Source: Phycisphaerales bacterium UBA7800
Lineage (GTDB): Bacteria > Planctomycetota > Phycisphaerae > Phycisphaerales > Phycisphaeraceae
Assembly: GCA_002480565.1 (NCBI GenBank)
Contig: DLCK01000080.1
Span: forward strand, 8,192-72,191
Reading direction: 5' to 3'
DNA: 64,000 nucleotides
Shown: in pieces, positions 1 to 64,000 of the stretch
Position numbering within the stretch: position 1 is the first letter of the stretch
Layout: every line of letters begins with the position of its first letter
Position numbers and translations under genes: made by a program
The notes under the pieces: generated by a model
What the model saw: the letters and a program-made list of their open reading frames with translations, nothing else
Told to the model about the DNA's origin: nothing
The model's database searches: none

Positions 1-335
1 AGTATCTTCAAGAGCACGCTTCCTGACCCAATCAAAATGAGTTGCTCCATTCTGTTGCCGCATGGTTGTATGACATGCGGTGACCTTTTTAATATGGACT
101 GATCACTTCTTTTTTTTCTTGAATTAATCCGCATCACAGCCGGCAGAATCAATTCAAACATCACAGCCGGACACATCTGCTTGAGAAACTGCTGTTGAGA
201 TTTGTCTTTGCAACTGACAGTGGTAAATCCCAATAGAACTAAGAGAGCCGATTGCGTGCAGCTTCCGCCAAGCTGTTTCATTCATGTGGATGAGAGTCTG
301 AAATTCAGAACCGCAGTGGCCGGGAGGGAAAGAGC

Positions 336-881
336 GTGACAACCGTAACGCTCCCAACCTGTATGTCCGAAACCCAGCACATGGCATCGACCCCGATGGC
401 ACAGTGGTATGTCCTGCATACCAAGGCCAGGCAGGAAAAAGCTCTTGCCCAATCACTCGATGCCATACAGGTTCGTTATTACCTTCCCATTATCGATCAG
501 ATGCGTATGCACGGTGGGCGTAAGACTCGTGTACATATGCCTCTGTTCCCAGGTTATCTCTTTTTGCATGGCAGTCGAGATGATGCTTTTGCATCGGATC
601 GAACCCGACGTGTGGCACAGATCATTGAAGTGCCTGATCAACAGGGACTGACCGAAGAACTCAACAATATTCGACTGGCGCTTTCCAGTACGCAACCCAT
701 GGACCCGTATCCCTACCTCAAGGCAGGTGTCCGTGTGGTAGTACGATCAGGCCCGTTACAGGGCATGACTGGTTATGTCGAAAGTCGCAGACAGTTAGAT
801 CGTCTGATCCTCAAGGTCGAAGTCTTGGGCCAGGCGTGCAGTCTCGAAGTGGATGGTGCGATACTTGACGTTTTGGATTAA
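336..881 (+). CDS. NusG-paralogue transcription antiterminator (RfaH/UpxY/LoaP-like)
   Basis: N-terminal NGN motif WYVLHTKARQEK...PLFPGYLF and C-terminal KOW GVRVVVRSGPLQGMTG. It is the first gene of a polysaccharide locus. GTG start with GGGAGGG upstream. Confidence 0.85.
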   Translation: MTTVTLPTCMSETQHMASTPMAQWYVLHTKARQEKALAQSLDAIQVRYYLPIIDQMRMHGGRKTRVHMPLFPGYLFLHGSRDDAFASDRTRRVAQIIEVPDQQGLTEELNNIRLALSSTQPMDPYPYLKAGVRVVVRSGPLQGMTGYVESRRQLDRLILKVEVLGQACSLEVDGAILDVLD

Positions 882-1116
882 CCGTGCAAACGCTAGATCC
901 AGAAAAGTTGATCACTCGCATCATGCCAACAACACACTGACAACAACGTCAGTGAGGGATTAAAAACGTATTGGCGATCACTGCGCTTATTTTTAGTGCA
1001 GTTGACGGAGGCGGAGCCCGCGCGTGAAGGCTTACCGTTAAGAAGTTTTGCAAAGGGCATGGGTGACGTCATAAGACAGACGCATCTGAGAGAGTTGTTG
1101 TTTAACAGGTAAGAAA

Positions 1117-2088
1117 ATGCTATCGAAAAAAACACCAATTTTAGTGACCGGTTCCCATCGTTCAGGCACAACCTGGATCGGAAGGACGATTTGTCAGCAT
1201 GCCAAGGTACGCTACATGCAGGAACCCTTTCACGTTGAGGTGCCCAGCAAGTTTTTGGGACTAAGCCTGGATACTTGGTTTACACATTACGAATCATCAC
1301 CACAACAGGCTGATATCCGTAAAGCCTTCGACATGATGTTTGCACAGAATCCGATCCAGTTTGCTGCCAGGCATTGTTCGACGGTGGGGTGGGATTACAA
1401 GACACCGATGCGATTTATCAAGTACGTCTACAGCGAGATGGTTAATCAACCACGCATCCTCGTAAAGGATCCAATCGCGTTACTCTCAGCGGACTGGATG
1501 CATGAAGCCTATCAATTTCAGATCGTCTGCATGATCCGCAATCCGTTGGGTTTTATTGGAAGCCTTAAAGCAGTGCAGTGGGACTTTGATTTTGAGCACC
1601 TGCGTCGGCAAGAGAACTTGATGAATGGCAAGTTACGTGCATTTGCAGAGCAGATCAAATTCATGTGTAAGCATCGTGACAAGACTGATTTTATCGACAG
1701 AACGACGCTGTTGTGGAACGTTTTACATCATGTCATATTCGATTATCAAAAGAAGTATCCGGATTGGTTGTATATCCGGCATGAGGATATTGCCAAGAAT
1801 CCCAATGAGGAATTCGCCAAGCTGTTTGACTACCTTGGACTGGAGATGACGCCTCATGTCAAGGCATACATCCAAGATAGTACTTCGTCTAAGAATCCCA
1901 AGGAGTCTTCAAGTGGTTACTACGTGCCACGGGATTCCAAAGAGGTGTTGTCAGTCTGGAAGAAACGCCTCACTGAGGAAGAAGTGCAGCGTATCAATGA
2001 TGCGACAGCAGAGATTTCCACGGTCTTTTATCCCAAGCAAACACCGTCCGTCAAGGCCTCTGCAACTGTTGAATCAGTGGGCGTGTGA
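1117..2088 (+). CDS. PAPS-dependent sulfotransferase
   Basis: 5'-PSB loop VTGSHRSGTTW, 3'-PB motif MIRNPLGFIGS, and IRHEDIAKNP...LFDYLGL typical of Sulfotransfer_1/3. Confidence 0.85.
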   Translation: MLSKKTPILVTGSHRSGTTWIGRTICQHAKVRYMQEPFHVEVPSKFLGLSLDTWFTHYESSPQQADIRKAFDMMFAQNPIQFAARHCSTVGWDYKTPMRFIKYVYSEMVNQPRILVKDPIALLSADWMHEAYQFQIVCMIRNPLGFIGSLKAVQWDFDFEHLRRQENLMNGKLRAFAEQIKFMCKHRDKTDFIDRTTLLWNVLHHVIFDYQKKYPDWLYIRHEDIAKNPNEEFAKLFDYLGLEMTPHVKAYIQDSTSSKNPKESSSGYYVPRDSKEVLSVWKKRLTEEEVQRINDATAEISTVFYPKQTPSVKASATVESVGV

Positions 2089-2144
2089 TGAAATTTATGA
2101 TGGTTGAACGCCAAGCGTTCCCGTAATCAATCTTTGGAAAATCT

Positions 2145-3524
2145 ATGGTATCCAAATCCTCAAAACCCCGTGTGCTGTTGATAGCTGAAGCAGCCAATCC
2201 TCGTTTTGTCAGCGTTCCGCTGGAGGGGTGGTCACACAGCCAAGCCATTTCGCGTGTAACCGATGCACATTTGGTAACCGCAGTTCGCAATCGCGATGCA
2301 TTTATCGAAGCAGGTCTGGTGGACGGCAGGGACTTTACCGCTCTTGACCCCAGCCGAATTGGCAAACCCTTGAGTAAACTCGGCTATGCATTAAGCGGTG
2401 GCAAGGGTAAGGGATGGACGACCATCATGGCCTTTAATGCAATCAAATATTACTATTTTGAAAGGCTGGTTTGGAAGCGATTTGCTGCAGATCTCAAGGC
2501 TGGACGTTATGACTTGGTTCACCGTATTACGCCGTTGAGTCCGACGGTTCCGAGCTTGCTTGCCAAGAAGTTGGCAAAGATCAACGTCCCCTTTGTAGCC
2601 GGACCACTTAATGGTGGATTGCCTTGGCCCAAGGGGTTCGATGCATCAAGACGCAAGGAACGCGAGTGGCTTAGTTACGTTCGTGATGCCTACAAGTTGC
2701 TGCCGGGATATCGCTCAATGCGCCGTCATACATCAGCGATGATTATCGGTTCGCGTGCAACGTATGAGCAGATGCCCAGCCGCTATCGCGATCGCTGTGT
2801 CTATATTCCTGAAAATGCCATCGATCCAAAACGTTTTAATCAATCTGTTGACCGCGTAGCCAAGTTGCCTTTACGCCTTGCATTTGTAGGTCGTTTGGTC
2901 CCGTATAAGGGGGCAGATATGCTTCTGCATGCCGCTGCGCCATTGATCCGGGAAGGTAAGGTCATTGTCGATTTGATTGGTGACGGGCCAATGAAACAGG
3001 AACTTGTCGACTTGGCCAAGGATCTGAAAATAACTGATGGTGTCATCATTGATGGCTGGGTTGAACATACCAAACTCCAGGATCGTCTATTGCTTTCAGA
3101 CGTATTTGCATTCCCCAGTATCCGTGAGTTTGGTGGGGCGGTGGTACTTGAAGCCATGGCTATAGGATTGGTACCTGTAGTGATGGATTATGGTGGTCCT
3201 GGTGAGTTGGTCAGCCCTGAGACGGGGTATGCGATTCCGATGGGTAATCGTCAGGAAATTATCACGCGCGTTGCCAAATCATTAGAAGAGTTAACAGCTG
3301 ATCCTGCGAACCTGCGAAAGATGGGCGACAAGGCACGCCAGCGTGTTTTGCAGCATTTCACATGGGATGCCAAGGCTGCGATGGTCCTGAAGGTTTATCA
3401 GTGGGTCTTGGGGCAGCGCGATGACAAGCCGTCTTTTGGTATGCCACTTCCTGATGTGATGTCACAATCCCAAACAATGTCGCAAGCAACACAACCATCA
3501 GTTACGGTCGGCCCTTTGGCATAG
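2145..3524 (+). CDS. GT4 glycosyltransferase
   Basis: FVGRLVPYKG and FPSIREFGGAVVLEAMAIG (GT-B, EX7E). Confidence 0.85.
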   Translation: MVSKSSKPRVLLIAEAANPRFVSVPLEGWSHSQAISRVTDAHLVTAVRNRDAFIEAGLVDGRDFTALDPSRIGKPLSKLGYALSGGKGKGWTTIMAFNAIKYYYFERLVWKRFAADLKAGRYDLVHRITPLSPTVPSLLAKKLAKINVPFVAGPLNGGLPWPKGFDASRRKEREWLSYVRDAYKLLPGYRSMRRHTSAMIIGSRATYEQMPSRYRDRCVYIPENAIDPKRFNQSVDRVAKLPLRLAFVGRLVPYKGADMLLHAAAPLIREGKVIVDLIGDGPMKQELVDLAKDLKITDGVIIDGWVEHTKLQDRLLLSDVFAFPSIREFGGAVVLEAMAIGLVPVVMDYGGPGELVSPETGYAIPMGNRQEIITRVAKSLEELTADPANLRKMGDKARQRVLQHFTWDAKAAMVLKVYQWVLGQRDDKPSFGMPLPDVMSQSQTMSQATQPSVTVGPLA

Positions 3525-3595
3525 CTGTTGTTTTATACGTTAGGCCATGAACGAACAGTCCCAACTGAACCGCGATTAATCCGCAAGAACCATAC

Positions 3596-5071
3596 ATGAG
3601 TACCATCGACACAACTTCGCATCCCCAACCCATTACGCCGCAGTCAGGCCCTTCACTTAAGAGCCTGGCGATGCGAGGATCGTTCTGGTCAGTGGGTTCG
3701 CAAGTGGTCAACAACGGCATCCGGCTGGTTGGCAACATGGTTCTGACGCGCCTGTTGGTACCAGAGGCGTTTGGCTTGATGCTGCTTGTGGGTGTCTTTA
3801 CCGCAGGTTTGAAGATGTTCACTGATCTTGGGATCAACCAGAATATCGTACAAGCACATCGTGGTGACGATCCGGTTTTTCTGAATACGGCATGGACATT
3901 AAGTGTCTTGCGTGGTGTATTTCTCTGGCTCATTGCGTGTTTGTTCACCTGGCCGTATGCGATGTTTTACAACGAACCGCAATTGCTAATGCTGGTTCCG
4001 GCGGTGAGTTTTTCAGCGTTGATATCAGGATTTGCTTCAACACGCCTTGCGACACTTAACCGCAAACTGGCATTGGGGCGCGTGTGCTTGATTGAATTTC
4101 TCGCACAGGTGGCCAATCTGACTGCAACGGTGGGGTATGCACTGATTTGGCCCAATGTATGGGCGCTGGTAGCAGGTGCGATTGCATTTACCTCAACACG
4201 AACGCTACTAAGCCATTTTGCGATATCCGGCCACAAGGTTTGGTTTGCCTGGGATAAAGATGCAGTTAGCAGTCTTTTTCGTTTTGGACAGTGGATTTTT
4301 ATCAGCACGATTTTAACTTTCCTGGCACGACAGGCGGATAAAATTTTACTCGGCAAGCTCATCAGCAATGATCTGCTGGGTGTATACGGCATTGCATTAA
4401 CATGGGCGATTGTTCCAGCGGAAGTACTTGAACGTGTTGCCAACCAAGTGGCATTTCCCGTATTCAGTAAGCTCAAGACATCGCCTAAGGGATTGTCGTC
4501 CAGTGAGGCAGCACGTGTACGTCGACCGCTGTCGATTCTTGGTGGGATGATTGCCACAATGCTCATCGTGGGAGGGGATCACTTGATTCATTTCCTGTAC
4601 GACGACCGTTATGCCGAGGCCGGATGGATGTTGCAATTACTGGGCGTTGGGGTCTGGTTTCAAATGTTGGGCAACAGCTATTCGCCTGCCATCCTGGCTT
4701 TGGGTAACACCAAATGGCTTGCAGCAGGACATCTATCCAAGTTGCTTTCATTGTTGGTAGCTGTGCCGTTGGGATTTTATTATTACGGTATCGGTGGTGT
4801 ACTTTGTGGTGTCGCATTTTGTGAGATGGCTAAGTACAGCGTTTTTGCTTTTGCCATGTATCGTTACAAGTTGTCACAGATTCGTGACGATATCGGTTTT
4901 ACAGTATTTATCGCATTTAGTGTGGGTGTTTACTATCAGTTTAAAAACATGGTGGAATTACAGCCGCTGACCTTGGCCATTGCCAGTGTGCTTGTCACAT
5001 TGGTGTGTTGGTCGCCTTTTTCCATGTCCGTGGTACGGATGTTACGCAGAAAAAAAACTGCCTTGAAATAA
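3596..5071 (+). CDS. wzx: Wzx-type oligosaccharide flippase
   Basis: Multi-TM protein with LTRLLVPEAFGL, DLGINQNIVQ and QADKILLGKL...LGVYGIA, typical of polysaccharide biosynthesis flippases. Confidence 0.85.
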   Translation: MSTIDTTSHPQPITPQSGPSLKSLAMRGSFWSVGSQVVNNGIRLVGNMVLTRLLVPEAFGLMLLVGVFTAGLKMFTDLGINQNIVQAHRGDDPVFLNTAWTLSVLRGVFLWLIACLFTWPYAMFYNEPQLLMLVPAVSFSALISGFASTRLATLNRKLALGRVCLIEFLAQVANLTATVGYALIWPNVWALVAGAIAFTSTRTLLSHFAISGHKVWFAWDKDAVSSLFRFGQWIFISTILTFLARQADKILLGKLISNDLLGVYGIALTWAIVPAEVLERVANQVAFPVFSKLKTSPKGLSSSEAARVRRPLSILGGMIATMLIVGGDHLIHFLYDDRYAEAGWMLQLLGVGVWFQMLGNSYSPAILALGNTKWLAAGHLSKLLSLLVAVPLGFYYYGIGGVLCGVAFCEMAKYSVFAFAMYRYKLSQIRDDIGFTVFIAFSVGVYYQFKNMVELQPLTLAIASVLVTLVCWSPFSMSVVRMLRRKKTALK

Positions 5072-5086
5072 ACGGAGAAGAATGAC

Positions 5087-6484
5087 ATGATGCTATTGAC
5101 TCACATCGCAATGATGGGGTGGATACCTTTTATCCTAGGCCTGTTTCTGGTCTTGAAACCGCGACGGGCTGTGATGGTGGGTTTCATCATGGCCATGTTG
5201 TTTTTGCCAAACAACTCCTATCTGATCCCCAAGCTCATTGACTACACCAAGTTCACCGCAGCATCCATGGGTTTGCTCCTGGGGGCTTGTCTTTTTGACT
5301 GGAGGACAATTACCAATTTTCGCCCGCATTGGGTTGATCTGCCAGTGGTACTCTGGTGCATTGTGCCCTTTATCTCATCTATGGTTAATGATACTGGTTT
5401 ATATGACTATTACGGCTTTTATGATGGTATGTCCATTTCGCTGTACCAGACATTTGTATGGGGTGTTCCATACTTTCTGGGGCGTGTCTATATCACGGAT
5501 CATCAGGCAATGAAGGAGTTGACCATTGGTCTGGTTATCGCTGCCTTGGTCTATACGCCTTTGTGCTGGTTTGAAATACGTATGAGTCCCGTTTTGCATA
5601 ACTTGACTTATGGCTTTACACAGCACAGTTTCTTGCAGACACGCCGTGTAGGTGGTTGGCGACCGATGGTTTTTATGCAGCATGGTATCGCCCTGGGTAT
5701 GTTTATGGGTATGAGTGCTTTGACAGCCACATGGTTGTGGCGTTCTAAAAACATTAAAAAAATTGGTATTTTATCCATAGGAATGGTGGCACTATATTTA
5801 ATTTTTACAACGATAATGATTAAATCATTCTTTGCTATCGTACTGATGTTCACAGGTATTATTGGTTACTATTCTGTCAAGGTGCTGCGACATCCATTGC
5901 CATTATTAGTATTGATCGCAATAGTCCCGTTGTATCAGTTCGCCCGTGCTAGTGGTAGTTTTACAGGTGAATCATTAGTCAATGTTACAGAACATGTGTT
6001 TGGCGAAAACCGCAGCGGTTCATTGAAGTACCGATTAGATAACGAAGATATTATTATTGAGCATGCCGTTAGTGCCAAACCATGGTTGGGATGGGGTACG
6101 TGGGGTGACTATCTTGTAGATGACCATACTGTTCCTGACGGTATGTGGGTGATCGCCTTGGGTAAGTATGGCATCGTTGGGCTTACTGCTTTGACATTGA
6201 CTCTATTAACTGGCCCGACTTTGATGTTGCTTGGATTACATCGAAAGTATCTAAACTTGCCCGATGCCGCGCCAGCATTGATTCTTACGACGATGATGAT
6301 TTTGTATTCATATGACTGTTTGATGAACTCATTTCCCAGTGCTATTTTCGGTTTGATCTGTGGTGGAGTGGCATGTGTGGGGCGGTTGTATTGGATTCCT
6401 CAGCACAATAGACAAAGCTGGATTCAAATACTGACATGGCGTTTGTTACGTCGTAAACGTCAACTACCTGCGCAACGTCATTAA
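5087..6484 (+). CDS. Wzy/O-antigen ligase-like membrane polymerase
   Basis: About 10-12 TM segments, RPMVFMQHGIALG, and a periplasmic loop RSGSLKYRL...KPWLGWG. It directly follows wzx. Confidence 0.7.
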   Translation: MMLLTHIAMMGWIPFILGLFLVLKPRRAVMVGFIMAMLFLPNNSYLIPKLIDYTKFTAASMGLLLGACLFDWRTITNFRPHWVDLPVVLWCIVPFISSMVNDTGLYDYYGFYDGMSISLYQTFVWGVPYFLGRVYITDHQAMKELTIGLVIAALVYTPLCWFEIRMSPVLHNLTYGFTQHSFLQTRRVGGWRPMVFMQHGIALGMFMGMSALTATWLWRSKNIKKIGILSIGMVALYLIFTTIMIKSFFAIVLMFTGIIGYYSVKVLRHPLPLLVLIAIVPLYQFARASGSFTGESLVNVTEHVFGENRSGSLKYRLDNEDIIIEHAVSAKPWLGWGTWGDYLVDDHTVPDGMWVIALGKYGIVGLTALTLTLLTGPTLMLLGLHRKYLNLPDAAPALILTTMMILYSYDCLMNSFPSAIFGLICGGVACVGRLYWIPQHNRQSWIQILTWRLLRRKRQLPAQRH

Positions 6485-6510
6485 TTGTATTCAGGTGGTC
6501 GTAAGTCATT

Positions 6511-7488
6511 ATGATGATTGAGCAAACCGATATCCTGGTTGTTATTGTCAATTACCGCACGCCGGATTTGACCATTGATGCACTTGCATCATTGCATGTC
6601 GAACGCAAACACGTTCCTGATATGCAAGTATTGGTTACAAACGCGCCGGCTGGAGATGACTCACAGCAGCGTATCACGAATGCGATCAAGGCAAATGACT
6701 GGTCGAGTTGGGTGACTTTCAAACAACTTGAGCGAAACGGCGGGTTTGCCTATGGCAACAACGTCGGCATCGAACCTGCAATCAAGTCGGATAAGCCTCC
6801 CAAGTATGTTCTGTTACTTAATCCAGATACGATTGTTCGTGAAGGTGCCATTGCAACATTGCAAAATTTCCTGGATACACATCCGAATGTCGGAATGGTG
6901 GGCTCGCGTCTGGAAGACCCTGATGGTACAGCTCAAGCATCGGCATTCAGGTTTCCAGGCATTCTCAATGAATTAATCAGTGCGATGCGTTTAGGGTTCT
7001 TCGCTGGGTTGCTTAAAAACTATGTCCTTAATCCCCCTGTTCAAGACACCGCTCATCAAACTGATTGGGTTGCAGGCGCATCCGTCCTGGTGAGACGTGA
7101 AGTCTTTGAACAGATCGGAATGATGGATGAGGGTTTCTTTCTTTACTACGAAGAAGTTGAATTCTGTCTGCGAGCCAAACGAGCAGGTTGGACTTGCTGG
7201 TATGAGCCAGCAAGCCGTGTGGTTCATCTTGTTGGTGCTGCAAGTGGCATATCCGATACTCGTAAAAAAGCCCCGCGACGTCCAGCTTACTGGTTTGAAT
7301 CCAGGCGTCGATATTATCTTGGAAGTTTCGGGAAATTGACTGCTTTGTTGGCTGATACCTGTTGGATTCTGGGGTATTCGTGTTGGCGTATTCGTCGGGT
7401 GATTCAACGTAAGCCTGATCTTGATCCACCCTGTTTTTTACGGGACTTCATAAAGCACAGTGTCTTTGGAAAAGGTTTTGGCATATGA
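6511..7488 (+). CDS. GT2 glycosyltransferase
   Basis: VVIVNYRT, NGGFAYGNN, LLLNPDT, GFFLYYEEVEFCLR. Confidence 0.9.
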   Translation: MMIEQTDILVVIVNYRTPDLTIDALASLHVERKHVPDMQVLVTNAPAGDDSQQRITNAIKANDWSSWVTFKQLERNGGFAYGNNVGIEPAIKSDKPPKYVLLLNPDTIVREGAIATLQNFLDTHPNVGMVGSRLEDPDGTAQASAFRFPGILNELISAMRLGFFAGLLKNYVLNPPVQDTAHQTDWVAGASVLVRREVFEQIGMMDEGFFLYYEEVEFCLRAKRAGWTCWYEPASRVVHLVGAASGISDTRKKAPRRPAYWFESRRRYYLGSFGKLTALLADTCWILGYSCWRIRRVIQRKPDLDPPCFLRDFIKHSVFGKGFGI

Positions 7489-8027
7489 ACTGTGGACTCT
7501 GGGCACTAATTAAAGAAGACTGGATAGCCAACGGCAAAGATTGGACTAAACCCGGATTCCGCGCGGTTGCTGTGTATCGCTATGGCGTATGGCGAATGCG
7601 TATTAAACCTAAGTTTCTTCGAGCGCCATTCTCTATGTTGTATCGCATGTTGTACCGACGCGTGCGAAATGTTTACAGCATTGAATTGCCATATTCTGCG
7701 AGAGTTGGCCGGCGACTCATTATCGAGCATCAGGGAGCGATCGTTATACATGGCAATGCACAGCTTGGTGATGATTGTATCGTCAGGCAGGGCGTCACCA
7801 TCGGTAATCGTTACATGGATCGGCCCACTGAATCACCAGTACTGGGGGATCGTGTCAATATTGGAGCCGGTGCGAAATTGCTTGGTTTGATAAAAGTAGG
7901 TAACGATGCAACGATCGGGGCCAATGCCGTGGTGTTGCACGATGTAGATGCCAATACCGCAGTTGTGGGTATACCTGCCAAACCTATTGGAAATCACAAA
8001 CCACAACCTCAGGTGGTCTACACATGA
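7485..8027 (+). CDS. Serine-acetyltransferase-like (hexapeptide) O-acetyltransferase
   Basis: LbH repeats: IEHQGAIVIHGNAQLGDDCIVRQGVTIG...PVLGDRVNIGAGAKLLG...IGANAVV. WcaB/CysE-like. Confidence 0.85.
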   Translation: MNCGLWALIKEDWIANGKDWTKPGFRAVAVYRYGVWRMRIKPKFLRAPFSMLYRMLYRRVRNVYSIELPYSARVGRRLIIEHQGAIVIHGNAQLGDDCIVRQGVTIGNRYMDRPTESPVLGDRVNIGAGAKLLGLIKVGNDATIGANAVVLHDVDANTAVVGIPAKPIGNHKPQPQVVYT

Positions 8028-9073
8028 ATATGAATACAGCTTCAAATCCACAACACCCGACAACGATCGGCGTGGTGGTGATCGGTCGCAATGAAGGTGA
8101 CCGACTTAAACGTTGTCTCAACTCACTGGTGGATTCAGTGGACCTGATGGTCTATGTCGATTCAGGTTCGACAGATGACTCGGTGGTCTTTGCCAAATCC
8201 CTGGGCGTAGATGTCGTCGATTTGGATTTGAATAAGCCTTTTACCATGGCACGTGGACGTAATGAAGGTTTTGATCGTCTTATGGCAATCAAACCGGATG
8301 TGGATTATGTACAGTTTGTTGATGGTGACTGTGAAGTGGTTGAGGGTTGGATCAATATAGCTCGCCAAACTCTGGATGAAAATCCGAACTATGTTGCAGT
8401 CTCAGGACGTCGCAGTGAACGATATCCCGAAGCATCACTATATAACCGACTATGTGACATTGAATGGAATGGCCCAACTGGCATTGTGCCCAACAGCGGT
8501 GGCGATGTGATGATGCGAACCCAGCCATTTAAACAAGTTGGTGGATTCAACATTGCCATGATAGCAGGTGAAGAGGGAGAGTTGACTTTCCGGCTTCGTG
8601 AAAAGGGATGGCAGATATATCGTGTTGATACTCCGATGACAATGCATGATGCAGCGATGACACGTTTTGGTCAATGGTGGAAGCGGACGCTTCGTGCCGG
8701 CCATGCGTATGCCGACGGGATGGCAATGCATGGCAAAAGTTCTGAGCGTTACAACGTCCGCCCAGTGATTAGTTCTCTGGTGTGGGGATTGGGCATGCCG
8801 ATGTGCGCATTGATTTGTTTGATCGCATCATGGTTCTGGCTTCCTGCATTAATTGGGACAGCAATGGTTCTGTTGTTAACGATTGTGACTTGGTTGCGGA
8901 TTGTACGTGGTCTACGGGTTAAGTCGCGCAGCATTAGTGAATCCTTGCTCTTTTCTACCTTTTGCATGCTTGCAAAGTTGCCTCAGGCGTTGGGCGTGGC
9001 ATGGTTTTGCAGTAATCGTCTACGCGGTACACGTTCAGGATTGATTGAATACAAGACCGCCTCTGCATCGTGA
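8024..9073 (+). CDS. GT2 glycosyltransferase
   Basis: VVVIGRNEG, YVDSGSTD, QFVDGDC, IAGEEGELTFRL, with C-terminal TM helices. Confidence 0.88.
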   Translation: MNMNTASNPQHPTTIGVVVIGRNEGDRLKRCLNSLVDSVDLMVYVDSGSTDDSVVFAKSLGVDVVDLDLNKPFTMARGRNEGFDRLMAIKPDVDYVQFVDGDCEVVEGWINIARQTLDENPNYVAVSGRRSERYPEASLYNRLCDIEWNGPTGIVPNSGGDVMMRTQPFKQVGGFNIAMIAGEEGELTFRLREKGWQIYRVDTPMTMHDAAMTRFGQWWKRTLRAGHAYADGMAMHGKSSERYNVRPVISSLVWGLGMPMCALICLIASWFWLPALIGTAMVLLLTIVTWLRIVRGLRVKSRSISESLLFSTFCMLAKLPQALGVAWFCSNRLRGTRSGLIEYKTASAS

Positions 9074-9138
9074 TTTGGGAAGAGATACAAAATAATTACT
9101 GCCATAATCCGGCAGTTTTTGTCAGGAGAGACGCACTC

Positions 9139-10404
9139 GTGATCCATTATATGACCACCAACGGCATTGGTAATTCCTGGGTTGCCAACGAGCTTCACCA
9201 GCTTACGCGCCACAGGATTCCATTTAAACTTCATGCCATGCGTAGTCCTGGGGAGCACTTTCACGCATCACAATGGGCTTTAAATATGGATAAATCTACC
9301 AATGTGATTTATCCAGTAAACGTGTTGGCGTTATTGGTTTCCCTGATCATTGCGCCGCTGCGGTTTGGCTCATGTTTTTGGGGTGCATTGTTTAATGCCA
9401 TGTTCTCCAAACGTGAGTCCATGCGGGTGCGACTTGCTGGACTGTATCATTTTGCCGTCGCTTGTTATTGGGCACGACAACTCCAACATCAGCAGGTTAG
9501 TTTGATTCACAGTCAGTGGATTCACTCCGGTGGCACCATTGCTATGTATGCTGCTTGGCTGCTGGGCAAACCCTTTAGCTTTACTGGTCATGCTGCGGAT
9601 CTGTTTCGTGAACGTTGTGGTTTACAGGATAAAGTTGATCGTGCTGCGTTTATCGTCTGCATCTCTGAATTTCACAAAGACCTGTTTATGAAAATGGGCG
9701 CATCAGCGGATAAGCTTCATATTGTCCACTGTGGGATTGATGTGTCGCTTTTTACTCCCAAGCTTCAGAAAAAGACTGATGAAATTCCCCACATCATTTC
9801 GGCTGGACGGCTTGTTGATAAGAAGGGCTTTGAATATCTCATCGATGCCTGCGCCTTGCTGCGGGATCAGAATATCGAATTTAAATGCACAATCGCCGGT
9901 AGTGGCCCGTTGGAAGAGTCGCTTAAGCAACGCATAGCTGATAGAAAAATCCAGAACATTGTTACCGTAACTGGTAAGGCAATGAAGCAGGAAGAGATCC
10001 CTGCATTCATGAATGATGGTGACATCTATTGCCTGCCATGTGTATGGGCCAAGGATAATGACGTGGATGGTCTGCCACAGATGTTGATGGAAGCGATGGC
10101 GTGCGGTGTGCCGTGTATATCCACCAAACTTGTTGGTATTCCTGACCTGTTAATTCAGGGCAAAACGGGTTTGTTAGTTGAACCAAACGACACCAAGCAA
10201 TTAGCTGAAGCACTTAATGTCTTAATGCATGACAAGCCTTTGCAGCAGCAAATGACAGCCAACGGCCTGATACATGTTAAGAAGGAATTTGACCTTGATA
10301 CATGTTTGGAGCCATTGGTTTCACAATACCGGAACTTCCTGGGCAGCAAGTCCACCGAGATAACCAACAAGCCCCGAAGCACGGGAGCAAAGGTGGAATC
10401 ATGA
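9139..10404 (+). CDS. GT4 glycosyltransferase (WcaL-like)
   Basis: SFTGHAADLF, SAGRLVDKKG, DVDGLPQMLMEAMACG. Start moved from 9070 to GTG 9139 (AGGAG upstream); ATG 9151 is also possible. Confidence 0.85.
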   Translation: MIHYMTTNGIGNSWVANELHQLTRHRIPFKLHAMRSPGEHFHASQWALNMDKSTNVIYPVNVLALLVSLIIAPLRFGSCFWGALFNAMFSKRESMRVRLAGLYHFAVACYWARQLQHQQVSLIHSQWIHSGGTIAMYAAWLLGKPFSFTGHAADLFRERCGLQDKVDRAAFIVCISEFHKDLFMKMGASADKLHIVHCGIDVSLFTPKLQKKTDEIPHIISAGRLVDKKGFEYLIDACALLRDQNIEFKCTIAGSGPLEESLKQRIADRKIQNIVTVTGKAMKQEEIPAFMNDGDIYCLPCVWAKDNDVDGLPQMLMEAMACGVPCISTKLVGIPDLLIQGKTGLLVEPNDTKQLAEALNVLMHDKPLQQQMTANGLIHVKKEFDLDTCLEPLVSQYRNFLGSKSTEITNKPRSTGAKVES

Positions 10405-11384
10405 TCATTACCCAGAGTCCATATCGTGTAAGTTTTGCAGGTGGGGGGACTGATTTACCTGCGTTTTACAGACAGGAATTCGGCGCTGTACTTAGTGTGA
10501 CAATTAACAAGCACATGTACTGTACTGTCAGTCCACGCTTTGATAAGACCATTCGTCTGGCATACTCCAAGACTGAAATTGTGGACACTCCCGACAAACT
10601 CGAACATGGCATAGTCCGTAAAGCCATGGAACTTTCGGGTCTCAAAAGCCATTTGGAAATTACAACCATTGGTGATGTTCCTGCTGGGACAGGTATGGGG
10701 TCATCAAGCACATTAACAGTCGGAATGCTTCAGGCACTCTATGCCTACGCTGGCAAAATCGTCAGCCGTGAAACACTGGGACGTGAAGCATCCGCAATTG
10801 AAATCGATATGTTGGAAAAACCCATTGGTAAGCAGGACCAATACGCTGCTGCATTTGGGGGTCTGAATTACATTCGATTCAATCCTGATGACACGGTGGA
10901 TGTCGAACCTGTCCCATGTAAAAAGCAGACGCTTGAAGAGCTCGAAAGCAGGACACTGTTGTTCTATACCGCACAGCGACGTGATGCGGACAGTATTCTC
11001 AAAAAGCAATCCGAAGGCACCGCTGACCGTATGACTGTCTTGCGAAAGATGCGCGATTTGGCGGATCAGATGCGACATGCCATTGCGGGTGAAGGCAACA
11101 TTGATAGCTTTGCAGAACTGTTACATGAAGGTTGGGAACTCAAACGTTCTTTGGGGTTTGGGATCACCAACCCGATGGTTGATGAGTGGTACAACGCTGC
11201 ACGCAAATGTGGTGCACAGGGCGGCAAGTTGCTCGGTGCAGGTGGCGGTGGATTTGTTCTGCTCGTTGCACCTCCTGAGAAACATGAAGCCATCCGTGAA
11301 GCACTTGGACGCCCAAAGGAGTTGGAATTTTCCATCGACCAGCGTGGCAGCCGCGTGATCTTCTTCTCAGAAAGACATGGGTAA
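10401..11384 (+). CDS. hddA: GHMP kinase, D-glycero-D-manno-heptose 7-phosphate kinase-like
   Basis: PYRVSFAGGGTD, VPAGTGMGSSS, GKQDQYAAAFGG, GGKLLGAGGGGF. ATG 10401 overlaps the previous stop (ATGA). Confidence 0.85.
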   Translation: MIITQSPYRVSFAGGGTDLPAFYRQEFGAVLSVTINKHMYCTVSPRFDKTIRLAYSKTEIVDTPDKLEHGIVRKAMELSGLKSHLEITTIGDVPAGTGMGSSSTLTVGMLQALYAYAGKIVSRETLGREASAIEIDMLEKPIGKQDQYAAAFGGLNYIRFNPDDTVDVEPVPCKKQTLEELESRTLLFYTAQRRDADSILKKQSEGTADRMTVLRKMRDLADQMRHAIAGEGNIDSFAELLHEGWELKRSLGFGITNPMVDEWYNAARKCGAQGGKLLGAGGGGFVLLVAPPEKHEAIREALGRPKELEFSIDQRGSRVIFFSERHG

Positions 11385-11521
11385 AACAAACCGCGATTAG
11401 TATTTTCGCCTTGATAATAGACGCAAAATGAGATTCAGAGACGCAGCCTGAATGTCAAGATAACGCATAAGAGAGACGCACTTAACAAACTCGCCGACTC
11501 TCGGCAATGGAGGGATTTATT

Positions 11522-12121
11522 ATGGCAGGCAATACCTGTTCTAACGCACGCATTTATATGGACTGTATCGCACAGCAATTGCAGTTGGTCAACGACATTG
11601 CAATTGACAAAGCGACCCGAGCAATTTTTGACGCATGGCGTGGTGATCGACGTGTATTCGTATTTGGCAACGGGGGCTCGGCTCACAGTGCAAGTCATTG
11701 GGCGCTGGACCTGATGAAGACCGCAGCCATCGACGGTCAACCACGCCTCAAAGCCGTGAGTCTGGCTGACAATATCGGCATACTCACCGCAGTCGGTAAT
11801 GACATTAGCTTTGATGAAATCTTCCGATACCCTCTGCATGCCTATGCAGAAGAAGGTGACGTCGCAGTGGCGATCAGTTGCTCAGGTAACTCGGCCAATG
11901 CCGTGAATGCGACCCAGTGGGCACATACACATGGATTAACAACCATCACACTCACCGGATTCAACGGTGGCAAGCTTCGTGAACTGGGCGATATCAATAT
12001 CCATGTCCCAAGTGATAACTACGGTGTGATTGAAGATATTCACATGGCCTGTGGTCACATGACTGCACAAGGGCTAAGACACATGATCCTTGCAGATCAG
12101 AAAGAACGGGTGTCAATATGA
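11522..12121 (+). CDS. gmhA: SIS-domain phosphoheptose isomerase
   Basis: VFGNGGSA, LTAVGND, AISCSGNS, LTGFNGG. Context with hddA/gmhB/hddC. Start at ATG 11522 (GGAGGG upstream); the track gives 11507. Confidence 0.8.
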   Translation: MAGNTCSNARIYMDCIAQQLQLVNDIAIDKATRAIFDAWRGDRRVFVFGNGGSAHSASHWALDLMKTAAIDGQPRLKAVSLADNIGILTAVGNDISFDEIFRYPLHAYAEEGDVAVAISCSGNSANAVNATQWAHTHGLTTITLTGFNGGKLRELGDINIHVPSDNYGVIEDIHMACGHMTAQGLRHMILADQKERVSI

Positions 12122-13242
12122 AAATTCTTGTCACAGGTGGTGCAGGTTTTATTGGCTCCCATACTGCCGATGCGCTTTTGGCTGAGGGGCATACCGTACG
12201 TGTCCTTGATAGCTTGCAGGCACCAGTTCATCCCAAGCCAATCAAGCCAGATTACCTGGATTCACGAATTGAATTCATTTACGGAGATGCCCGTGATGAG
12301 CATGTAATGCTGCACGCGATGCAAGGCGTGGATGTGGTTTATCACTTTGCAGCATTTCAGGATTATTTGCCTGTGTTTACAAGGTATTTTGACGTCAATG
12401 TCACATCGACCGCATTGATCTACGAATTGATTGTTCGTGAAAACTTACCTGTTAAAAAAGTTATTGTGGCATCCAGTCAAGCGACTTTGGGAGAAGGCAT
12501 GTATGTCGATGCCAATGGCAAAGAATGTCTTCCAGATATCCGTACCGATGAGCAGTTGCTCAAGGGCGATTGGGAATGCAAAGCCCCCAAAGGTTTTACG
12601 GGACCCATTCAATGGGTAGCGACTACGGAAACCGTGGCGAACCCTCAAAACCAATATGGCATCAGCAAAATTGCAGAAGAAAAAGTCGCATTGCATTTAG
12701 GTAAACGCTATGGCATTCCTTCGGTCGCAATGAGATATTCAATTGTGCAAGGCCCACGTCAGAGTTTTTACAACGCCTACTCCGGTGCCTGTCGTGTGTT
12801 CTGTCTGGCATTTCACCAAGGTAACAATCCTAGCATCTATGAAGACGGTAAACAGATACGTGACTTTGTTAACATTTTTGATGTTGTTGATGCGAACCTT
12901 ACTGTGCTTCACGATGATCGTGCTAATTATGAAATGTTCCATGTCGGCGGCGACAAACCGATGACCGTTATGGATTTTGCGTCCGTTGTGGCTGAAGTCT
13001 TTGGAGTCAAGGATTACAAACCTCAACCTTGCGGTCGCTATCGCTTCGGTGATACACGACATATCTGCTCAGATGTTTCCAAGCTCAAAGCATTAGGTTG
13101 GAAGCCTCAACGCGATGTGTACCGAAGTGTTGAAGACTACAAAGCATGGCTTGATCAGGCAGACAATGTCGGTGACATCCTGGCCTACTGCAATAAGCAG
13201 ATGGCAAAGATGAATGTCGTACGTGATGTGGTCAAAAACTGA
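12118..13242 (+). CDS. NAD-dependent epimerase/dehydratase (extended SDR)
   Basis: ILVTGGAGFIGSH, YGISK (YxxxK), RDFVNI, GDTRHICSD. Confidence 0.85.
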   Translation: MKILVTGGAGFIGSHTADALLAEGHTVRVLDSLQAPVHPKPIKPDYLDSRIEFIYGDARDEHVMLHAMQGVDVVYHFAAFQDYLPVFTRYFDVNVTSTALIYELIVRENLPVKKVIVASSQATLGEGMYVDANGKECLPDIRTDEQLLKGDWECKAPKGFTGPIQWVATTETVANPQNQYGISKIAEEKVALHLGKRYGIPSVAMRYSIVQGPRQSFYNAYSGACRVFCLAFHQGNNPSIYEDGKQIRDFVNIFDVVDANLTVLHDDRANYEMFHVGGDKPMTVMDFASVVAEVFGVKDYKPQPCGRYRFGDTRHICSDVSKLKALGWKPQRDVYRSVEDYKAWLDQADNVGDILAYCNKQMAKMNVVRDVVKN

Positions 13243-13266
13243 GTTTATACAGAAAGTCGAACATAA

Positions 13267-14535
13267 TTGATGTCACATCAACAACCTCATCTTGTGATTC
13301 TCCCAACCATCAAAGCAATGATTGATCCGGCGCAGCCTGATAGCGTTATCTTGACCGGGAAGTTTCTCACGGGGATGCAGTCCTATGCTCAACAGTGGCC
13401 GGGGCGTGTGACCTTATTGATCGAAGCGATGCAGGGCAAAGACTCCAATATGGATCATCAACAGGTCAAGATTGCTGACCTGCCTTACACGCTTAAGATT
13501 GTCAATTTTGAAGACAAACATCTAAATGATGAGCTTGCAATTGCAGATGTAGTATTAGCCAGTGTGCATTGGCGGCAGAATCATATCAGTCAACTGTGTC
13601 AACAAGTCAATGTGCCTTGCGTTTATGTGTCGGAGTATGCTTTTCAAACACGCATTCAGATGGAAAAGACACGGACGAAAAATCTGCTTGTCTTCTTGCG
13701 GCGTTATCAATGGCATTGGATGCATGAACGTCGGCACCGTCGTGCCTTGGCATTGGCGGATGGATTGCAGGCAAACGGTACACCGACTTATAACGACTAT
13801 CTCGGATTAGCCAAAGATTCATTGCTTTATTTTGACAGTCGAGTTACCAGCAGTCAGATGGCTACTCAGGAGCAACTTGACCAGCGTTATAGCGACCTGT
13901 TTACGGATCGCCCGTTGCGTCTTGCATTCTCTGGAAGACTCATGCCAATCAAGGGTGCTGATCATTTGCCTTTGATTGCAAAAGCGCTAAAGCAGATGGG
14001 CGTTGCTTTCACAATGGATATCTGCGGCGGCGGAGAACTTGAAGCTTCCATGCAAAAGAAAATCCAGGAATTGGGACTCACCGATTCCGTACGAATGTGT
14101 GGAGTGTTGGATTTCAACAATCAATTAATCCCAAAGCTAAAACGTGATGTGGATCTGTTTGTATGCCCACATCGTCAAGGTGATCCGTCCTGCACGTATT
14201 TGGAGACTATGAGCTGTGGCGTGCCGATTGTGGGTTATGACAATGCTGCGTTTACAGGACTTTGCGAACAGTCTGCTGCGGGATGGGTAACGCCAATGAA
14301 TTCCATCACCAAACTGGCGAGACAGATTGCAATTCTCAATCAGAAGCGTGAAGAAATTGTCACTCATGCTGCACAATCTCTGGAGTTTGCTCGTCATCAC
14401 AGTTTTGAAGACACGTTTAGTCGCCGTGTGGATCACTTGATTCAGCTTTCTCGCCCGACGGATGAAGTTGCACAATCCACGCCCAATACAGTTAAGCGAT
14501 CCCTTGTTAACCCCCAAAAAGAGACCGCCCAATGA
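13267..14535 (+). CDS. GT4 glycosyltransferase
   Basis: FSGRLMPIKG and HRQGDPSCTYLETMSCGVP. Confidence 0.8.
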   Translation: MMSHQQPHLVILPTIKAMIDPAQPDSVILTGKFLTGMQSYAQQWPGRVTLLIEAMQGKDSNMDHQQVKIADLPYTLKIVNFEDKHLNDELAIADVVLASVHWRQNHISQLCQQVNVPCVYVSEYAFQTRIQMEKTRTKNLLVFLRRYQWHWMHERRHRRALALADGLQANGTPTYNDYLGLAKDSLLYFDSRVTSSQMATQEQLDQRYSDLFTDRPLRLAFSGRLMPIKGADHLPLIAKALKQMGVAFTMDICGGGELEASMQKKIQELGLTDSVRMCGVLDFNNQLIPKLKRDVDLFVCPHRQGDPSCTYLETMSCGVPIVGYDNAAFTGLCEQSAAGWVTPMNSITKLARQIAILNQKREEIVTHAAQSLEFARHHSFEDTFSRRVDHLIQLSRPTDEVAQSTPNTVKRSLVNPQKETAQ

Positions 14536-15257
14536 GTAATACCAACCCAAAAAGAAAAGTCCTGTTACTAGCAGGAGGGCTTGGTTCAAGACTAAAACCA
14601 CTAACTGATGTGGTCCCAAAGTGTCTTATTGAGATCGCTGGCAAGCCGTTGTTGGATTATTGGTTTGATCGCTTTGAGTTGGCACAGTTGTTTGATGTGC
14701 GGATCAATAATCATCACCTGCCTCAACTCGTACGCGATTACATTGTCCGACGAAATGATGATGGCGTTTTCAACGTCACCGAGGCCTACGAGCCAACGCT
14801 TTTGGGTTCAGCAGGAACCGTCCATGCCAATCGTGATTTTGTCTCCGAGGATGATCTGTGCGTCATTGTGTATGCAGACAATCTCAGTAATGTGAATCTT
14901 GATGCAATGATTGCTTTTCATCAGTCGCATGATGATCCTTTTACGATGTTGTTATTCCGTGCAGAAAATCCCAAGAAGTCCGGCATTGCTACGCTGGATG
15001 ACGATTCACGTGTGATCGATTTTGTCGAAAAACCAGAGCATCCGGCAAGTGATCTTGCCAATGCAGGAATCTACGTCCTGGATGGCAAAGCATATTTAGA
15101 GATCGCAGACATGAATGTGTTTGACCTTGGTTTTGATGTACTGCCCAAGTTCATCGGCCGGATGCGCGGTTGGGAATGGCAAGGTTATCACCGTGACATT
15201 GGCACGCATGCTTCACTTGAACAAGCCAAACATGATATCGCGGAGGTGTTCGCATGA
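14532..15257 (+). CDS. hddC: Sugar-1-phosphate nucleotidyltransferase (heptose-1-P guanylyltransferase-like)
   Basis: LLAGGLGSRLKPLT...PKCL, LGSAG, FVEKP, ANAGIY, DIGT. Adjacent to gmhB. Confidence 0.75.
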   Translation: MSNTNPKRKVLLLAGGLGSRLKPLTDVVPKCLIEIAGKPLLDYWFDRFELAQLFDVRINNHHLPQLVRDYIVRRNDDGVFNVTEAYEPTLLGSAGTVHANRDFVSEDDLCVIVYADNLSNVNLDAMIAFHQSHDDPFTMLLFRAENPKKSGIATLDDDSRVIDFVEKPEHPASDLANAGIYVLDGKAYLEIADMNVFDLGFDVLPKFIGRMRGWEWQGYHRDIGTHASLEQAKHDIAEVFA

Positions 15258-15841
15258 GCCCATCAAGACCCGCTGTTTTTCTGGATCGTGATGGCACGAT
15301 CATCCGCCAGGTTCATCACCTTTGTGATCCTGATCTGGTGGAACTGATCCCCGGTGCTGCTACTGCAATCCAATCGTTTCGTGATGCTGGTTATGTCTGC
15401 GTCGTTGTGACCAATCAGTCAGTCATCGGACGTGGCAAACTCACCGAAGAAGGGTTGGCTGAAATTAATGGTCGCATGAATGATCAACTCGAAGCAGAGG
15501 GAACCCAAATTGATGGCTTGTATTACTGTCCGTTTGCTCCAGCTAAAAATGGTGACCGAACCAGCATTGAACATCCCAACCGCAAGCCTGCGCCAGGCAT
15601 GCTTCATGAAGCAGCTGAGCAGATGAATTTGGACTTGTCTCGTTCATGGATGATTGGTGATATGGCCAGTGATGTCTTGGCTGGACGCAATGCCAACTGC
15701 AAAGGTTCGGTACTGGTTCTCACCGGCAATGCTACTGAAAAAGACTTTAAACACGCTGACCATATTGAGCCAACGCTCGGGGCAGCCGCACAATGGATAT
15801 TGCAAAACGAAAACTGCTTAACCGCAGTGGAAGGAAAATAA
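15254..15841 (+). CDS. gmhB: D,D-heptose 1,7-bisphosphate phosphatase (HAD)
   Basis: AVFLDRDGTI, VVTNQSVIGRG, RKPAPGM, WMIGDMASD. Confidence 0.9.
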   Translation: MSPSRPAVFLDRDGTIIRQVHHLCDPDLVELIPGAATAIQSFRDAGYVCVVVTNQSVIGRGKLTEEGLAEINGRMNDQLEAEGTQIDGLYYCPFAPAKNGDRTSIEHPNRKPAPGMLHEAAEQMNLDLSRSWMIGDMASDVLAGRNANCKGSVLVLTGNATEKDFKHADHIEPTLGAAAQWILQNENCLTAVEGK

Positions 15842-15842
15842 G

Positions 15843-16850
15843 ATGAAGATTTTAGTCACCGGTGGTGCTGGTTATGTTGGAAGTGCCTGCTTGCGATTTT
15901 TGCTTTCTCAAGGTGTCGATGCCTATGCCTATGACAACCTGATTCAAGGGCACAGTGAAGCGGTTCCAGAAGGTCGTTTTATCCAAGGTGATATTGCGGA
16001 TACTGATGCCGTTGAAGCAGCACTTAAGCAGATCAATGCCGATGCCGTGATGCATTTTGCGGCTGCGACCTGTGTTGGTGAATCGGTGGATGATCCTGAA
16101 TATCACTATCGCAATAACATTGCTGGCACGATGAGTCTGCTCAATGCCATGCGTAAAGCAGGTGTTAAACGGATGCTGTTTTCCAGTACCTGTGCGACCT
16201 ACGGCATGGCGACCAAAGTTCCCATGAGTGAAGATACACCCCAGGAACCCTTTAGCCCCTATGCGCGTACCAAGCTGGCTGTCGAATGGATGATCCGCGA
16301 TTTTGCTGATGCCTATGGTCTTGGCTTTACCTTACTGCGTTACTTCAATGCGTCTGGCGCGTCAGCGTGTGGCAACTTTGGTGAAGACCATAGCCCCGAA
16401 AATCACCTGATCCCTTTGGTGCTTCAAGTGCCCCTTGGACAGCGTGACAAGATCATGGTCTTTGGAACCGATTATCCGACTGAAGATGGCACATGCATTC
16501 GTGACTATGTTCACGTCGATGACCTGGCTTCTGCTCACTGGCTGGCAATCCAAGCCACCACACCAACTACCCGTGAAGTCTTCAACATAGGAACGGGCAA
16601 CGGTCAATCCGTGATGCAGATTATCAAGGCATGTGAAGAAGTGACCGGACAGGCGATCAAAGTCCAAATCACTGACCGTCGTCCTGGCGATCCACCCGCA
16701 CTGGTAGCTGACCCCGCCAAGCTTAAAACACAGCTGGGGTGGGAGCCCAAGTACACCGACATCCGTGACACCATTGCCACGGCATGGAAGTGGCATCAAT
16801 CGCATCCCAAGGGATACCTGATTGGAGAAACCTCATGCGCGACTATTTGA
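15843..16850 (+). CDS. galE: UDP-glucose 4-epimerase
   Basis: VTGGAGYVGS, HFAAATCVGES, FSSTCATYG, PYARTK, LRYFNA, DGTCIRDYVHV. Confidence 0.92.
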   Translation: MKILVTGGAGYVGSACLRFLLSQGVDAYAYDNLIQGHSEAVPEGRFIQGDIADTDAVEAALKQINADAVMHFAAATCVGESVDDPEYHYRNNIAGTMSLLNAMRKAGVKRMLFSSTCATYGMATKVPMSEDTPQEPFSPYARTKLAVEWMIRDFADAYGLGFTLLRYFNASGASACGNFGEDHSPENHLIPLVLQVPLGQRDKIMVFGTDYPTEDGTCIRDYVHVDDLASAHWLAIQATTPTTREVFNIGTGNGQSVMQIIKACEEVTGQAIKVQITDRRPGDPPALVADPAKLKTQLGWEPKYTDIRDTIATAWKWHQSHPKGYLIGETSCATI

Positions 16851-17758
16851 TTGTTGCACCGTGTCGAAACGAAGCCAAGTTCGCCCGAAAGACCTTGGAC
16901 AGTCTGGTGAGTCAGACCATTACACCCAAGCTTCTTGTGGTGGTGGATGATGGTTCGACTGACCAAACACCTGAAATTTTAGCTGAATATGCTGCCAAAC
17001 ATGACTGGATCAAAATTGTCCGTCGTGAGGATCGTGGTAAACGCAGTGTCGGCCCGGGTGTCATCGACGCCTTTTATGCCGGCCTGGAGACCGTGGATAT
17101 CAAACAGTTTGATTATGTCTGCAAATTGGACTTGGATTTAATCTTACCTGATGCATACTTCGAAGGTTTGATCAAACGTATGGAAGCTGATCCACGGATT
17201 GGTACATGCAGCGGTAAAGCTTACTTCATCAACAAAGCTGGCCAACAGGTCTCTGAAGGCATTGCCGATGATGTGTCGATTGGAGCCAGTAAGTTTTATC
17301 GTCGTCAATGCTATGAACAGATGGGAGGCTTTGTCCGTCAGGTCATGTGGGATGGTATTGACAATCATCGCTGTCGTATGCTCGGGTGGATTCCATGTAG
17401 CTGGGATGACGAAGATATTCGTTTTATCCATCTGCGACCCATGGGTTCCAGTCAGAAGGGCATTCTCACCGGACGGATGCGTTGGGGGTACGGTCAGTAC
17501 TTTATGGGTACATCACTTGCTTACATCACTGCCAGCGCCATCTTCCGAATGGGTAAATCACCAGTTATTTTAGGTGGTTTGGCCATCTGGTTGGGCTTTG
17601 TGCTGAGCATGCTCAAAGGCAAGGAACGTTACGGTGATGCTGAGTTTCGGCGGTTTGTGCGTAAGTGTCAGTGGTCATTTTTGCTCAAGGGCAAAAAGGC
17701 AGCTGTCCAGCAAATCAACGAGAAACAGGCAACCGCATGGAAACCTATTGGAGCGTGA
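16835..17758 (+). CDS. GT2 glycosyltransferase
   Basis: PCRNEAK, VVDDGSTD, KLDLDL, WDGID. Start at ATG 16835 (GGAG upstream); the track gives 16784. Confidence 0.85.
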   Translation: MRDYLIVAPCRNEAKFARKTLDSLVSQTITPKLLVVVDDGSTDQTPEILAEYAAKHDWIKIVRREDRGKRSVGPGVIDAFYAGLETVDIKQFDYVCKLDLDLILPDAYFEGLIKRMEADPRIGTCSGKAYFINKAGQQVSEGIADDVSIGASKFYRRQCYEQMGGFVRQVMWDGIDNHRCRMLGWIPCSWDDEDIRFIHLRPMGSSQKGILTGRMRWGYGQYFMGTSLAYITASAIFRMGKSPVILGGLAIWLGFVLSMLKGKERYGDAEFRRFVRKCQWSFLLKGKKAAVQQINEKQATAWKPIGA

Positions 17759-17812
17759 GTCGTTTGAATGACTGTGACATGAATCGTCACCGAATGTTTT
17801 AAGAAGACGCAG

Positions 17813-18604
17813 ATGCACGAGACGCATACAACAACTTTACCAACGATCCGATTGATGGGTGTCACGCTTCATGCCATTACACAGAAGCAATGTGTCGATC
17901 ACATTCTGGATCAATCACAGGTTGGGCATGGCGGTTGGGTGATTACACCTAATTTGGATCACCTGCGTCGGTTGGTACGTGATGCGGACACGCGTGAGCT
18001 TTATAGCGGCGCAGACATGATGGTGGCGGACGGGATGCCACTGATCTGGGCATCACGCTTGCAAGGGACTCCTTTACCTGAACGTGTTGCAGGTTCGGAT
18101 TTGACCAACAGTCTTCCCGCCGAAGCTGCCAAACGTGGCCAGAGTGTCTACCTTCTCGGTGGCGCGGGTGATGCCGCAAAGAAAGCGGCAGATGTATTGA
18201 TGCAGCGACACCCGAATTTGATAATTGCAGGCATTCACGTGCCTGCCTTTGGTTTTGAAAAAGATCCGTCGCAGATGGCAGCATTAGAGAACGCGCTGCT
18301 GGATGCCAAGCCGGACATTGTATTGGTGGCCTTGGGTTCACCTAAGCAGGAAGTCCTGATTAAGACGCTACGGGACAAATTGCCAGGGACTTGGTGGTTG
18401 GGCATTGGCATTAGTTTCAGCTTTGTCTGCGGTGATGTGCAACGTGCGCCTCGCTGGATTCAAAAGCTCGGACTTGAGTGGATTCATCGCTTGATGCAGG
18501 AACCCAAACGCCTTTTTCGTCGGTATGTAATTGATGGCGTCCCTTTTGGGATTGCATTGTTGACCAACTCGGTTTGGTCTCGCCTTGGACGCCCATCAGC
18601 CTGA
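17813..18604 (+). CDS. WecB/TagA/CpsF family (GT26) glycosyltransferase
   Basis: TPNLDH, ADGMPL, RVAGSDL, VALGSPKQE, RAPRWIQKLGLEWIHRLMQEPKRL. Confidence 0.92.
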   Translation: MHETHTTTLPTIRLMGVTLHAITQKQCVDHILDQSQVGHGGWVITPNLDHLRRLVRDADTRELYSGADMMVADGMPLIWASRLQGTPLPERVAGSDLTNSLPAEAAKRGQSVYLLGGAGDAAKKAADVLMQRHPNLIIAGIHVPAFGFEKDPSQMAALENALLDAKPDIVLVALGSPKQEVLIKTLRDKLPGTWWLGIGISFSFVCGDVQRAPRWIQKLGLEWIHRLMQEPKRLFRRYVIDGVPFGIALLTNSVWSRLGRPSA

Positions 18605-18701
18605 GAAACTGATGGCCTTGGATATTCTCAATTGAATGTTCAAGGAACCCCTTTGCCATGAATCGGTAACCAACCCGAAGGCAAAGGTGAGGGAAAAGAA
18701 T

Positions 18702-19604
18702 ATGACGCAGATACACACACAGCATCATGCTGCGCCGGTGAGGCGTAGTGTTGAGCACATCCTAAGTCGCATTACCGAGGTGGTGTTGCTAGCCGGAACA
18801 GTGCGCCCGACACCGTTACATAAACCACTTGGCCGCAGCGGTCTTGATCTGCCAGTTGATGAGTCGCGTTCGATTCTCAATCATTGGCAGGATCACATTT
18901 CTCATTTGGCAAATCACCTGCAACGTCAGCAATTGGATACGCACGTGATGATTGATTGGACTGCCACTGCGCCGATTACCGGATGGTCGAATTCACGGTC
19001 TATCATCAGTATCGAACGTGACCCGTTGGAACTCCGCGGGACGGGTGGTGTGCTTCACGATCTTGCCAAACGGCATAACGATGAGGATTACATGCTGGTG
19101 ATCTCAGCCAACCAGTTGCTTTTTGAACCATTGGATCAACTGGTCGTGGATATGGCGACACTCGGTGGCGATGTGCAATTGCTCTCCTATGAAGATGGAA
19201 CCCCCGCAGGCATGATGCTCTGCCGTTGTGGTGCTTTACGTGATATTGCTCCAATCGGTTTTGTCGACATGAAGGAACAAGCGTTGCCCGTGATTGCCCG
19301 TCATCACCAGACGTTGGTGCTGCGTCGAAAAAAAGCAGATGTACAACCGATCCGCACGCTTGCCAACTACCTTGAAGGTCTGCGTCGTATGCATGGGTTG
19401 GACGACAATGACATGATTTCGCAACCAATATTTAACCTTGTTGAAGTCGGTGCAGAGGTCGATCCCAAGGCCTCGCTTCGTGAAGCGGTGGTGCTTCGTG
19501 GTGCAAGAATTGAAAAAGGTGCTGTGGTCGCTCGTTCATTGATTGGCGTTGGTGCTCACATCAAGGCTGGCCAGGTAATCGTGGACCAAATGGTTATGAA
19601 ATAA
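18702..19604 (+). CDS. Degenerate nucleotidyltransferase-like protein with short C-terminal LbH
   Basis: VVLLAG...LDLPV, LRGTGGVL and a C-terminal AEVDPKASLREAVVLRGARIEKGAVVARSLIG hexapeptide run. The GGxGTR/K motif is absent. The track start 18636 is also possible. Confidence 0.6.
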   Translation: MTQIHTQHHAAPVRRSVEHILSRITEVVLLAGTVRPTPLHKPLGRSGLDLPVDESRSILNHWQDHISHLANHLQRQQLDTHVMIDWTATAPITGWSNSRSIISIERDPLELRGTGGVLHDLAKRHNDEDYMLVISANQLLFEPLDQLVVDMATLGGDVQLLSYEDGTPAGMMLCRCGALRDIAPIGFVDMKEQALPVIARHHQTLVLRRKKADVQPIRTLANYLEGLRRMHGLDDNDMISQPIFNLVEVGAEVDPKASLREAVVLRGARIEKGAVVARSLIGVGAHIKAGQVIVDQMVMK

Positions 19605-19655
19605 GCGATGACTGACCCGAGCTGAGTACGATTCATTCACAGAAATTGACTTGTC

Positions 19656-20537
19656 ATGATACAACTTCCCAAAACACTTTCACGCAACGGCTGGACGCCC
19701 GGGCATCTGCTCGCAGCGGTGTTCATGGTCTTGCTTGGAATTGTGGTGACATGGGATGCGTGGACGGACATCGCTCGGATGATGTGGGGCCAGGAAGAAT
19801 TCAAGCACATGCTGCTAGTGATCCCCGTGGCAATGTGGCTTGGCTGGGTGCGTCGGGCTCGTTTACGACTATGTCGACCGACAGGTCAGTTGCTTGGCGT
19901 GGTGATGATCGCATTTGGATGGGGGATTTCGTCACTTGGCTATTACAATGGTATTGAAGCGTTCTGGCATTTGGGATCACTGATGATCGTGCTGGGGTGT
20001 TTTACCACGGTGGTCGGTGCTGAAGTGATAGCTTATTTTCTGCCAAGTTTTGTGGCATTGCTGTTTCTGATTCCTGCACCGGGCATGATTCGTACGTGGT
20101 TCTCCATTCCGTTACAGGGCTTGGTTGCAAGAGCGACGCAGTTTATATTTGAAGTAGTCGGTGTGCCGGTGATTCGATCTGGATCACTGCTGTCGATTAA
20201 CGAGATGGACGTGACCATTGCCGAAGCCTGTAACGGGATGCGAATGGTGTTTGCTCTGATGTTGGTGTCTTATTGCTTCGCTTTTAGCTTGCCGTTAAGA
20301 CAGTACGTTCGTGTACTGATTTTACTCGTCTCGCCGATCTGTGCGGTTTTATGCAATATTATCCGGACGGTGGGTGCCGTTTGGGTCTATGCCAACCATC
20401 AAGAGTCGGCGGAACTGTTTCACGCGGTAAGTGGTTGGGTGATGTTGTTAGCGGCTTTTGGACTTCTGCTGGGCATGATCCGATTGATGCGATGGACGTT
20501 GGTTCCGGTGACACGGTTTACGCTGGTATACGATTGA
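19656..20537 (+). CDS. Exosortase (EpsH family)
   Basis: About 8 TM segments with the Cys/Arg/His triad in IAEACNGMR, CNIIRT and FHAVSGW. Confidence 0.9.
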   Translation: MIQLPKTLSRNGWTPGHLLAAVFMVLLGIVVTWDAWTDIARMMWGQEEFKHMLLVIPVAMWLGWVRRARLRLCRPTGQLLGVVMIAFGWGISSLGYYNGIEAFWHLGSLMIVLGCFTTVVGAEVIAYFLPSFVALLFLIPAPGMIRTWFSIPLQGLVARATQFIFEVVGVPVIRSGSLLSINEMDVTIAEACNGMRMVFALMLVSYCFAFSLPLRQYVRVLILLVSPICAVLCNIIRTVGAVWVYANHQESAELFHAVSGWVMLLAAFGLLLGMIRLMRWTLVPVTRFTLVYD

Positions 20538-20544
20538 GGTTTCC

Positions 20545-21258
20545 ATGGTTGACCATATCAAATCCAGTGTCAGGCATCGAGGCGTATTGGCATCGCCGAT
20601 ACTTGGTGTGCTTCTACTGCTTGGGATCGTCACTGAGAAGTCACTGATGCACGTACCAGTGGTAGACACGCGTCCTTATCACGCTCATGTTCGTATGGTT
20701 GCGGATCAATTGCCTATGGTGATCGGTGATTGGGTGGGGACGGACGAGGCGATTCCCACTGCAGCTGTCACAATTCTCAAGCCCAATGTGCTGATATCCC
20801 GCCGATTTATCAATGTACGGACAGGTGAGCAGGCCAATGTGCTGCTTGTACAGTGCGTTGATCGACGTGATTTGTTTGGTCATTATCCGTCAGTGTGCTA
20901 TCCCGAACAGGGCTGGCGAATAGTGTCCGATAACGATTGGAACGTCCAGGTAAATGGTGTGACGTTTCCTACCAAGTCCTACAAACTGGTTAAGCCGAGT
21001 CCCGATAATGCCGACCGAATGGTAGTAGGTAACTTCATGATTGTGCCGGATGGGCGGCTTGTGCGTGATATGACGGGGCTTGCCAGACTTTCGCCAACTA
21101 AAAGTCACAATCAATTTGGTGCTGCTCAAATGCAGGTGGTAGTTCACGGGTATCTGACCGCAAATGTGCGCGATCAGATTTTTCGTGAACTGGTAACTGG
21201 GCACTTTCCATTGATCCAAGCGATCTTGGCAGGTGAAGAACAAAGACGAGACAAATAG
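20545..21258 (+). CDS. epsI: Exosortase-associated EpsI family protein
   Basis: Single N-terminal TM, LPMVIGDWVG and GHYPSVCYPEQGW (HxPxxCYxxxGW). Directly after exosortase. Confidence 0.75.
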   Translation: MVDHIKSSVRHRGVLASPILGVLLLLGIVTEKSLMHVPVVDTRPYHAHVRMVADQLPMVIGDWVGTDEAIPTAAVTILKPNVLISRRFINVRTGEQANVLLVQCVDRRDLFGHYPSVCYPEQGWRIVSDNDWNVQVNGVTFPTKSYKLVKPSPDNADRMVVGNFMIVPDGRLVRDMTGLARLSPTKSHNQFGAAQMQVVVHGYLTANVRDQIFRELVTGHFPLIQAILAGEEQRRDK

Positions 21259-21260
21259 CT

Positions 21261-23588
21261 ATGACAAACAAAACACCCGACCAACTACTCGTAGCGGACA
21301 ACAACCATGAATGGGAGATGAACCGCTTTGACATGACAATGCAGATGCTGCGGGGACGCTGGACATTGGTAATTGTCCTGGCATTGATCTTTGCAACAGC
21401 TGGCGGCTTTGCCGGTTTTAAATTACCTAAACCGATCTATCGCTCAGAAGGTATTATCGAAATCAAACCTGTCGTCCCAAAGATTCTCACAGATGATGAA
21501 TCCAAGGACCTCCGGGCTCAGTTCGATGGCTATATCGGACAGCAGGTTGCATTGCTCAACTCCAAGGAAGTCAAGAAATCTGCCATGCTTAATGATGCTT
21601 GGCAATCCGTTAAACCTGGTACGGCTCCGGGCTTCTTTGTTCAGTTTGAAAAGAATGCAAAAGCCTTGCGACCACTCCAAAGCCAAGTGATTGAACTTTA
21701 CTTCACGCACACTGATCCTGTACTCGCCCAAAAGGGTGTCGAGGCCATGGGTAAAGCATATGAAGATCTCGTCAAGCTCAAAGATGAAGAAGACAAAGCT
21801 CAAGTCTATGACATTGTGGTCAAAGAGCACGAACGCCTTCAACGTGAGCTTGAAGATGCACGTTCTGACATTAAGTCAGCCACAAATGAAGTGGGTGCAG
21901 ATTCACTTGTTGCAATTTACGCCCAAAAGGTCCGTCGTCTTGAACGTCTCGAAGAGGAACTTGACCAAGTGCGCATGACGCTCATCGCCATGGATGAATT
22001 GACTCGTGGTGCCAATCGGACTGTAACTTTACAGTTAATCGCCTCCAGTGATCAGGAACTGCGTCGCTTGCTGCGTGACCGTTATTTAGTCGAGCGTGAA
22101 ATGACACGTCTGGCTGCTGAGTACGGGTCTGAGCATGTGGTTATGCGTCAGCAAAAATTGGTGCTTGCCAATATTCATGACCAAATCAACATGTATGTAC
22201 AGGAAGTGACCGGCAAGAGTGGCACCAACGGTAGTGGCGAAATGCTTCGTCTCAAGGCTCAAGAAAAAGGTCTTGAATCTATGTTGGAAAAAGTCAATGT
22301 TGAATTGGCCCGTATCGGTCGCAAGGAGCTTTCCCTTAGCCAGATGCGTGACAAGGAAGAAGACTTGCTTGAAAAACTCAAGCTTGCTGAAACACGTATC
22401 GAAGACCTCACCATTGATGCTGCCGCTTCAGGTCGTATCAAGGTTCTAAGTTATGGTGACGTGCCTGCATCACCTTACTCTGACCGTCGTAAACTCGCTA
22501 CAGTGGCTGGGATCGCTTTTGGTGGCTTGTTCGGATTCGGTATTGTAATCTTCATCGCTTGGCTTGATCCGAGCATCCGCAATATGGATGACTTGGAATA
22601 CACCATCAGCGACTTTAATCGTCTTGGTGTTCTGCCTCAGCTTCCCGATGACCTTACTGATGCTGAAGCGGTTACCACTGCTGCTCACTGTGTGCACAAT
22701 ATTCGTACCAAGATGCAAATTAGTGCAGTCCGTGATAACAACCACGTATTCGCTATCACCAGCTGTGGTCCAGCCAGTGGCAAGAGTTCATTGGCCATGG
22801 CACTTGGTTTGTCATTCTCAGGTACCGGTGGGCGAACGCTGCTTATCGACTGTGACCTTGTTGCCGGCGGTTTGACCCGTCGTGTCGAGGACATCATCCC
22901 AACCCAGAGCCGTCATCCACTGGTCAAGGCAGGCTTGGTGACCGAAGCACAGTTAAACAAAGCACGCATCCAAAGTCAGGAAGAAGGGCGATTCCTCGTG
23001 GAAGTCCTCGTCGAGAACGGCGACCTGCAATCCCGTGATGCCGACCGTGCAAGCAAGTTGCTTGAAGCTTCCAAACGTGGCTTGATGGATGTCATGAACG
23101 GTGACAACGTCGAAGACTGCGTGCTTGAAACTGAAATTCCCAACCTCTATGTTCTCTCGATTGGCAACGCTACCGAACACGATATCAGCCGCCTGTCACT
23201 GACTGGTATGCAACGTGTGTTTGAAGCTGCCCGTGAGAAGTTTGACAATGTCATCGTTGACACCGGCCCGACACCTGGTTCAGCCGAAGCCGCGCTGGTG
23301 ACTGCTGCCGCCGATGGTACCGTCGTCGTTGTCACCCGTGGTGAAGACCGTCTGGAAGTCAAACGTGCAACCACAGAATTGCGTCACAACAGTGTCCATG
23401 TTCTGGGTGTTGTCTACAACCGTGCGGACGACTCTGATATGGAACTCTCCGGTGCGACATCTGTGAGCCGTCGCTCAAATCGTCCTACTGGTCACAGTTC
23501 ATTACGCGTCGACGATAGCTTTAAAACCAGCACGATTGGCGGACTGGGCAGCTCAGTTGCCTTTGATGCCGGTCACGATAAGGCATAA
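21261..23588 (+). CDS. wzc: Wzc-like polysaccharide co-polymerase with BY-kinase-like domain
   Basis: Two TM segments flanking a coiled-coil periplasmic domain; Walker A TSCGPASGKS, A' LLIDCDL and B VIVDTGP. Has an insertion and lacks a C-terminal Tyr cluster (see findings). Confidence 0.85.
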   Translation: MTNKTPDQLLVADNNHEWEMNRFDMTMQMLRGRWTLVIVLALIFATAGGFAGFKLPKPIYRSEGIIEIKPVVPKILTDDESKDLRAQFDGYIGQQVALLNSKEVKKSAMLNDAWQSVKPGTAPGFFVQFEKNAKALRPLQSQVIELYFTHTDPVLAQKGVEAMGKAYEDLVKLKDEEDKAQVYDIVVKEHERLQRELEDARSDIKSATNEVGADSLVAIYAQKVRRLERLEEELDQVRMTLIAMDELTRGANRTVTLQLIASSDQELRRLLRDRYLVEREMTRLAAEYGSEHVVMRQQKLVLANIHDQINMYVQEVTGKSGTNGSGEMLRLKAQEKGLESMLEKVNVELARIGRKELSLSQMRDKEEDLLEKLKLAETRIEDLTIDAAASGRIKVLSYGDVPASPYSDRRKLATVAGIAFGGLFGFGIVIFIAWLDPSIRNMDDLEYTISDFNRLGVLPQLPDDLTDAEAVTTAAHCVHNIRTKMQISAVRDNNHVFAITSCGPASGKSSLAMALGLSFSGTGGRTLLIDCDLVAGGLTRRVEDIIPTQSRHPLVKAGLVTEAQLNKARIQSQEEGRFLVEVLVENGDLQSRDADRASKLLEASKRGLMDVMNGDNVEDCVLETEIPNLYVLSIGNATEHDISRLSLTGMQRVFEAAREKFDNVIVDTGPTPGSAEAALVTAAADGTVVVVTRGEDRLEVKRATTELRHNSVHVLGVVYNRADDSDMELSGATSVSRRSNRPTGHSSLRVDDSFKTSTIGGLGSSVAFDAGHDKA

Positions 23589-23612
23589 CTGCCTTTGATG
23601 ATTCGAACCTTC

Positions 23613-23645
23613 ACGAGCACCGAGTTAACGCTCGGTGCTCGTTTT
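23613..23645 (+). terminator. Intrinsic terminator-like hairpin inside the EPS locus
   Basis: Perfect 12-bp stem ACGAGCACCGAG / CTCGGTGCTCGT, 6-nt loop, short T run. Confidence 0.65.
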
Positions 23646-23718
23646 CAAAATGGACTGGGAAAGAGTTTTTTGGAAATTCAAGCTGCCAGATAAGCAATGC
23701 GAATCTGACGAGTAAACC

Positions 23719-25170
23719 ATGACGCGAGCGATAATTCAATCCGCTTCATTGACGATTGCTGACCATCAGGACCCGACTATCTTCGGCCTGACGCCAACGC
23801 AATTGCACGACCGCTTCTGGGCGGCGCGTGGTGTGCAGGTGGTTCGCCAAGGCGAAGCTTCACAGATCGTTCCAGACGCAGAACTCTATCTGCTTGCTGA
23901 TCCGCGAACGATGACCATCTTTCAACTTCGACCGATTCTTGATGTACTGAATTGGATGAAGCCGGATGTGCTTTTTCTGCGTTTGCATGACACCAATGAA
24001 CATGGATATCGCGAACGTGCTGTGGCTGACGAAGATGGTCGCTTCGTGCGCTTTGAACGTATTTATGATGGTGGTGACTCTCGGTTGGCCAGGGTGGCAT
24101 TAACTGAAGACCTTGATCTGGCCAGACGTTGGCAGGCCGCACAATCACCGCGTGATGGTTGGCGGGCATTGCGTTATACCGTGCAACGAAGACTCCGTGC
24201 GACGAGATCTGTTGATGCCTCTGTGTATGATCGATCACTTGAAGTGGAACGCATGAAGTTTGTCGATGATCTGATTTCAGTTTGGCCACATCCCAATGCA
24301 ACCATCGGACGTGTGAACAAAATAGGGGACCAGGCATGGCTTGATCCTCAGGCGACCATTGGTAAGCAAGTTCAACTCATCGGGCCAGTATGGGTCGGCG
24401 CTGGACGCTTGCTTGATGTCGAAGTTCCCGTGGTCGGTCCTGTTGCATTGTGGGATAATCCCAAAGACCGTCCTGAGCCTGAAGATATTCAATGGTTGGC
24501 TATCGAACGTTCAAAGAGCTATGCTCGTATTGGCAAGATTAACGTCCGTGAACTCACATCACTTGAAACCTTTGGCAAGCGTGTTTTTGATATCGTGTTT
24601 GCGATGACTTTCCTGCTACTCACATCGCCAATTTATCCGATTGTCATGCTTCTGATCTATCTTGAAGACGGGCGACCGTTTTTCTTTGGACACATGCGAG
24701 AAACAGTAGGCGGACGCCAGTTCCCATGCTGGAAATTTCGATCCATGCGCAAGGATGCAGAAGATATCAAAAAGCGATTAATGGCTGAAAATAAAGCCGA
24801 TGGTCCACAGTTTTTTATCGAAGACGATCCGCGTATGACACGCATTGGAAAGATCATTCGCAAGTTCAATATCGACGAATTACCACAGTTCTACAATGTG
24901 ATCCGCGGACATATGTCCATTGTTGGCCCACGCCCTTCACCGTTTAAAGAAAACCAGTACTGCCCGTCATGGCGTGAAGCTCGCCTTTCTGTGAAACCCG
25001 GAGTCACCGGACTTTGGCAAGTTAAGCGATCACGACTCAAAGGTTTGGACTTCCAGGAATGGATTCGTTACGACGTGCAATATGTTCAGCAACGCAGTTG
25101 GCGATTGGATCTTTGGATCATAGTTCAGACGGTTAAAATTACATTAGGTACGATTTTTAAGCAAAAATGA
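23719..25170 (+). CDS. Priming sugar transferase (Bac_transf) with an extra N-terminal domain
   Basis: C-terminal KRVFDIV...KFRSM...DDPRMTRIG...IDELPQFYNV...GPRP...KPGVTGLWQV. Confidence 0.88.
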   Translation: MTRAIIQSASLTIADHQDPTIFGLTPTQLHDRFWAARGVQVVRQGEASQIVPDAELYLLADPRTMTIFQLRPILDVLNWMKPDVLFLRLHDTNEHGYRERAVADEDGRFVRFERIYDGGDSRLARVALTEDLDLARRWQAAQSPRDGWRALRYTVQRRLRATRSVDASVYDRSLEVERMKFVDDLISVWPHPNATIGRVNKIGDQAWLDPQATIGKQVQLIGPVWVGAGRLLDVEVPVVGPVALWDNPKDRPEPEDIQWLAIERSKSYARIGKINVRELTSLETFGKRVFDIVFAMTFLLLTSPIYPIVMLLIYLEDGRPFFFGHMRETVGGRQFPCWKFRSMRKDAEDIKKRLMAENKADGPQFFIEDDPRMTRIGKIIRKFNIDELPQFYNVIRGHMSIVGPRPSPFKENQYCPSWREARLSVKPGVTGLWQVKRSRLKGLDFQEWIRYDVQYVQQRSWRLDLWIIVQTVKITLGTIFKQK

Positions 25171-25217
25171 TCGTGTTGTGATCGTCTCAGTGCCATAAAT
25201 TCTCAATTCATTTTGTT

Positions 25218-27491
25218 TTGTCAGAGACTTGTTTACACCTGATAATCAGCAATATCATGCGCAATACTGTTTTTGAAAAATCACGCAGACGTCTGTTTGT
25301 TCTGTCTGTTGGTACACTCCTGATTTCAATAGCAGGTGGCGGACTCTTTGCACTTCACCAGTGGCAATCCGTCAAACAGTATCGACAATTACGAGCCAAA
25401 GCTGATGTTGCACTTGACAATGAACAGTATGAACTTGCTGTCCATGAGCTTGCACGCTGTTTGGCTTATTATCCGCAAGATGCAAAGTTGCTTGCTGATT
25501 ATGTTGAAGCTCAGAATCATGTTGAAGATCAGACGCACCGCAATATGGAGTTGACCATTGATGTGCTTAACCGTTCATTGATGACTTATCCAGCGAGCCA
25601 CGAGGCTGCCAGTCAGTTGGCGGATATGTATCTAGCTAGTGGTGATGCCATGCAGGCGATCCATGTTGCCAATAAGACGCTCGCACGCCTGCCGGATAAT
25701 CTGCAGATGCTCAAACGTCGGGCTTTGGCAAATACAAGAATGGGGAATTTGCAGGATGCGATGGTTGATGTGGATCGCTGTATCAACCTTGAGCCTGCTG
25801 ATTACGATTTGTATTTGCTGCGTCTGATTTTGATTAAACGCAGTGATCGGACAGGTGTTGAGCTACTTGAGCATGTGCAAAATTGGCGAGCGACTTTGGC
25901 AAATAACGCATGGTCCGATGCTTTGATGGGGGTTGCGTGTCGATTGCTTGAGTTGGATCAGGAAGCATTGAATTGGTTTAAAGTTTCCGCCGCCCATGCT
26001 GGTGAAGATACGCAGTTATTGAATCTGCTCGTGAATCAGTTCAATGCTCTTGGGCATTATACGCAAGCAGACCAATTGCTTGAGAATGTCGATGTGACAA
26101 AGAGTCCGCTGTTGCTTTATCGCAAGGCATGGACTTTGTGGCAAAAGCAATTGGATCGTGATTTACTGCAACTACCTCATATGGATATCCCGCAAGTCAT
26201 CGCTTTACAGGTGATGGCTCATAAACGCAGCGGTCAAGCTGAAGCGATTAAGCCGTTACTTGCCAACCTCTCGGAACGATCCGGCGATCGTGTCGTTGGT
26301 GCATGGTTAAAGCTTTTGGAGTGTGTGTCAATTGCTAATAACGCGACACCGCTACAGATCATTGATGCTGCTCAGCAGGTTCGAATCAATTGTTCAAAAC
26401 ATGAGTTGGCCGATGTGATCCTCGCACAGCAATGGGAAGCATTGGGTGAAAAGTCAGCGGCATTGGAAGTTTGGCGATGCCTTTCTGCTACAGTCCCCAG
26501 TTGGACCATTCCATATTTGCATCAGTCGCGTTTACTTTTGGATCTTCAATACCCACTTGCAGCTGCAGCTTCAGCACGTGCGATATTGGCCCGTGATCCT
26601 GGTGATTTGAGTGCGGGTGTTCTGCTTGTCGAAGCACTTGGACGTGCTGGGACAGAGCAATCTCACCAAGTAGCCCATACGCTATTCGATGAGTTGGCTC
26701 CAGGACTTACTGATGATGTACGTTTGATTTTGGCAAGTAAATTGTTGGATACTCAGATTGCCAAGGAGTTGATTGCCAATGCCATTTCACTGGATCGATC
26801 CTTGTCGTCTCACACATGGTCTACCCTTGCCCAAATCAGTTTGGATCGCCAAGCCAGTTGGCATGATGATTGTTTGATGCAGTTGCAAAAACAACACGGT
26901 GTAACTCCGCAATGGCTTATACTCAAAGCACAAGCTTTGCACGAAGTCGGTAAGACAGTAACCGCCAGACAGTTGATTATCTCGCATGTCAACAAGCAGA
27001 CATTGCAACAGTCTGCTGACACTGTGCAATGGCAATTGGTTCAGGCACGGTTCCTTACCATGATTGGTGATCATCTTGCAGCGCATCTCGCATGGCAGCA
27101 TCTGATAAACACGTACCCCAATAATCTTACAGTAACGAAGAGCATTCTTGAGCAACCCACTGAAAATCAGCAGATGGCCCTGCGGCAGAAAGCCATTGAT
27201 CAATTGCATCGTCTGACTGGTGATTTAGCAGTGAGATGGCGGTATGAACAGGCTCTATTACATTTGAAAAAATCAACCGACAACCAATCATTGGCGGCGA
27301 CCACTCTGCTGATGCATGATGCATTGAATATTGCACCGTCAGCGATTGAGTGTCGCATGATATTAATCAAGTGCATGCAAAAAATCAGAAGTGCTCAAGG
27401 TATACAGGAACAAGCGCAAGCCATTTTGCAGGTTGATCCATACAATACAACAGCCAAGTCATTACTGCGTCAGGATGATAAGTCGCTTTGA
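25218..27491 (+). CDS. Membrane-anchored tetratricopeptide-repeat protein
   Basis: One N-terminal TM followed by all-helical TPR-like segments (e.g. LARCLAYYPQDAKL, AILQVDPYNTTA). ATG 25257 is an alternative start. Confidence 0.7.
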   Translation: MSETCLHLIISNIMRNTVFEKSRRRLFVLSVGTLLISIAGGGLFALHQWQSVKQYRQLRAKADVALDNEQYELAVHELARCLAYYPQDAKLLADYVEAQNHVEDQTHRNMELTIDVLNRSLMTYPASHEAASQLADMYLASGDAMQAIHVANKTLARLPDNLQMLKRRALANTRMGNLQDAMVDVDRCINLEPADYDLYLLRLILIKRSDRTGVELLEHVQNWRATLANNAWSDALMGVACRLLELDQEALNWFKVSAAHAGEDTQLLNLLVNQFNALGHYTQADQLLENVDVTKSPLLLYRKAWTLWQKQLDRDLLQLPHMDIPQVIALQVMAHKRSGQAEAIKPLLANLSERSGDRVVGAWLKLLECVSIANNATPLQIIDAAQQVRINCSKHELADVILAQQWEALGEKSAALEVWRCLSATVPSWTIPYLHQSRLLLDLQYPLAAAASARAILARDPGDLSAGVLLVEALGRAGTEQSHQVAHTLFDELAPGLTDDVRLILASKLLDTQIAKELIANAISLDRSLSSHTWSTLAQISLDRQASWHDDCLMQLQKQHGVTPQWLILKAQALHEVGKTVTARQLIISHVNKQTLQQSADTVQWQLVQARFLTMIGDHLAAHLAWQHLINTYPNNLTVTKSILEQPTENQQMALRQKAIDQLHRLTGDLAVRWRYEQALLHLKKSTDNQSLAATTLLMHDALNIAPSAIECRMILIKCMQKIRSAQGIQEQAQAILQVDPYNTTAKSLLRQDDKSL

Positions 27492-27568
27492 GTTATGTAA
27501 CATCGCAGAGATTATTGCTTGTCTTAATGTGGGATTAGGGATCACGACAATCAACGTATTGAATAACG

Positions 27569-27595
27569 ACCGTAGGCGATGGCTACGGTTTTTTT
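27569..27595 (+). terminator. Intrinsic terminator ending the EPS locus
   Basis: 7-bp stem ACCGTAG / CTACGGT followed by a T run. Confidence 0.65.
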
Positions 27596-27653
27596 ATGCG
27601 CTCTATTAAAGCGGTGAAGTTCAAGTAGGTGATTGAGATGTCAGCTGATTTCA

Positions 27654-28313
27654 TCAGGCTCCGCAACGTGATCGACGGCGTCTCCGACGAAGCAATACCA
27701 GGGATGCCATTGCCATTAGGCTGATACTCGCTGGTTCGGGAACAGACTGGGCACGTACGCGACGGCTCACTTCAAAGGATAACGGCAGGGCGGTACCAGT
27801 CTTGGCGATACTCACGAGACTGGCGCTGCGACGTGATTGTTGCTTGGATGTATTGACTAAAGTGCGGAAGCTGTTATCAAGGGTTGCAAGGACAGTACCA
27901 TCTCCACAGCATGCCAGCCACTGAGAATCCAACGGGAGTTGGTTAGTGCCGTTGGCACGGATACTGCTGATTTGTCCAAATAATTGTAAGGCATCATCCC
28001 CTGACCGTTCGGATTGCTCAGGGTGCACAAGAAGTAGTTCCATCCAAATTGGAAATGTGAATTGCGTGATCTGCTGCATGAAGTCGCGAATATGTGATTC
28101 GGATACATCATGGCTGGCGGCAACTGCATCACCCTTGCTTGTTATGGAGGAATCGACAAACGGAATACCATGGGTGCGGGTTACACTCAGAGAGCGCGAG
28201 TGAAAACTATCGTCGGCAGGATTTAGAATCGCTGCAGACGTAGGATAGACATAACTGATCCCTAAGACCAGCATCCAGACAACATATGTAATATGTCTGG
28301 CGGTGCGACTCAT
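27654..28313 (-). CDS. PEP-CTERM sorting domain protein
   Basis: Signal-like N-terminus and a C-terminal VPEPASISLMAMASLVLLRRRRRR. Start moved to ATG 28313; the track gives 28430. Confidence 0.85.
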   Translation of the reverse strand: MSRTARHITYVVWMLVLGISYVYPTSAAILNPADDSFHSRSLSVTRTHGIPFVDSSITSKGDAVAASHDVSESHIRDFMQQITQFTFPIWMELLLVHPEQSERSGDDALQLFGQISSIRANGTNQLPLDSQWLACCGDGTVLATLDNSFRTLVNTSKQQSRRSASLVSIAKTGTALPLSFEVSRRVRAQSVPEPASISLMAMASLVLLRRRRRRSRCGA

Positions 28314-28621
28314 TGCGTCCCATCCCCTCCAAATATACTCTCGGATTCGGCAAAATACCGAACCTACTTTCTCCATATGCAGTGTAATCGCTCTTGGACT
28401 TAAGACAATTACAACTCCATAAAACAACAAAAACCATCATTTATTACAGTGGTTTGAGCATTCGGTGCGGGTTGTATCGATTGAAGGGGATCTGTGGATT
28501 GTAGTGATTATAGTGGCGGGCATGTGAAACTTCGGTTAGTCATAAATGTTTAGTCTGGTCAGTTGGGATAGACTGCAACATAATTGAAATGTTCACAATA
28601 CATCTGGTCGCATGATGGTCA

Positions 28622-29059
28622 ATGTATTGGGCAGGGGAGGGAACCGTGACACATTCCCAAAGGCACAGTTGCAGTGGGCAATACGCGACTATGATTCAGA
28701 GTTTGATGCTTTGGAGCATGCTTGTTGCTGTTGGATTGTCTGGACAGTTGCATGCAAAACAGTCAACGCATGACTCCTCGTCGTCGGTGATTTCGCAGCA
28801 ATTACTTGACCAAGTAGACCAACTCTTGGCAGTAGAGCACCTCGAAGCATCCAACGATATGATTCAAGGTATGGGGCCATTGGTTCAGATCGCTGAGCAG
28901 GGCAAGGTTGATGTTGGCATTGTGGCGATTGGCAGGCAGTCTCAGAATGATCTTAAAGTGACTGCGATTCCTTTACCGGATGCTTTTGCGATGAGTTTAT
29001 TTCTACTTACGATTTTGATCATCGCCTATGTGATCCGGCGCGTTCGACTAGCAGTGTAA
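28622..29059 (+). CDS. Small secreted protein with VPLPA-CTERM-like sorting signal
   Basis: Signal-like MIQSLMLWSMLVAVGLSGQLHA (ATG 28691 is the likely start) and a C-terminal IPLPDA + TM helix + RRVR. Confidence 0.6.
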   Translation: MYWAGEGTVTHSQRHSCSGQYATMIQSLMLWSMLVAVGLSGQLHAKQSTHDSSSSVISQQLLDQVDQLLAVEHLEASNDMIQGMGPLVQIAEQGKVDVGIVAIGRQSQNDLKVTAIPLPDAFAMSLFLLTILIIAYVIRRVRLAV

Positions 29060-29150
29060 CGCCGAATTTATTTTGAGATTGAATGATAAACGCCGCAACG
29101 TGTTGAACACGCGCGGTGTTTTAATGTTGCTCGTTAATGACGAGATGCTT

Positions 29151-29774
29151 TTATGGAGTGACCGGCTGATCCAGTGGCTGTTCAATGGTAGGTGAAGCTG
29201 TAGCGGTCTTAGGTTGACCGATCCATCCCTTGACATATGCCCCATATCCAATAAGTACGATCAGACCAAAGCATGCTGCTAGTCCCATGAGTGGCCTAAA
29301 CAGTTCATTGTGTGCTTCGCTCAAGAGGATGGCATTCTCACGCGACTGTTCCATTTCCTGAGCGACCTGATCCTGTTTCTCTTCAGACATTGCTGTGATG
29401 CTTAATGGATTAGATGCTTTGTATTTCAACGGGTCTTCGTACAGTGAAACGGGTGATGGTGCTTTAAGGTGATGCTCATGCTTACCAATGGTCGGTTGAT
29501 CGTCTTTAGTAGTTTGTTCAACTGAGATTTTGGGTGTATCCACAGCATCAGCTTGTGTCATTAATGCTTCGGTCACGCGTTGGCGAAATGCGTTGGCTTG
29601 CTGCTTATCATCAAGTGATTGCAGTGATGCTTCGAAGAGCACTTTGGCCAATTGATCGCCACTCTTACCTGCTCGATCGCGCAAGGTGGTTAACTGCTCG
29701 GCATTATCCCAAATTGGATGATCCGAGTCTGTTTGAACTTTCGACTGTTCCTGGCCTGGTTTTGCCTGGTCCAT
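29151..29774 (-). CDS. Hypothetical protein with one C-terminal TM helix
   Basis: Long ORF filling the gap, hydrophilic body, TM LMGLAACFGLIVLIGYGAYV. Start ATG 29774 preferred over 29825. Confidence 0.6.
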   Translation of the reverse strand: MDQAKPGQEQSKVQTDSDHPIWDNAEQLTTLRDRAGKSGDQLAKVLFEASLQSLDDKQQANAFRQRVTEALMTQADAVDTPKISVEQTTKDDQPTIGKHEHHLKAPSPVSLYEDPLKYKASNPLSITAMSEEKQDQVAQEMEQSRENAILLSEAHNELFRPLMGLAACFGLIVLIGYGAYVKGWIGQPKTATASPTIEQPLDQPVTP

Positions 29775-30071
29775 GTCCTGTCTCTCTTTCCCCCACTTAT
29801 TTAAAAACAAGCAGAATCGACCCATTGGGTAGATTAATTGCGGACCCGTCCCACTGACTGCTATCGACCAACCATGCCGGGCACTTAAGCCGGATCACTA
29901 CGATGAATCAAAAAAATGTTTTACAAGGGCATAGAGTTGCTAGAACCTGATTTTTCGGACAAGTTTGTCGCAGTTATCCGGACGGTATTGTAATTTGATA
30001 CACGAGATGTCATTTGCCCGAGCAGTCGTTTGGGTGATACCATGTCGACTCTTTAAGACATACCACAGCAC

Positions 30072-31205
30072 ATGACAAAGGGCATAGCATTGCAGAGAAC
30101 CGCTTTTTATAAGTTTCATTCCGACCGTGGCGCCAAGTTCGTTGACTTCGCTGGCTGGGAGATGCCGATCTCCTTTGGCTCAGTAATTGATGAGCATAAT
30201 CAGGTTCGCACCAAAGGTGGACTCTTTGACGTTTCACATATGGGACGTTTAAAACTGACAGGTCGTCATGTACGGCGTTTGCTTGAACGTATATTGACTC
30301 GCTATATCACTGATATGGCTGACAAGTCCTGCCGCTATGCACTGGTTTGTAATGAGCAGGGTGGTGTGTTGGATGATGTGATTCTTTACAAATTCCCATC
30401 GCATTACATGCTGGTGGTCAACGCTTCGAACCGACAGAAAATTCTTGAGCATTTAAACACGGTTGCCAAGGATGAAAGCCTGATCGTCAAGATTGATGAT
30501 CAGACGGAGTCGACAGCTATGGTCGCGTTGCAAGGTCCACGCGTGATGGAGAAGATTGGTGAGTTTTCTCGTGAAGTGCCGACGCTTAAGCGTTATAGCT
30601 TCTGCGAAAAGAATCTGTTGATCCTCAAGATGACCATTAGTCGCACGGGCTATACCGGCGAAGACGGCGTGGAAGTGATCATGGGTTCGATGATGGCCGA
30701 GAAAGCCATCAAGCTGCTGGTCAAGGAATCACCGAACCCTGAGGAAAACGTGATGAGTTCGGTCGGTCTTGCTGCCCGGGATACCTTGCGTCTTGAAGCT
30801 GCCATGCCACTGTATGGCCACGAGCTTTCCGAGACGATTGACCCGTTGACCGCCGGTCTGGACTTTGCGGTGACACTCAACAAAGAAGAGTTGGATCGCG
30901 GTGAAAAGTTCATCGGCCAGGACGCACTCAAAGCCATCAAAGCCGCAGGACTTAAACAGAAACGTGTCGGCATCAAATTCGAAGGCAAACGTACTCCACG
31001 TCAAGATATGACTGTGGTCAGTGATGGCAGTAAGGTCGGCTATGTCACCAGTGGTTGCCTGTCTCCGACTCTCGGCTATCCCATTGCGATGGCTTATGTC
31101 GATGTCGCAGTCTCTGAAATCGGCACCAAACTGTCGGTCGATCTTGGTAACGGTAAAACCATTGACGGTGAAGTCGTGGCATTGCCGTTCTACAAGAAAC
31201 CGTAA
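30072..31205 (+). CDS. gcvT: Glycine cleavage system aminomethyltransferase T
   Basis: FVDFAGWEMP, GLFDVSHMG, SRTGYTGEDG, GLAARDTLRLEAAMPLYG. Confidence 0.95.
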   Translation: MTKGIALQRTAFYKFHSDRGAKFVDFAGWEMPISFGSVIDEHNQVRTKGGLFDVSHMGRLKLTGRHVRRLLERILTRYITDMADKSCRYALVCNEQGGVLDDVILYKFPSHYMLVVNASNRQKILEHLNTVAKDESLIVKIDDQTESTAMVALQGPRVMEKIGEFSREVPTLKRYSFCEKNLLILKMTISRTGYTGEDGVEVIMGSMMAEKAIKLLVKESPNPEENVMSSVGLAARDTLRLEAAMPLYGHELSETIDPLTAGLDFAVTLNKEELDRGEKFIGQDALKAIKAAGLKQKRVGIKFEGKRTPRQDMTVVSDGSKVGYVTSGCLSPTLGYPIAMAYVDVAVSEIGTKLSVDLGNGKTIDGEVVALPFYKKP

Positions 31206-31237
31206 AGACTTCAGAATTTGAAATATAAATGAATATG

Positions 31238-31275
31238 ACGCGGGAACTCGAATTGGCGAGTTCCCGCGTTTTTTT
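31238..31275 (+). terminator. Intrinsic terminator after gcvT
   Basis: 13-bp perfect stem ACGCGGGAACTCG / CGAGTTCCCGCGT followed by a T run. Confidence 0.85.
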
Positions 31276-32269
31276 ACTGCATGTCCAACAACTGCCTGAT
31301 TTGGTTGGCGGTGGTTTGCTTCTGGTTTTTACGGTAGTCCTTGGGAGTGCTGCCTGTGGCATTGCGGAACCAGTTGGTGAAGTGTGCCGGCTGTTTGAAT
31401 GCCATGTCGAAAGCCAATTGCTTGATGGGAATCTTGCTGCTGATGAGCATGGTGCATGCATAGTTGAGTCGTTGCATCTGGGCATAGGCTTTAGGTGTCA
31501 GCCCCATTCGAGCGACGAAGATGCGATTGAGTTGGCTGATGCTAAGCCCTGCATGTTGCTCGATGGCTTTGCGATTGTAGGTTGTGTGACAGGCTGTTTG
31601 CTCAATGAATCGCATGGTATCGTTGATCCGTTGATCGGTGACAAACTGCATGTTTAAAGTGCGATCCATTTGTTGCATACTGTGGTGATAGGCATTGACC
31701 CATTTGAGCATCGCCTGCTGAAGTTGAATGTACTGTGGCAGGGAGCAGCTGTGTTTGAGCATGCCTTCTTCCATGTACGGCAAGGTAGGTGTCAGATGCA
31801 GGACGCGTTTGCAGATGCGCGTGAGTTGTCCTGCTGCACGATTGAGATTGGCAAAGCGTTCTGCTGCAAAGCTGATCCATTGATCATGTGGGTAAAGCAT
31901 TTGATGGTTGGGCCAACTGATAATGGTTCTGATGGAGATGATCCGAGCGTCATCCGAAAAGTGATGTTCAATCTTGTCCGCAACAGGGAAAAACCAGTTG
32001 CCATGTGCAACAGTCATATTGCCTGCGGTAGGGCTGGTGACCGTGACGTTGCCCTGGAGGATTTGCCAAGCAGTGATGGTGACGAACTCCGGGCCGACGT
32101 GGTGAAGTTCCTGAGGTGGACCTTCATACGCCCAGACGAGCTTCATGCGCATACGATCCCAATCAAGGTGCCTGAGTTGAGTTGGGGTGGTTTGCGGTCT
32201 CAATGCGTTGATATTGTAATTTTTTACGCAATTCTGGCAAGCGAAAACTCGCTTTTGTTCGAGTCTCAC
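31274..32269 (-). CDS. AraC family transcriptional regulator
   Basis: C-terminal double HTH (GLSISQLNRIF...IKQLAFDMAFKQPAHFTNWFRNATGSTPKDYR). Start uncertain. Confidence 0.85.
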   Translation of the reverse strand: MRLEQKRVFACQNCVKNYNINALRPQTTPTQLRHLDWDRMRMKLVWAYEGPPQELHHVGPEFVTITAWQILQGNVTVTSPTAGNMTVAHGNWFFPVADKIEHHFSDDARIISIRTIISWPNHQMLYPHDQWISFAAERFANLNRAAGQLTRICKRVLHLTPTLPYMEEGMLKHSCSLPQYIQLQQAMLKWVNAYHHSMQQMDRTLNMQFVTDQRINDTMRFIEQTACHTTYNRKAIEQHAGLSISQLNRIFVARMGLTPKAYAQMQRLNYACTMLISSKIPIKQLAFDMAFKQPAHFTNWFRNATGSTPKDYRKNQKQTTANQIRQLLDMQ

Positions 32270-32345
32270 CGCCTAGACTATTCATATGAGATCACAGTGG
32301 GATTAATCCCATGGGTAGATGTATTGATTGTGGAAGGAACCAACC

Positions 32346-33065
32346 ATGCGACGATCCCGACTTGAAGGTTTTACACTCATTGAGTTACTTGTGGTGATTT
32401 CGATCATCGCGTTGCTGATCGCCATTTTACTTCCTGCTCTGGGGAAGGCTCGTAAGTCTGCTGCCCGTGTTGCTTGTCAGACGCGGTTGCATCATCTGAT
32501 GGTTGCATCATTGGCTTTTGCGGTGGACAACAAGGATACGTTCCCCAATCGCGGTAAGCCGGCCTACCCGCATGCGACCAGCGCCAATACCGGTAGCATT
32601 TACTTTGTCGATGCCAACCCGTCTGATCGGTACCCGCTGAATGTTTGGCAGGAACGTTACATGCAGGGCAGTCGAGGGGACACTTTGTTTTGCCCAGGTG
32701 ACCTGGTCAACGATCCATCTCGCCGTGCCGATGCGCCGGGGTATAGCAAGGAATGGATGACCTATCAATATTTTGGTGATGCCAACATTGCCAACCGTTG
32801 GGGGTGGGGCCAGTGGCGATCGAGTCGTCAACTGCTTGATCCCAACGATGTGCATACCAGCCCCAAGACACCGATTTGGAGCTGTATCACGGCACGTTAT
32901 AAGGCCACCGGTCTATGGCTTGCACACGACTCGGCCAATGGCACAGAAACCCAGGGCCAAAACTCCGCGCAACTTGATGGTTCCGTCAAGTGGGTTCAGT
33001 TCGAAAATCTCGAATGGGTCGTTTACAGCGGGAGCCTTGAATTCTACCGATGGGACAGACAGTAA
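32346..33065 (+). CDS. Prepilin-type N-terminal cleavage/methylation protein (DUF1559-like)
   Basis: [31 protein letters not shown], and C-terminal H...[13 protein letters not shown]. Confidence 0.88.
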
Positions 33066-33181
33066 ACGATCAGACCTTCAGCAAGACGCATTGATAGATA
33101 CATCAATTGTTGATGACGTCGACTTACCAAGCATAGATTCGTTTTGGATTGAATATCAGAACAACAATTGAATATTCTTGA

Positions 33182-33553
33182 TCACACATCAAAGCTTTGT
33201 GCGGCTTTGTCGTTGGTGTCCTGAATGTTGAAGGACAGATGCAAACGTGTGATGTGGAATATTTCATAGACCGATGGTTGAACCTGTGCGATGCGCAATT
33301 GGCCATGCGCTGCGTCGAGCTTACGCTGAATACCGATCATTTCACCAAGCAGACTTGAAGACAGATGTTCGACCATACTCATGTCGATGATCACGCGTGG
33401 ATTCTGGCGGCGTTCAAGGATGTCGAAAATCACAGCACGCAATTTCTCGACCCATGCCTGGCCGGTGAGGAATTGGCCCAAGGGTTTGACCAGCACGATA
33501 CCATCATGACTTTTCTTGACTTCAATCGGACATTCACTGGTATTTAAACTCAT
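33182..33553 (-). CDS. STAS domain anti-sigma factor antagonist
   Basis: VIIDMSMVEHLSSSLLG...IFHITRL, with the conserved phospho-acceptor Ser region. Confidence 0.85.
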   Translation of the reverse strand: MSLNTSECPIEVKKSHDGIVLVKPLGQFLTGQAWVEKLRAVIFDILERRQNPRVIIDMSMVEHLSSSLLGEMIGIQRKLDAAHGQLRIAQVQPSVYEIFHITRLHLSFNIQDTNDKAAQSFDV

Positions 33554-33662
33554 AGGTCAATCTTATTTGCGTCGTTATTGGGAAGATGAGTCCAGGGTGT
33601 GATGAAGGTATTCTACCAGAATCGCTGGCAGATCACACCCATTTAAAGGGGTATTTTTGTCG

Positions 33663-34316
33663 TTAACGATCTTTGACCCATTTGGCGGGTATCCCCATGT
33701 AAATGCCGCGTGGCTTGGTGTCTTTCGTCAGCACCGAGTTGGCACCAATGACGCAACCTTGAGCAATATGCGTGTTCGCTATGATCGTTGCATTGGCACC
33801 GATCCAGATGTCCTGTTCAAGTGTAATGGGGCCAGCGACAGAAGGGGCCAATGCCATTGGTATATCAGTGACATGATGATCATGTCCGACCGTTGCAAGC
33901 ACGACATGCGATGCGATGTTGCAGTAGGGGCCGATGGTTAATCCACCATGCCCGTAGAGAACAGCATTAGGTGCAAAGTGCGAGTGATGTCCGATGTGGA
34001 TAAAGCTTTTCTCACTGTTACCTGTTGAAAGATAGACACCCGGATACAGAGTTACATGATCTTCGATGATCAGTTCACTGCTGCCTTGAATAAACACGTT
34101 TGGATAGATGGTGACATCGTTGCCGATTCGACCGATGCGCAGCGCATCATGAAGGTGAAAACCGTGCATGATGGTGACGTTGTTGCCAACGGATAAACAT
34201 TGGGGAGCATGGATGATGGCATTCGGATCAACGATCACGTTCTCACCACAGGCTGAAAATTGTTTGCGCAGGTCGGTCATGGATACTGACATTATACGGG
34301 AATATGCAACAGTCAA
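33663..34316 (-). CDS. Hexapeptide-repeat acyltransferase
   Basis: Extended LbH repeats, and PITLEQDIWIGANATI...VIGANSVLTKD...GIPAK. Confidence 0.85.
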   Translation of the reverse strand: MTVAYSRIMSVSMTDLRKQFSACGENVIVDPNAIIHAPQCLSVGNNVTIMHGFHLHDALRIGRIGNDVTIYPNVFIQGSSELIIEDHVTLYPGVYLSTGNSEKSFIHIGHHSHFAPNAVLYGHGGLTIGPYCNIASHVVLATVGHDHHVTDIPMALAPSVAGPITLEQDIWIGANATIIANTHIAQGCVIGANSVLTKDTKPRGIYMGIPAKWVKDR

Positions 34317-34434
34317 TTAAGTGATGCGATTCAGATCACAAACATGATATCGTCTGGATAGTTCATAATAAGTCGTCATGCCCCAAACGGGGTGTCAATC
34401 CAATACATTGGCAGGATCATTGGCATCATCGCAT

Positions 34435-34470
34435 AAAAAAACACGGGATGCATCAACCTGCATCCCGTGT
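34435..34470 (-). terminator. Intrinsic terminator after the sigma factor gene
   Basis: 12-bp perfect stem ACACGGGATGCA / TGCATCCCGTGT with a 6-T run on the minus strand. Confidence 0.85.
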
Positions 34471-34532
34471 ATCAATTGGCGTTGATCGGCTATATAAATT
34501 TTAAATAAAATGAAATAAGTGCAGCGTAAAGC

Positions 34533-35525
34533 TTAGCGCAGATAATCGCCTTCCAAAGTTACGCGGATTTTCTTCAGAGCCTTGTTCTGGATCTGACGGA
34601 CACGTTCCTTGGTCACGCCAATCAACCGTCCTACTTCTTCAAGGGTCAACGGCGAAGCGTCGGGTTGTTTGTGGAGTTTTTCGCCAATGGCAAAGCGGTG
34701 CTCAATGACCTGCTTTTCGACCTTGGTCAGATCGGCGGTGTTCTTGTTGAGAATTTGCAACACTTCAGTCGCACAGTCCATCTCGTGACCTTCACGGCAG
34801 CGTTCCATGTAGTCCGAGCGTTCCATCTTGGGATCAAAGTCCGCTGGGAACATCTGGCGATACCGCGTGTGCTTCATGCCGCTGCGTGAAAAGGCTTTGA
34901 GAATCGCACGGCAGGCATAGGTTGAAAATTTGAATCCACGTCCAACATCAAACTTATCCACGGCACGCAGAAGAGCCATATTGCCTTCGCTGACCAGATC
35001 GGAAAAGTCCATGTCAATACTGCGGGCTCGCTTGGCCATGGCAAGAACCAAAGCCAGGTTCGTCTTGGCGATTTTATGACGGTAGTACTCAGAGCGTTCA
35101 AACCAACTAAATAGGTTGGCCTGGTTTTCGTCAGAAGGGGATTCCTGCTCGCTGATCTCGGCCTTGATCATCCAGACGCGATAGCGACAAAAATTAAATC
35201 GCAAGAACAAAGTCTGCTCCTGCTCCGTAGTCAAGAGAAGAGACGATGCTTGTCGCATGGTGGTGGAAGTAGGAACATCCATCACTGGGCGATACCAGCT
35301 CGTATCCGGTTCTTGAATGACTGGCAATTCTTCAAAGAGTTTGGCTTCAAATTCCTGTTCATGAAAATCAGGATGATCGATGAAGTCAAAAGTCTCCGTG
35401 AAAATGCACCTGAGAAACGGTTGCTTTGATTCTGATACGCGAGACCACCAAGCTGGATCAGTCTCTTGTGTCGGATCTATCGTTCCGTTTTCAGGCAACT
35501 TTGCCGTGCTGAGTGATGCACTCAT
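34533..35525 (-). CDS. Atypical sigma-70 family RNA polymerase sigma factor
   Basis: Region 2 NLALVLAMAK...DLVSEGNMALLRAVDKFD...GFKFSTYA; region 4 LTLEEVGRLIGVTKERVRQIQNKALKK. Confidence 0.9.
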   Translation of the reverse strand: MSASLSTAKLPENGTIDPTQETDPAWWSRVSESKQPFLRCIFTETFDFIDHPDFHEQEFEAKLFEELPVIQEPDTSWYRPVMDVPTSTTMRQASSLLLTTEQEQTLFLRFNFCRYRVWMIKAEISEQESPSDENQANLFSWFERSEYYRHKIAKTNLALVLAMAKRARSIDMDFSDLVSEGNMALLRAVDKFDVGRGFKFSTYACRAILKAFSRSGMKHTRYRQMFPADFDPKMERSDYMERCREGHEMDCATEVLQILNKNTADLTKVEKQVIEHRFAIGEKLHKQPDASPLTLEEVGRLIGVTKERVRQIQNKALKKIRVTLEGDYLR

Positions 35526-36005
35526 AGGCCAACCTGCCTCTCACACTGTTTGGGATACCCTATCCCTGTCTCTCACTATCTCTTCCCGCTGCTTTTAAAG
35601 ACTCGGCGAAAGACTTGAACCGTGATCTTTTACTGACAGCACACACTCTCTGCTCTTAAAGTTACACTCTTTTGGGACGAGATGTTTCGAATACGCTAAA
35701 TTTTTTTATTTTTTTTTGCCTAAATTCGGTTTAACCCGTCATGAAAAACATCGTCCAATCCGGTTATATTTTGCCACTTTTTGATCAAATACCCTGGTGT
35801 AAAATTGAAAACAAACGACAGCGGCGTCTTAATTAAATTGTTGAGAATAATTGAATTACGTCAGGAATATTGCTTTGGTCAACTTGATTTATGTCGGTAT
35901 GAACCTTACGATTTGACTTACAGAATTTGACCGCTATGCCTTTTTCGGTGTAAGTCAACCATTAATACACTCAGAGACCTTTTTAGCACTCTCAAGGAGC
36001 CAAAC

Positions 36006-36629
36006 ATGGCATACGAAGTCCCCAGTCTGACTTATTCATTTGACGCACTTGAACCCCATATCGATGCGCGAACGATGGAAATTCATCACGACAAGCATCA
36101 CGCAGCCTACGTCAGCAAGCTCAACGCTGCTGTGGAAGGTCTGGAAGTGCCTGCATGTATCTGCGAATTGATCAGCGATATCAGCAAGCTTCCGGCCGAT
36201 AAGCAGGGCGCTGTTCGCAATAACGGTGGCGGACACGCTAACCATACTCTGTTCTGGGAAATCATGGCTCCAGGTGGCGCATCAGCACCATCAGGTGACT
36301 TGGCTGCAGCGATCGAATCAGACCTTGGTGGTTTTGACGCATTCAAGACCGCATTCTCCAATGCCGCTGCAACCCGCTTCGGCTCCGGCTGGGCATGGTT
36401 ATGTGTCAAGGAAGATGGCAAGCTCTGCGTCTGCTCAACACCCAATCAAGATAACCCCGTCATGAAGGGCATCGCCGAATGTGCAGCCAAGCCCATCCTT
36501 GGTCTGGACGTTTGGGAACACGCTTATTACCTCAACTATCAAAACCGTCGTCCTGATTACGTTGCTGCATTCTTCAACGTCATCAACTGGGACGTCGTGG
36601 CTGCCAAATACGCCAAAGCCAAAGGCTAA
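36006..36629 (+). CDS. sodA: Fe/Mn superoxide dismutase, probably Mn-type
   Basis: [33 protein letters not shown]. Confidence 0.92.
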
Positions 36630-36862
36630 ACCAATCCATTCCAACGATTGGAACCCCGAAGCTTGACTGCTTTTCATTGTGACATGTTCACAGATGAATG
36701 GCCTGAAAGCTTCATATAACCGTACGGAGCAACCCGCCTTGCTTCGTGCGGTTTTTCTTTGGCATCAATCTGCTACATGACATCGCATGTTCAGGGACGC
36801 TTAAGTATGTCAAACACTTGAATTCCCAAAACAACCAAAATCCGCTATCCTTTTGCGTTTCC

Positions 36863-38218
36863 ATGAGCACGAATCAAACCAATACAACCAAGCCGGTCTT
36901 CGGGCATATTCTGATGGGGGGCGCATTAAGCGGCGCCTTGGTCCGAGATATCCGACTGGCAAATGAGCTGGCAAGTCGCGGGTATGAAGTCCATGTCTGG
37001 TGGGCAATGGATATCCAGAAAGACGCGCCGCTCGACAGCCGTATTCATCAACACGTCCTGTTCTCCGGCTTGCGCTATGCTTACAAAATCGGACGCCCGG
37101 TCATGGATGCTTTGGGTAAGCTTTCGCAAAAGCTTTACTCGGATAAAAAGCGTTCGCGGACGCTGCAAAAGCGTGGCAAGATGCTACAGAACATCATGGG
37201 TAATTTCCTGAAACTCGTCGCAGATGGCGTGGAAAAGGACGCTGGCCCACTTAATCGCTTCATTCGGGAAGTGTCTGAAGCCAAGATCACACACATGTTC
37301 CCCATGCTCGCGGCATTGGCGCCCTATGCCTTGGCTGCACGTGATCGCTGCCCGTTAAAACCCAAGTGTCAGATGATCTTCCAAGGGTACGAACTCTACA
37401 TCAACTACGCTCGTGCGATCGGTATTGAGCAGGATGTCTATGCCCGATTCCGTAAATGTGCAAACCAAACGGATTGGCAAGCGGTCTGTGTCAGTGAGGA
37501 TTACAAAGAACGCGTCATCGAAGATATCGGCGTCGATGCGGATCGACTCATTGCTATTCCTCCTGGTGTTCCTGCACAGCAGACACTCACTCGCGAAGAT
37601 GCCTGGAAGCATATCCATAAACGCTTTCCTGGTTTTGAGACGGACATTCCACTCATCACGTACCTGGGACGGCAGGATGTGGAGAAGGGGATTGACCTGC
37701 TGCTTTATGCCTGCAAAATACTCCAACAGCGGGGCGTGAAATTCAAGCTTCTCATTGCTGGCCCGACACTCTTTGGTGAAGCCAATCAAGTGACGATTGT
37801 TCAACTGATTGAAAACCTGCGACTTGATAAGCACGTTCATCGCAACAAAATGATTCCCGAAGACATGCGCATTGCCTTTTTCGCAGCAAGTACCTGCGTG
37901 GTCTATCCATCGATTCACCGTGAGCCGTTTGGAATGGTTCCCGTTGAAGCAGGAGCATTTGGTACGCCAGCAGTCGTCCCAGGATATGGCGGCGTTGCGC
38001 AGACCGTCAAGGTCAACGGACTACAAAGCGGTCTGCACTTTGATGTATGGGATTCAGGTAGTCTTGCAGATCAGTTGCAAAAACTCATCGAAGACAAAGA
38101 ACTTTGGCAGAAACTCTCCGAACAGGGACCAGCTGTTGCAAACTATTATTCGGTCCCCAATCTTGCCAACCGGTTATTGGACATGATGCAGATACCGTAT
38201 TCAACGGAAAATACATAA
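36863..38218 (+). CDS. Stand-alone GT4 glycosyltransferase
   Basis: YLGRQDVEKG and PSIHREPFGMVPVEA. Start ATG 36863 preferred; the track gives 36746. Confidence 0.8.
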   Translation: MSTNQTNTTKPVFGHILMGGALSGALVRDIRLANELASRGYEVHVWWAMDIQKDAPLDSRIHQHVLFSGLRYAYKIGRPVMDALGKLSQKLYSDKKRSRTLQKRGKMLQNIMGNFLKLVADGVEKDAGPLNRFIREVSEAKITHMFPMLAALAPYALAARDRCPLKPKCQMIFQGYELYINYARAIGIEQDVYARFRKCANQTDWQAVCVSEDYKERVIEDIGVDADRLIAIPPGVPAQQTLTREDAWKHIHKRFPGFETDIPLITYLGRQDVEKGIDLLLYACKILQQRGVKFKLLIAGPTLFGEANQVTIVQLIENLRLDKHVHRNKMIPEDMRIAFFAASTCVVYPSIHREPFGMVPVEAGAFGTPAVVPGYGGVAQTVKVNGLQSGLHFDVWDSGSLADQLQKLIEDKELWQKLSEQGPAVANYYSVPNLANRLLDMMQIPYSTENT

Positions 38219-38271
38219 CACACGCATGAGTGATGCATGTCTTTGGACTCTTTTGATGATTCCCGGATACC

Positions 38272-38427
38272 TTAGCGGCTACGTGGTAGAACCGTGTCCC
38301 AGAAGGACATGATCATATCCATTGTTCGATCCACTGAATAATCCGGTCCCATCAGACACACGACAACTGTCACTGCTCCAGCGAATGCCAAAAAGAGAAT
38401 AAGTTGTTCGCCTTGATGCCGACGCAT
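38272..38427 (-). CDS. Small (51 aa) single-TM protein, below the ORF track cut-off
   Basis: Translated by hand: MRRHQGEQLILFLAFAGAVTVVVCLMGPDYSVDRTMDMIMSFWDTVLPRSR*. AAGGA lies just upstream of the ATG. Confidence 0.5.
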   Translation of the reverse strand: MRRHQGEQLILFLAFAGAVTVVVCLMGPDYSVDRTMDMIMSFWDTVLPRSR

Positions 38428-38625
38428 GGCTTTATCCTTACTTTGAGTAAGTTACCAACAAACCTATTTTGTACTGCTCGGACCTTTACCACGTTTTATG
38501 CATCGGCGTTATAGATGTTAGACTTGATACAGTAATTAAGAATTTACCAACTTAACATTTCGACAATTAAATTCATATGCTGTATTTCTGTTTCGATTGA
38601 AATTGATATTCGTAGTTAAATACAA

Positions 38626-38700
38626 ATGAACACAGATAAAGTCGCAAGTCACGTGGAATGTAACCATTCTCGGCTGTGCGTTTACCTGTGTTCATCTGTG
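38626..38700. repeat. Palindromic intergenic element
   Basis: ATGAACACAGATAAA (38626-38640) is the inverted partner of TTTACCTGTGTTCAT (38681-38695), 14/15 match, followed by an extra CTGTG. Confidence 0.7.
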
Positions 38701-38734
38701 ATAAACAATGTTTGGTTGCCAAATATTTGAAGCG

Positions 38735-39970
38735 TTAGACTGACAGTTTGCTCTTGAGTCGGTTCATCGCTTCGTTGATGTTTTCGCGGCTGTTAAATGC
38801 GCTGATGCGGAAATAGCCTTCGCCGGACGCACCAAAGCCACTGCCGGGGGTTCCGACGATGTTGCATTCGTTTAGCAGCTTGTCGAAGAAGTCCCAGCTT
38901 GCCATACCGCCGGGCGTTTTGACCCACACGTACGGTGCATTTTCACCGCCGTAGGTGTCGATGCCCATGCTCGTGAGCGTGTTGCGGACGATCAAAGCGT
39001 TCTCCATGTAGAAGCCGACGGTCGCCTTGATCTGTTGTTTACCTTCTTGGCTGTAGGCTGCTGCGGCACCTTTTTGGATGACGTAGGACGCGCCGTTGAA
39101 CTTGGTGCATTGACGACGGTTCCAAAGCTTGTGTAATGACACATCGTTGCCATTGGCATCCTTACCCATGAGTGTCTTGGGCACGACCAGGAATCCGCAA
39201 CGCATGCCGGTGAAGCCTGCGTTTTTCGAGAAGCTGCGTGACTCGATGGCTACTTCACGAGCGCCTGGAATTTCGTAGATTGAATGAGGGACGCTGCTGT
39301 CCTGGATGAACGCTTCATACGCAGCATCGTAGAGAATGATTGAGCCGTTTTCCTTGGCATAGTTCACCCACTGCGTCAACGCTTCCTTGGTCATCACCGC
39401 GCCAGTGGGATTGTTCGGTGAGCAAAGATAAATCACATCCACCTTCTGGTCCGGCAAGGCAGGGATGAATTCATTATCCGCGGTCATGGGCATGTAAACC
39501 AGACCTTCGTACTCACCTTTGTCGTTGGCTTCACCAGTGTTGCCAATCATCACGTTGGTATCCACATAGACCGGATAGACCGGGTCGGTGACCGCGATCT
39601 TGTTACCTTTTCCTAGGATGTCCAGCACATTACCGGTGTCACACTTGGCACCATCGGAGATGAAGATTTCATCTGCTGCCACATCACAGCCACGTGGGGC
39701 GTAGTCGTTTTCGACGATGGCTTCACGCAGAAAACCATAGCCTTGCTCCGGGCCGTAGCCTTTGAAGGTTTCGCGACTGGCCTGTTCGTCGACCGCTGCG
39801 TGCATCGCCTTGACGATCGCTTCGGGTAACGGTTCAGTTACGTCACCGATACCGAGCTTGATGATCGGAGCATCTGGATTGGCCTTTTGGAACTCAGCGA
39901 CACGGCGGCCGATTTCCGGGAACAGATAGCCAGCCTTGAGTTTGAGGTAGTTGTCATTGATAGTTGCCAT
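38735..39970 (-). CDS. dapL: LL-diaminopimelate aminotransferase
   Basis: [55 protein letters not shown]. Start ATG 39970. Confidence 0.95.
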
Positions 39971-39994
39971 TGTGTATGTCCTAACTTTTGTTTT

Positions 39995-40026
39995 AACCGC
40001 CAAGACGCCAAGGACGCCAAGGACAG
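39995..40026. repeat. Short tandem CGCCAAG(G)A x3 element
   Basis: AACCGCCAAGA-CGCCAAGGA-CGCCAAGGA-CAG, in the dapL 5' region. Confidence 0.65.
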
Positions 40027-40048
40027 AATTGAAATCTAAAAACAGTTT

Positions 40049-40132
40049 TTTACCACAGAGACACAGAGCCTGAAAAAGTCAGAGGAAAACATTGCTTTGT
40101 CTTTCTCTGTGTCTCTGTGCCTCTGTGGTAAA
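40049..40132. repeat. Palindromic element built from 8-bp CTCTGTGN units
   Basis: Left arm TTTACCACAGAG-ACACAGAG; right arm CTCTGTGT-CTCTGTGC-CTCTGTGGTAAA. The outer 12 bp are a perfect inverted repeat. Confidence 0.8.
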
Positions 40133-40136
40133 GATA

Positions 40137-42893
40137 TTAAATTTTGGATTCGGCCATGGCTTTACATGCCGCCAAGGCTTCATCGAGTTTGCTTGCGTCT
40201 TTGCCACCGGCCTGAGCTTGGTCTGGGCGGCCACCACCACCACCGCCGGTGAGTGTGGCTGCTTCCTTGACCCAGTCGCCTGCTTTGAGTCCTTTGGCAA
40301 TCATGGCCTTGGGGACGGATGCGATGAAAGCGAGTTTGCTGCCATCGTCTGCTGCTAACAGGATCGCGGCATTGTCACCGTGTTTGTTTTTAAACACATC
40401 CATCGCAGTCCGCAGGGTCTTGCCATCGGCACCGGGAATTTTACAGATGATAATCGACCCGTTCGCTTCATCCGCTAGTGCCTTGGCGGTTTCAACCACA
40501 TTACCGGCTGCGGCTTTGCTGGCCTGCTTCTCATGTTCCTTAACCTTGGCCTGCAACTGCGTGAGCATGTCGCGGACTTTGGCTTTGATGAGCAGGGGCA
40601 ATTGCTTCTCATTGACTGTCGCAGTGATCTGCGTAATCGCGGCTGCCAATTCTTCAACAGGTTGACTCTTAAGTGCCTCGGCACGAGCCAGCAGCAGATC
40701 GGCCTGTGCGGTTGCTTGATGTGCAGCAGGCCCGGTAAGTCCAATGATGCGCCGGATACCCTTGGCAACGGCTTCTTCGCTGATGACCACAAAGCCTTCG
40801 GCATCACCAGTCTTCTGCATATGCACACCACCGCAAAACTCGATGGAGTAGCCCGGCCACTGTTCGTTGTTCGGATCGCTGACAAGGTCACTGACCTTCG
40901 GGCCAATACTCACCACGCGAACCGTCGACGGGTACTTCTCGCCAAACACCGCTCGCAAACCATTAATCGATTGACCCTGTTCCAGTGGTACATACTCGTA
41001 GCTCACCGGCATGTCCGCTGCGATGTCCGCGTTGACCGTCTCTTCAACCAATTCGATCTGCTCAATGGTGACCGCGGAATTCTGCGTAAAGTCAAAACGC
41101 AATTTTTCGTCATCGACCAACGAACCCCGCTGATCAGCGTCAGCATTGACATGCTTGCGCAACGCGCGATTGAGCATGTGCGTGCAGGTGTGATTGAACG
41201 TGATAAGTTTACGGCGTTGTTTATTGACAGTCAGTGTGACTTGCTGCTCACCTGACGCAATGCTGTCACCTTCGGAAGTGCCAAGATGGAAGTACACATC
41301 GCCGACTTTTTGCGTGTCGGTCACGTTGAATGTGCTGTCAACCAAGGTGATCGTCCCAACATCACCAACCTGCCCGCCGGACTCCGCGTAGAAGGGTGTG
41401 GTGTCGGCCAGGACCGCGGTGACTTCGCCAAGGTCAAAAATCTGGATGTGGGTCTTGCCTGTAAACTCGGTGTTTTCGTAGCCGATGAATTCAGTCGCCT
41501 TGAACTTGTTCTTCTGCACCAACTCCACAAGCAGGGCGGTGACATCGGTCTTACCAGCTGATGCCTTGGAGACTTCCTGGTGTTGCTTCCAGCATTTTTC
41601 AAACTCAGCTTCATCGACGGTTAAGCCCTGTTCATCTGCCATGAGTCGGGTCAGATCCAAGGGGAAGCCGTAGGTGGCATAGAGTTCAAAGGCATCTTCG
41701 CCGGAGATGGTTTTGTCTTTGCTGCTCGTTGCTGCGCGGTTGAAGAGTTCAATGCCGCGGTCGAGTGTCCGACGGAAGGCAACTTCTTCTTCCTTGAGTT
41801 CGTCAATCACAGCTTGCGGATTCTTGGCCAGTTCCGGGAAGCTTTCGCCGAAGTGTTTGACGACGGTTGGGACCAACTTGTAGAAGAACGGTTCTTCAAT
41901 GTTGAACGTCTGCTTGCCGAAGCGTACCGCACGGCGGAGGATTGAACGCAGGACATAGTTGCGACCATCGTTGCCACAATGAGCACCATCGCTAAGGGCG
42001 AACGTGAGCGTGCGGATGTGGTCTGCAATCACGCGGTAGGCAATGTCCGCCGGGTTGCTCAGCGTGTCATCACCACCGTCATAGGGCTTGGCACCTGTGA
42101 CCGATTGGATGGCATCAAAGATCGGCGTGAACACGTCGGTGTCGTAGTTACTGGTCTTGCCCTGAAGCAGGCGTGTGATCCGTTCAAAGCCCATACCGGT
42201 GTCCACATGCTTGGCAGGCAAGGATTCGAGCTTGCCCGATGGCGAGCGATTGAACTGGATGAACACGAGGTTCCAGATTTCAATCACTTGCGGATCATCC
42301 GCATTGACCTTGTCACCACCGGACATGTCAGGTGTGCCGTCGTAATGAATTTCCGAGCAGGGGCCACACGGGCCGGTGTCGCCCATCTCCCAGAAGTTGT
42401 CCTTCTTGTTGCCGGGATGGATGCGTTGGGCAGGGAGATATTTTTCCCACATGGCCTTGGCTTCAAGGTCGGGTTCGAGGCCTTCGGATGCGTCCCCTTC
42501 AAAGTAGGTGGCATGCATGCGGTTTGGATCAAGCCCCCAGACATCCACGAGCAGTTCCCAAGCCCAGTCGATCGCTTCGGTCTTGAAATAGTCGCCAAAC
42601 GACCAGTTGCCAAGCATTTCAAAGAACGTGTGGTGATAGGTGTCCTTACCCACATCGTCAAGGTCATTGTGCTTGCCACCAGCCCGGATACATTTTTGGG
42701 TATTGGCAGCACGCGGGTAGGGTGGCTGTTCGGTTCCTAAAAAATAGGGCTTAAACTGGTTCATCCCGGCATTGGCAAACAAGAGTGTCGGGTCATTGTG
42801 CGGCACGACCGGGGAGGACGGCGCAAAGGTATGACCGTGCTTCTGCACAAAGAAGTCGATGAACTGCTGACGGATTTCGTTGCTCGTAGGCAT
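40137..42893 (-). CDS. alaS: Alanine--tRNA ligase
   Basis: DPTLLFANAGMNQFK, HHTFFEMLGNWSFGDYFK, VDTGMGFER, editing HTCTH...EFCGGVH, and GGGGGRPDQAQAGG. Confidence 0.98.
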   Translation of the reverse strand: MPTSNEIRQQFIDFFVQKHGHTFAPSSPVVPHNDPTLLFANAGMNQFKPYFLGTEQPPYPRAANTQKCIRAGGKHNDLDDVGKDTYHHTFFEMLGNWSFGDYFKTEAIDWAWELLVDVWGLDPNRMHATYFEGDASEGLEPDLEAKAMWEKYLPAQRIHPGNKKDNFWEMGDTGPCGPCSEIHYDGTPDMSGGDKVNADDPQVIEIWNLVFIQFNRSPSGKLESLPAKHVDTGMGFERITRLLQGKTSNYDTDVFTPIFDAIQSVTGAKPYDGGDDTLSNPADIAYRVIADHIRTLTFALSDGAHCGNDGRNYVLRSILRRAVRFGKQTFNIEEPFFYKLVPTVVKHFGESFPELAKNPQAVIDELKEEEVAFRRTLDRGIELFNRAATSSKDKTISGEDAFELYATYGFPLDLTRLMADEQGLTVDEAEFEKCWKQHQEVSKASAGKTDVTALLVELVQKNKFKATEFIGYENTEFTGKTHIQIFDLGEVTAVLADTTPFYAESGGQVGDVGTITLVDSTFNVTDTQKVGDVYFHLGTSEGDSIASGEQQVTLTVNKQRRKLITFNHTCTHMLNRALRKHVNADADQRGSLVDDEKLRFDFTQNSAVTIEQIELVEETVNADIAADMPVSYEYVPLEQGQSINGLRAVFGEKYPSTVRVVSIGPKVSDLVSDPNNEQWPGYSIEFCGGVHMQKTGDAEGFVVISEEAVAKGIRRIIGLTGPAAHQATAQADLLLARAEALKSQPVEELAAAITQITATVNEKQLPLLIKAKVRDMLTQLQAKVKEHEKQASKAAAGNVVETAKALADEANGSIIICKIPGADGKTLRTAMDVFKNKHGDNAAILLAADDGSKLAFIASVPKAMIAKGLKAGDWVKEAATLTGGGGGGRPDQAQAGGKDASKLDEALAACKAMAESKI

Positions 42894-43155
42894 TGGATGG
42901 TTCCGAGGTTTCCAGTTGAGGTAATGGCTTTAACCGTTTTGAATCGCAGAGTATAGTCGATTTGACGGTAAAGTTCATCGTCTCGGGACTCGGCCACTGC
43001 ATCAGGCTGACACCTGACAAAAGACATTGACGACGGATGTTGTCAGGATCAACCGCTTGGATGACAATGGCTTTTTCAGCCCCGCGATACGATGCGTCTG
43101 CAAATGCGTTTAGTTGTGAACTTCAAAACCGCCAATTGAACTTCAAGCAGTTGGA

Positions 43156-44727
43156 TTGGTTATAGGATTGGAAAACAAGTTGAACCTTACTCGTTTTTTG
43201 AATGTGTGTCTGTTGAGCTTGTTGTTCCCCATGACTGTGAATGCGACGCCACCGGAGCCATTGCTTCACGAGCCGTTGCCAAAAGCGTCCGCCGGACACT
43301 TACCGCGATGGCGTGGGTTTAATCTACTTAATCAATTTTACGCAGGCAGTCCGCAGCGGGATCGTCCATTTGAGGAGTCAGACTTTGCGATGATCAAGGC
43401 GTTGGGTTTTAACTTTGTTCGCCTGCCATTGGATTATCGTTGTTGGATTGTGGATGGGGATTGGGAGCAATTGGATCAAGCGGTGTTAGCTCGCATCGAT
43501 CAAGCCGTCCGGTGGGGGCAGCAGTACAACCTTCATGTGAGTCTGAATTTTCATCGTGCGCCGGGTTATACCGTTGCCAAACCTGCGGAGAAAACAAGCC
43601 TGTGGTCGGATGAAAAAACGCAGGACATTTGCGCGATGCATTGGGCGGAGTTTGCCCGGCGGTATCGTGGTATCCCGTCATCACAGTTGAGCTTTAATCT
43701 GTTTAACGAACCCAATGCAGTGAACGCAGAAGTGTATGCTCAGGTGGTGAACAAGATCGTCACTGCCATTGGTAAGCAGGACTCCGAGCGACTGATCATC
43801 TGTGATGGGATTAAATGGGGCACGCAGCCGGTGGCTGAATTGGTGCCTTTGAAAGTGGCGATGTCGACGCATTGTTACAAGCCGATGAACGTGACGCATT
43901 ACAACGCCAGTTGGGTGGCGTCCAAAGATTACACACAACCGACATGGCCGATTGCTGTGGCATTTGGCACACTCTATGCACCGGGCAAATCAGGTCTCCA
44001 GCAAGCCAGTTTTGAACCCATGGTTATTGAAGGAAAATTCAACGAGCCGACGGCTTTGCGTTTGCACGTCGATAAAGTCTCGAACAACGCGACGCTGCTG
44101 GTGCAAGCCGATGGCCAGACGATTTGGGAAAAAGCATTTGTCTGCGGCCCCGGTGATGGTGAATGGAAAGAATCCCAACACTTGCCAGAGTGGGATACGT
44201 ATCAGTGCGTGTATGACCGGGATTATGTCGTGAACATTCCTGCTCACAGCAGCAAGGTGACCGTGGCAGTAACCAAAGGTGATTGGTTACGCATCAGTCA
44301 GATCGGTATCGCGACATCAGGCAAACCCGAACACATTCAAGACCTGCGAAACGATTGGGATAAACCTACCGGGCATCTGACCTATCAACCCCAGGCCGGC
44401 AAGCCAATCTTTGTCACCAGCAAGTTTGAAGACCGGGATTGGTTAAAGGATCAAACCATGACAGACTGGTTGGCATTTCAAAAACAACATCAAGTCGGGA
44501 TCATGGTCGGTGAGTTTGGCGTTTACAATCAGACGCCTCATGATGTCGCGTTAGCATGGATGAAAGATTGCCTGAGTAATTGGAAAGAAGCTAATTGGGG
44601 TTGGGCACTCTGGGAGTTTCGTGGTTCATTTGGCATTCTTGACAGCGGCCGCAGTGATGTGGAATACGAAGACTTTCACGGTCACAAACTTGATCGCAAA
44701 ATGCTTGAGTTGTTACAGCAATATTGA
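43156..44727 (+). CDS. Secreted GH5 (cellulase family) glycoside hydrolase
   Basis: WRGFNL, GFNFVRLP, acid/base NLFNEP, nucleophile VGEFG, GWALWEFRGSFG. Start uncertain. Confidence 0.88.
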   Translation: MVIGLENKLNLTRFLNVCLLSLLFPMTVNATPPEPLLHEPLPKASAGHLPRWRGFNLLNQFYAGSPQRDRPFEESDFAMIKALGFNFVRLPLDYRCWIVDGDWEQLDQAVLARIDQAVRWGQQYNLHVSLNFHRAPGYTVAKPAEKTSLWSDEKTQDICAMHWAEFARRYRGIPSSQLSFNLFNEPNAVNAEVYAQVVNKIVTAIGKQDSERLIICDGIKWGTQPVAELVPLKVAMSTHCYKPMNVTHYNASWVASKDYTQPTWPIAVAFGTLYAPGKSGLQQASFEPMVIEGKFNEPTALRLHVDKVSNNATLLVQADGQTIWEKAFVCGPGDGEWKESQHLPEWDTYQCVYDRDYVVNIPAHSSKVTVAVTKGDWLRISQIGIATSGKPEHIQDLRNDWDKPTGHLTYQPQAGKPIFVTSKFEDRDWLKDQTMTDWLAFQKQHQVGIMVGEFGVYNQTPHDVALAWMKDCLSNWKEANWGWALWEFRGSFGILDSGRSDVEYEDFHGHKLDRKMLELLQQY

Positions 44728-44756
44728 GTCAGTTCGCAGGATGGATGATTGCTCTT

Positions 44757-45587
44757 TTACCACCACAGATAGTTGCTGCTGCATTCGAGTTGATGCAGGC
44801 CAGCTCCTGAGCTTCCGGTGATCCCCATTTCTGCTTCAGGCTTCCATTTGCCTGACCCGTCAATCAAGACGACGTTAGATCCACCGGTGCGTTGTTTGAG
44901 ATATCGATTATTGCTGTAGGGGTTGTAGCCTGAAAAGTGCCCGGAGATGGTATCGAAATTGCCGGAAGTACTACTGCGTGTTACGTCGGTGACGATGGCG
45001 TCATAATACGTTTCCTGTTCCATATCCATGGGGATGGATTCGATGCCATCGGCAACCATGTAGTACCACTTGGATGAGGAATCTTTGGCGTTTTGTGATG
45101 TACCTGCGGTAAAGCGGTCAGCACGTTGGAGTCCGACGCGACCACCGATGAGGTTATATCCGGTGATGCAGTAGTTGTACGTGTGACTGCTGAATCCTTT
45201 GCCAGTTGAAGGTCCCCAGAATGCATCACTGTTTGAAGCGGGATTGTTAGGGCAGTAGAACGAATCACGGACCAAGCCATAGCTCAGCAGATAGTCACGG
45301 GCACCACCATTGAGATGGTAGGGGCGTGAGGTTTTGGTGGTGCTGATTTCGTCGTAATAGCCTTCCCAGTTACCAGTGTCCGGGAGTTTTTGCTTGTTGT
45401 CATTGGATGCCATGAGCATGGCTTGAGCGATACTGCGAGCATTGGTCAGACACTTGAGTCGCGCAGCGGATTGCTTTGCTTTGGATAATGCAGGAAGCAA
45501 AATGGCGATGAGCAGGGCAATGATTGAAATGACAACTAACAATTCAATCAATGTAAATCCCACGCGCGAGTGTTTCGTGTGTTGCAT
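44757..45587 (-). CDS. Prepilin-type (DUF1559-like) protein
   Basis: [45 protein letters not shown]. Confidence 0.88.
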   Translation of the reverse strand: MQHTKHSRVGFTLIELLVVISIIALLIAILLPALSKAKQSAARLKCLTNARSIAQAMLMASNDNKQKLPDTGNWEGYYDEISTTKTSRPYHLNGGARDYLLSYGLVRDSFYCPNNPASNSDAFWGPSTGKGFSSHTYNYCITGYNLIGGRVGLQRADRFTAGTSQNAKDSSSKWYYMVADGIESIPMDMEQETYYDAIVTDVTRSSTSGNFDTISGHFSGYNPYSNNRYLKQRTGGSNVVLIDGSGKWKPEAEMGITGSSGAGLHQLECSSNYLWW

Positions 45588-45863
45588 GGCAGGTCTCGAT
45601 TTTAAAAAGATGCGTCTAATGTCAAAACAACGAATGTACTAAAGCAAAGAATAAAGAAATGCTATTAGAAATTATATGCGACAGGTGTATGTTCACAACC
45701 GCTATTTAGAGCCAAACATACACTGTTATAACTGTTTTTTGTACATATCGCTTGTGAAATGGGATTGTATTGATATTTCAATCCTATATAGGATTTTGCC
45801 AGTTCATATATATGTCAACGTTTTGTATGTTGTGTCTGGTTTGCGAGAGTGTTGTTGCCAGGT

Positions 45864-46706
45864 TCACCACCAGAGTTTGATGTTGCTGCCGTATTCCAGT
45901 TGGCAAAGTCCGTCGCCTTGGCTACCTGTGGTCAGTCCAAGATTGGTGCGTTGACGCCATTTACCTGAGCCGTCAACCATGAATATATTTGAACCGCCTA
46001 GGCCATCTTTGATGTATCGGTTGGAGCCTGCGGTAAATTCGTTGCGACCACTCATATGACCTGTGATCGTATCAAATGACACATTGTAGGTTCGTACCAC
46101 ATCGGTAATAATTTCGTCGTAGACTGCATCATGTTCAAGATTCAAATGAATCGACTCGACACCATCAGGAACCATTTTGACCCAACTTGCGGAACTGTCT
46201 TTGGCGGTAATGAATGTGCCAGTGCTTGCAGGATTGGCACGTTGAAGTCCAACACGTCCACCGAGGATTTGATAGCCGATGACAGTGAATTGATTGCTGG
46301 CAAATGACGATGCCAACTCAGGCCCCCAGTAGGCATCGATGTTGGCTGCGGTATTATTGGGACAGTAGAAATTTTCACGTGTCAGACCGTATTGCAACAT
46401 GTAATTTCTAGCACCTGCGTTGATGCGATACGGTTGACTGGTCGCTCCTGGATGATGATCGCCAAACTGACCGTTGGCTCCCAGCCAGTTACCCAAATCT
46501 GGAATGTTGAGTTTGTTGTCCTGCGAAGCCATCAAAATCGCTTGTCCCACACCACGGACATTGGCAAGGCATTTGACACGTATCGCTGACTCACGCGCTT
46601 TGGCAAGTGCTGGCAGCAGAATGGCTATGAGCAGGGCAATGATGGATATCACGACCAGTAGCTCAATCAATGTAAAAGCATGCCGGTAATCGCGGGAATG
46701 AATCAT
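45864..46706 (-). CDS. Prepilin-type (DUF1559-like) protein, paralogue of 44757-45587
   Basis: [43 protein letters not shown]. Confidence 0.88.
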
Positions 46707-47066
46707 ATATTTCTCTCTCCGAAACAGAAGTGAAACTTAGCGATAGGATTCCCGAGGAAATGAAATGCAGGAACCACATAGCCTTATGTTAAATTATATC
46801 TGGCATATCGACTAAGGCAATCAATTGTTTGAATCAAGATTCGGCGAAATAGTTCAGATTAAACGGGTTTTAGCCATAGTCGTAACTCTAATTGTCAGTT
46901 ATCGGCTTACCGTTTGATCATTTTGCAATTCAGATTTACATGGCCTGTATCTGCTCTGAGACATCAACCTTGCCTTGAAGAAATTTGATTGATTTATTAC
47001 CGTCAACCGTATTGTTGTCACATTTCACGATCTGCGACCTTGAACTTGTATTGCCTGGGAAAATAA

Positions 47067-48476
47067 ATGTCCACTAAACCCAACATCATCTTACTCGTCG
47101 GTGAAGACACCGGCCGACATCAACATTGCTACGGTGACCGCTTTGCCAAAACCCCCAATCTTGATCGCTTGGCAAGCGAAGGTTGCCTGTATACCAATGC
47201 CTGTAGTACCGCGCCGGTTTGTGCGCCATCGCGATCAACTTTGGTGATGGGACAGTTTGCCAACAAGGTCGGTTCGCATCACATGCGGTCAACCTTGCTA
47301 AATCCTCTACGATTGATGACGCATGAGTTGGCCGATGCTGGCTATCACGTGAACTGGGCCAACAAGACCGACTTTAACTTTGAACCGCCAGACGATTTTG
47401 CTCACGAAACTTCGGATTGGATCACAACACTTGAGCAGGGCGAATATCCAACTGACAAGCCGTTTTTTTATTACTTCAACTTCGGCATGACGCATGAAAG
47501 TGGGATGTGGCCTGAAGGCTCGTCTGGCAATCCATGCACTCATGTCGAGGAGCCTTGCGTCGATCCTAAACTCACTGAGGGGATTGATGTGCCACCCTAT
47601 CTGCCTGATACGCCAGTCGTCCGTAGTGAGTTGTATCGCTATTACCAGAAGCTTCATCAGCAGGACCAGCAGATCGGTCGAGTTCTCAACGCGCTCGATG
47701 GACAAGGCTTAACCCAGAACACCGTTGTTATCTATCTCACTGATCATGGCAGAGGACAGATCCGCGAAAAACGTTGGCTCTATGAAGCAGGTATCCATTT
47801 ACCTCTTATTATCCGCGCGCCGGGAGTTACAACACCAGGCAGCTTCTGCGAACAACTTGTGAGTTGGGTCGACATTGCACCGACCCTGCTAAGTTTGGCA
47901 GGTGTTACGATTCCTGACAGCTATGATGGCCGTGTTATTCTCGGTGAAAACCGACAGTCTGAACCGCAATGCATTTTTGCTGCCCGTGATCGCATGGACG
48001 AATGTTTCGATCGCGTCCGTGCAGCAAGGAGTCGCAGATTTTTGTATCTCCGCAATGACTTCCCGCAATTACCCTGGGCTCAGCGATTGCGATACATGGA
48101 GATCATGCCCGCCACGCGAGAGGTTCGACAGATGCATGTTGATGGCCAATTGAACTTCCCCGCAAACCTGTTTATGCAACCGACCAAACCCGCCGAAGAG
48201 TTGTACGATATCGTGGTCGATCCGCACTGTATTCATAATCTCGCAGATGATCCACGCTATGCCGACACGCTCGCGACCCATCGCAATGAGGTTGCTCACT
48301 GGATCAAACGCATTGATGACAAGGGCTATCAAACCGAACGTCAGTTAATTGAGCAGGGCATTGTCAAAAATCGACTGGATGATGAATACGCGCTGCGTAT
48401 CGAACCATTAACGGAACCCACTCGCATGGGCGGAGTGTATGACTCACATCTCACACAAGAGTGTTTGTCAGATTGA
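47067..48476 (+). CDS. Cys-type S1 sulfatase
   Basis: KPNIILLVGED, formylglycine motif CAPSRSTLVMG, LTDHG, EELYDIVVDP. No signal peptide evident. Confidence 0.92.
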   Translation: MSTKPNIILLVGEDTGRHQHCYGDRFAKTPNLDRLASEGCLYTNACSTAPVCAPSRSTLVMGQFANKVGSHHMRSTLLNPLRLMTHELADAGYHVNWANKTDFNFEPPDDFAHETSDWITTLEQGEYPTDKPFFYYFNFGMTHESGMWPEGSSGNPCTHVEEPCVDPKLTEGIDVPPYLPDTPVVRSELYRYYQKLHQQDQQIGRVLNALDGQGLTQNTVVIYLTDHGRGQIREKRWLYEAGIHLPLIIRAPGVTTPGSFCEQLVSWVDIAPTLLSLAGVTIPDSYDGRVILGENRQSEPQCIFAARDRMDECFDRVRAARSRRFLYLRNDFPQLPWAQRLRYMEIMPATREVRQMHVDGQLNFPANLFMQPTKPAEELYDIVVDPHCIHNLADDPRYADTLATHRNEVAHWIKRIDDKGYQTERQLIEQGIVKNRLDDEYALRIEPLTEPTRMGGVYDSHLTQECLSD

Positions 48477-48496
48477 GGTAGACGTACAATTTTAAT

Positions 48497-50164
48497 TTAC
48501 GCAACCGATTGATTGGTATCAGTATCTTTAGAGTCGGTTAGCCGGATGGCGTTTGCGGCATTCAGACTCACGACACGATCGCGTCCCTGTTCCTTTGCCA
48601 TGTATAGGAATTCATCTGCTCTTTGGATTAATGAGCCGGCGGTGGTCCCATGTGCGGGATACATTGCCACACCGACTGAGATCGATAGTTTGCCCAGAGA
48701 TTTTTGATCATGTTGCAGGTCAAGTCTGCGGATGGCTTCACATAATTTTTCAGCCACATGCACCGCATCCTCCGGCGAGATGTCCGGGCAGACGATACAA
48801 AATTCTTCGCCACCGTAACGGCAGGTCGTATCTTCAATCCGCAGATTATGCTTCATTTCACTGGAAATATTACTCAATACCACATCGCCAGCTTTATGAC
48901 CGAAGGTATCGTTGAAGCGTTTGAAGTGATCGACATCCAGCATCATCACAGCCATATTCGACTGCTGTCGTTCTGATCGACTGACCATTTGATCCAATGC
49001 TTCAAGCATGTAACGACGGTTGTACAGCCCTGTAAGAGGGTCACGGATTGCCTGTTCACGAAGACTGTCTCTTAGCTGAATATTGGCTAAAGCAAGCCCG
49101 ATCTGCTCTGCAACGGATGCGATGAGTTTGATATCCTCACTGCTTAAATCTTCGTCATGGTTCATCGCATGAAACACACCAATCGTTTCACCTTGAGCAA
49201 TCAATGGGATGCAGATAGTTTGGCGATCAATGTCGTCATTCATGTGATCACATTGAATGTGAAGATTATTTGCTTTGGAAATATGCTGATGACCTCGTCG
49301 TAACGCCCAGCATTCATTAGGCAGATACGCATTGCGACCTGGCCAATCCTTGCCCCAACTCAGTAAGACATCCAAACGATTCCGTGAAGATTTGATGATG
49401 GCAATTGCGCCTGAAATATTGGGTAATAACACTGGCATGATTTTATTGACGACCGATGCGGCTTCATCAATTGAAGCGCAAGTATTAAGCAAGCCTGTCA
49501 TAGACTGCATGATGGTGATAATCCGAGTGCGGTCTTCAACACGGTTTTCAAGAATGCTTTTTTCATGAAGTACAGCTTTGTTGACAATCTGGCCTGCAAA
49601 CAACCCCAGGAGCATCACCACAAAGAGGCCAATACAGCTGGAGAGACCAAAAATCCAACGCAGTTTTGAAACTGCTGCTGCAATATCAGACAACGGCATT
49701 GACGCACGTGCCGTAATCTTTCTGTCATTTGAATCAATCACTTTTGCTGCTGCGACGTACAACAAATCCTGCTTGATGGTTGAACTATATCGCTTGGATG
49801 TGCTTAAGCCCGATGTCATTGCGCCGACAATTTCCGGGCGATCCGCATGGTTCTCGATTTTGATTACTTCATTGACGGATAACTTGGAATCACCAAGCAC
49901 CACCCCATCTTGATCAATGAACGTGATGCGGGCTTTACTGGCTTTTCCCAGACGATCAGCCAACTCATCAATCGCTGCAAAATTCTGCTGATCCGAAAGT
50001 GTCTTGAAAGATTCTATCGCACTTGTGGCAGTACGTCCCAACTCCGTTTCAATTCGATTTCCCAGGTTGGTCTTGGTGAATTCCTGGATAAAGAAAAAAC
50101 TCACAACGACCATGAAAACCATGATGCAAAGTGGGATGGCGATGATTTTATGTTGGATCGACAT
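48497..50164 (-). CDS. Membrane sensor-GAF-GGDEF diguanylate cyclase
   Basis: Two TM segments around a sensor domain, a GAF-like region, DPLTGLYNRR, DHFKRFNDTFGH, GGEEF, and an RxxD I-site (RIED). Confidence 0.9.
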   Translation of the reverse strand: MSIQHKIIAIPLCIMVFMVVVSFFFIQEFTKTNLGNRIETELGRTATSAIESFKTLSDQQNFAAIDELADRLGKASKARITFIDQDGVVLGDSKLSVNEVIKIENHADRPEIVGAMTSGLSTSKRYSSTIKQDLLYVAAAKVIDSNDRKITARASMPLSDIAAAVSKLRWIFGLSSCIGLFVVMLLGLFAGQIVNKAVLHEKSILENRVEDRTRIITIMQSMTGLLNTCASIDEAASVVNKIMPVLLPNISGAIAIIKSSRNRLDVLLSWGKDWPGRNAYLPNECWALRRGHQHISKANNLHIQCDHMNDDIDRQTICIPLIAQGETIGVFHAMNHDEDLSSEDIKLIASVAEQIGLALANIQLRDSLREQAIRDPLTGLYNRRYMLEALDQMVSRSERQQSNMAVMMLDVDHFKRFNDTFGHKAGDVVLSNISSEMKHNLRIEDTTCRYGGEEFCIVCPDISPEDAVHVAEKLCEAIRRLDLQHDQKSLGKLSISVGVAMYPAHGTTAGSLIQRADEFLYMAKEQGRDRVVSLNAANAIRLTDSKDTDTNQSVA

Positions 50165-50453
50165 TGCAGCCCTTAATGACTTATCCAGAGCGGGTAAGTA
50201 TTGGCGGTGGTTGAGCTGTAGGACAAGAACTGGACTTGCCCGTCAAAACGAATAAGGCTACACAGATTGATTTGTTATCGGTGAGATTCCGTTAAACATT
50301 AACCTGCAAATTCCAGTTTATTAGACATAACCAAGGCACTTTTTTACGTGTCCATAATCGTTATTGATTATATGAGTGATGTTTTTGTGCCGGGTTATGA
50401 CGAGTGGATAAAGATTCGCTGACGAACACAGAGTTTGTTATCCAGACGTGACT

Positions 50454-51629
50454 TTATTCTGCTAACGCGCCAGTTGGTTGATTGGCTGAATGGACAGGTT
50501 GTAAGGGTAGGCTTTGAGCGTCGATTGAATCCCAATCCACTCCGTTGCGCAGACGCTTACCTAACTCGATGAGTGTTGCATAATCTGTTGGATCAATCGA
50601 ACCATCAGGTAATGGACCGGTGTTGAGCAGTACCTTGGCATTGATCGAACGGGCATATGCATAGCACTTTAAAACATCATCCACGTTACGGTGTTCGCCA
50701 TCGTTGTACTTGTTATATCCCCACACGCGAGGTTGGAGTGTCTCGCAGATTTCCCATGGCTTGTCTTTGTTTTTCTCCCATGCCTTAAGTGAACTTTTGC
50801 CAGCTTTACCCTTGAGTTTTTCAGATAAGTCCCCCGCAGAACGTTCAGGGGCGGCATAGTCTTCTTCACCGTTTGCACCTTGCTTAAACGAGATTAAACA
50901 CTGTGGCTGAAGACTGCGGATCAGCGCATAGGTTTCGTCAATCGCAAAGAGGTCCGGTCGACAATGATATGCTGTAATCGGGTCAAACCAGAGACCTGCA
51001 ATCGGGCCGTACTGTGTGAGTAGTTCTCGGAGTTGTGCATGAACGAAATCCATGTAGTGACAAAAGTCCGCATCTTTTTCCCACAGGTACCGCGGGTCCG
51101 GTTCACTGTAATTGGGCTGTGCCGGTTCCCAGAACACGCGCGGGTAGAAGTATGGATGTTGCCAGTCAGCTGAGTAGGAGTAGTACAGGAACAGTCCGAT
51201 TTTTTTCTTCTCACATGCCATGGTCAGTTCCGCAACAAGGTCTCTGCCGCATGGGGCTTGGACGCTGTTGTAGTCCGATTGCTTGGTGTTAAATAAACTG
51301 AATCCCTCATGATGTCGGGTGGTGAACGTGATGTACTGCATGTCTGCAGCGATCGCTAAATCCGTAATCGCATCTGCATCAAAGTTCTCCGCGGTGAATT
51401 GATCCATGAGTTTTGAATAGCGTGAGTGCGGAATTTTTTCATGGAACATAGCCCATTCGCCATGTCCTAACACGCTGTAAAGTCCGTAGTGAATGAACAA
51501 GCCATAGCGTGATTGTTTGAACCATTCGAGTGTGGCTTTGCGTGGGTTTTGAGCATATAGCGACTCATAACCTTTGAGAAATGAGGGGATATGCTGGTCG
51601 GCCGGATGCGTGATGATTGCTTGATTCAT
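50454..51629 (-). CDS. GH29 alpha-L-fucosidase
   Basis: WFKQSRYGLFIHYG, TTRHHEGF, LWFD nucleophile region, LLNTGP. Confidence 0.88.
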   Translation of the reverse strand: MNQAIITHPADQHIPSFLKGYESLYAQNPRKATLEWFKQSRYGLFIHYGLYSVLGHGEWAMFHEKIPHSRYSKLMDQFTAENFDADAITDLAIAADMQYITFTTRHHEGFSLFNTKQSDYNSVQAPCGRDLVAELTMACEKKKIGLFLYYSYSADWQHPYFYPRVFWEPAQPNYSEPDPRYLWEKDADFCHYMDFVHAQLRELLTQYGPIAGLWFDPITAYHCRPDLFAIDETYALIRSLQPQCLISFKQGANGEEDYAAPERSAGDLSEKLKGKAGKSSLKAWEKNKDKPWEICETLQPRVWGYNKYNDGEHRNVDDVLKCYAYARSINAKVLLNTGPLPDGSIDPTDYATLIELGKRLRNGVDWDSIDAQSLPLQPVHSANQPTGALAE

Positions 51630-51675
51630 AGTTGAAACTCAGTTGTTGAAAAAGGTGTGATTCATCAGTCGGTGT

Positions 51676-52404
51676 TTATTGGTAAATGGTGTCTTCGTTT
51701 AAAGCGTCAGCGGTGTAGTTCATATTGCCATAATGAACATTGGCAAAGTGACCGTCGGCATGCACGATATTGGCCTGCCCGTCTTCACTGCTGAAATGTC
51801 TTGCGGTGTATTGATTGGATGCCGTTTGTGTGCCATCAGGGTTGCTTAGGCTGTAAATCAGTTCATCACTGGCATCGGCAAAGACCGGCCAAAGGTGTGG
51901 TTTGAGCAAGGCCTTGTGATAGAAGTAGGGGATCGCATCATTCTTCACCCCCAGGCCGTAGGTCGCGTTGTATTTGCGAACCGGTAATGCGAGCATTGCA
52001 TATCCCATGGGTTTGTCGTTAAGCGGAGTCGGCCAGGCGGTGTAGGGCGAGTCTTCAGGGCAAGCGAGGATTTGGAAGTTTGCCAGATAGTTGGTCCCCA
52101 CGCCACCGTTCTGAACAATCCTGTTGCCGTTGGCATAACCATGCCCCAATAGTGCGTTGTACCAAAACCCTCGTGCATTGGTACCTTCGTGCCAATTGCC
52201 CCATGACCTGACGTGCTGCCCGTTGTTGTCCTGCATATACAGCGTGAACCCGAGGTAAATTTGTCGTTGATGATTGACACAGAGAATGTTGTTCGCAGAC
52301 TTGCGTGCTGCTGCCAAAGCAGGGAGCAGAATACTTATCAACAGCGAGACAATGGAAATGACAACGAGCAGTTCGATGAGTGTGAATCCGCAGGGTTTTT
52401 TCAT
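51676..52404 (-). CDS. Prepilin-type (DUF1559-like) protein
   Basis: [33 protein letters not shown]...ANIVHADGH. Start ATG 52404. Confidence 0.88.
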   Translation of the reverse strand: MKKPCGFTLIELLVVISIVSLLISILLPALAAARKSANNILCVNHQRQIYLGFTLYMQDNNGQHVRSWGNWHEGTNARGFWYNALLGHGYANGNRIVQNGGVGTNYLANFQILACPEDSPYTAWPTPLNDKPMGYAMLALPVRKYNATYGLGVKNDAIPYFYHKALLKPHLWPVFADASDELIYSLSNPDGTQTASNQYTARHFSSEDGQANIVHADGHFANVHYGNMNYTADALNEDTIYQ

Positions 52405-52445
52405 GATCCAATTCCTTTTCAGGGCAATGGGGGCTTGGCGATAGA

Positions 52446-54209
52446 TCACGGTTTAAGCAACTCAACGGGCAATGGACTGTGCATATAAACAGGACTTTGG
52501 CTGATCGGTAATGACACCTTGTCATCAATGGGATGGATCGTTCGCGTCACACCCATGATGTCCACAACTGTGATGGGTTTGCTTGATGGGATGGCAAGTG
52601 TCGTTGGCTGGTTGATCGTCCAGATGACGTTTACCTCGGACTTGTTTGTAAAGGTTGCCTTGCAGACAAATACGCCATCAAGCTTGTGACCTTCGATGAT
52701 TTTTACATCTTGAGCACCCGCAATCTGACGTTGAAGTACGGCGTAAGACACGACTGCAGGTTTGGGCATGTAGTCATAATCCTGATTACGCAGGATGCCA
52801 AGACCTGCACCGAGTGTGTCATAGAACCGCCACCAGAAAAAACGGTCGACCTTCTCTGCGCGAGCCAGGATCATGGTGCGAACGAGGAGTTGGGCCTGCT
52901 GCTTTTCGGTGATAGCTTTGTGTAAGGGTGGTGGGAATGATGGCAGGGTGTTGTAGCCTGACTCGGTGGACCAGATTTCTCGGGGGTGTCCGCTGAGTGT
53001 GCTGGGCATATCTTTGGTCACGCGCGTTACACCACGCAGGTCATCGACCAGTGAGTCCAGGCCGTAGCCCTTGGCTTGGGTCATGCCGCTGATTTCAGGG
53101 ATGGCCTGAGGATAGCGATAAGGATGAATCGCAACGATATCCATCATGGGTGCAGCACCATGCTTGGCAACTTCATCAATCCATTCATATTTCACGCCGG
53201 TTGTTCCCGCAATACTGATGCGCACTTTGGGATCGATCTCGCGAATGAGCTTATAGGTTTGCATGTAGAAGTCCGCATAGGTTTGCGGGTCGGCATTGGG
53301 CCACTGTCTAAACCCATTGGTTTCGTTGAGGATTTCCCACGCTGTAATCTGACCGCGGTAATGTGTTGCCATCGCTTTGACAAAGCTTTCCCAGTATGGC
53401 CACTTGGGAATCGGCTTGCGTACCGGGACTGGCACCGTCTGATCAATCGGCAAGGCAGCAAAGTCCGGCGTGCCCATCAGCGTCATCATCACCTGTATAT
53501 CTGAGTCCTGACACACCTTGGTCAGACGATCCAGTCTGCGGTAATCAAGTGGGGCATCGGGTTGATCCTGCATCGTATCCCAGTGAGTAAACACACGCAG
53601 ACTCCTCACGCCCATGCGATCAAGAACCGGCTGGTTGTATTGCGTTAAAGGCGGGGTCGGTTGAATGGCACCCAGCGGCGCACTGAGTCCAAAAAAACGA
53701 TCCGGATTATCCAGCTCCACCGACTGTGGCACGATTGCAAGGTCCGCCCATGTGTTGCCAAAGACGTGTTGCTCGCCCGTCATTGTTTGTCCAGCAAGTG
53801 TGACAGAGACACGAAACCAACCTGTGGATTGTTCAGCAGGCAAATCAATGTGAAGCATGATCGCTGGACTGAATCGTAGCTTTTTGTTGTATGTCCATGT
53901 GGCTGGTTCTCTGCCTTGCAAGACTAAATTGTTATCAAAATCATGGACTCGATACCGCAGATGCATTGAGTCGAGTTGATATTTCTTGAAGCTGATTTTG
54001 CCATGTCCCAGTATCCGAAAATAGAGTTTGATCTGTTCCTGAGCGTAGAGCACCGTGTCATGATGCGGTGTGTCATGGCGGAGCATCGGATTGATGTAAT
54101 CTGACAAAGGTGCTTGGCCATTGGACGACGATGCCCCCCAGCTGATTACAATCGTAAGGAGACTGAGTAAGAAACTTCGAGACATCATTTGACTTCTATT
54201 TTTAGACAT
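52446..54209 (-). CDS. Secreted clan GH-A hydrolase (GH39-like)
   Basis: Signal-like N-terminus, acid/base WEILNE, nucleophile IWSTESGY, FFWW. Start ATG 54209 preferred. Confidence 0.7.
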   Translation of the reverse strand: MSKNRSQMMSRSFLLSLLTIVISWGASSSNGQAPLSDYINPMLRHDTPHHDTVLYAQEQIKLYFRILGHGKISFKKYQLDSMHLRYRVHDFDNNLVLQGREPATWTYNKKLRFSPAIMLHIDLPAEQSTGWFRVSVTLAGQTMTGEQHVFGNTWADLAIVPQSVELDNPDRFFGLSAPLGAIQPTPPLTQYNQPVLDRMGVRSLRVFTHWDTMQDQPDAPLDYRRLDRLTKVCQDSDIQVMMTLMGTPDFAALPIDQTVPVPVRKPIPKWPYWESFVKAMATHYRGQITAWEILNETNGFRQWPNADPQTYADFYMQTYKLIREIDPKVRISIAGTTGVKYEWIDEVAKHGAAPMMDIVAIHPYRYPQAIPEISGMTQAKGYGLDSLVDDLRGVTRVTKDMPSTLSGHPREIWSTESGYNTLPSFPPPLHKAITEKQQAQLLVRTMILARAEKVDRFFWWRFYDTLGAGLGILRNQDYDYMPKPAVVSYAVLQRQIAGAQDVKIIEGHKLDGVFVCKATFTNKSEVNVIWTINQPTTLAIPSSKPITVVDIMGVTRTIHPIDDKVSLPISQSPVYMHSPLPVELLKP

Positions 54210-54276
54210 ATCACAACTCCTGCGAACCACTGATTGGGTGTTCGTATAAACAAACTTAAAAAACAACATTATTAAA

Positions 54277-55302
54277 CTATCCGGCAACCGGGCCAGTGGA
54301 CTCACGGATCACCAGTTGCGTGGGTAATGGCGTTTGATCCATCACCGGCACACTGCTGTTTTGATCCAGACTCTGTATCACATTGACAATCCGCTTGACC
54401 GCCAACTTACCCATCTCCACCTGAGGCTGAGCAATGGAAGTCAATGGCGGGTCGCAAAATTCAGTCATATTCAAATTCGAACAACCGATCACCGACAAGT
54501 CGTTTGGTGTATGGATCCCCATCGCTCTGGCTGTGCGGATAGCTGTCATAGCCATATGGTCGTTGGCACAAAACAAAGCGGTGGGGCGGTGCTTGTTCTC
54601 AAGGAGTTGGTGAGTAGCTTTGATCGTTTGATCAATCTCATATTCACCACTGACCATATTGCGAGACTGAATTTTAAGTCCCATTTTTTTCATGGCATGA
54701 CGGAAGCCAGCTTCACGAACATGCGTTGAAATCGAGTGGCGATTGCCGCCGATATATCCGATTTTGCGATGTCCTAAACCATGAAGATGTTCGATGGCCT
54801 GGAAGATGCCCGTGTGATCGTCACATCGAATACTGATAAGTCCAGGGAGCTCTGGTGGCCCACTTAAATGAGAAACAGGCAGGTTCAGTTTACTGGTAAT
54901 GTCCGCCAAGTCGCGCATGCTTTGTTCATGGGACTCGCCACAAATCAATCCGCTTAAACATTGTGACTGACATTGTGAGGCTAGGGCCTTGGCGTCGAAC
55001 TGCCAGTCAGTGCGAATGATCTTAATGAGGTAACCCAACGCTTCTGCTTCCTGGCAGAGTCCGTCAAGGAACATGGATAGATATTCACTGGCTACCGTCT
55101 GGGTCGCAAAACCGATGACCTTGGCTCGGCCTGTGAACATTGCCTGGGCCAGCGCGTTGGGTTGATAGTTCATTTCCCTTGCTGCCTGCTGGATCTTGCG
55201 GCGCGTTTTTTCATTAACCGTCGGATTGTCACGTAAAGCCATCGATACCGTGGACTTGGCATAACCCAAGGTGTCGGCGATTTGTTTAACAGTCGGATTC
55301 AT
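54277..55302 (-). CDS. LacI family transcriptional regulator
   Basis: PTVKQIADTLGYAKSTVSMAL...YQPNALA, and PTALFCANDHMA...PPLTSI. Confidence 0.95.
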   Translation of the reverse strand: MNPTVKQIADTLGYAKSTVSMALRDNPTVNEKTRRKIQQAAREMNYQPNALAQAMFTGRAKVIGFATQTVASEYLSMFLDGLCQEAEALGYLIKIIRTDWQFDAKALASQCQSQCLSGLICGESHEQSMRDLADITSKLNLPVSHLSGPPELPGLISIRCDDHTGIFQAIEHLHGLGHRKIGYIGGNRHSISTHVREAGFRHAMKKMGLKIQSRNMVSGEYEIDQTIKATHQLLENKHRPTALFCANDHMAMTAIRTARAMGIHTPNDLSVIGCSNLNMTEFCDPPLTSIAQPQVEMGKLAVKRIVNVIQSLDQNSSVPVMDQTPLPTQLVIRESTGPVAG

Positions 55303-55351
55303 CAGACCTCGCTAATGGCATCTAATCAAATCGGTAAGTCCAAAATTGCAT

Positions 55352-55367
55352 TTTGAACCGGTTCAAA
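55352..55367. promoter_or_regulatory. Candidate LacI-family operator
   Basis: Perfect 16-bp palindrome TTTGAACCGGTTCAAA with a central CG, 50 bp from the lacI-type start in a divergent intergenic region. Confidence 0.75.
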
Positions 55368-55592
55368 TCGTTTGATTGATCATAGGCGTCCATTGGAATG
55401 GGGTCAATGGTTTAGTGGAAAATTATCATTGAAGGAGGATTGTTGCTGATGTACTGAAAACAAGGTGAATCAATGTCAATTGTATGACGCGCTCGGATAT
55501 CGCAAAAAGTTGATCGTCCGGTGATAGTTTGTCATCCGTGCTGTGTCTAGACTTTTCTCAACATCAAAGTTCACAACCACAGGAGTACGCCG

Positions 55593-57524
55593 ATGTTTCC
55601 TTCAATCTTTTCAGACGAATTACGAATCGACGATATCGATCAGACACTTAAGATTATCTCCGGCTGGGGATATGAGTATGTTGATTTTAGAGCCAGAGTG
55701 TTCGGTAAGGGTATCGAGTTTCTCGATCAGGACGAACTCAAACAACTCAAGGGGGTACTTGGGAAGTACAACCTGAAGGTCGGGGCATTACAGACATCGC
55801 TTGCCAAAGTGCATCTGCCTGATTCAGAGCGTCAAGCCGCTGAAGCTCAGAAACTTGAGGGTATGATCCGTGCCGCCGATGTGTTGGACTGTCGCCTGGC
55901 TCGTGTGTTTAACTTTTGGCAACCCCAGCATGCAGCCCCGGAATTACATGACCAATTGCAGAACCGTGAGGATATGCTCGAGCAGGTCTTGGAGATGTTT
56001 GAACCTCTTGCCAAGCGTGGTAAGGAAGCGGGAATGCTCTTTGGTTTTGAAAATTGTGGCCAGTCACCACGCGAAGTGTTGGCATTGCTAGATGCGTTGG
56101 ATGAGCCGACGTGGGGGTTGGCATGGGACCTGCATGATGACTGGAACTTCCCGCCACGTAAGGAAAACGAAGTCGAGTATCTCATTGAACTGGCGCAGCG
56201 GTGCAACATGGTGCATTGCAAGGCCAAGTCGGTGATCCCATCAATCATCAACGCACATGTACCTTGGGATCGTGTGTTGGCAACTTGCGCCGCTGCCGGA
56301 CTCAAGGGGCCGGTGAGTGTGGAAACGCATCACCATGATCCTGAAAATGACCTGAATGGTGAAAAGGCTTCCAAGGCATGTTATGACCATATCAAAAAGA
56401 ATTGGCCATCGGCAGCACCCGGCGATATCCGTGAAGCCGCCAAGCCGATTGTGATCGACGTGAAGCGTGATTGGGAAGACAACCCGGTTAACTTTGTAAT
56501 CGTCGGCATGGGAATGGGACGTAACCGTGCTCGCAGCATGGTCAAGACGCCTGGGTGTAAACTTGTGGGTATCTGTGATCTTAAAGAAGACTTGGCAAAA
56601 GAAGCAGGTGATGAATTTGGTGTGCCTTGGACGACAGAAGTCACACCGTGGTTAAGTGATGAAAAGGTGGATGTGGTATTCGTTGTCACGCCCACAGGTA
56701 ATCATGGTGACGTGGCGATCCAAGCGATGCGTGCGGGTAAGCATGTGATCACCACCAAGCCGATGGATGCGACTTTGGCTAAGTGCAATGAGATGATTCA
56801 AGTCGCAAAGGAAAACAATGTTCTGCTAGCGGTGGACTTTGAAAAACGTTTTGATCAAAACGCCTTGCAGATGGCCAAAGCCGTGAAGGACGGCGTTTTT
56901 GGCAAAGTGTATTTCGCCAGCGCTCACCTTCGGATCAAACGCACCAAGGAATATTTCGATGTCAATGGTGGGTGGCACGGCACATGGGAACTTGATGGCG
57001 GGGGAACCTTCTCCAACCAGTGCATCCATCTGCTTGATGAATTAATCTGTTCGCTTGGGATGCCCATCGAAGTGCGCGCATCGCTGCATACCGTCAAACA
57101 TGACATCGAAGCTGAAGATATCGGCTTGGGTGAATGGCGTTATGCCAACGGCACGGTGGTTCGCGTGTTCTCCACGACCGTCTGGTTAGGCAGTGGGTGG
57201 GATAGCCAGATTGAAATCGCAGGTGAAAAGGGATGTTATGTCGTTTCCGAAGGTGGTCCCTTTGAAAATGGCGTTCGTTGGTACCTTCAAGACAAATGGT
57301 CCGACAAGTCGCCGGTGACCGTTGAAACCACCTGGGTCAACGCAGCAGATAATATGGCAGCAGCGATCCGAAGTGGCGAAGCATTGGCATGTGATGGTGC
57401 ATCCGGTGCGCAGAGTCGGGCGATCCTCGAAGCGATGTATGAATCAGCCCGGTTCCATGAAGGCAAGTGGGTTGCCATTGCCGATGTGATTGAAAAAGCA
57501 AAGCTTGTAGAAGCAGTCAGCTAA
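55593..57524 (+). CDS. Fusion of sugar-phosphate isomerase/epimerase (TIM barrel) and Gfo/Idh/MocA oxidoreductase
   Basis: N-half GFENCG, LAWD, VHCKAK, VSVETH. C-half IVGMGMGR, TPTGNHG, GKHVITTKP, WHGTWELDGGG...NQCIHLLD. Confidence 0.85.
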   Translation: MFPSIFSDELRIDDIDQTLKIISGWGYEYVDFRARVFGKGIEFLDQDELKQLKGVLGKYNLKVGALQTSLAKVHLPDSERQAAEAQKLEGMIRAADVLDCRLARVFNFWQPQHAAPELHDQLQNREDMLEQVLEMFEPLAKRGKEAGMLFGFENCGQSPREVLALLDALDEPTWGLAWDLHDDWNFPPRKENEVEYLIELAQRCNMVHCKAKSVIPSIINAHVPWDRVLATCAAAGLKGPVSVETHHHDPENDLNGEKASKACYDHIKKNWPSAAPGDIREAAKPIVIDVKRDWEDNPVNFVIVGMGMGRNRARSMVKTPGCKLVGICDLKEDLAKEAGDEFGVPWTTEVTPWLSDEKVDVVFVVTPTGNHGDVAIQAMRAGKHVITTKPMDATLAKCNEMIQVAKENNVLLAVDFEKRFDQNALQMAKAVKDGVFGKVYFASAHLRIKRTKEYFDVNGGWHGTWELDGGGTFSNQCIHLLDELICSLGMPIEVRASLHTVKHDIEAEDIGLGEWRYANGTVVRVFSTTVWLGSGWDSQIEIAGEKGCYVVSEGGPFENGVRWYLQDKWSDKSPVTVETTWVNAADNMAAAIRSGEALACDGASGAQSRAILEAMYESARFHEGKWVAIADVIEKAKLVEAVS

Positions 57525-57579
57525 AGCGATTTGAATAGAGTGTATTTGCCGGACGTGCTTCTGGCGGTGTGATACGGAT

Positions 57580-58413
57580 TTAGTCCGGGTGATCATGCCG
57601 CCAGACACGTCCTTTTGCTTGTCGGTATGCCAGGGGATTGACGCCGACATGCTTGAGAAACATATGGCTGAAATGACTCGACGAGTTAAAGCCGATTTCA
57701 AGAGCGATATGGGTGATTGGAAGTGAACTGCTGATGAGCAATTGCTTGGCACGTTCCAGTCGTAATTCCGTTAAGCGTTCAGCTAGTGTCTGCCCGGTCG
57801 CATGACGATAGACTCGTGCAAGATGAGCAGGAGACAGAGCGACGACTTTCCCCAAGTCATCCCGTGTCAACGAGCGATGCAGATTACTTCGCATAAAGGC
57901 ATCAAGCTGTTCGATGCGTGCTTCATGTTGCGGGTGCGGCGGATGGGATGGCGAAGATGTTGTTTGCGGTGAATGATCACGCGCCAAGCCAATGAGCAAC
58001 CGTGTGGTTAGAGACAGAATCAAATCGTTGGCATCATGCTGCCCGGGACTTTGCAATTCGTCGATGAGTGTCGCCATATCCTGTTTCAAGGCACTACCCA
58101 GTGAAAGCACTCTGTCATAACATGCATCGAGTTGCAGGCGGTGATTTTCAAAGTTGACCCAGAAATAGCCAATCCCACTTTTGCGTGAACTGGCGCAGCA
58201 AGGTGATCGCATTGCACCGGGCGGGATGATTAGCGACTCACCGGGATTAAGTGTGTAGACCTTGTCTTGAACAGTCATTTCTGCACGCCCGTACTGAACG
58301 CCATACCACTGGACATCGCTGCGAAAATGCGCGGTGACTTTATAGTTTGGCCCACGTTCATTCCATGCTGCTGCATAGACGGTGATGGGATAGGGGGGCA
58401 ATGTTTCTGTCAT
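57580..58413 (-). CDS. AraC family transcriptional regulator
   Basis: Cupin-like HFRSDVQWY...LNPGESLIIPPG and C-terminal HTH LSPAHLARVY...IALEIGFNSSSHFS. Start ATG 58413 with AGGA upstream. Confidence 0.88.
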   Translation of the reverse strand: MTETLPPYPITVYAAAWNERGPNYKVTAHFRSDVQWYGVQYGRAEMTVQDKVYTLNPGESLIIPPGAMRSPCCASSRKSGIGYFWVNFENHRLQLDACYDRVLSLGSALKQDMATLIDELQSPGQHDANDLILSLTTRLLIGLARDHSPQTTSSPSHPPHPQHEARIEQLDAFMRSNLHRSLTRDDLGKVVALSPAHLARVYRHATGQTLAERLTELRLERAKQLLISSSLPITHIALEIGFNSSSHFSHMFLKHVGVNPLAYRQAKGRVWRHDHPD

Positions 58414-58867
58414 GTTGCGTCCTGACGTTATACGTTGCTTTATCCTACCTGTTTCGTGATTTGCTTGCTGGTGTGATTCAAATCTCATGTGTTCGCTCAA
58501 ATCAAGCGATAAATATTTAATCGAATATACCAAAATAGCAATATGCAAGAACGGCAATATGGCAACATGGAAATATAGAGAAAAAGCAATGTATGCGACC
58601 AGCAATATTGCTATCGCGATATATGCGCCACGAGTAATATTCACTTTCTGCTGTAAAAAAGATAAAATGGTGTGGAAATAAAAAGATTCACTTTTATAAT
58701 TAAATACGACATACAGGCGCGATCCACTTCGTGGTTTTATTTCATATGTTTCAACTGCCCGGTGTTTAGTATCCCCTGTCGATCCGTTTGATAGATCGTT
58801 TAAATTCTCTGCATCTACTCATCTTTATCGCTAACTTTCTCACACATTCATCAGGAGTGCGTTTCTT

Positions 58868-60784
58868 ATGAGAAGATCCAAGCGGGTTGATCAACCTAAT
58901 GATCAGGAACTTGATCCTGGATGTACAAGTCGCAATCCTCAGTACGGTGAATTGCAGCATTCGACTGTCATATTTAGATACCTCAAGCGATTAGGTGTGA
59001 TGGCGTTAGTCATGATAGGGGTTTTCTTTCTGATCACATTCCCTTCAAGCAACATGGCTCAGACGCCAGTCGATGCTGATGTGTCAAAGTCTATCGATGA
59101 TCAGGCAGTGACACCCGCTAATGCCAATGTGATGCAAGCTGCCTCGCTGGCCGATGACAATCCCAAACTTAAATCCAGTACCGCTGATCACACGAAGTTT
59201 GAGATTCTGCAACAGAATTTTGCAACAGGCCCTGATGTGACTGCAGCATGTTTGACTTGTCATACGGACGCAGCCAAGCAGTTAATGAAGACCAGTCATT
59301 GGACATGGATATGCCCACGCGCCCGACAGGAGTTGGAACAGAAGCAAGGGCGTGCAGTGGGTAAGGGCGAACATATTATTAACAACTTCTGCATTGCGCT
59401 AGGGTCCAATGAACCACGTTGTACATCCTGTCACGCTGGTTATGGCTGGGAAGACAAGAACTTTGATTTTGGCAATGAGACTCTCGTTGACTGTCTTGTT
59501 TGCCACGACACCACCAAGTCTTACAAGAAGTTCCCGACTGCTGCGGGGCATGCAGTTTATGCCAGCGAATTTCCTAATGGTCGTGAATGGCCCAAGGGGT
59601 CTGGCAAGATGTGAAAGCCTGCTGATTTGAAAAACATTGCCATGAACGTTGGCAAGCCTTCAAGACACAACTGCGGGACTTGTCACTTCTTTGGCGGGGG
59701 CGGTGAAGGTGTCAAGCATGGTGATATGGATGTGTCACTGGCCAAACCCCATCCCGGCATCGATGTGCATATGGCCCAGGGGTTGGATTTCAAATGTACG
59801 CAGTGTCATACCACCGTCGCTCATCAGGTATCCGGACGCTGTTTTACCATCCCGGCTTTGGAGGAAAAGGAATTTGCTTTGTTGGGGCATGAAAGTAACA
59901 AACTACTTGCCTGTGAATCCTGTCACACTCAAACACCACACCAGATAGCCAAGCTCAACGATCACACCGATCGTGTCTCCTGTGAAGCATGCCACATCCC
60001 GACAATGGCACGAGAACGTCCGACTAAAATGTGGTGGGACTGGTCGCTGGCGGGCAAGAAAACCCCCGAAGGCAAGCCCATTGTCAAAAAGGCTGATGTC
60101 AAGGGAACCAAAGTCAATGTCTATGACACCAAGAAGGGTGAGTTTATTTGGATCAAGGATGAGAATCCTGAATACATCTGGTTTAACGGCGAGATGAAAC
60201 ACTCATTTATCGGTGATGTGATTGATGACAAGACACCCGCATCAGAAGTCCCAGGTGTAACCAAAGGACGCTTTGACAAACTTGACATGTCCAAGCCGAT
60301 TGTCCGGATCAATATCCCCGGTGGTGATGCCAATGATCCTGATTCCAAGATTGTCCCGGTGAAGATTCATCGCGGTAAACAGGTGTATGACAGCAAACGC
60401 AAAATCCTGGCGGTCCCCAAGCTCTTCCCAGCAGGTGAGAACAAGGGTGTCGCATATTGGAAAGCCTACGACTGGGATAAGGCCATTGCTGCGGGGATGG
60501 ACTATATCGGTCAGGAGTACAGCGGCGAGTACGATTTTATTCAGACTGAAATGGTCTGGCCGCTGGCACACATGGTTCCTACTGCCAAGGATGCAGTGAG
60601 TTGCGCTGAATGTCATACACCGCAGGGGCGACTTGCCAATATTAGTGGAATCTATATCCCAGGCCGGGATCGTAATCCAATGATCGACATCGTGGGGTGG
60701 GGCTTGGTCGTGTTGACGCTCCTTGGTGCTGCGGGACATGGACTTCTGCGGCTGGTATCCAAGGGTAAGGGAGAAGATAAATGA
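58868..60784 (+). pseudogene. Octaheme tetrathionate-reductase-family cytochrome c interrupted by one in-frame TGA (59612-59614)
   Basis: Track ORFs 58868-59614 and 59627-60784 share a frame. Three CxxCH (CLTCH, CTSCH, CLVCH) plus five (CGTCH, CTQCH, CESCH, CEACH, CAECH) give 8. Pseudogene, sequencing error and readthrough cannot be distinguished here. Confidence 0.75.
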
Positions 60785-61416
60785 AAAAGGTCATGGTTTA
60801 TAAACGCTTTGAACGCTTCTGGCATTGGCTCCAGGCCTTGCTGATTATCCTTCTGGCTCTCACTGGATTTGATATCCATTATGCCCAGTTGCATCTCTTT
60901 GATTTTCATATGGCACATCAGATCCATCAGGTCTGTGCATGGTCATTTATTGTCCTGGTCGCGTTTGCTATTTTCTGGCATATTACGACCGGCGAGTGGA
61001 AGCAGTACATTCCTACCCGTAAGTATGTTGGTGCCATGATTCAGTTTTATCTGGTGGGTATCTTCAAAAACGCACCGCATCCAGTGAAGAAGACTTTGAT
61101 CAGTAAGCTCAACCCCTTGCAGAAACTGGTCTATTTAGGACTGAAGATTTTGATCATTCCAGTCATGGTGACGACTGGCTTGATGTTGATTTACTACAAC
61201 GAATTGTTGGCAGCGGGTTACAACCTTTCACTTGGAGTGCTGGCTACGATTCACACCATCGGAGCATTCGGATTGATGGTGTTCCTGGCAGGACATATTT
61301 ATTTGATTACGACCGGACATACACCCATGTCCAATCTCAAGGCCATGATCACCGGCTATGAAGAATTGGATGAGAACGATACACAACCTACGGAATCCGT
61401 CGCGAATCAGGCTTAA
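60781..61416 (+). CDS. Cytochrome b/b6 domain membrane protein (FdnI/PhsC-like)
   Basis: ERFWHWLQA, KLNPLQK, IHTIGAF...GHIY; about 4 TM segments with His ligands. Overlaps the octaheme gene stop. Confidence 0.85.
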   Translation: MKKVMVYKRFERFWHWLQALLIILLALTGFDIHYAQLHLFDFHMAHQIHQVCAWSFIVLVAFAIFWHITTGEWKQYIPTRKYVGAMIQFYLVGIFKNAPHPVKKTLISKLNPLQKLVYLGLKILIIPVMVTTGLMLIYYNELLAAGYNLSLGVLATIHTIGAFGLMVFLAGHIYLITTGHTPMSNLKAMITGYEELDENDTQPTESVANQA

Positions 61417-61467
61417 TTGCCATACATATCGTTTTTGACTGAAAGTCAAACAAGAGAGGAAACGTTG

Positions 61468-62922
61468 ATGTTTAAGTCCACAGCCATCGTTACGCTTATC
61501 CTATGTCTGTGCTGTACAGGTCTGCTTGCTGAGGATGCAGCAGTGTCCCAGTCCAGTGCAGATGATGTTGTTAAACCCAAGAAGTCTGTGTGGCCGGCCT
61601 ACGCCAAGATGCGCTTCACTGAAGATTACAGCCAGACTGCCAACGCCAAACACCGCGATGTGTTTGATGCTCTTAAGAATATATCCATCGGTGATGATCC
61701 TGATTGGTATGCAAGCTTTGGTGGGCAAGTGCGTATTCGTTACGAAGACTATCAGAATTTTAATTTTGGTCGTCCGGCTGTTAACGATGACGGCTATGTC
61801 CTGCAGCGATATTTTCTGCACGCGGACATGCATTTTGGCAAAGCCTTTCGCATCTTTACCGAGATCCGCAGTGCATGGGCCACCGACTGGGATTTGTCCA
61901 ACAGTACCGCGCCGCATCCATTGAACTTTCATGATGAGTTCGATTTCATGAATCTGTTTGGTGAGTTGAATTTGAATCTGTCCGATGACCTTATGGCCAC
62001 CATTCGCGCGGGACGCTGGGAAATGAACTACGGGATGGGGCGCGTGATCGGTTGCCGTGACTGGTCACAGACACGCCGTCCGTTTGACGGAGTCTCGGCT
62101 CGACTGAACAGTGGCAAAAACTGGATTGATGGTTTCTGGGCCAATTGGGTTCAAGTGCATCAGTATGAAGCGTTCAACAGCAGCGATGAAGATATCCAAA
62201 GTTGGGGTGTCTATGCACATCTGCAACAGGGCGGTCGACTGCCGTTTAACACCGAGCTTTATCTGCTGGGTAAAGACAACACCACCGGCAGTCGTGACGA
62301 TCATCGCATCACGATTGGTGGGAGGGTTTTTAGTACGATCAAGGACACTGATTTTTCTTACGATGTCGAAGGTGCTTATCAGTTTGACTATCAAGGCACG
62401 GACGTTTCAGCCGGTTTCTTTGCTGCTGAATTGACCTACAAATTCAAGCAGTACGATACCAAACCATGGATTTCCGCAGGATTCGACTGGGCTTCAGGTG
62501 ATGGTGATTCGACGGATGGTCAGATCAACACCTATGAGCCGGTCTCTGCATTTGGTCACTACTATTTCGGTTACATTGATCAGATTGGACGCCAGAATAT
62601 TGTCAGCCCTTGGCTCCGTCTGGGATTTAAGCCAATCAAGAAGTTGACCACGATCGCTGAAGTGCATTGGTTCTGGGCAGAGCAGGCAGCGGATGGCATC
62701 TACAGTCCGTGTAACTGCTCCAAGGTGATGCGTGGCGGTGTCGCCGGTGCCAACAGTTTTATCGGGACCGAATTGGACTTGCTGGTGAAGTACAAACTTG
62801 ATCATCACACCATGCTCATGGCTGGTTACAGCTACCTTTGGGCGGGGGACTACGTGGATGACACCGGTTCGGGAACCGATGATGTACAGCGTGTCTACGT
62901 TCAGATGCAGTTTAATTTTTGA
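61468..62922 (+). CDS. Alginate export (AlgE-like) family outer-membrane beta-barrel
   Basis: Signal peptide, GGQVRIRYE, YVLQRYFLHAD, IRAGRWEMNYG, FDWASGD, ELDLLVKY, terminal Phe. Start ATG 61468 with GAGAGG upstream. Confidence 0.8.
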   Translation: MFKSTAIVTLILCLCCTGLLAEDAAVSQSSADDVVKPKKSVWPAYAKMRFTEDYSQTANAKHRDVFDALKNISIGDDPDWYASFGGQVRIRYEDYQNFNFGRPAVNDDGYVLQRYFLHADMHFGKAFRIFTEIRSAWATDWDLSNSTAPHPLNFHDEFDFMNLFGELNLNLSDDLMATIRAGRWEMNYGMGRVIGCRDWSQTRRPFDGVSARLNSGKNWIDGFWANWVQVHQYEAFNSSDEDIQSWGVYAHLQQGGRLPFNTELYLLGKDNTTGSRDDHRITIGGRVFSTIKDTDFSYDVEGAYQFDYQGTDVSAGFFAAELTYKFKQYDTKPWISAGFDWASGDGDSTDGQINTYEPVSAFGHYYFGYIDQIGRQNIVSPWLRLGFKPIKKLTTIAEVHWFWAEQAADGIYSPCNCSKVMRGGVAGANSFIGTELDLLVKYKLDHHTMLMAGYSYLWAGDYVDDTGSGTDDVQRVYVQMQFNF

Positions 62923-62982
62923 TTCACGAATTCTCCTGGCCAAGTGAAAAGGCCAATTTGATTGCCGACACACAAAGGCACG

Positions 62983-63019
62983 AAGAGCCCCACTGAAGCT
63001 GGATTTCGGTGGGGCTTTT
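62983..63019 (+). terminator. Intrinsic terminator after the porin gene
   Basis: Stem AAGAGCCCCACTGAA / TTCGGTGGGGCTTTT with G-U pairs. Confidence 0.75.
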
Positions 63020-63330
63020 CATTGGTTGGATGCCTGTAGGCAAACTGTTGTTAAAGCAATATCGGGTTGGAATGATGTACAACAAGTAATACATGGAAAG
63101 GTTATTGGTGACACTGCATTTTTGTTTTTTCAGGCTGCCAGTTAACCGTCTGCAACAGCTTCAGAATCGAATTGTGCAACTATAGATGTAATCCATTTGC
63201 CACCAACCCACATTTCGGTAAAAATATCTCTCCTATGCCCGGATTTGTCAGTCTTGTGACTGGCGTCGATGTTTTATCATCGCATGGTCCGAGTCGATTC
63301 AACGCCTCTAAATTGACTGGAAATATCAAT

Positions 63331-64000
63331 ATGGCAATTCAATACGCCGATGGCACACACCTTTTTACCAGTGAATCCGTTTCCATGGGACATCCTGACA
63401 AGGTCTCCGACCAAGTCTCCGATGCTGTTCTTGACAGCCTGCTGGCAGTGGACCCGATGGTTCGCTGTGCTTGTGAAACGCTCTGCACCACGGGCCTTGT
63501 GGTCGTGGCTGGCGAAGTGACCGTTCACAATGACAAAGCCGTTGCTGCCATGGAAAACATCGAAGAAACCGTTCGCAAGACGCTCAAGGGTATTGGTTAT
63601 ACCGATCCTGCCATGAAGTTTGACAGTGAAAGCTGTGCGGTGATTCGCACCATTCACGGTCAGTCCGCTGACATTGCCATGGGCGTGGACAAAGAAGGTG
63701 CTGGCGACCAAGGCATGATGTTCGGTTATGCTTGCCGCGAAACACCGTCCTTGATGCCGCTTCCCATTGACCTATCCCATCGTCTGATGGCACGACATGC
63801 AGTGGTACGTGAAAAGAACATCATCAAGGGTCTGCGTCCAGACGCCAAGAGCCAGGTGACTGTGGAATACAACGGCGACAAGGTCTCGCGTATCCATACG
63901 GTTGTGGTTTCCACTCAGCATACCGCCGACTGGAACGGTGCCAAAAAACAGGCACTGCTCAAGAAGCAGGTCATCAAGCATATCATCGAACCGGTGATGC
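63331..64000 (+). CDS. metK: S-adenosylmethionine synthetase, 5' part (runs off the window; absent from the ORF track)
   Basis: Translated by hand: MAIQYADGTHLFTSESVSMGHPDKVSDQ...GAGDQGMMFGYA...LRPDAKSQVT. Confidence 0.97.
   Translation, partial: MAIQYADGTHLFTSESVSMGHPDKVSDQVSDAVLDSLLAVDPMVRCACETLCTTGLVVVAGEVTVHNDKAVAAMENIEETVRKTLKGIGYTDPAMKFDSESCAVIRTIHGQSADIAMGVDKEGAGDQGMMFGYACRETPSLMPLPIDLSHRLMARHAVVREKNIIKGLRPDAKSQVTVEYNGDKVSRIHTVVVSTQHTADWNGAKKQALLKKQVIKHIIEPVM

Follow-up and report, generated by a model that had tools for sequence, protein, structure and literature searches.

A degenerate MshEN_N-type four-helix module nested in the ATPase domain of a planctomycete Wzc-like polysaccharide co-polymerase

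The window (the whole 64-kb stretch of DNA analyzed) contains an exosortase-type EPS locus in which a Wzc/PCP-2a-like co-polymerase gene is flanked by genes for an EpsI-like protein and a priming glycosylphosphotransferase (Table 1). The EpsI-like reading frame stops 2 nt upstream of the co-polymerase start. The window and canonical members of the co-polymerase family share one cassette, comprising a WecG glycosyltransferase, an unknown gene, exosortase, EpsI, co-polymerase, priming transferase, and a TPR gene. No GGDEF, EAL, or PilZ gene was found within 10 kb of the locus, either in the window or at two canonical loci. The predicted product of the distant GAF-GGDEF cyclase gene shows that the organism makes c-di-GMP.

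Table 1. Coordinates of the co-polymerase gene, its features, and other genes of the window.
Feature	Position	Strand	Basis or remark
Exosortase (EpsH family)	19656..20537	+	TIGR02602, 114.3 bits (cut-off 105.55); same operon direction
EpsI-like exosortase-associated protein	20545..21258	+	TIGR02914 E = 2e-7, below cut-off; Pfam EpsI at the syntenic position of locus L004
Wzc/PCP-2a-like co-polymerase gene, 775 aa	21261..23588	+	ORF list
TM segment 1, aa 34-53	21360..21419	+	Kyte-Doolittle peak
TM segment 2, aa 412-435	22494..22565	+	Kyte-Doolittle peak
HCVHNIR, aa 476-482	22686..22706	+	At the BY-kinase EX2RX2R ring-contact position
Walker A GPASGKS, aa 503-509	22767..22787	+	Sequence reading
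Walker A' LLIDCDL, aa 527-533	22839..22859	+	Followed by VAGGLT, not by the BY-kinase Arg (DxDxR)
58-aa nested MshEN_N-like four-helix module, aa 545-602	22893..23066	+	Length comparison, alignment, AF2, Foldseek
Degenerate motif 1 QSRHPLVKAGLVTEAQLNKARIQS, aa 549-572	22905..22976	+	Equivalent to MshE R9-Q32; deviates at positions 1, 2, 3, 5, 21, 24
5-residue spacer QEEGR, aa 573-577	22977..22991	+	
Degenerate motif 2 FLVEVLVENGDLQSRDADRASKLL, aa 578-601	22992..23063	+	Equivalent to MshE R38-Q61; deviates at positions 1, 3, 11, 17, 21, 24
Walker B NVIVDTGP, aa 663-670	23247..23270	+	
C-terminal tail without tyrosine	23448..23585	+	Last Tyr of the co-polymerase is Y719
Priming polyprenyl-phosphate glycosylphosphotransferase	23719..25170	+	TIGR03025 E = 2e-73
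TPR protein, weakly PrsT-like	25218..27491	+	TPR gene at the syntenic position in loci L003 and L004
GAF-GGDEF diguanylate cyclase, intact GGEEF	48497..50164	-	Pfam GGDEF E = 6e-51; outside the locus, 25 kb off

The co-polymerase is predicted to comprise a first transmembrane segment, a periplasmic coiled-coil region, a second transmembrane segment, and a cytoplasmic P-loop ATPase domain that carries a nested insert. The full-length protein matched the NCBIfam models eps_fam, EpsG, EpsF, and pepcterm_ChnLen, every one below its cut-off, and Pfam AAA_31, CbiA, and GNVR weakly; the N-terminal PCP part, with its two hydrophobic segments, gave weak matches to Wzz, GNVR, EpsF, and ChnLen that were likewise below the cut-offs. 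The AF2 model of aa 477–775 matched Wzc (3LA6), CapAB, VpsO, BceF, and Etk in Foldseek (E ∼1e-12), which were the best full-domain matches, and Walker A, Walker A' (DxD), and Walker B are all present in a MinD/ParA-like P-loop fold. With these PCP-2a systems the protein shares the ATPase core and, probably, the two-TM topology.

The planctomycete family departs from Wzc and its relatives in having no C-terminal tyrosine cluster, no arginine past the DxD motif, and HxxHxxR in place of EX2RX2R, while adding the nested 58-aa insert, a conserved S/T-rich tail, and a GPxAxAVA motif. In BY-kinases, EX2RX2R in helix α2 and the arginine of DxDxR provide octamer contacts (PMC2422856). Family members show an H..H..R pattern in 125/174 cases with the insert and 27/30 without it, and E..R..R in only 1/174 and 0/30, respectively; DxDx[RK] is present in 1/174 family members vs 20/22 ordinary BY-kinases, the co-polymerase studied here reading DCDLVA. 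Its tail contains the S/T-rich stretch SGATSVSRRS (aa 730–739) and the family motif IGGLGSSVA (aa 759–767), and tails across the family have mostly 0–2 scattered tyrosines, whereas those of ordinary BY-kinases from the same search are YY-rich. Hence the name "Wzc kinase" given in the initial annotation is apt for the fold but overstated for the function: judged by its motifs, this ATPase has the BY-kinase fold but not the hallmarks of tyrosine autophosphorylation, and the label "kinase" is doubtful for it. Because the family lacks these hallmarks, the Wzc phosphotyrosine cycle is unlikely to be its switch.

DxD and Walker B lie 130 residues apart in this protein, compared with 72 in insert-less family members and 73–78 in ordinary BY-kinases, so the insert is 58 aa long; the extra residues had been noticed before, but their number had been put too low, at about 50. 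The insert starts ∼12 residues past the Mg-coordinating DxD of Walker A'. For CapB, PMC2422856 describes Mg-bound waters held by the DxD aspartates and octamer contacts made by R81, a residue of loop β2-α4 located just past DxD. The insert comes after this loop, and its placement relative to the ATP site and the ring interface is deduced from what is published on CapB. Two 24-residue motifs joined by a 5-residue spacer make up the module, with turn glycines G558 and G587 at motif position 10 (MshE G18 and G47) and an ungapped alignment to both the family and MshE. The initial annotation was accurate in recognizing the 29-residue separation of these glycines as the MshEN 24+5 spacing and in placing the element at 22900–23065, since the measured module runs from 22905 to 23063, motif 1 to motif 2.

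Profile comparisons relate this module to the MshEN_N c-di-GMP-binding domain. The window insert alone matched NCBIfam NF053729 (MshE-related c-di-GMP motif) with 25.7 bits (E = 7e-6) and the whole protein with 20.7 bits, both below the 38-bit cut-off. Two orthologous inserts (P0003 and P0004) scored 61 and 58 bits, covering 53/53 profile positions, and 126/150 family inserts matched at E≤1e-9, which is roughly the curated cut-off. A profile of 40 family inserts matched PilF (E = 1.5e-25) and V. cholerae MshE (5HTL, aa 7–62, E = 6e-15), the latter in register. The window insert itself aligned in register with a profile of 40 canonical inserts (hhalign probability 96.8%, E = 2e-10) and directly with MshE (42% identity over 36 aa), and the inserts of its relatives align with it ungapped and in the same register. 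The Pfam T2SSE_N/MshEN model matched neither the full protein, nor the window insert, nor even the canonical orthologous inserts. Sub-threshold Pfam matches of the canonical inserts (FumaraseC_C, DUF4388, and DUF2949) were taken to be helical look-alikes rather than relatives. The relaxed regular expression of Wang et al. misses motif 1 of the family because its position 7 is often charged and its position 24 is Ala/Ser; HMM and position-specific scoring were used instead.

The predicted structure agrees with the profiles. In the AF2 kinase-domain model, the insert forms four helices (pLDDT mostly >90) arranged as the α1-turn-α2, α3-turn-α4 bundle of MshEN_N. A Foldseek search with the entire kinase-domain model found BY-kinases only, and a separate insert-only model was needed to match the insert: its top 15 PDB matches were all MshEN/GSPII domains, including PilF-GSPIIB, MshE (5HTL), and X. 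citri PilB-N. Fits for 14/15 had RMSDs of 0.7–1.7 Å over 40–51 aligned columns, the exception being the NMR model 8pkz (8.4 Å over 64). Probabilities were 0.90–1.00 and TMq 0.55–0.63, but E-values were weak for this 70-aa model (0.16–1). Fumarase C-terminal helices also appeared low in the insert-only list. Were the insert an unrelated helical linker or low-complexity expansion that resembles MshEN by chance, the silence of Pfam for window and canonical inserts alike and the Foldseek E-values above 0.1 would be expected; that reading is nevertheless effectively refuted by the family profile's match to MshE in exact register, the NF053729 matches of the orthologous inserts, and the hhalign result, and it fits poorly with an ungapped alignment to orthologues and 15 best structural matches from one domain family. 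We give it next to no credence. The MshEN-like insertion within a Wzc-like ATPase domain is thus borne out by profile and predicted fold together, and both lines of evidence indicate that the insert and the c-di-GMP-binding four-helix module MshEN_N are true homologues.

The co-polymerase family comprises at least 1015 matches at E≤1e-30, of which we surveyed the best 150 representatives at 50% identity (>346 bits, mostly ∼800 aa, and matched to the query profile end to end). The insert was present in all 146 representatives with a measurable Walker A'-to-Walker B or DxD-to-GLxD spacing, and none without it was seen. The initial annotation proposed asking whether planctomycete homologues retain RLG, and these openings are largely retained: the consensus of the motif 1 triplet is [KR] 82%, [ILV] 93%, G 85% and that of the motif 2 triplet [RK] 68%, [LIV] 93%, G 86%, and both motif glycines are kept in 134/163 scored inserts. 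The canonical signature [RK][LI]G...G...L...L...Q is found in ∼80–85% of present-day members. Motif scores are bimodal, with 137/163 inserts at 16–19 of a possible 19 and the window insert, at 10, tied for lowest. The exact 58-aa length is kept in several independent degenerate sub-lineages. The insertion probably arose once, in a planctomycete lineage of these co-polymerases; the tree behind this picture of a single gain and repeated degeneration is a neighbor-joining tree of ∼270 columns without support values. Compared with two close orthologues, the window insert shows 91% amino-acid identity and a dN/dS of ∼0.07, at a dS of ∼1 that is near saturation, and is under strong purifying selection.

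In MshEN domains, the RLG triplet that opens each motif provides a stacking Arg, a Leu of the leucine triad, and a Gly whose backbone amide contacts guanine, while the closing LxxxLxxQ supplies the triad's partner leucines and a Gln that contacts ribose and phosphate. The openings of the window insert read QSR and FLV, degenerate as first described, and its closing segments read L565...R569..S572 and A594...S598..L601, keeping 1/6 positions. Altogether 10/12 MshE ligand-contact positions are replaced, G11 and G40 among them (R9Q, L10S, G11R, L29R, Q32S, R38F, G40V, L54A, L58S, and Q61L in MshE numbering). Each leucine triad is reduced to a single Leu; the two turn glycines remain, as does the bundle core.

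Similar losses have been characterized in other proteins. Mutation of G11 abolishes c-di-GMP binding by MshE, with G11L and G40I among the binding-site mutants tested, and the failure of XpsE to bind was ascribed to G11V, L29R, R38G, G40L, L54H, L58C, and Q61V (PMC5013675); the window insert carries changes analogous to, or worse than, those of XpsE. PilF GSPII-A does not bind c-di-GMP; minor departures from the consensus can be enough to abolish binding, and reinstating the consensus was not by itself sufficient to regain it (PMC12002112), a result that makes sequence-based prediction of MshEN binding imperfect. X. campestris XpsE-N, T. thermophilus PilF GSPII-A, and X. citri PilB-N resemble the window insert in keeping the fold with substituted motif residues, but are N-terminal on secretion or pilus ATPases, and for the window copy non-binding is a prediction. 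With 10/12 contacts replaced and a sub-cut-off NF053729 score, the window copy has probably lost canonical c-di-GMP binding, by analogy with these proteins. Whereas the initial annotation called binding merely uncertain and raised direct gating by c-di-GMP, for the window protein we consider such gating unlikely.

Our preferred reading, with a probability of roughly 0.65, is that the window insert is an MshEN_N homologue nested in an ATPase and stripped of its ligand contacts, and that its canonical relatives are c-di-GMP receptors. A four-helix bundle of two 24-residue helix-turn-helix motifs and a 5-residue joint would have become nested in the ATPase of an exosortase-type EPS locus, and direct c-di-GMP binding by the canonical members would couple ATPase activity or ring assembly to the second messenger. 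Most relatives, having kept the contacts, are predicted to be such direct receptors. The window copy would represent one of several sub-lineages in which ligand-contact residues were replaced and canonical-mode binding was lost, as in XpsE-N and PilF GSPII-A. The strong purifying selection leads us to expect that the copy stays on as a part of the ATPase ring, with a structural, regulatory, or docking role that needs no ligand. Such selection implies that the degenerate insert does something, which could include non-canonical binding of c-di-GMP or binding of another nucleotide.

Two other readings concern what the window insert now binds. It might still be a functional c-di-GMP receptor, non-canonical or of lower affinity, that directly gates the co-polymerase. 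Preservation of the fold, the 24+5+24 spacing, and both turn glycines would fit this, as would purifying selection, the GGDEF cyclase encoded by the organism, and the canonical state of orthologous inserts; moreover, MshEN binding is mainly hydrophobic and through the backbone, and single charged-residue changes cost less than fivefold in affinity (PMC5013675). Against it, 10/12 contact positions are changed, the leucine triads retain one Leu each, the NF053729 score is 25.7 vs 38 bits, and XpsE is a proven non-binder despite fewer changes. The changes include G11R and G40V: the Gly-Asp backbone amides read the Hoogsteen edge of guanine, and bulky side chains at these two glycines (G11L/I, G40I) are reported to abolish binding (PMC5013675). 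We regard a retained receptor function as improbable. Contributions to non-canonical binding might come from R551 and R577 and also from L565 and L579, which have been retained. Slightly less improbable, though still unlikely, is that the degenerate insert serves as a protein-docking surface or as a receptor for another ligand, such as a PilZ-type or other c-di-GMP-bound adaptor, as in Xanthomonas PilB-N/PilZ/FimX, or a different nucleotide, with second-messenger control made indirect or changed rather than lost. One of the top structural hits for the insert model is X. citri PilB-N (PDB 7LKM), itself a degenerate MshEN_N and a binder of PilZ; surface residues of the insert are under purifying selection, and the exact length is held in the independent degenerate sub-lineages. 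This proposal rests purely on analogy, however; no candidate partner gene is evident adjoining the locus, and a scan of the 64-kb window revealed no PilZ-like and no second MshEN-like motif.

A broader scenario for the family is possible but tentative, and we hold it with less conviction than the preferred reading of a nested module with lost ligand contacts. In it, the phosphotyrosine switch of Wzc would have been replaced by the nested sensor, c-di-GMP would directly drive ATPase activity or ring assembly and thereby Wzx/Wzy-type EPS polymerization and export, and the window lineage and at least four others would have re-purposed the sensor for another ligand or partner, its exact size being maintained under purifying selection. 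The MshEN_N bundle that binds c-di-GMP would then be wedged beside the DxD and the ring-contact loop.

Comparison with known systems places the fusion in context. The family shares with MshEN_N/GSPII domains (V. cholerae MshE 5HTL; T. thermophilus PilF GSPII-B/C) the four-helix bundle of two 24-residue motifs and a 5-residue spacer and the consensus [RK][LI]GxxL...G[LY][LIV]....L...L..Q in the same register, and the window insert model finds its best structural matches among these domains. There, however, the module is N-terminal to a T2SS/T4P ATPase, whereas here it is nested in a P-loop domain and lacks MshEN_C; family motif 1 closes with Ala/Ser rather than Gln, and in the window copy neither RLG triplet and few of the contact residues survive. 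The regulatory design, which the initial annotation did not recognize from Wzx/Wzy systems, has a precedent in part: Wang et al. (2016) listed "MshEN_N - AAA_31" for the BY-kinase EpsG (PMC5013675, Suppl. Table 4). EpsG of Methylobacillus sp. 12S (TIGR03029) likewise combines MshEN_N with a BY-kinase-fold ATPase in an exosortase-type (EpsH/EpsI) EPS locus, and family inserts match TIGR03029 profile positions 4–60. In EpsG of β- and γ-proteobacteria, however, the module occupies the N-terminus of a distinct cytoplasmic kinase subunit, while in the Planctomycetota family it interrupts a fused PCP-ATPase between Walker A' and Walker B; the whole window protein scores 66 bits on TIGR03029 vs a cut-off of 313.8, over the kinase part only, with the module internal. 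From this difference in placement, the planctomycete fusion appears independent of that in EpsG. Family inserts also match residues ∼482–544 of NfrB, the c-di-GMP-activated glycosyltransferase of E. coli, in which a C-terminal MshEN module similarly governs a polysaccharide-synthesis enzyme; unlike the co-polymerase ATPase of a Wzx/Wzy-type system, NfrB belongs to the synthase-dependent GT2 enzymes, and its fusion is terminal. Our literature search found no report of c-di-GMP binding tested for EpsG or the planctomycete family and no experimental study of an MshEN- or c-di-GMP-linked BY-kinase or co-polymerase of this kind. What is new here is the nested position of MshEN_N and the planctomycete family, the MshEN_N–BY-kinase fusion itself having been catalogued in 2016.

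c-di-GMP directly controls synthase-dependent polysaccharides through BcsA, PelD, Alg44, and NfrB, while the documented controls of Wzx/Wzy-type pathways are mostly transcriptional or act through Wzc tyrosine phosphorylation. If our reading is true, a built-in and mostly canonical MshEN_N sensor would provide a direct post-translational link from the second messenger to Wzy-type polymerization and export, in a family that has no tyrosine cluster at all and in an under-studied phylum for which aggregation and holdfast/EPS biology are important. An annotation of the window gene as a c-di-GMP receptor would probably be mistaken, and so would one as a tyrosine kinase. Orthologous loci that pair a canonical with a degenerate sensor would offer a natural experiment on how MshEN modules lose or change their ligand specificity.

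In the Wzc-like co-polymerase of the window, 130 residues separate the DxD motif from Walker B, compared with 72 in family members lacking the insert and 73–78 in ordinary BY-kinases; the insertion therefore amounts to 58 residues (aa 545–602, nt 22893–23066). It is laid out as a 24-residue unit, QSRHPLVKAGLVTEAQLNKARIQS, a five-residue spacer, QEEGR, and a second 24-residue unit, FLVEVLVENGDLQSRDADRASKLL, with 29 residues separating the turn glycines Gly558 and Gly587. Both the extra residues past Walker A' in the P-loop domain and this glycine spacing had been claimed in the initial annotation, and both are present.

Features of the co-polymerase and its surroundings (window positions unless marked aa)
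Feature	Position	Strand	Remarks
Co-polymerase ORF	21261–23588	+	775 aa
Walker A GPASGKS	aa 503–509		C-terminal P-loop domain
Walker A' LLIDCDL	aa 527–533		C-terminal P-loop domain
Walker B NVIVDTGP	aa 663–670		C-terminal P-loop domain
HxxHxxR	22686–22706		replaces EX2RX2R
DxDxR-equivalent site	22854–22877		lacks DxDxR arginine
C-terminal tail	23448–23585		tyrosine-free
S/T-rich stretch SGATSVSRRS	23448–23477		
C-terminal motif IGGLGSSVA	23535–23561		
Protein without family assignment	18636–19604	+	directly 5' of exosortase
Exosortase	19656–20537		EPS cluster; TIGR02602 114 bits vs cut-off 105.55
EpsI-like gene	20545–21258		EPS cluster
Priming phosphoglycosyl transferase	23719–25170		EPS cluster
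Its N-terminal region	23719–24530	+	~270 aa
TPR protein	25218–27491		EPS cluster
Sulfatase	47067–48476		neighbour of GAF-GGDEF gene
GAF-GGDEF diguanylate cyclase	48497–50164	-	intact GGEEF motif; weak N-terminal Cache-like match
Alpha-L-fucosidase	50454–51629		neighbour of GAF-GGDEF gene

Pfam returned no MshEN family for the window protein or its insert. NF053729, the NCBIfam model of a 'cyclic di-GMP-binding domain, MshE-related' (53 positions; cut-off 38 bits), scored the window insert under its cut-off at 25.7 bits (E = 7e-6), and the inserts of two relatives, P0003 and P0004, which align to it without gaps, at 61 and 58 bits across 53/53 positions. A profile search with the kinase domain plus insert against 1.84 billion 50%-identity representatives returned 1015 matches at E ≤ 1e-30. 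The best 150 of these score above 346 bits, are mostly ~800 residues long and all align end-to-end with the profile; the insert is found in all 146 that have parser-measurable spacing, and NF053729 matches 126 of 150 distinct inserts at E ≤ 1e-9, approximately its cut-off. A profile built from 40 inserts matches T. thermophilus PilF (E = 1.5e-25) and, in exact register, residues 7–62 of V. cholerae MshE (PDB 5HTL; E = 6e-15), the reference for the c-di-GMP-binding MshEN_N module; hhalign aligned the window insert to this profile with 96.8% probability (E = 2e-10). Compared directly with MshE, the window insert is 42% identical over 36 residues. Modelled by AF2 on its own, the insert folds into four helices (pLDDT 77), and the best 15 PDB matches of this model are all MshEN/GSPII domains (those of PilF-GSPIIB, MshE and X. 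citri PilB-N), with TMq of 0.55–0.63, Foldseek probabilities of 0.90–1.0 and E-values that are weak, the domain being so small. The initial annotation had staked its MshEN-like fold on a profile or structural match; both kinds were found, and the homology of the insert to MshEN is real.

Pfam-A also gave no T2SSE_N/MshEN match for P0003, P0004 and P0005, whose inserts are canonical in keeping RLG-type ligand motifs, but returned sub-threshold FumaraseC_C and DUF4388 instead, and precomputed Pfam lists name CbiA/AAA_31/ParA alone. Since Pfam is blind to canonical inserts that NF053729 detects clearly, annotation pipelines using only Pfam overlook this architecture.

Most planctomycete homologues were found to retain RLG: the family consensus (n = 162) reads [KR]82% [ILV]93% G85% ..L92%...G79%-L-I-T..Q-L77%..A-L72%..A for motif 1 and [RK]68% [LIV]93% G86%-E.L89%-V..G91%-Y-L...D-L..A-L69%..Q90% for motif 2. 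The window copy is degenerate, as initially noticed from its RLG triplets, with 10 of 12 ligand-contact positions replaced (numbered as in MshE, with 540 to be added for the window protein: R9Q, L10S, G11R, L25L, L29R, Q32S, R38F, L39L, G40V, L54A, L58S, Q61L). In MshE, the guanine Hoogsteen edge is read by backbone amides of G11-D12 and G40-D41; a G11 change abolishes binding, an L10 change raises the KD 36-fold, G11L and G40I are among the binding-site mutants assayed, and the non-binding of XpsE was put down to G11V, L29R, R38G, G40L, L54H, L58C and Q61V (Wang et al., PMC5013675). The window insert carries changes of the same kinds as XpsE and the MshE mutants, and more. Motif scores (19 points, 163 inserts) are bimodal, with 137 inserts at 16–19 and 24 at 10–15, the window copy being joint lowest at 10; it retains the bundle core (L554, G558, L559, V560, L565, L583, V584, G587, L589). 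Judged from sequence, a kind of inference that PilF GSPII-A shows to be fallible both ways (PMC12002112), canonical c-di-GMP binding by the window protein is unlikely. The gating initially suggested is plausible for most relatives, which have canonical motifs, but unlikely for this protein.

Purifying constraint on the degenerate insert is strong: against two close orthologues, dN/dS is ~0.07 at dS ~1 with 91% amino-acid identity, compared with 94–95% in the rest of the ATPase domain and 81–87% in the periplasmic part, and degenerate copies of other sub-lineages also preserve the exact insert length. The module is not decaying and evidently keeps some function, for which a structural role in the ring, partner docking or another ligand are candidates; docking would have a parallel in X. 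citri PilB-N, a structural match of the insert model that docks PilZ (PDB 7LKM). The first motif glycine (window aa 551 equivalent) is Glu in ~10% of family inserts (e.g., PLE, SVE, PIE), including several degenerate sub-lineages, which hints at a shared alternative state and not random decay. An NJ tree computed for the ATPase domain after masking the insert puts family members without it at the base and degenerate forms at five or more separate positions. Three relatives, P0002, P0042 and P0051, are nested among insert-bearing sequences and have a ~10-residue remnant or nothing at the insertion site, a pattern that suggests secondary loss. Because the tree has no support values, this scenario of gain, degeneration and loss is provisional. 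P0002 is 53% identical to the window protein across the aligned span (44% by BLASTP).

The window protein has hydrophobic segments at aa 34–53 and 412–435, separated by a long coiled-coil-rich stretch, and its NCBIfam matches to polysaccharide tyrosine autokinases and chain-length determinants are weak (eps_fam 88.8 bits; EpsG, EpsF and pepcterm_ChnLen also match, all below cut-off). The complete genome 'Planctomycetes bacterium syqfu' and a Phycisphaeraceae MAG hold close relatives (84% and 89% identity, respectively). The AF2 model of aa 477–775 (mean pLDDT 86.5) resembles Wzc 3LA6, CapAB, VpsO, BceF and Etk (Foldseek E ~1e-12), and the host domain is a BY-kinase-fold ATPase. Three BY-kinase hallmarks, all present in ordinary BY-kinases of the same searches, are absent from the family with or without insert (P0001–P0274). 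No tyrosine follows Y719 in the window protein, and family tails mostly hold 0–2 scattered tyrosines in place of a C-terminal cluster; EX2RX2R is replaced by HxxHxxR in 125/174 insert-bearing and 27/30 insert-less members; and the DxDxR arginine is missing, the family reading DCDLVGGGLT there, with DxDx[RK] in 1 of 174 members. Tyrosine autophosphorylation of the family is doubtful, and the 'Wzc kinase domain' of the initial annotation, right as to fold, is probably not a tyrosine autokinase. The tail instead has a family-conserved S/T-rich stretch (relatives read RSISGISLRSI and TTTKRLSSFDR) as well as a terminal motif, GPxAxAVA or [FL]GP[LV]xxAVA, modelled by AF2 as a short helix behind a disordered linker; a role in Ser/Thr phosphorylation or in docking is possible.

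The co-polymerase gene belongs to a unidirectional EPS cluster that includes glycosyltransferases and GalE. Canonical orthologues P0021 and P0030 share the cassette WecG glycosyltransferase, unknown gene, exosortase, EpsI, co-polymerase, priming transferase and TPR, with no diguanylate cyclase next to it in either locus. The window organism can synthesize c-di-GMP, given its GAF-GGDEF gene with intact GGEEF. A ~315–320-residue protein without family assignment lies directly 5' of the exosortase in 3/3 loci (the window; L003, 6741–7697; L004, 6598–7539) and looks like a conserved uncharacterised part of the planctomycete exosortase EPS cassette. The N-terminal region of the priming transferase has no family match, its catalytic Bac_transf domain starting at ~aa 274.

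The design was initially described as unrecognised from Wzx/Wzy systems. As an annotation, MshEN_N joined to a BY-kinase is already known, 'MshEN_N - AAA_31' being the entry for Methylobacillus EpsG of beta- and gamma-proteobacteria (Wang et al. 2016, PMC5013675), and positions 4–60 of the EpsG model TIGR03029 match the family inserts. However, the EpsG module is N-terminal in a stand-alone kinase subunit, whereas the planctomycete module is nested in a P-loop domain that forms part of a fused PCP-ATPase; the two fusions apparently arose independently, in different exosortase-type loci. Our literature search found no paper on EpsG c-di-GMP binding tests or on the nested family, of which the window copy is a degenerate member.

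In CapB, both aspartates of the DxD motif anchor the waters bound to Mg; two residues on, an arginine of loop beta2-alpha4 takes part in octamer contacts (PMC2422856). The family lacks this arginine, and its MshEN_N bundle, tethered at both ends, is inserted ~12 residues past the DxD. Because the first helix of MshE is broken to let c-di-GMP in (Wang et al., PMC5013675), a ligand-induced bundle rearrangement is plausible in the family and would be transmitted directly to the catalytic and ring-contact loop; by this route c-di-GMP is predicted to tune ATPase activity and/or co-polymerase oligomerisation in canonical members. The value of the finding lies in this family-level prediction and in the fact that canonical and degenerate sensors occur as natural pairs, and not in the window gene alone.

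What the first reader, a model, noticed from the sequence alone, without database searches (positions are those of the whole stretch)
59590..59660. Single in-frame TGA splits an otherwise intact octaheme cytochrome
The frame reads GSGKM-TGA-KPADLKNIAMNVG, with 3 hemes before and 5 after. No other lesion is evident, the partner genes are intact, and there is no clear RBS or signal peptide for the second half. From recall, homologues have Trp near here, so a TGG>TGA mutation or base-call error is most likely. A 6-bp hairpin (TTGCCA-TGAACGT-TGGCAA, 59637-59655) has its loop 28 nt after the TGA with G in second position, which loosely fits bacterial SECIS geometry. Recoding is therefore worth excluding.
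Basis: partly seen in the sequence, partly recalled or inferred. Interest (0 to 1): 0.65.

Follow-up and report, generated by a model that had tools for sequence, protein, structure and literature searches.

The report
Nonsense mutation in octaheme cytochrome gene
A single G-to-A change has turned a conserved tryptophan codon into a stop codon inside an otherwise intact octaheme cytochrome gene of a widespread marine planctomycete; it is a real mutation, not a sequencing error and not a selenocysteine codon, so the finding is ordinary.

Summary
TGA at 59612-59614 lies in frame inside a 638-codon tetrathionate-reductase-family (OTR, TIGR04315) octaheme cytochrome gene, with 3 CxxCH motifs before it and 5 after.

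- **Ancestral codon:** the closest relative (85% identical) has TGG there. In 119 homologous proteins and 80 genomic loci that column holds W/Y/F/V/M, never Cys and never TGA.
- **Not an error:** identical sequence, TGA included, stands in contigs of at least six separate metagenome assemblies. The truncated 248-aa product is indexed in 109 blocks of a public gene collection. No intact allele of this lineage was found.
- **Not selenocysteine:** the family has a real Sec site, but at the invariant Cys of INNFC (window C175, here TGC). Four Desulfobacterota species carry TGA there, each followed by an identical 7-bp hairpin with a GGC loop.
it passes the loose published SECIS model, but so do 13% of ordinary TGG codons in this window. 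It is absent from the sister gene.
- **Normal code:** TGA ends 21 of 48 genes here.
- **State of the gene:** no second lesion and no significant decay, so the mutation is young. Low-level Trp readthrough is possible but untested.

The parts
58868..59611 (+). OTR gene, part before the stop: 248 codons. It holds the N-terminal membrane anchor (LGVMALVMIGVFFLITF), the invariant G165-K166, the INNFC motif, and heme motifs 1-3.
59390..59392 (+). TGC codon for Cys175 (INNFC). This is the column that is the family's Sec/Cys site; here it is an ordinary Cys codon.
   Evidence: In 80 loci this column holds 75 Cys, 4 TGA and 1 Ala.
59612..59614 (+). In-frame TGA at the position of a conserved Trp. The following base is A.
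   Evidence: The sister gene has TGG.
59615..60784 (+). OTR gene, part after the stop: 389 codons plus the terminal TGA. It holds heme motifs 4-8, the Cytochrome_cB domain and a C-terminal membrane helix.
59637..59655 (+). 6-bp hairpin with a 7-nt loop, within coding sequence. It is at chance level, is absent from the sister gene, and is not a demonstrable SECIS.
60781..61416 (+). Partner cytochrome b subunit (Ni_hydr_CYTB / thiosulfate-reductase cytochrome b-like), intact. Its start overlaps the OTR stop (ATGA).
61417..62922 (+). AlgE-like outer-membrane beta-barrel (Alginate_exp), intact. The public gene call starts at 61468.
57580..58644 (-). Divergent AraC-family regulator. The public gene call is 277 aa, 57580-58413.

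Best explanation
A single transition (TGG to TGA, third base) converted the codon for a conserved hydrophobic or aromatic residue, Trp249, into a stop codon in the gene for a membrane-anchored octaheme cytochrome of the tetrathionate-reductase (OTR) family. The organism is a marine Phycisphaerae planctomycete.

The change is a real allele, carried by every sampled copy of this near-clonal, widely distributed population. Release factor 2 terminates translation at 59612-59614. The main product is a 248-residue fragment with the membrane anchor and three heme sites. It lacks hemes 4-8, the C-terminal domain and the C-terminal anchor, so the enzyme is lost or nearly lost.

The downstream 385 codons cannot make a working second piece. 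They have no signal peptide, and c-type heme attachment needs export (inference).

Because UGA is the leakiest stop and near-cognate Trp-tRNA is what reads it, a small fraction of ribosomes may restore exactly the ancestral full-length protein. This is inferred from E. coli and was not tested here.

The lesion is young. There is no second lesion, and the partner genes are intact.
For: - The sister gene (85% aa identity) has TGG at the aligned codon.
- That column holds W 62, V 19, Y 18, F 9, M 4 in 119 homologues. In 80 genomic loci it holds Y 33, F 19, W 14 and others, with no TGA and no Cys.
- Contigs of runs X1, X4, X6, X7, X9 and X12 match with 0 differences over the site, at depths 7-31.
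- The 248-aa product ending at this stop is indexed in 109 blocks of the gene collection. All 24 contigs read have the same split layout.
- The best full-length hit in 5.8 billion proteins is only 85% identical, so no intact allele of this lineage is on record.
- TGA is a normal stop here: 21 of 48 genes end in it, there are 349 TGG codons in frame, and no other gene in the window is split by an in-frame stop.
- All 8 CxxCH motifs are kept. The gene departs from only 2 of 126 columns that are at least 95% conserved, against a family median of 1.
- UGA is read by Trp-tRNA in competition with RF2, at about 2-4% in an E. coli reporter (PMC10570021).
Against: - The allele is fixed in a globally sampled population with no further decay. 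The relative-rate test downstream of the stop gives 9:3 (p = 0.15). The controls give 7:8 for cytochrome b and 10:8 for AlaS. This would also fit a gene still under selection.
- Contigs drop rare variants, so a minority TGG allele cannot be excluded.
- The Sec machinery of the genome could not be examined.
- No protein data exist.
Confidence: 0.85

Rival explanations
1. Selected leaky stop. The UGA-A is kept because low-level Trp readthrough supplies a useful small amount of full-length OTR, so the stop acts as an expression attenuator.
For: The allele is fixed in all sampled assemblies. There is no second lesion, and only 2 of 126 conserved columns are changed. The cytochrome b and porin partners are intact and evolve at the sister's rate. 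Readthrough by Trp-tRNA would restore the ancestral residue.
Against: The stop is not shared with the sister or with any of about 200 relatives. The population is near-clonal, with 0-1 differences over 2.8-7 kb, so fixation needs no selection. There is no stimulatory structure beyond chance. A young pseudogene predicts the same data.
Confidence: 0.08
2. Selenocysteine codon. The UGA is recoded by SelB through the 59637-59655 hairpin.
For: The hairpin formally meets the published loose bSECIS model: 7-nt loop, 6-bp stem, G at loop position 2, 28-nt spacing (PMC13188914). The OTR family is listed as containing a GenBank-annotated selenoprotein. Some Planctomycetota (Ca. Brocadia) encode a multiheme selenoprotein (PMC13510729).
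Against: The family's Sec site is at another column, window C175. There, 4 of 80 loci have TGA opposite 75 Cys, each followed by the same 7-bp stem and GGC loop 20 nt downstream. The window has TGC at that column. The window's TGA column has no Cys and no TGA anywhere, and the sister has TGG and no hairpin. 13% of ordinary TGG codons pass the same model, and the local fold is weaker than average. There is no Rfam match.
Confidence: 0.02
3. Split gene. The two halves are made separately (restart at TTG 59627 or ATG 59642) and assemble into a working enzyme.
For: In-frame start codons lie 13 and 28 nt after the stop. Public gene callers annotate a 380-aa second product.
Against: The second half has no signal peptide and no ribosome-binding motif, and without export its five CxxCH sites cannot receive heme (established biology of c-type cytochrome maturation). 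None of about 200 homologues is split here. The ends of N-terminal fragments in the database are scattered, with no pile-up at this column.
Confidence: 0.03
4. Sequencing or assembly error in the window's source assembly.
For: It is a single-base difference from the sense codon.
Against: The same base is found in at least six separately assembled runs from several studies, at depths up to 31. It is also in Tara and ENA assemblies that are identical to the window or differ at one other base.
Confidence: 0.01

Closest known systems
Octaheme tetrathionate reductase OTR of Shewanella oneidensis (PDB 1sp3; NCBIfam TIGR04315)
   Same: It aligns over residues 112-589 (E = 8e-112). It has eight CxxCH motifs, the INNFC motif and a preceding conserved Lys.
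   Different: The window gene carries a premature TGA. It has N- and C-terminal membrane helices. It has a 19-residue insertion that ends at the mutated Trp. It also has an extra co-varying Cys pair, C149/C325, and sits with a cytochrome b and an AlgE-like porin.
Selenocysteine forms of the OTR family (listed as GenBank-annotated, WP_331457571.1, in PMC13188914; found here in L063, L071, L088, L089)
   Same: Same protein family, with an in-frame TGA inside the gene.
   Different: Their TGA replaces the invariant Cys of INNFC. It is followed by a conserved 7-bp, GGC-loop SECIS 20 nt downstream, and it recurs in four Desulfobacterota species. The window's TGA replaces Trp 74 codons further on, is unique to one lineage, and has no conserved structure.
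MccSep/ExtKL pentaheme selenoprotein of Geobacter sulfurreducens (PMC13510729)
   Same: A multiheme c-type cytochrome whose gene was annotated as two ORFs because of an in-frame UGA.
   Different: It belongs to a different family (five hemes). Its Sec is at a conserved Sec/Cys site next to the active heme and was proven by mass spectrometry and selenium content. None of these marks applies here.
Leaky UGA nonsense alleles read by Trp-tRNA in E. coli (PMC10570021)
   Same: A UGA codon competed for by RF2 and Trp-tRNA. Readthrough would insert Trp, the ancestral residue here.
   Different: The readthrough was measured in E. coli K-12 reporters (about 2-4%). Nothing is known for Phycisphaerae, and it is untested here.

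Membership tests
[quoted passage not shown] | Score above the curated cut-off over the full-length model | tested here: met
   557.5 bits against a cut-off of 375, model positions 1-440 of 440, one stretch across the stop.
[quoted passage not shown] | Eight CxxCH heme-binding motifs | tested here: met
   All eight are present and fall in invariant columns.
[quoted passage not shown] | Conserved Lys and Cys of the GK...INNFC segment. Their role as the active-heme ligand and neighbour in 1sp3 is recalled from memory. | tested here: met
   K166 and C175 are invariant in A1 and aligned to the 1sp3 segment.
[quoted passage not shown] | Uninterrupted reading frame | tested here: not met
   TGA at codon 249.
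Bacterial selenoprotein gene | UGA aligns with Cys (or Sec) in homologues | tested here: not met
   The column holds W/Y/F/V/M, with 0 Cys and 0 TGA in 119 proteins and 80 loci.
Bacterial selenoprotein gene | SECIS stem-loop just downstream, conserved among Sec-bearing orthologues | tested here: inconclusive
   It passes the loose model, but 44 of 331 control TGG codons also pass. It is absent in the sister gene, and z = -1.41. The true OTR SECIS looks different.
Bacterial selenoprotein gene | selA, selB, selD and tRNA-Sec present in the genome | not testable with these tools
There is no tRNA in the window. The genome is not in genome contigs.
Programmed stop-codon readthrough | The stop codon is conserved at that position among relatives | tested here: not met
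   The sister has TGG. No other lineage has a stop there.
Programmed stop-codon readthrough | Readthrough product present | not testable with these tools
   No proteomic data. The RNA contigs are flat and low, so uninformative.
Nonsense-mutated gene (young pseudogene) | Premature stop relative to full-length homologues, one base from the ancestral sense codon, and real in the DNA | tested here: met
Nonsense-mutated gene (young pseudogene) | Signs of relaxed constraint after the lesion | tested here: inconclusive
   Lineage-unique replacements downstream are 9:3 (p = 0.15; 4:3 to 10:5 with other outgroups). The controls give 7:8 and 10:8. One population SNP, I328L.

The most novel reading that the evidence does not exclude
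The UGA-A at Trp249 is not a dead end. It is a maintained leaky stop: a cosmopolitan marine Phycisphaerae population keeps its OTR operon at a few percent of normal output through Trp-tRNA readthrough that restores the ancestral protein.
Probability: 0.07. Interest if true: 0.5.

Novelty: already known. Interest (0 to 1): 0.15.

Why it matters
For this window it matters little. It is a young nonsense allele of a respiratory cytochrome gene, and annotation should mark the two ORFs as one disrupted OTR gene, not as a selenoprotein.

Two side results have some use:
- The work pins down where the real Sec site of the OTR family lies (INNF-U, opposite the invariant Cys) and what its SECIS looks like. 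This gives a concrete yardstick for judging in-frame TGAs in multiheme cytochromes.
- It shows that the published loose bSECIS model is met by about one in eight ordinary codons in this genome. A model hit alone should not raise a Sec call.

The fixation of a knockout allele across many ocean samples also hints that this reductase is dispensable for this population in the sampled waters.

Tried and rejected
- **Exact 39-mer with TGR in GTDB genomes and JGI metagenomes:** no hit, so the organism is not held there.
- **Rfam around the site:** only a chance CRISPR-DR hit at E = 9.
- **tRNAs in the window:** none.
- **Earlier scan notes on this genome:** nothing relevant.
- **Metatranscriptome X17:** flat depth of about 3-6 over all genes and both sides of the stop; no contig crosses the TGA; uninformative. 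X20 and X21 hold nothing.
- **Runs with partial word share (X16, X18, X19):** low coverage, not variant strains.
- **Other OTR fragments ending at the same column:** ends are scattered, and the fragments checked (L006-L009) are frameshifts, deletions or contig ends.
- **TGA = Trp or another code:** rejected, because 21 of 48 genes stop at TGA.
- **Relative-rate tests for decay:** not significant.
- **Engelberg-Kulka 1981 and Fan 2017:** not held in the library. The claim that a 3' A raises UGA leakiness therefore rests on my memory of the 1981 title and paper and is not used as evidence.
- **Structure prediction:** not run, because the tool returns no coordinates from which burial of residue 249 could be judged.

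Full report
**Observation**

The window carries an ORF from ATG 58868 that stops at TGA 59612-59614. The same frame stays open to TGA 60782-60784. Read through, it gives a 638-residue protein.

- The solved Shewanella OTR (1sp3) aligns over residues 112-589 at E = 8e-112.
- Three CxxCH motifs lie before the stop and five after it. All eight fall in invariant columns.
- It is the only gene-internal single-stop split in the 64 kb.

**What stood at the stop codon**

- In an alignment of 119 homologues the column opposite the TGA holds W 62, V 19, Y 18, F 9, M 4. It holds no Cys.
- The nearest relatives all have W.
- The closest gene is 85% identical in protein. It comes from a 7.4-Mb genome, CP087563.1 (locus L001), and has the same OTR, cytochrome b and AlgE-like porin operon.
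- That gene aligns codon for codon and has TGG where the window has TGA.
- Trp has a single codon, so the change is one G-to-A transition at the third base.
- In 80 further OTR loci from GTDB species genomes the column holds Y 33, F 19, W 14 and a few aliphatic or other residues. It holds no TGA and no Cys.

**Error or real**

- Logan contigs of runs X1, X4, X6, X7, X9 and X12 cover the site with no difference from the window. They come from several studies and years. Contig lengths run from 1.4 to 23.6 kb and depths from 7 to 31.
- Some runs look like one data set filed twice (X3 with X6, X11 with X12) and are not counted separately.
- The 248-residue product that ends at this stop is indexed in 109 blocks of the public gene collection.
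- All 24 contigs read have the same split layout, including Tara Oceans scaffolds.
- One of those scaffolds is identical to the window. Another differs at a single base, 59849 A/C, which gives I328L.
- A search of 5.8 billion proteins found no full-length protein closer than 85%, so no intact allele of this lineage is on record.

A base-call error is excluded. The allele is fixed, as far as contigs can show, in a near-clonal and widely sampled marine population. AlaS places the organism in the Phycisphaerae: it is 88% identical to 'Phycisphaeraceae bacterium JB051'.

**Genetic code**

TGA ends 21 of 48 long genes in the window, including this gene itself. There are 349 in-frame TGG codons, and this is the only gene interrupted by an in-frame TGA. 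A reassigned TGA is excluded.

**Selenocysteine**

A 2026 review lists the TIGR04315 family among prokaryotic selenoprotein families. The entry is 'GenBank annotated' and names no motif (PMC13188914). The reading therefore deserved a real test.

Scanning the 80 genomic loci for in-frame stops gave four with a TGA, all at one column:
- L063, Desulfohalobiaceae
- L071, Desulfobacter postgatei
- L088, Desulfohalobiaceae
- L089, Desulfobacteraceae

That column is the Cys of the INNFC motif, window C175. Across the 80 loci it holds 75 Cys, 4 TGA and 1 Ala. Each of the four TGAs is followed by the same 7-bp stem (GCAACGA/UCGUUGC) with a GGC loop that starts 20 nt after the UGA. This is what a Sec site in this family looks like.

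The window has TGC at that column (59390-59392). Its TGA lies 74 codons further on, in a column that never holds Cys.

But:
- 44 of 331 ordinary TGG codons in the window's genes (13%) meet it too.
- The local fold (-11.3 kcal/mol for UGA plus 60 nt) is weaker than the mean of those controls (-13.7).
- Its z-score against shuffles is -1.41.
- The sister gene has no such hairpin.
- Rfam finds nothing.

I put the Sec reading at about 2%.

**Recurrent recoding of another kind**

I searched the N-terminal fragment alone, so that full-length proteins were excluded by length. The question was whether other lineages have OTR fragments that stop at the same column.

- The ends of 120 fragments are scattered, with no pile-up at residues 248-249.
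- The fragments examined on long contigs are frameshifts, deletions or contig ends.

The stop is unique to this lineage.

**State of the gene**

- The gene departs from only 2 of 126 columns that are at least 95% conserved (P229A, R494K). The median among homologues is 1.
- Lineage-unique replacements, window versus sister, polarised by outgroups:

| Region | Window : sister | Note |
|---|---|---|
| OTR before the stop | 2:2 | |
| OTR after the stop | 9:3 | p = 0.15; 4:3 to 10:5 with other outgroups |
| Cytochrome b (control) | 7:8 | |
| AlaS (control) | 10:8 | |

. There is at most a hint of relaxation.
- About 4% of single-base changes in the 389 downstream codons would create a stop. The absence of a second stop therefore bounds neutral drift to below roughly 0.06 substitutions per site at 95%.
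- This bound is small beside the divergence from the sister, which is about 25% at the nucleotide level.

The lesion is young relative to that split, or the gene is still under some selection. These data cannot separate the two.

**Mechanism**

- Shown: the DNA encodes a stop where a Trp codon stood.
- Inferred: termination gives a 248-residue fragment with the membrane anchor and three heme sites. This fragment cannot form the eight-heme chain.
- Inferred: a restart at TTG 59627 or ATG 59642 would give a protein without a signal peptide. It could not be exported for heme attachment.
- Inferred from E. coli only: UGA is read by Trp-tRNA in competition with RF2 at 10^-3 to 10^-2, and at about 2-4% in one reporter (PMC10570021). 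A small amount of the exact ancestral protein may therefore be made.
- Whether that leak is selected is the only open reading with any novelty. I rate it at about 7%.

**Comparison with known systems**

The gene is a member of the OTR family by every sequence criterion except an intact frame. It is not a member of the selenoprotein class, because the defining Sec/Cys correspondence was tested and not met.

It differs from MccSep/ExtKL, the proven pentaheme selenoprotein that was also once annotated as two ORFs (PMC13510729). The family, the site and the conservation all differ.

**Verdict**

This is an ordinary nonsense allele. It is real and fixed in the sampled population. It is not recoded by selenocysteine as far as comparison can show. 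Interest is low.

Noticed in passing
L063:1690-1692, L071:1792-1794, L088:1873-1875, L089:1720-1722: Four Desulfobacterota OTR genes have TGA in place of the invariant Cys of INNFC. Each is followed by an identical 7-bp stem with a GGC loop 20 nt downstream (coding NEARC instead of NEPRC). This locates the Sec site and SECIS of the OTR family, which the 2026 review lists only as 'GenBank annotated' without a motif.
   Followed up: partly
window 58868-62922; L001:8001-12101; L009:1-4022: OTR, a cytochrome b (Ni_hydr_CYTB) and an AlgE-like beta-barrel (Alginate_exp) travel together in the window and its sister. They appear in another order in an unrelated contig. This suggests an outer-membrane channel dedicated to the reductase's substrate.
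   Followed up: no
window 59312-59314 (C149) and 59840-59842 (C325): Two non-heme cysteines co-vary almost perfectly across homologues: 78 have both, and almost none has only one. This suggests a disulfide or a shared site in a large subfamily that excludes Shewanella OTR. Both are kept in the window.
   Followed up: partly
window 59849: An A/C polymorphism (I328L) separates the ERR1726725 assembly from the window and a Tara scaffold. It is the only difference seen in 3.7-7 kb and is non-synonymous, downstream of the stop.
   Followed up: partly
window 40137-48476 versus L001:1-7417: alaS and a sulfatase lie upstream of the OTR operon in both the window and the sister genome, but the window has about 10 kb of extra genes between them (GGDEF/GAF protein, others). 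There is partial synteny with insertions.
   Followed up: no
window 1100-38200: A long run of same-strand genes for polysaccharide synthesis: Polysacc_synt flippase at 3596-5071, sugar transferase at 23719-25170, GT4 glycosyltransferase at 36746-38218, and an AAA_31 chain-length-regulator-like protein at 21261-23588.
   Followed up: no
window 57937: The metatranscriptome contig of X17 reads A where the window has C, inside the AraC regulator gene. This is a strain variant or an error.
   Followed up: no
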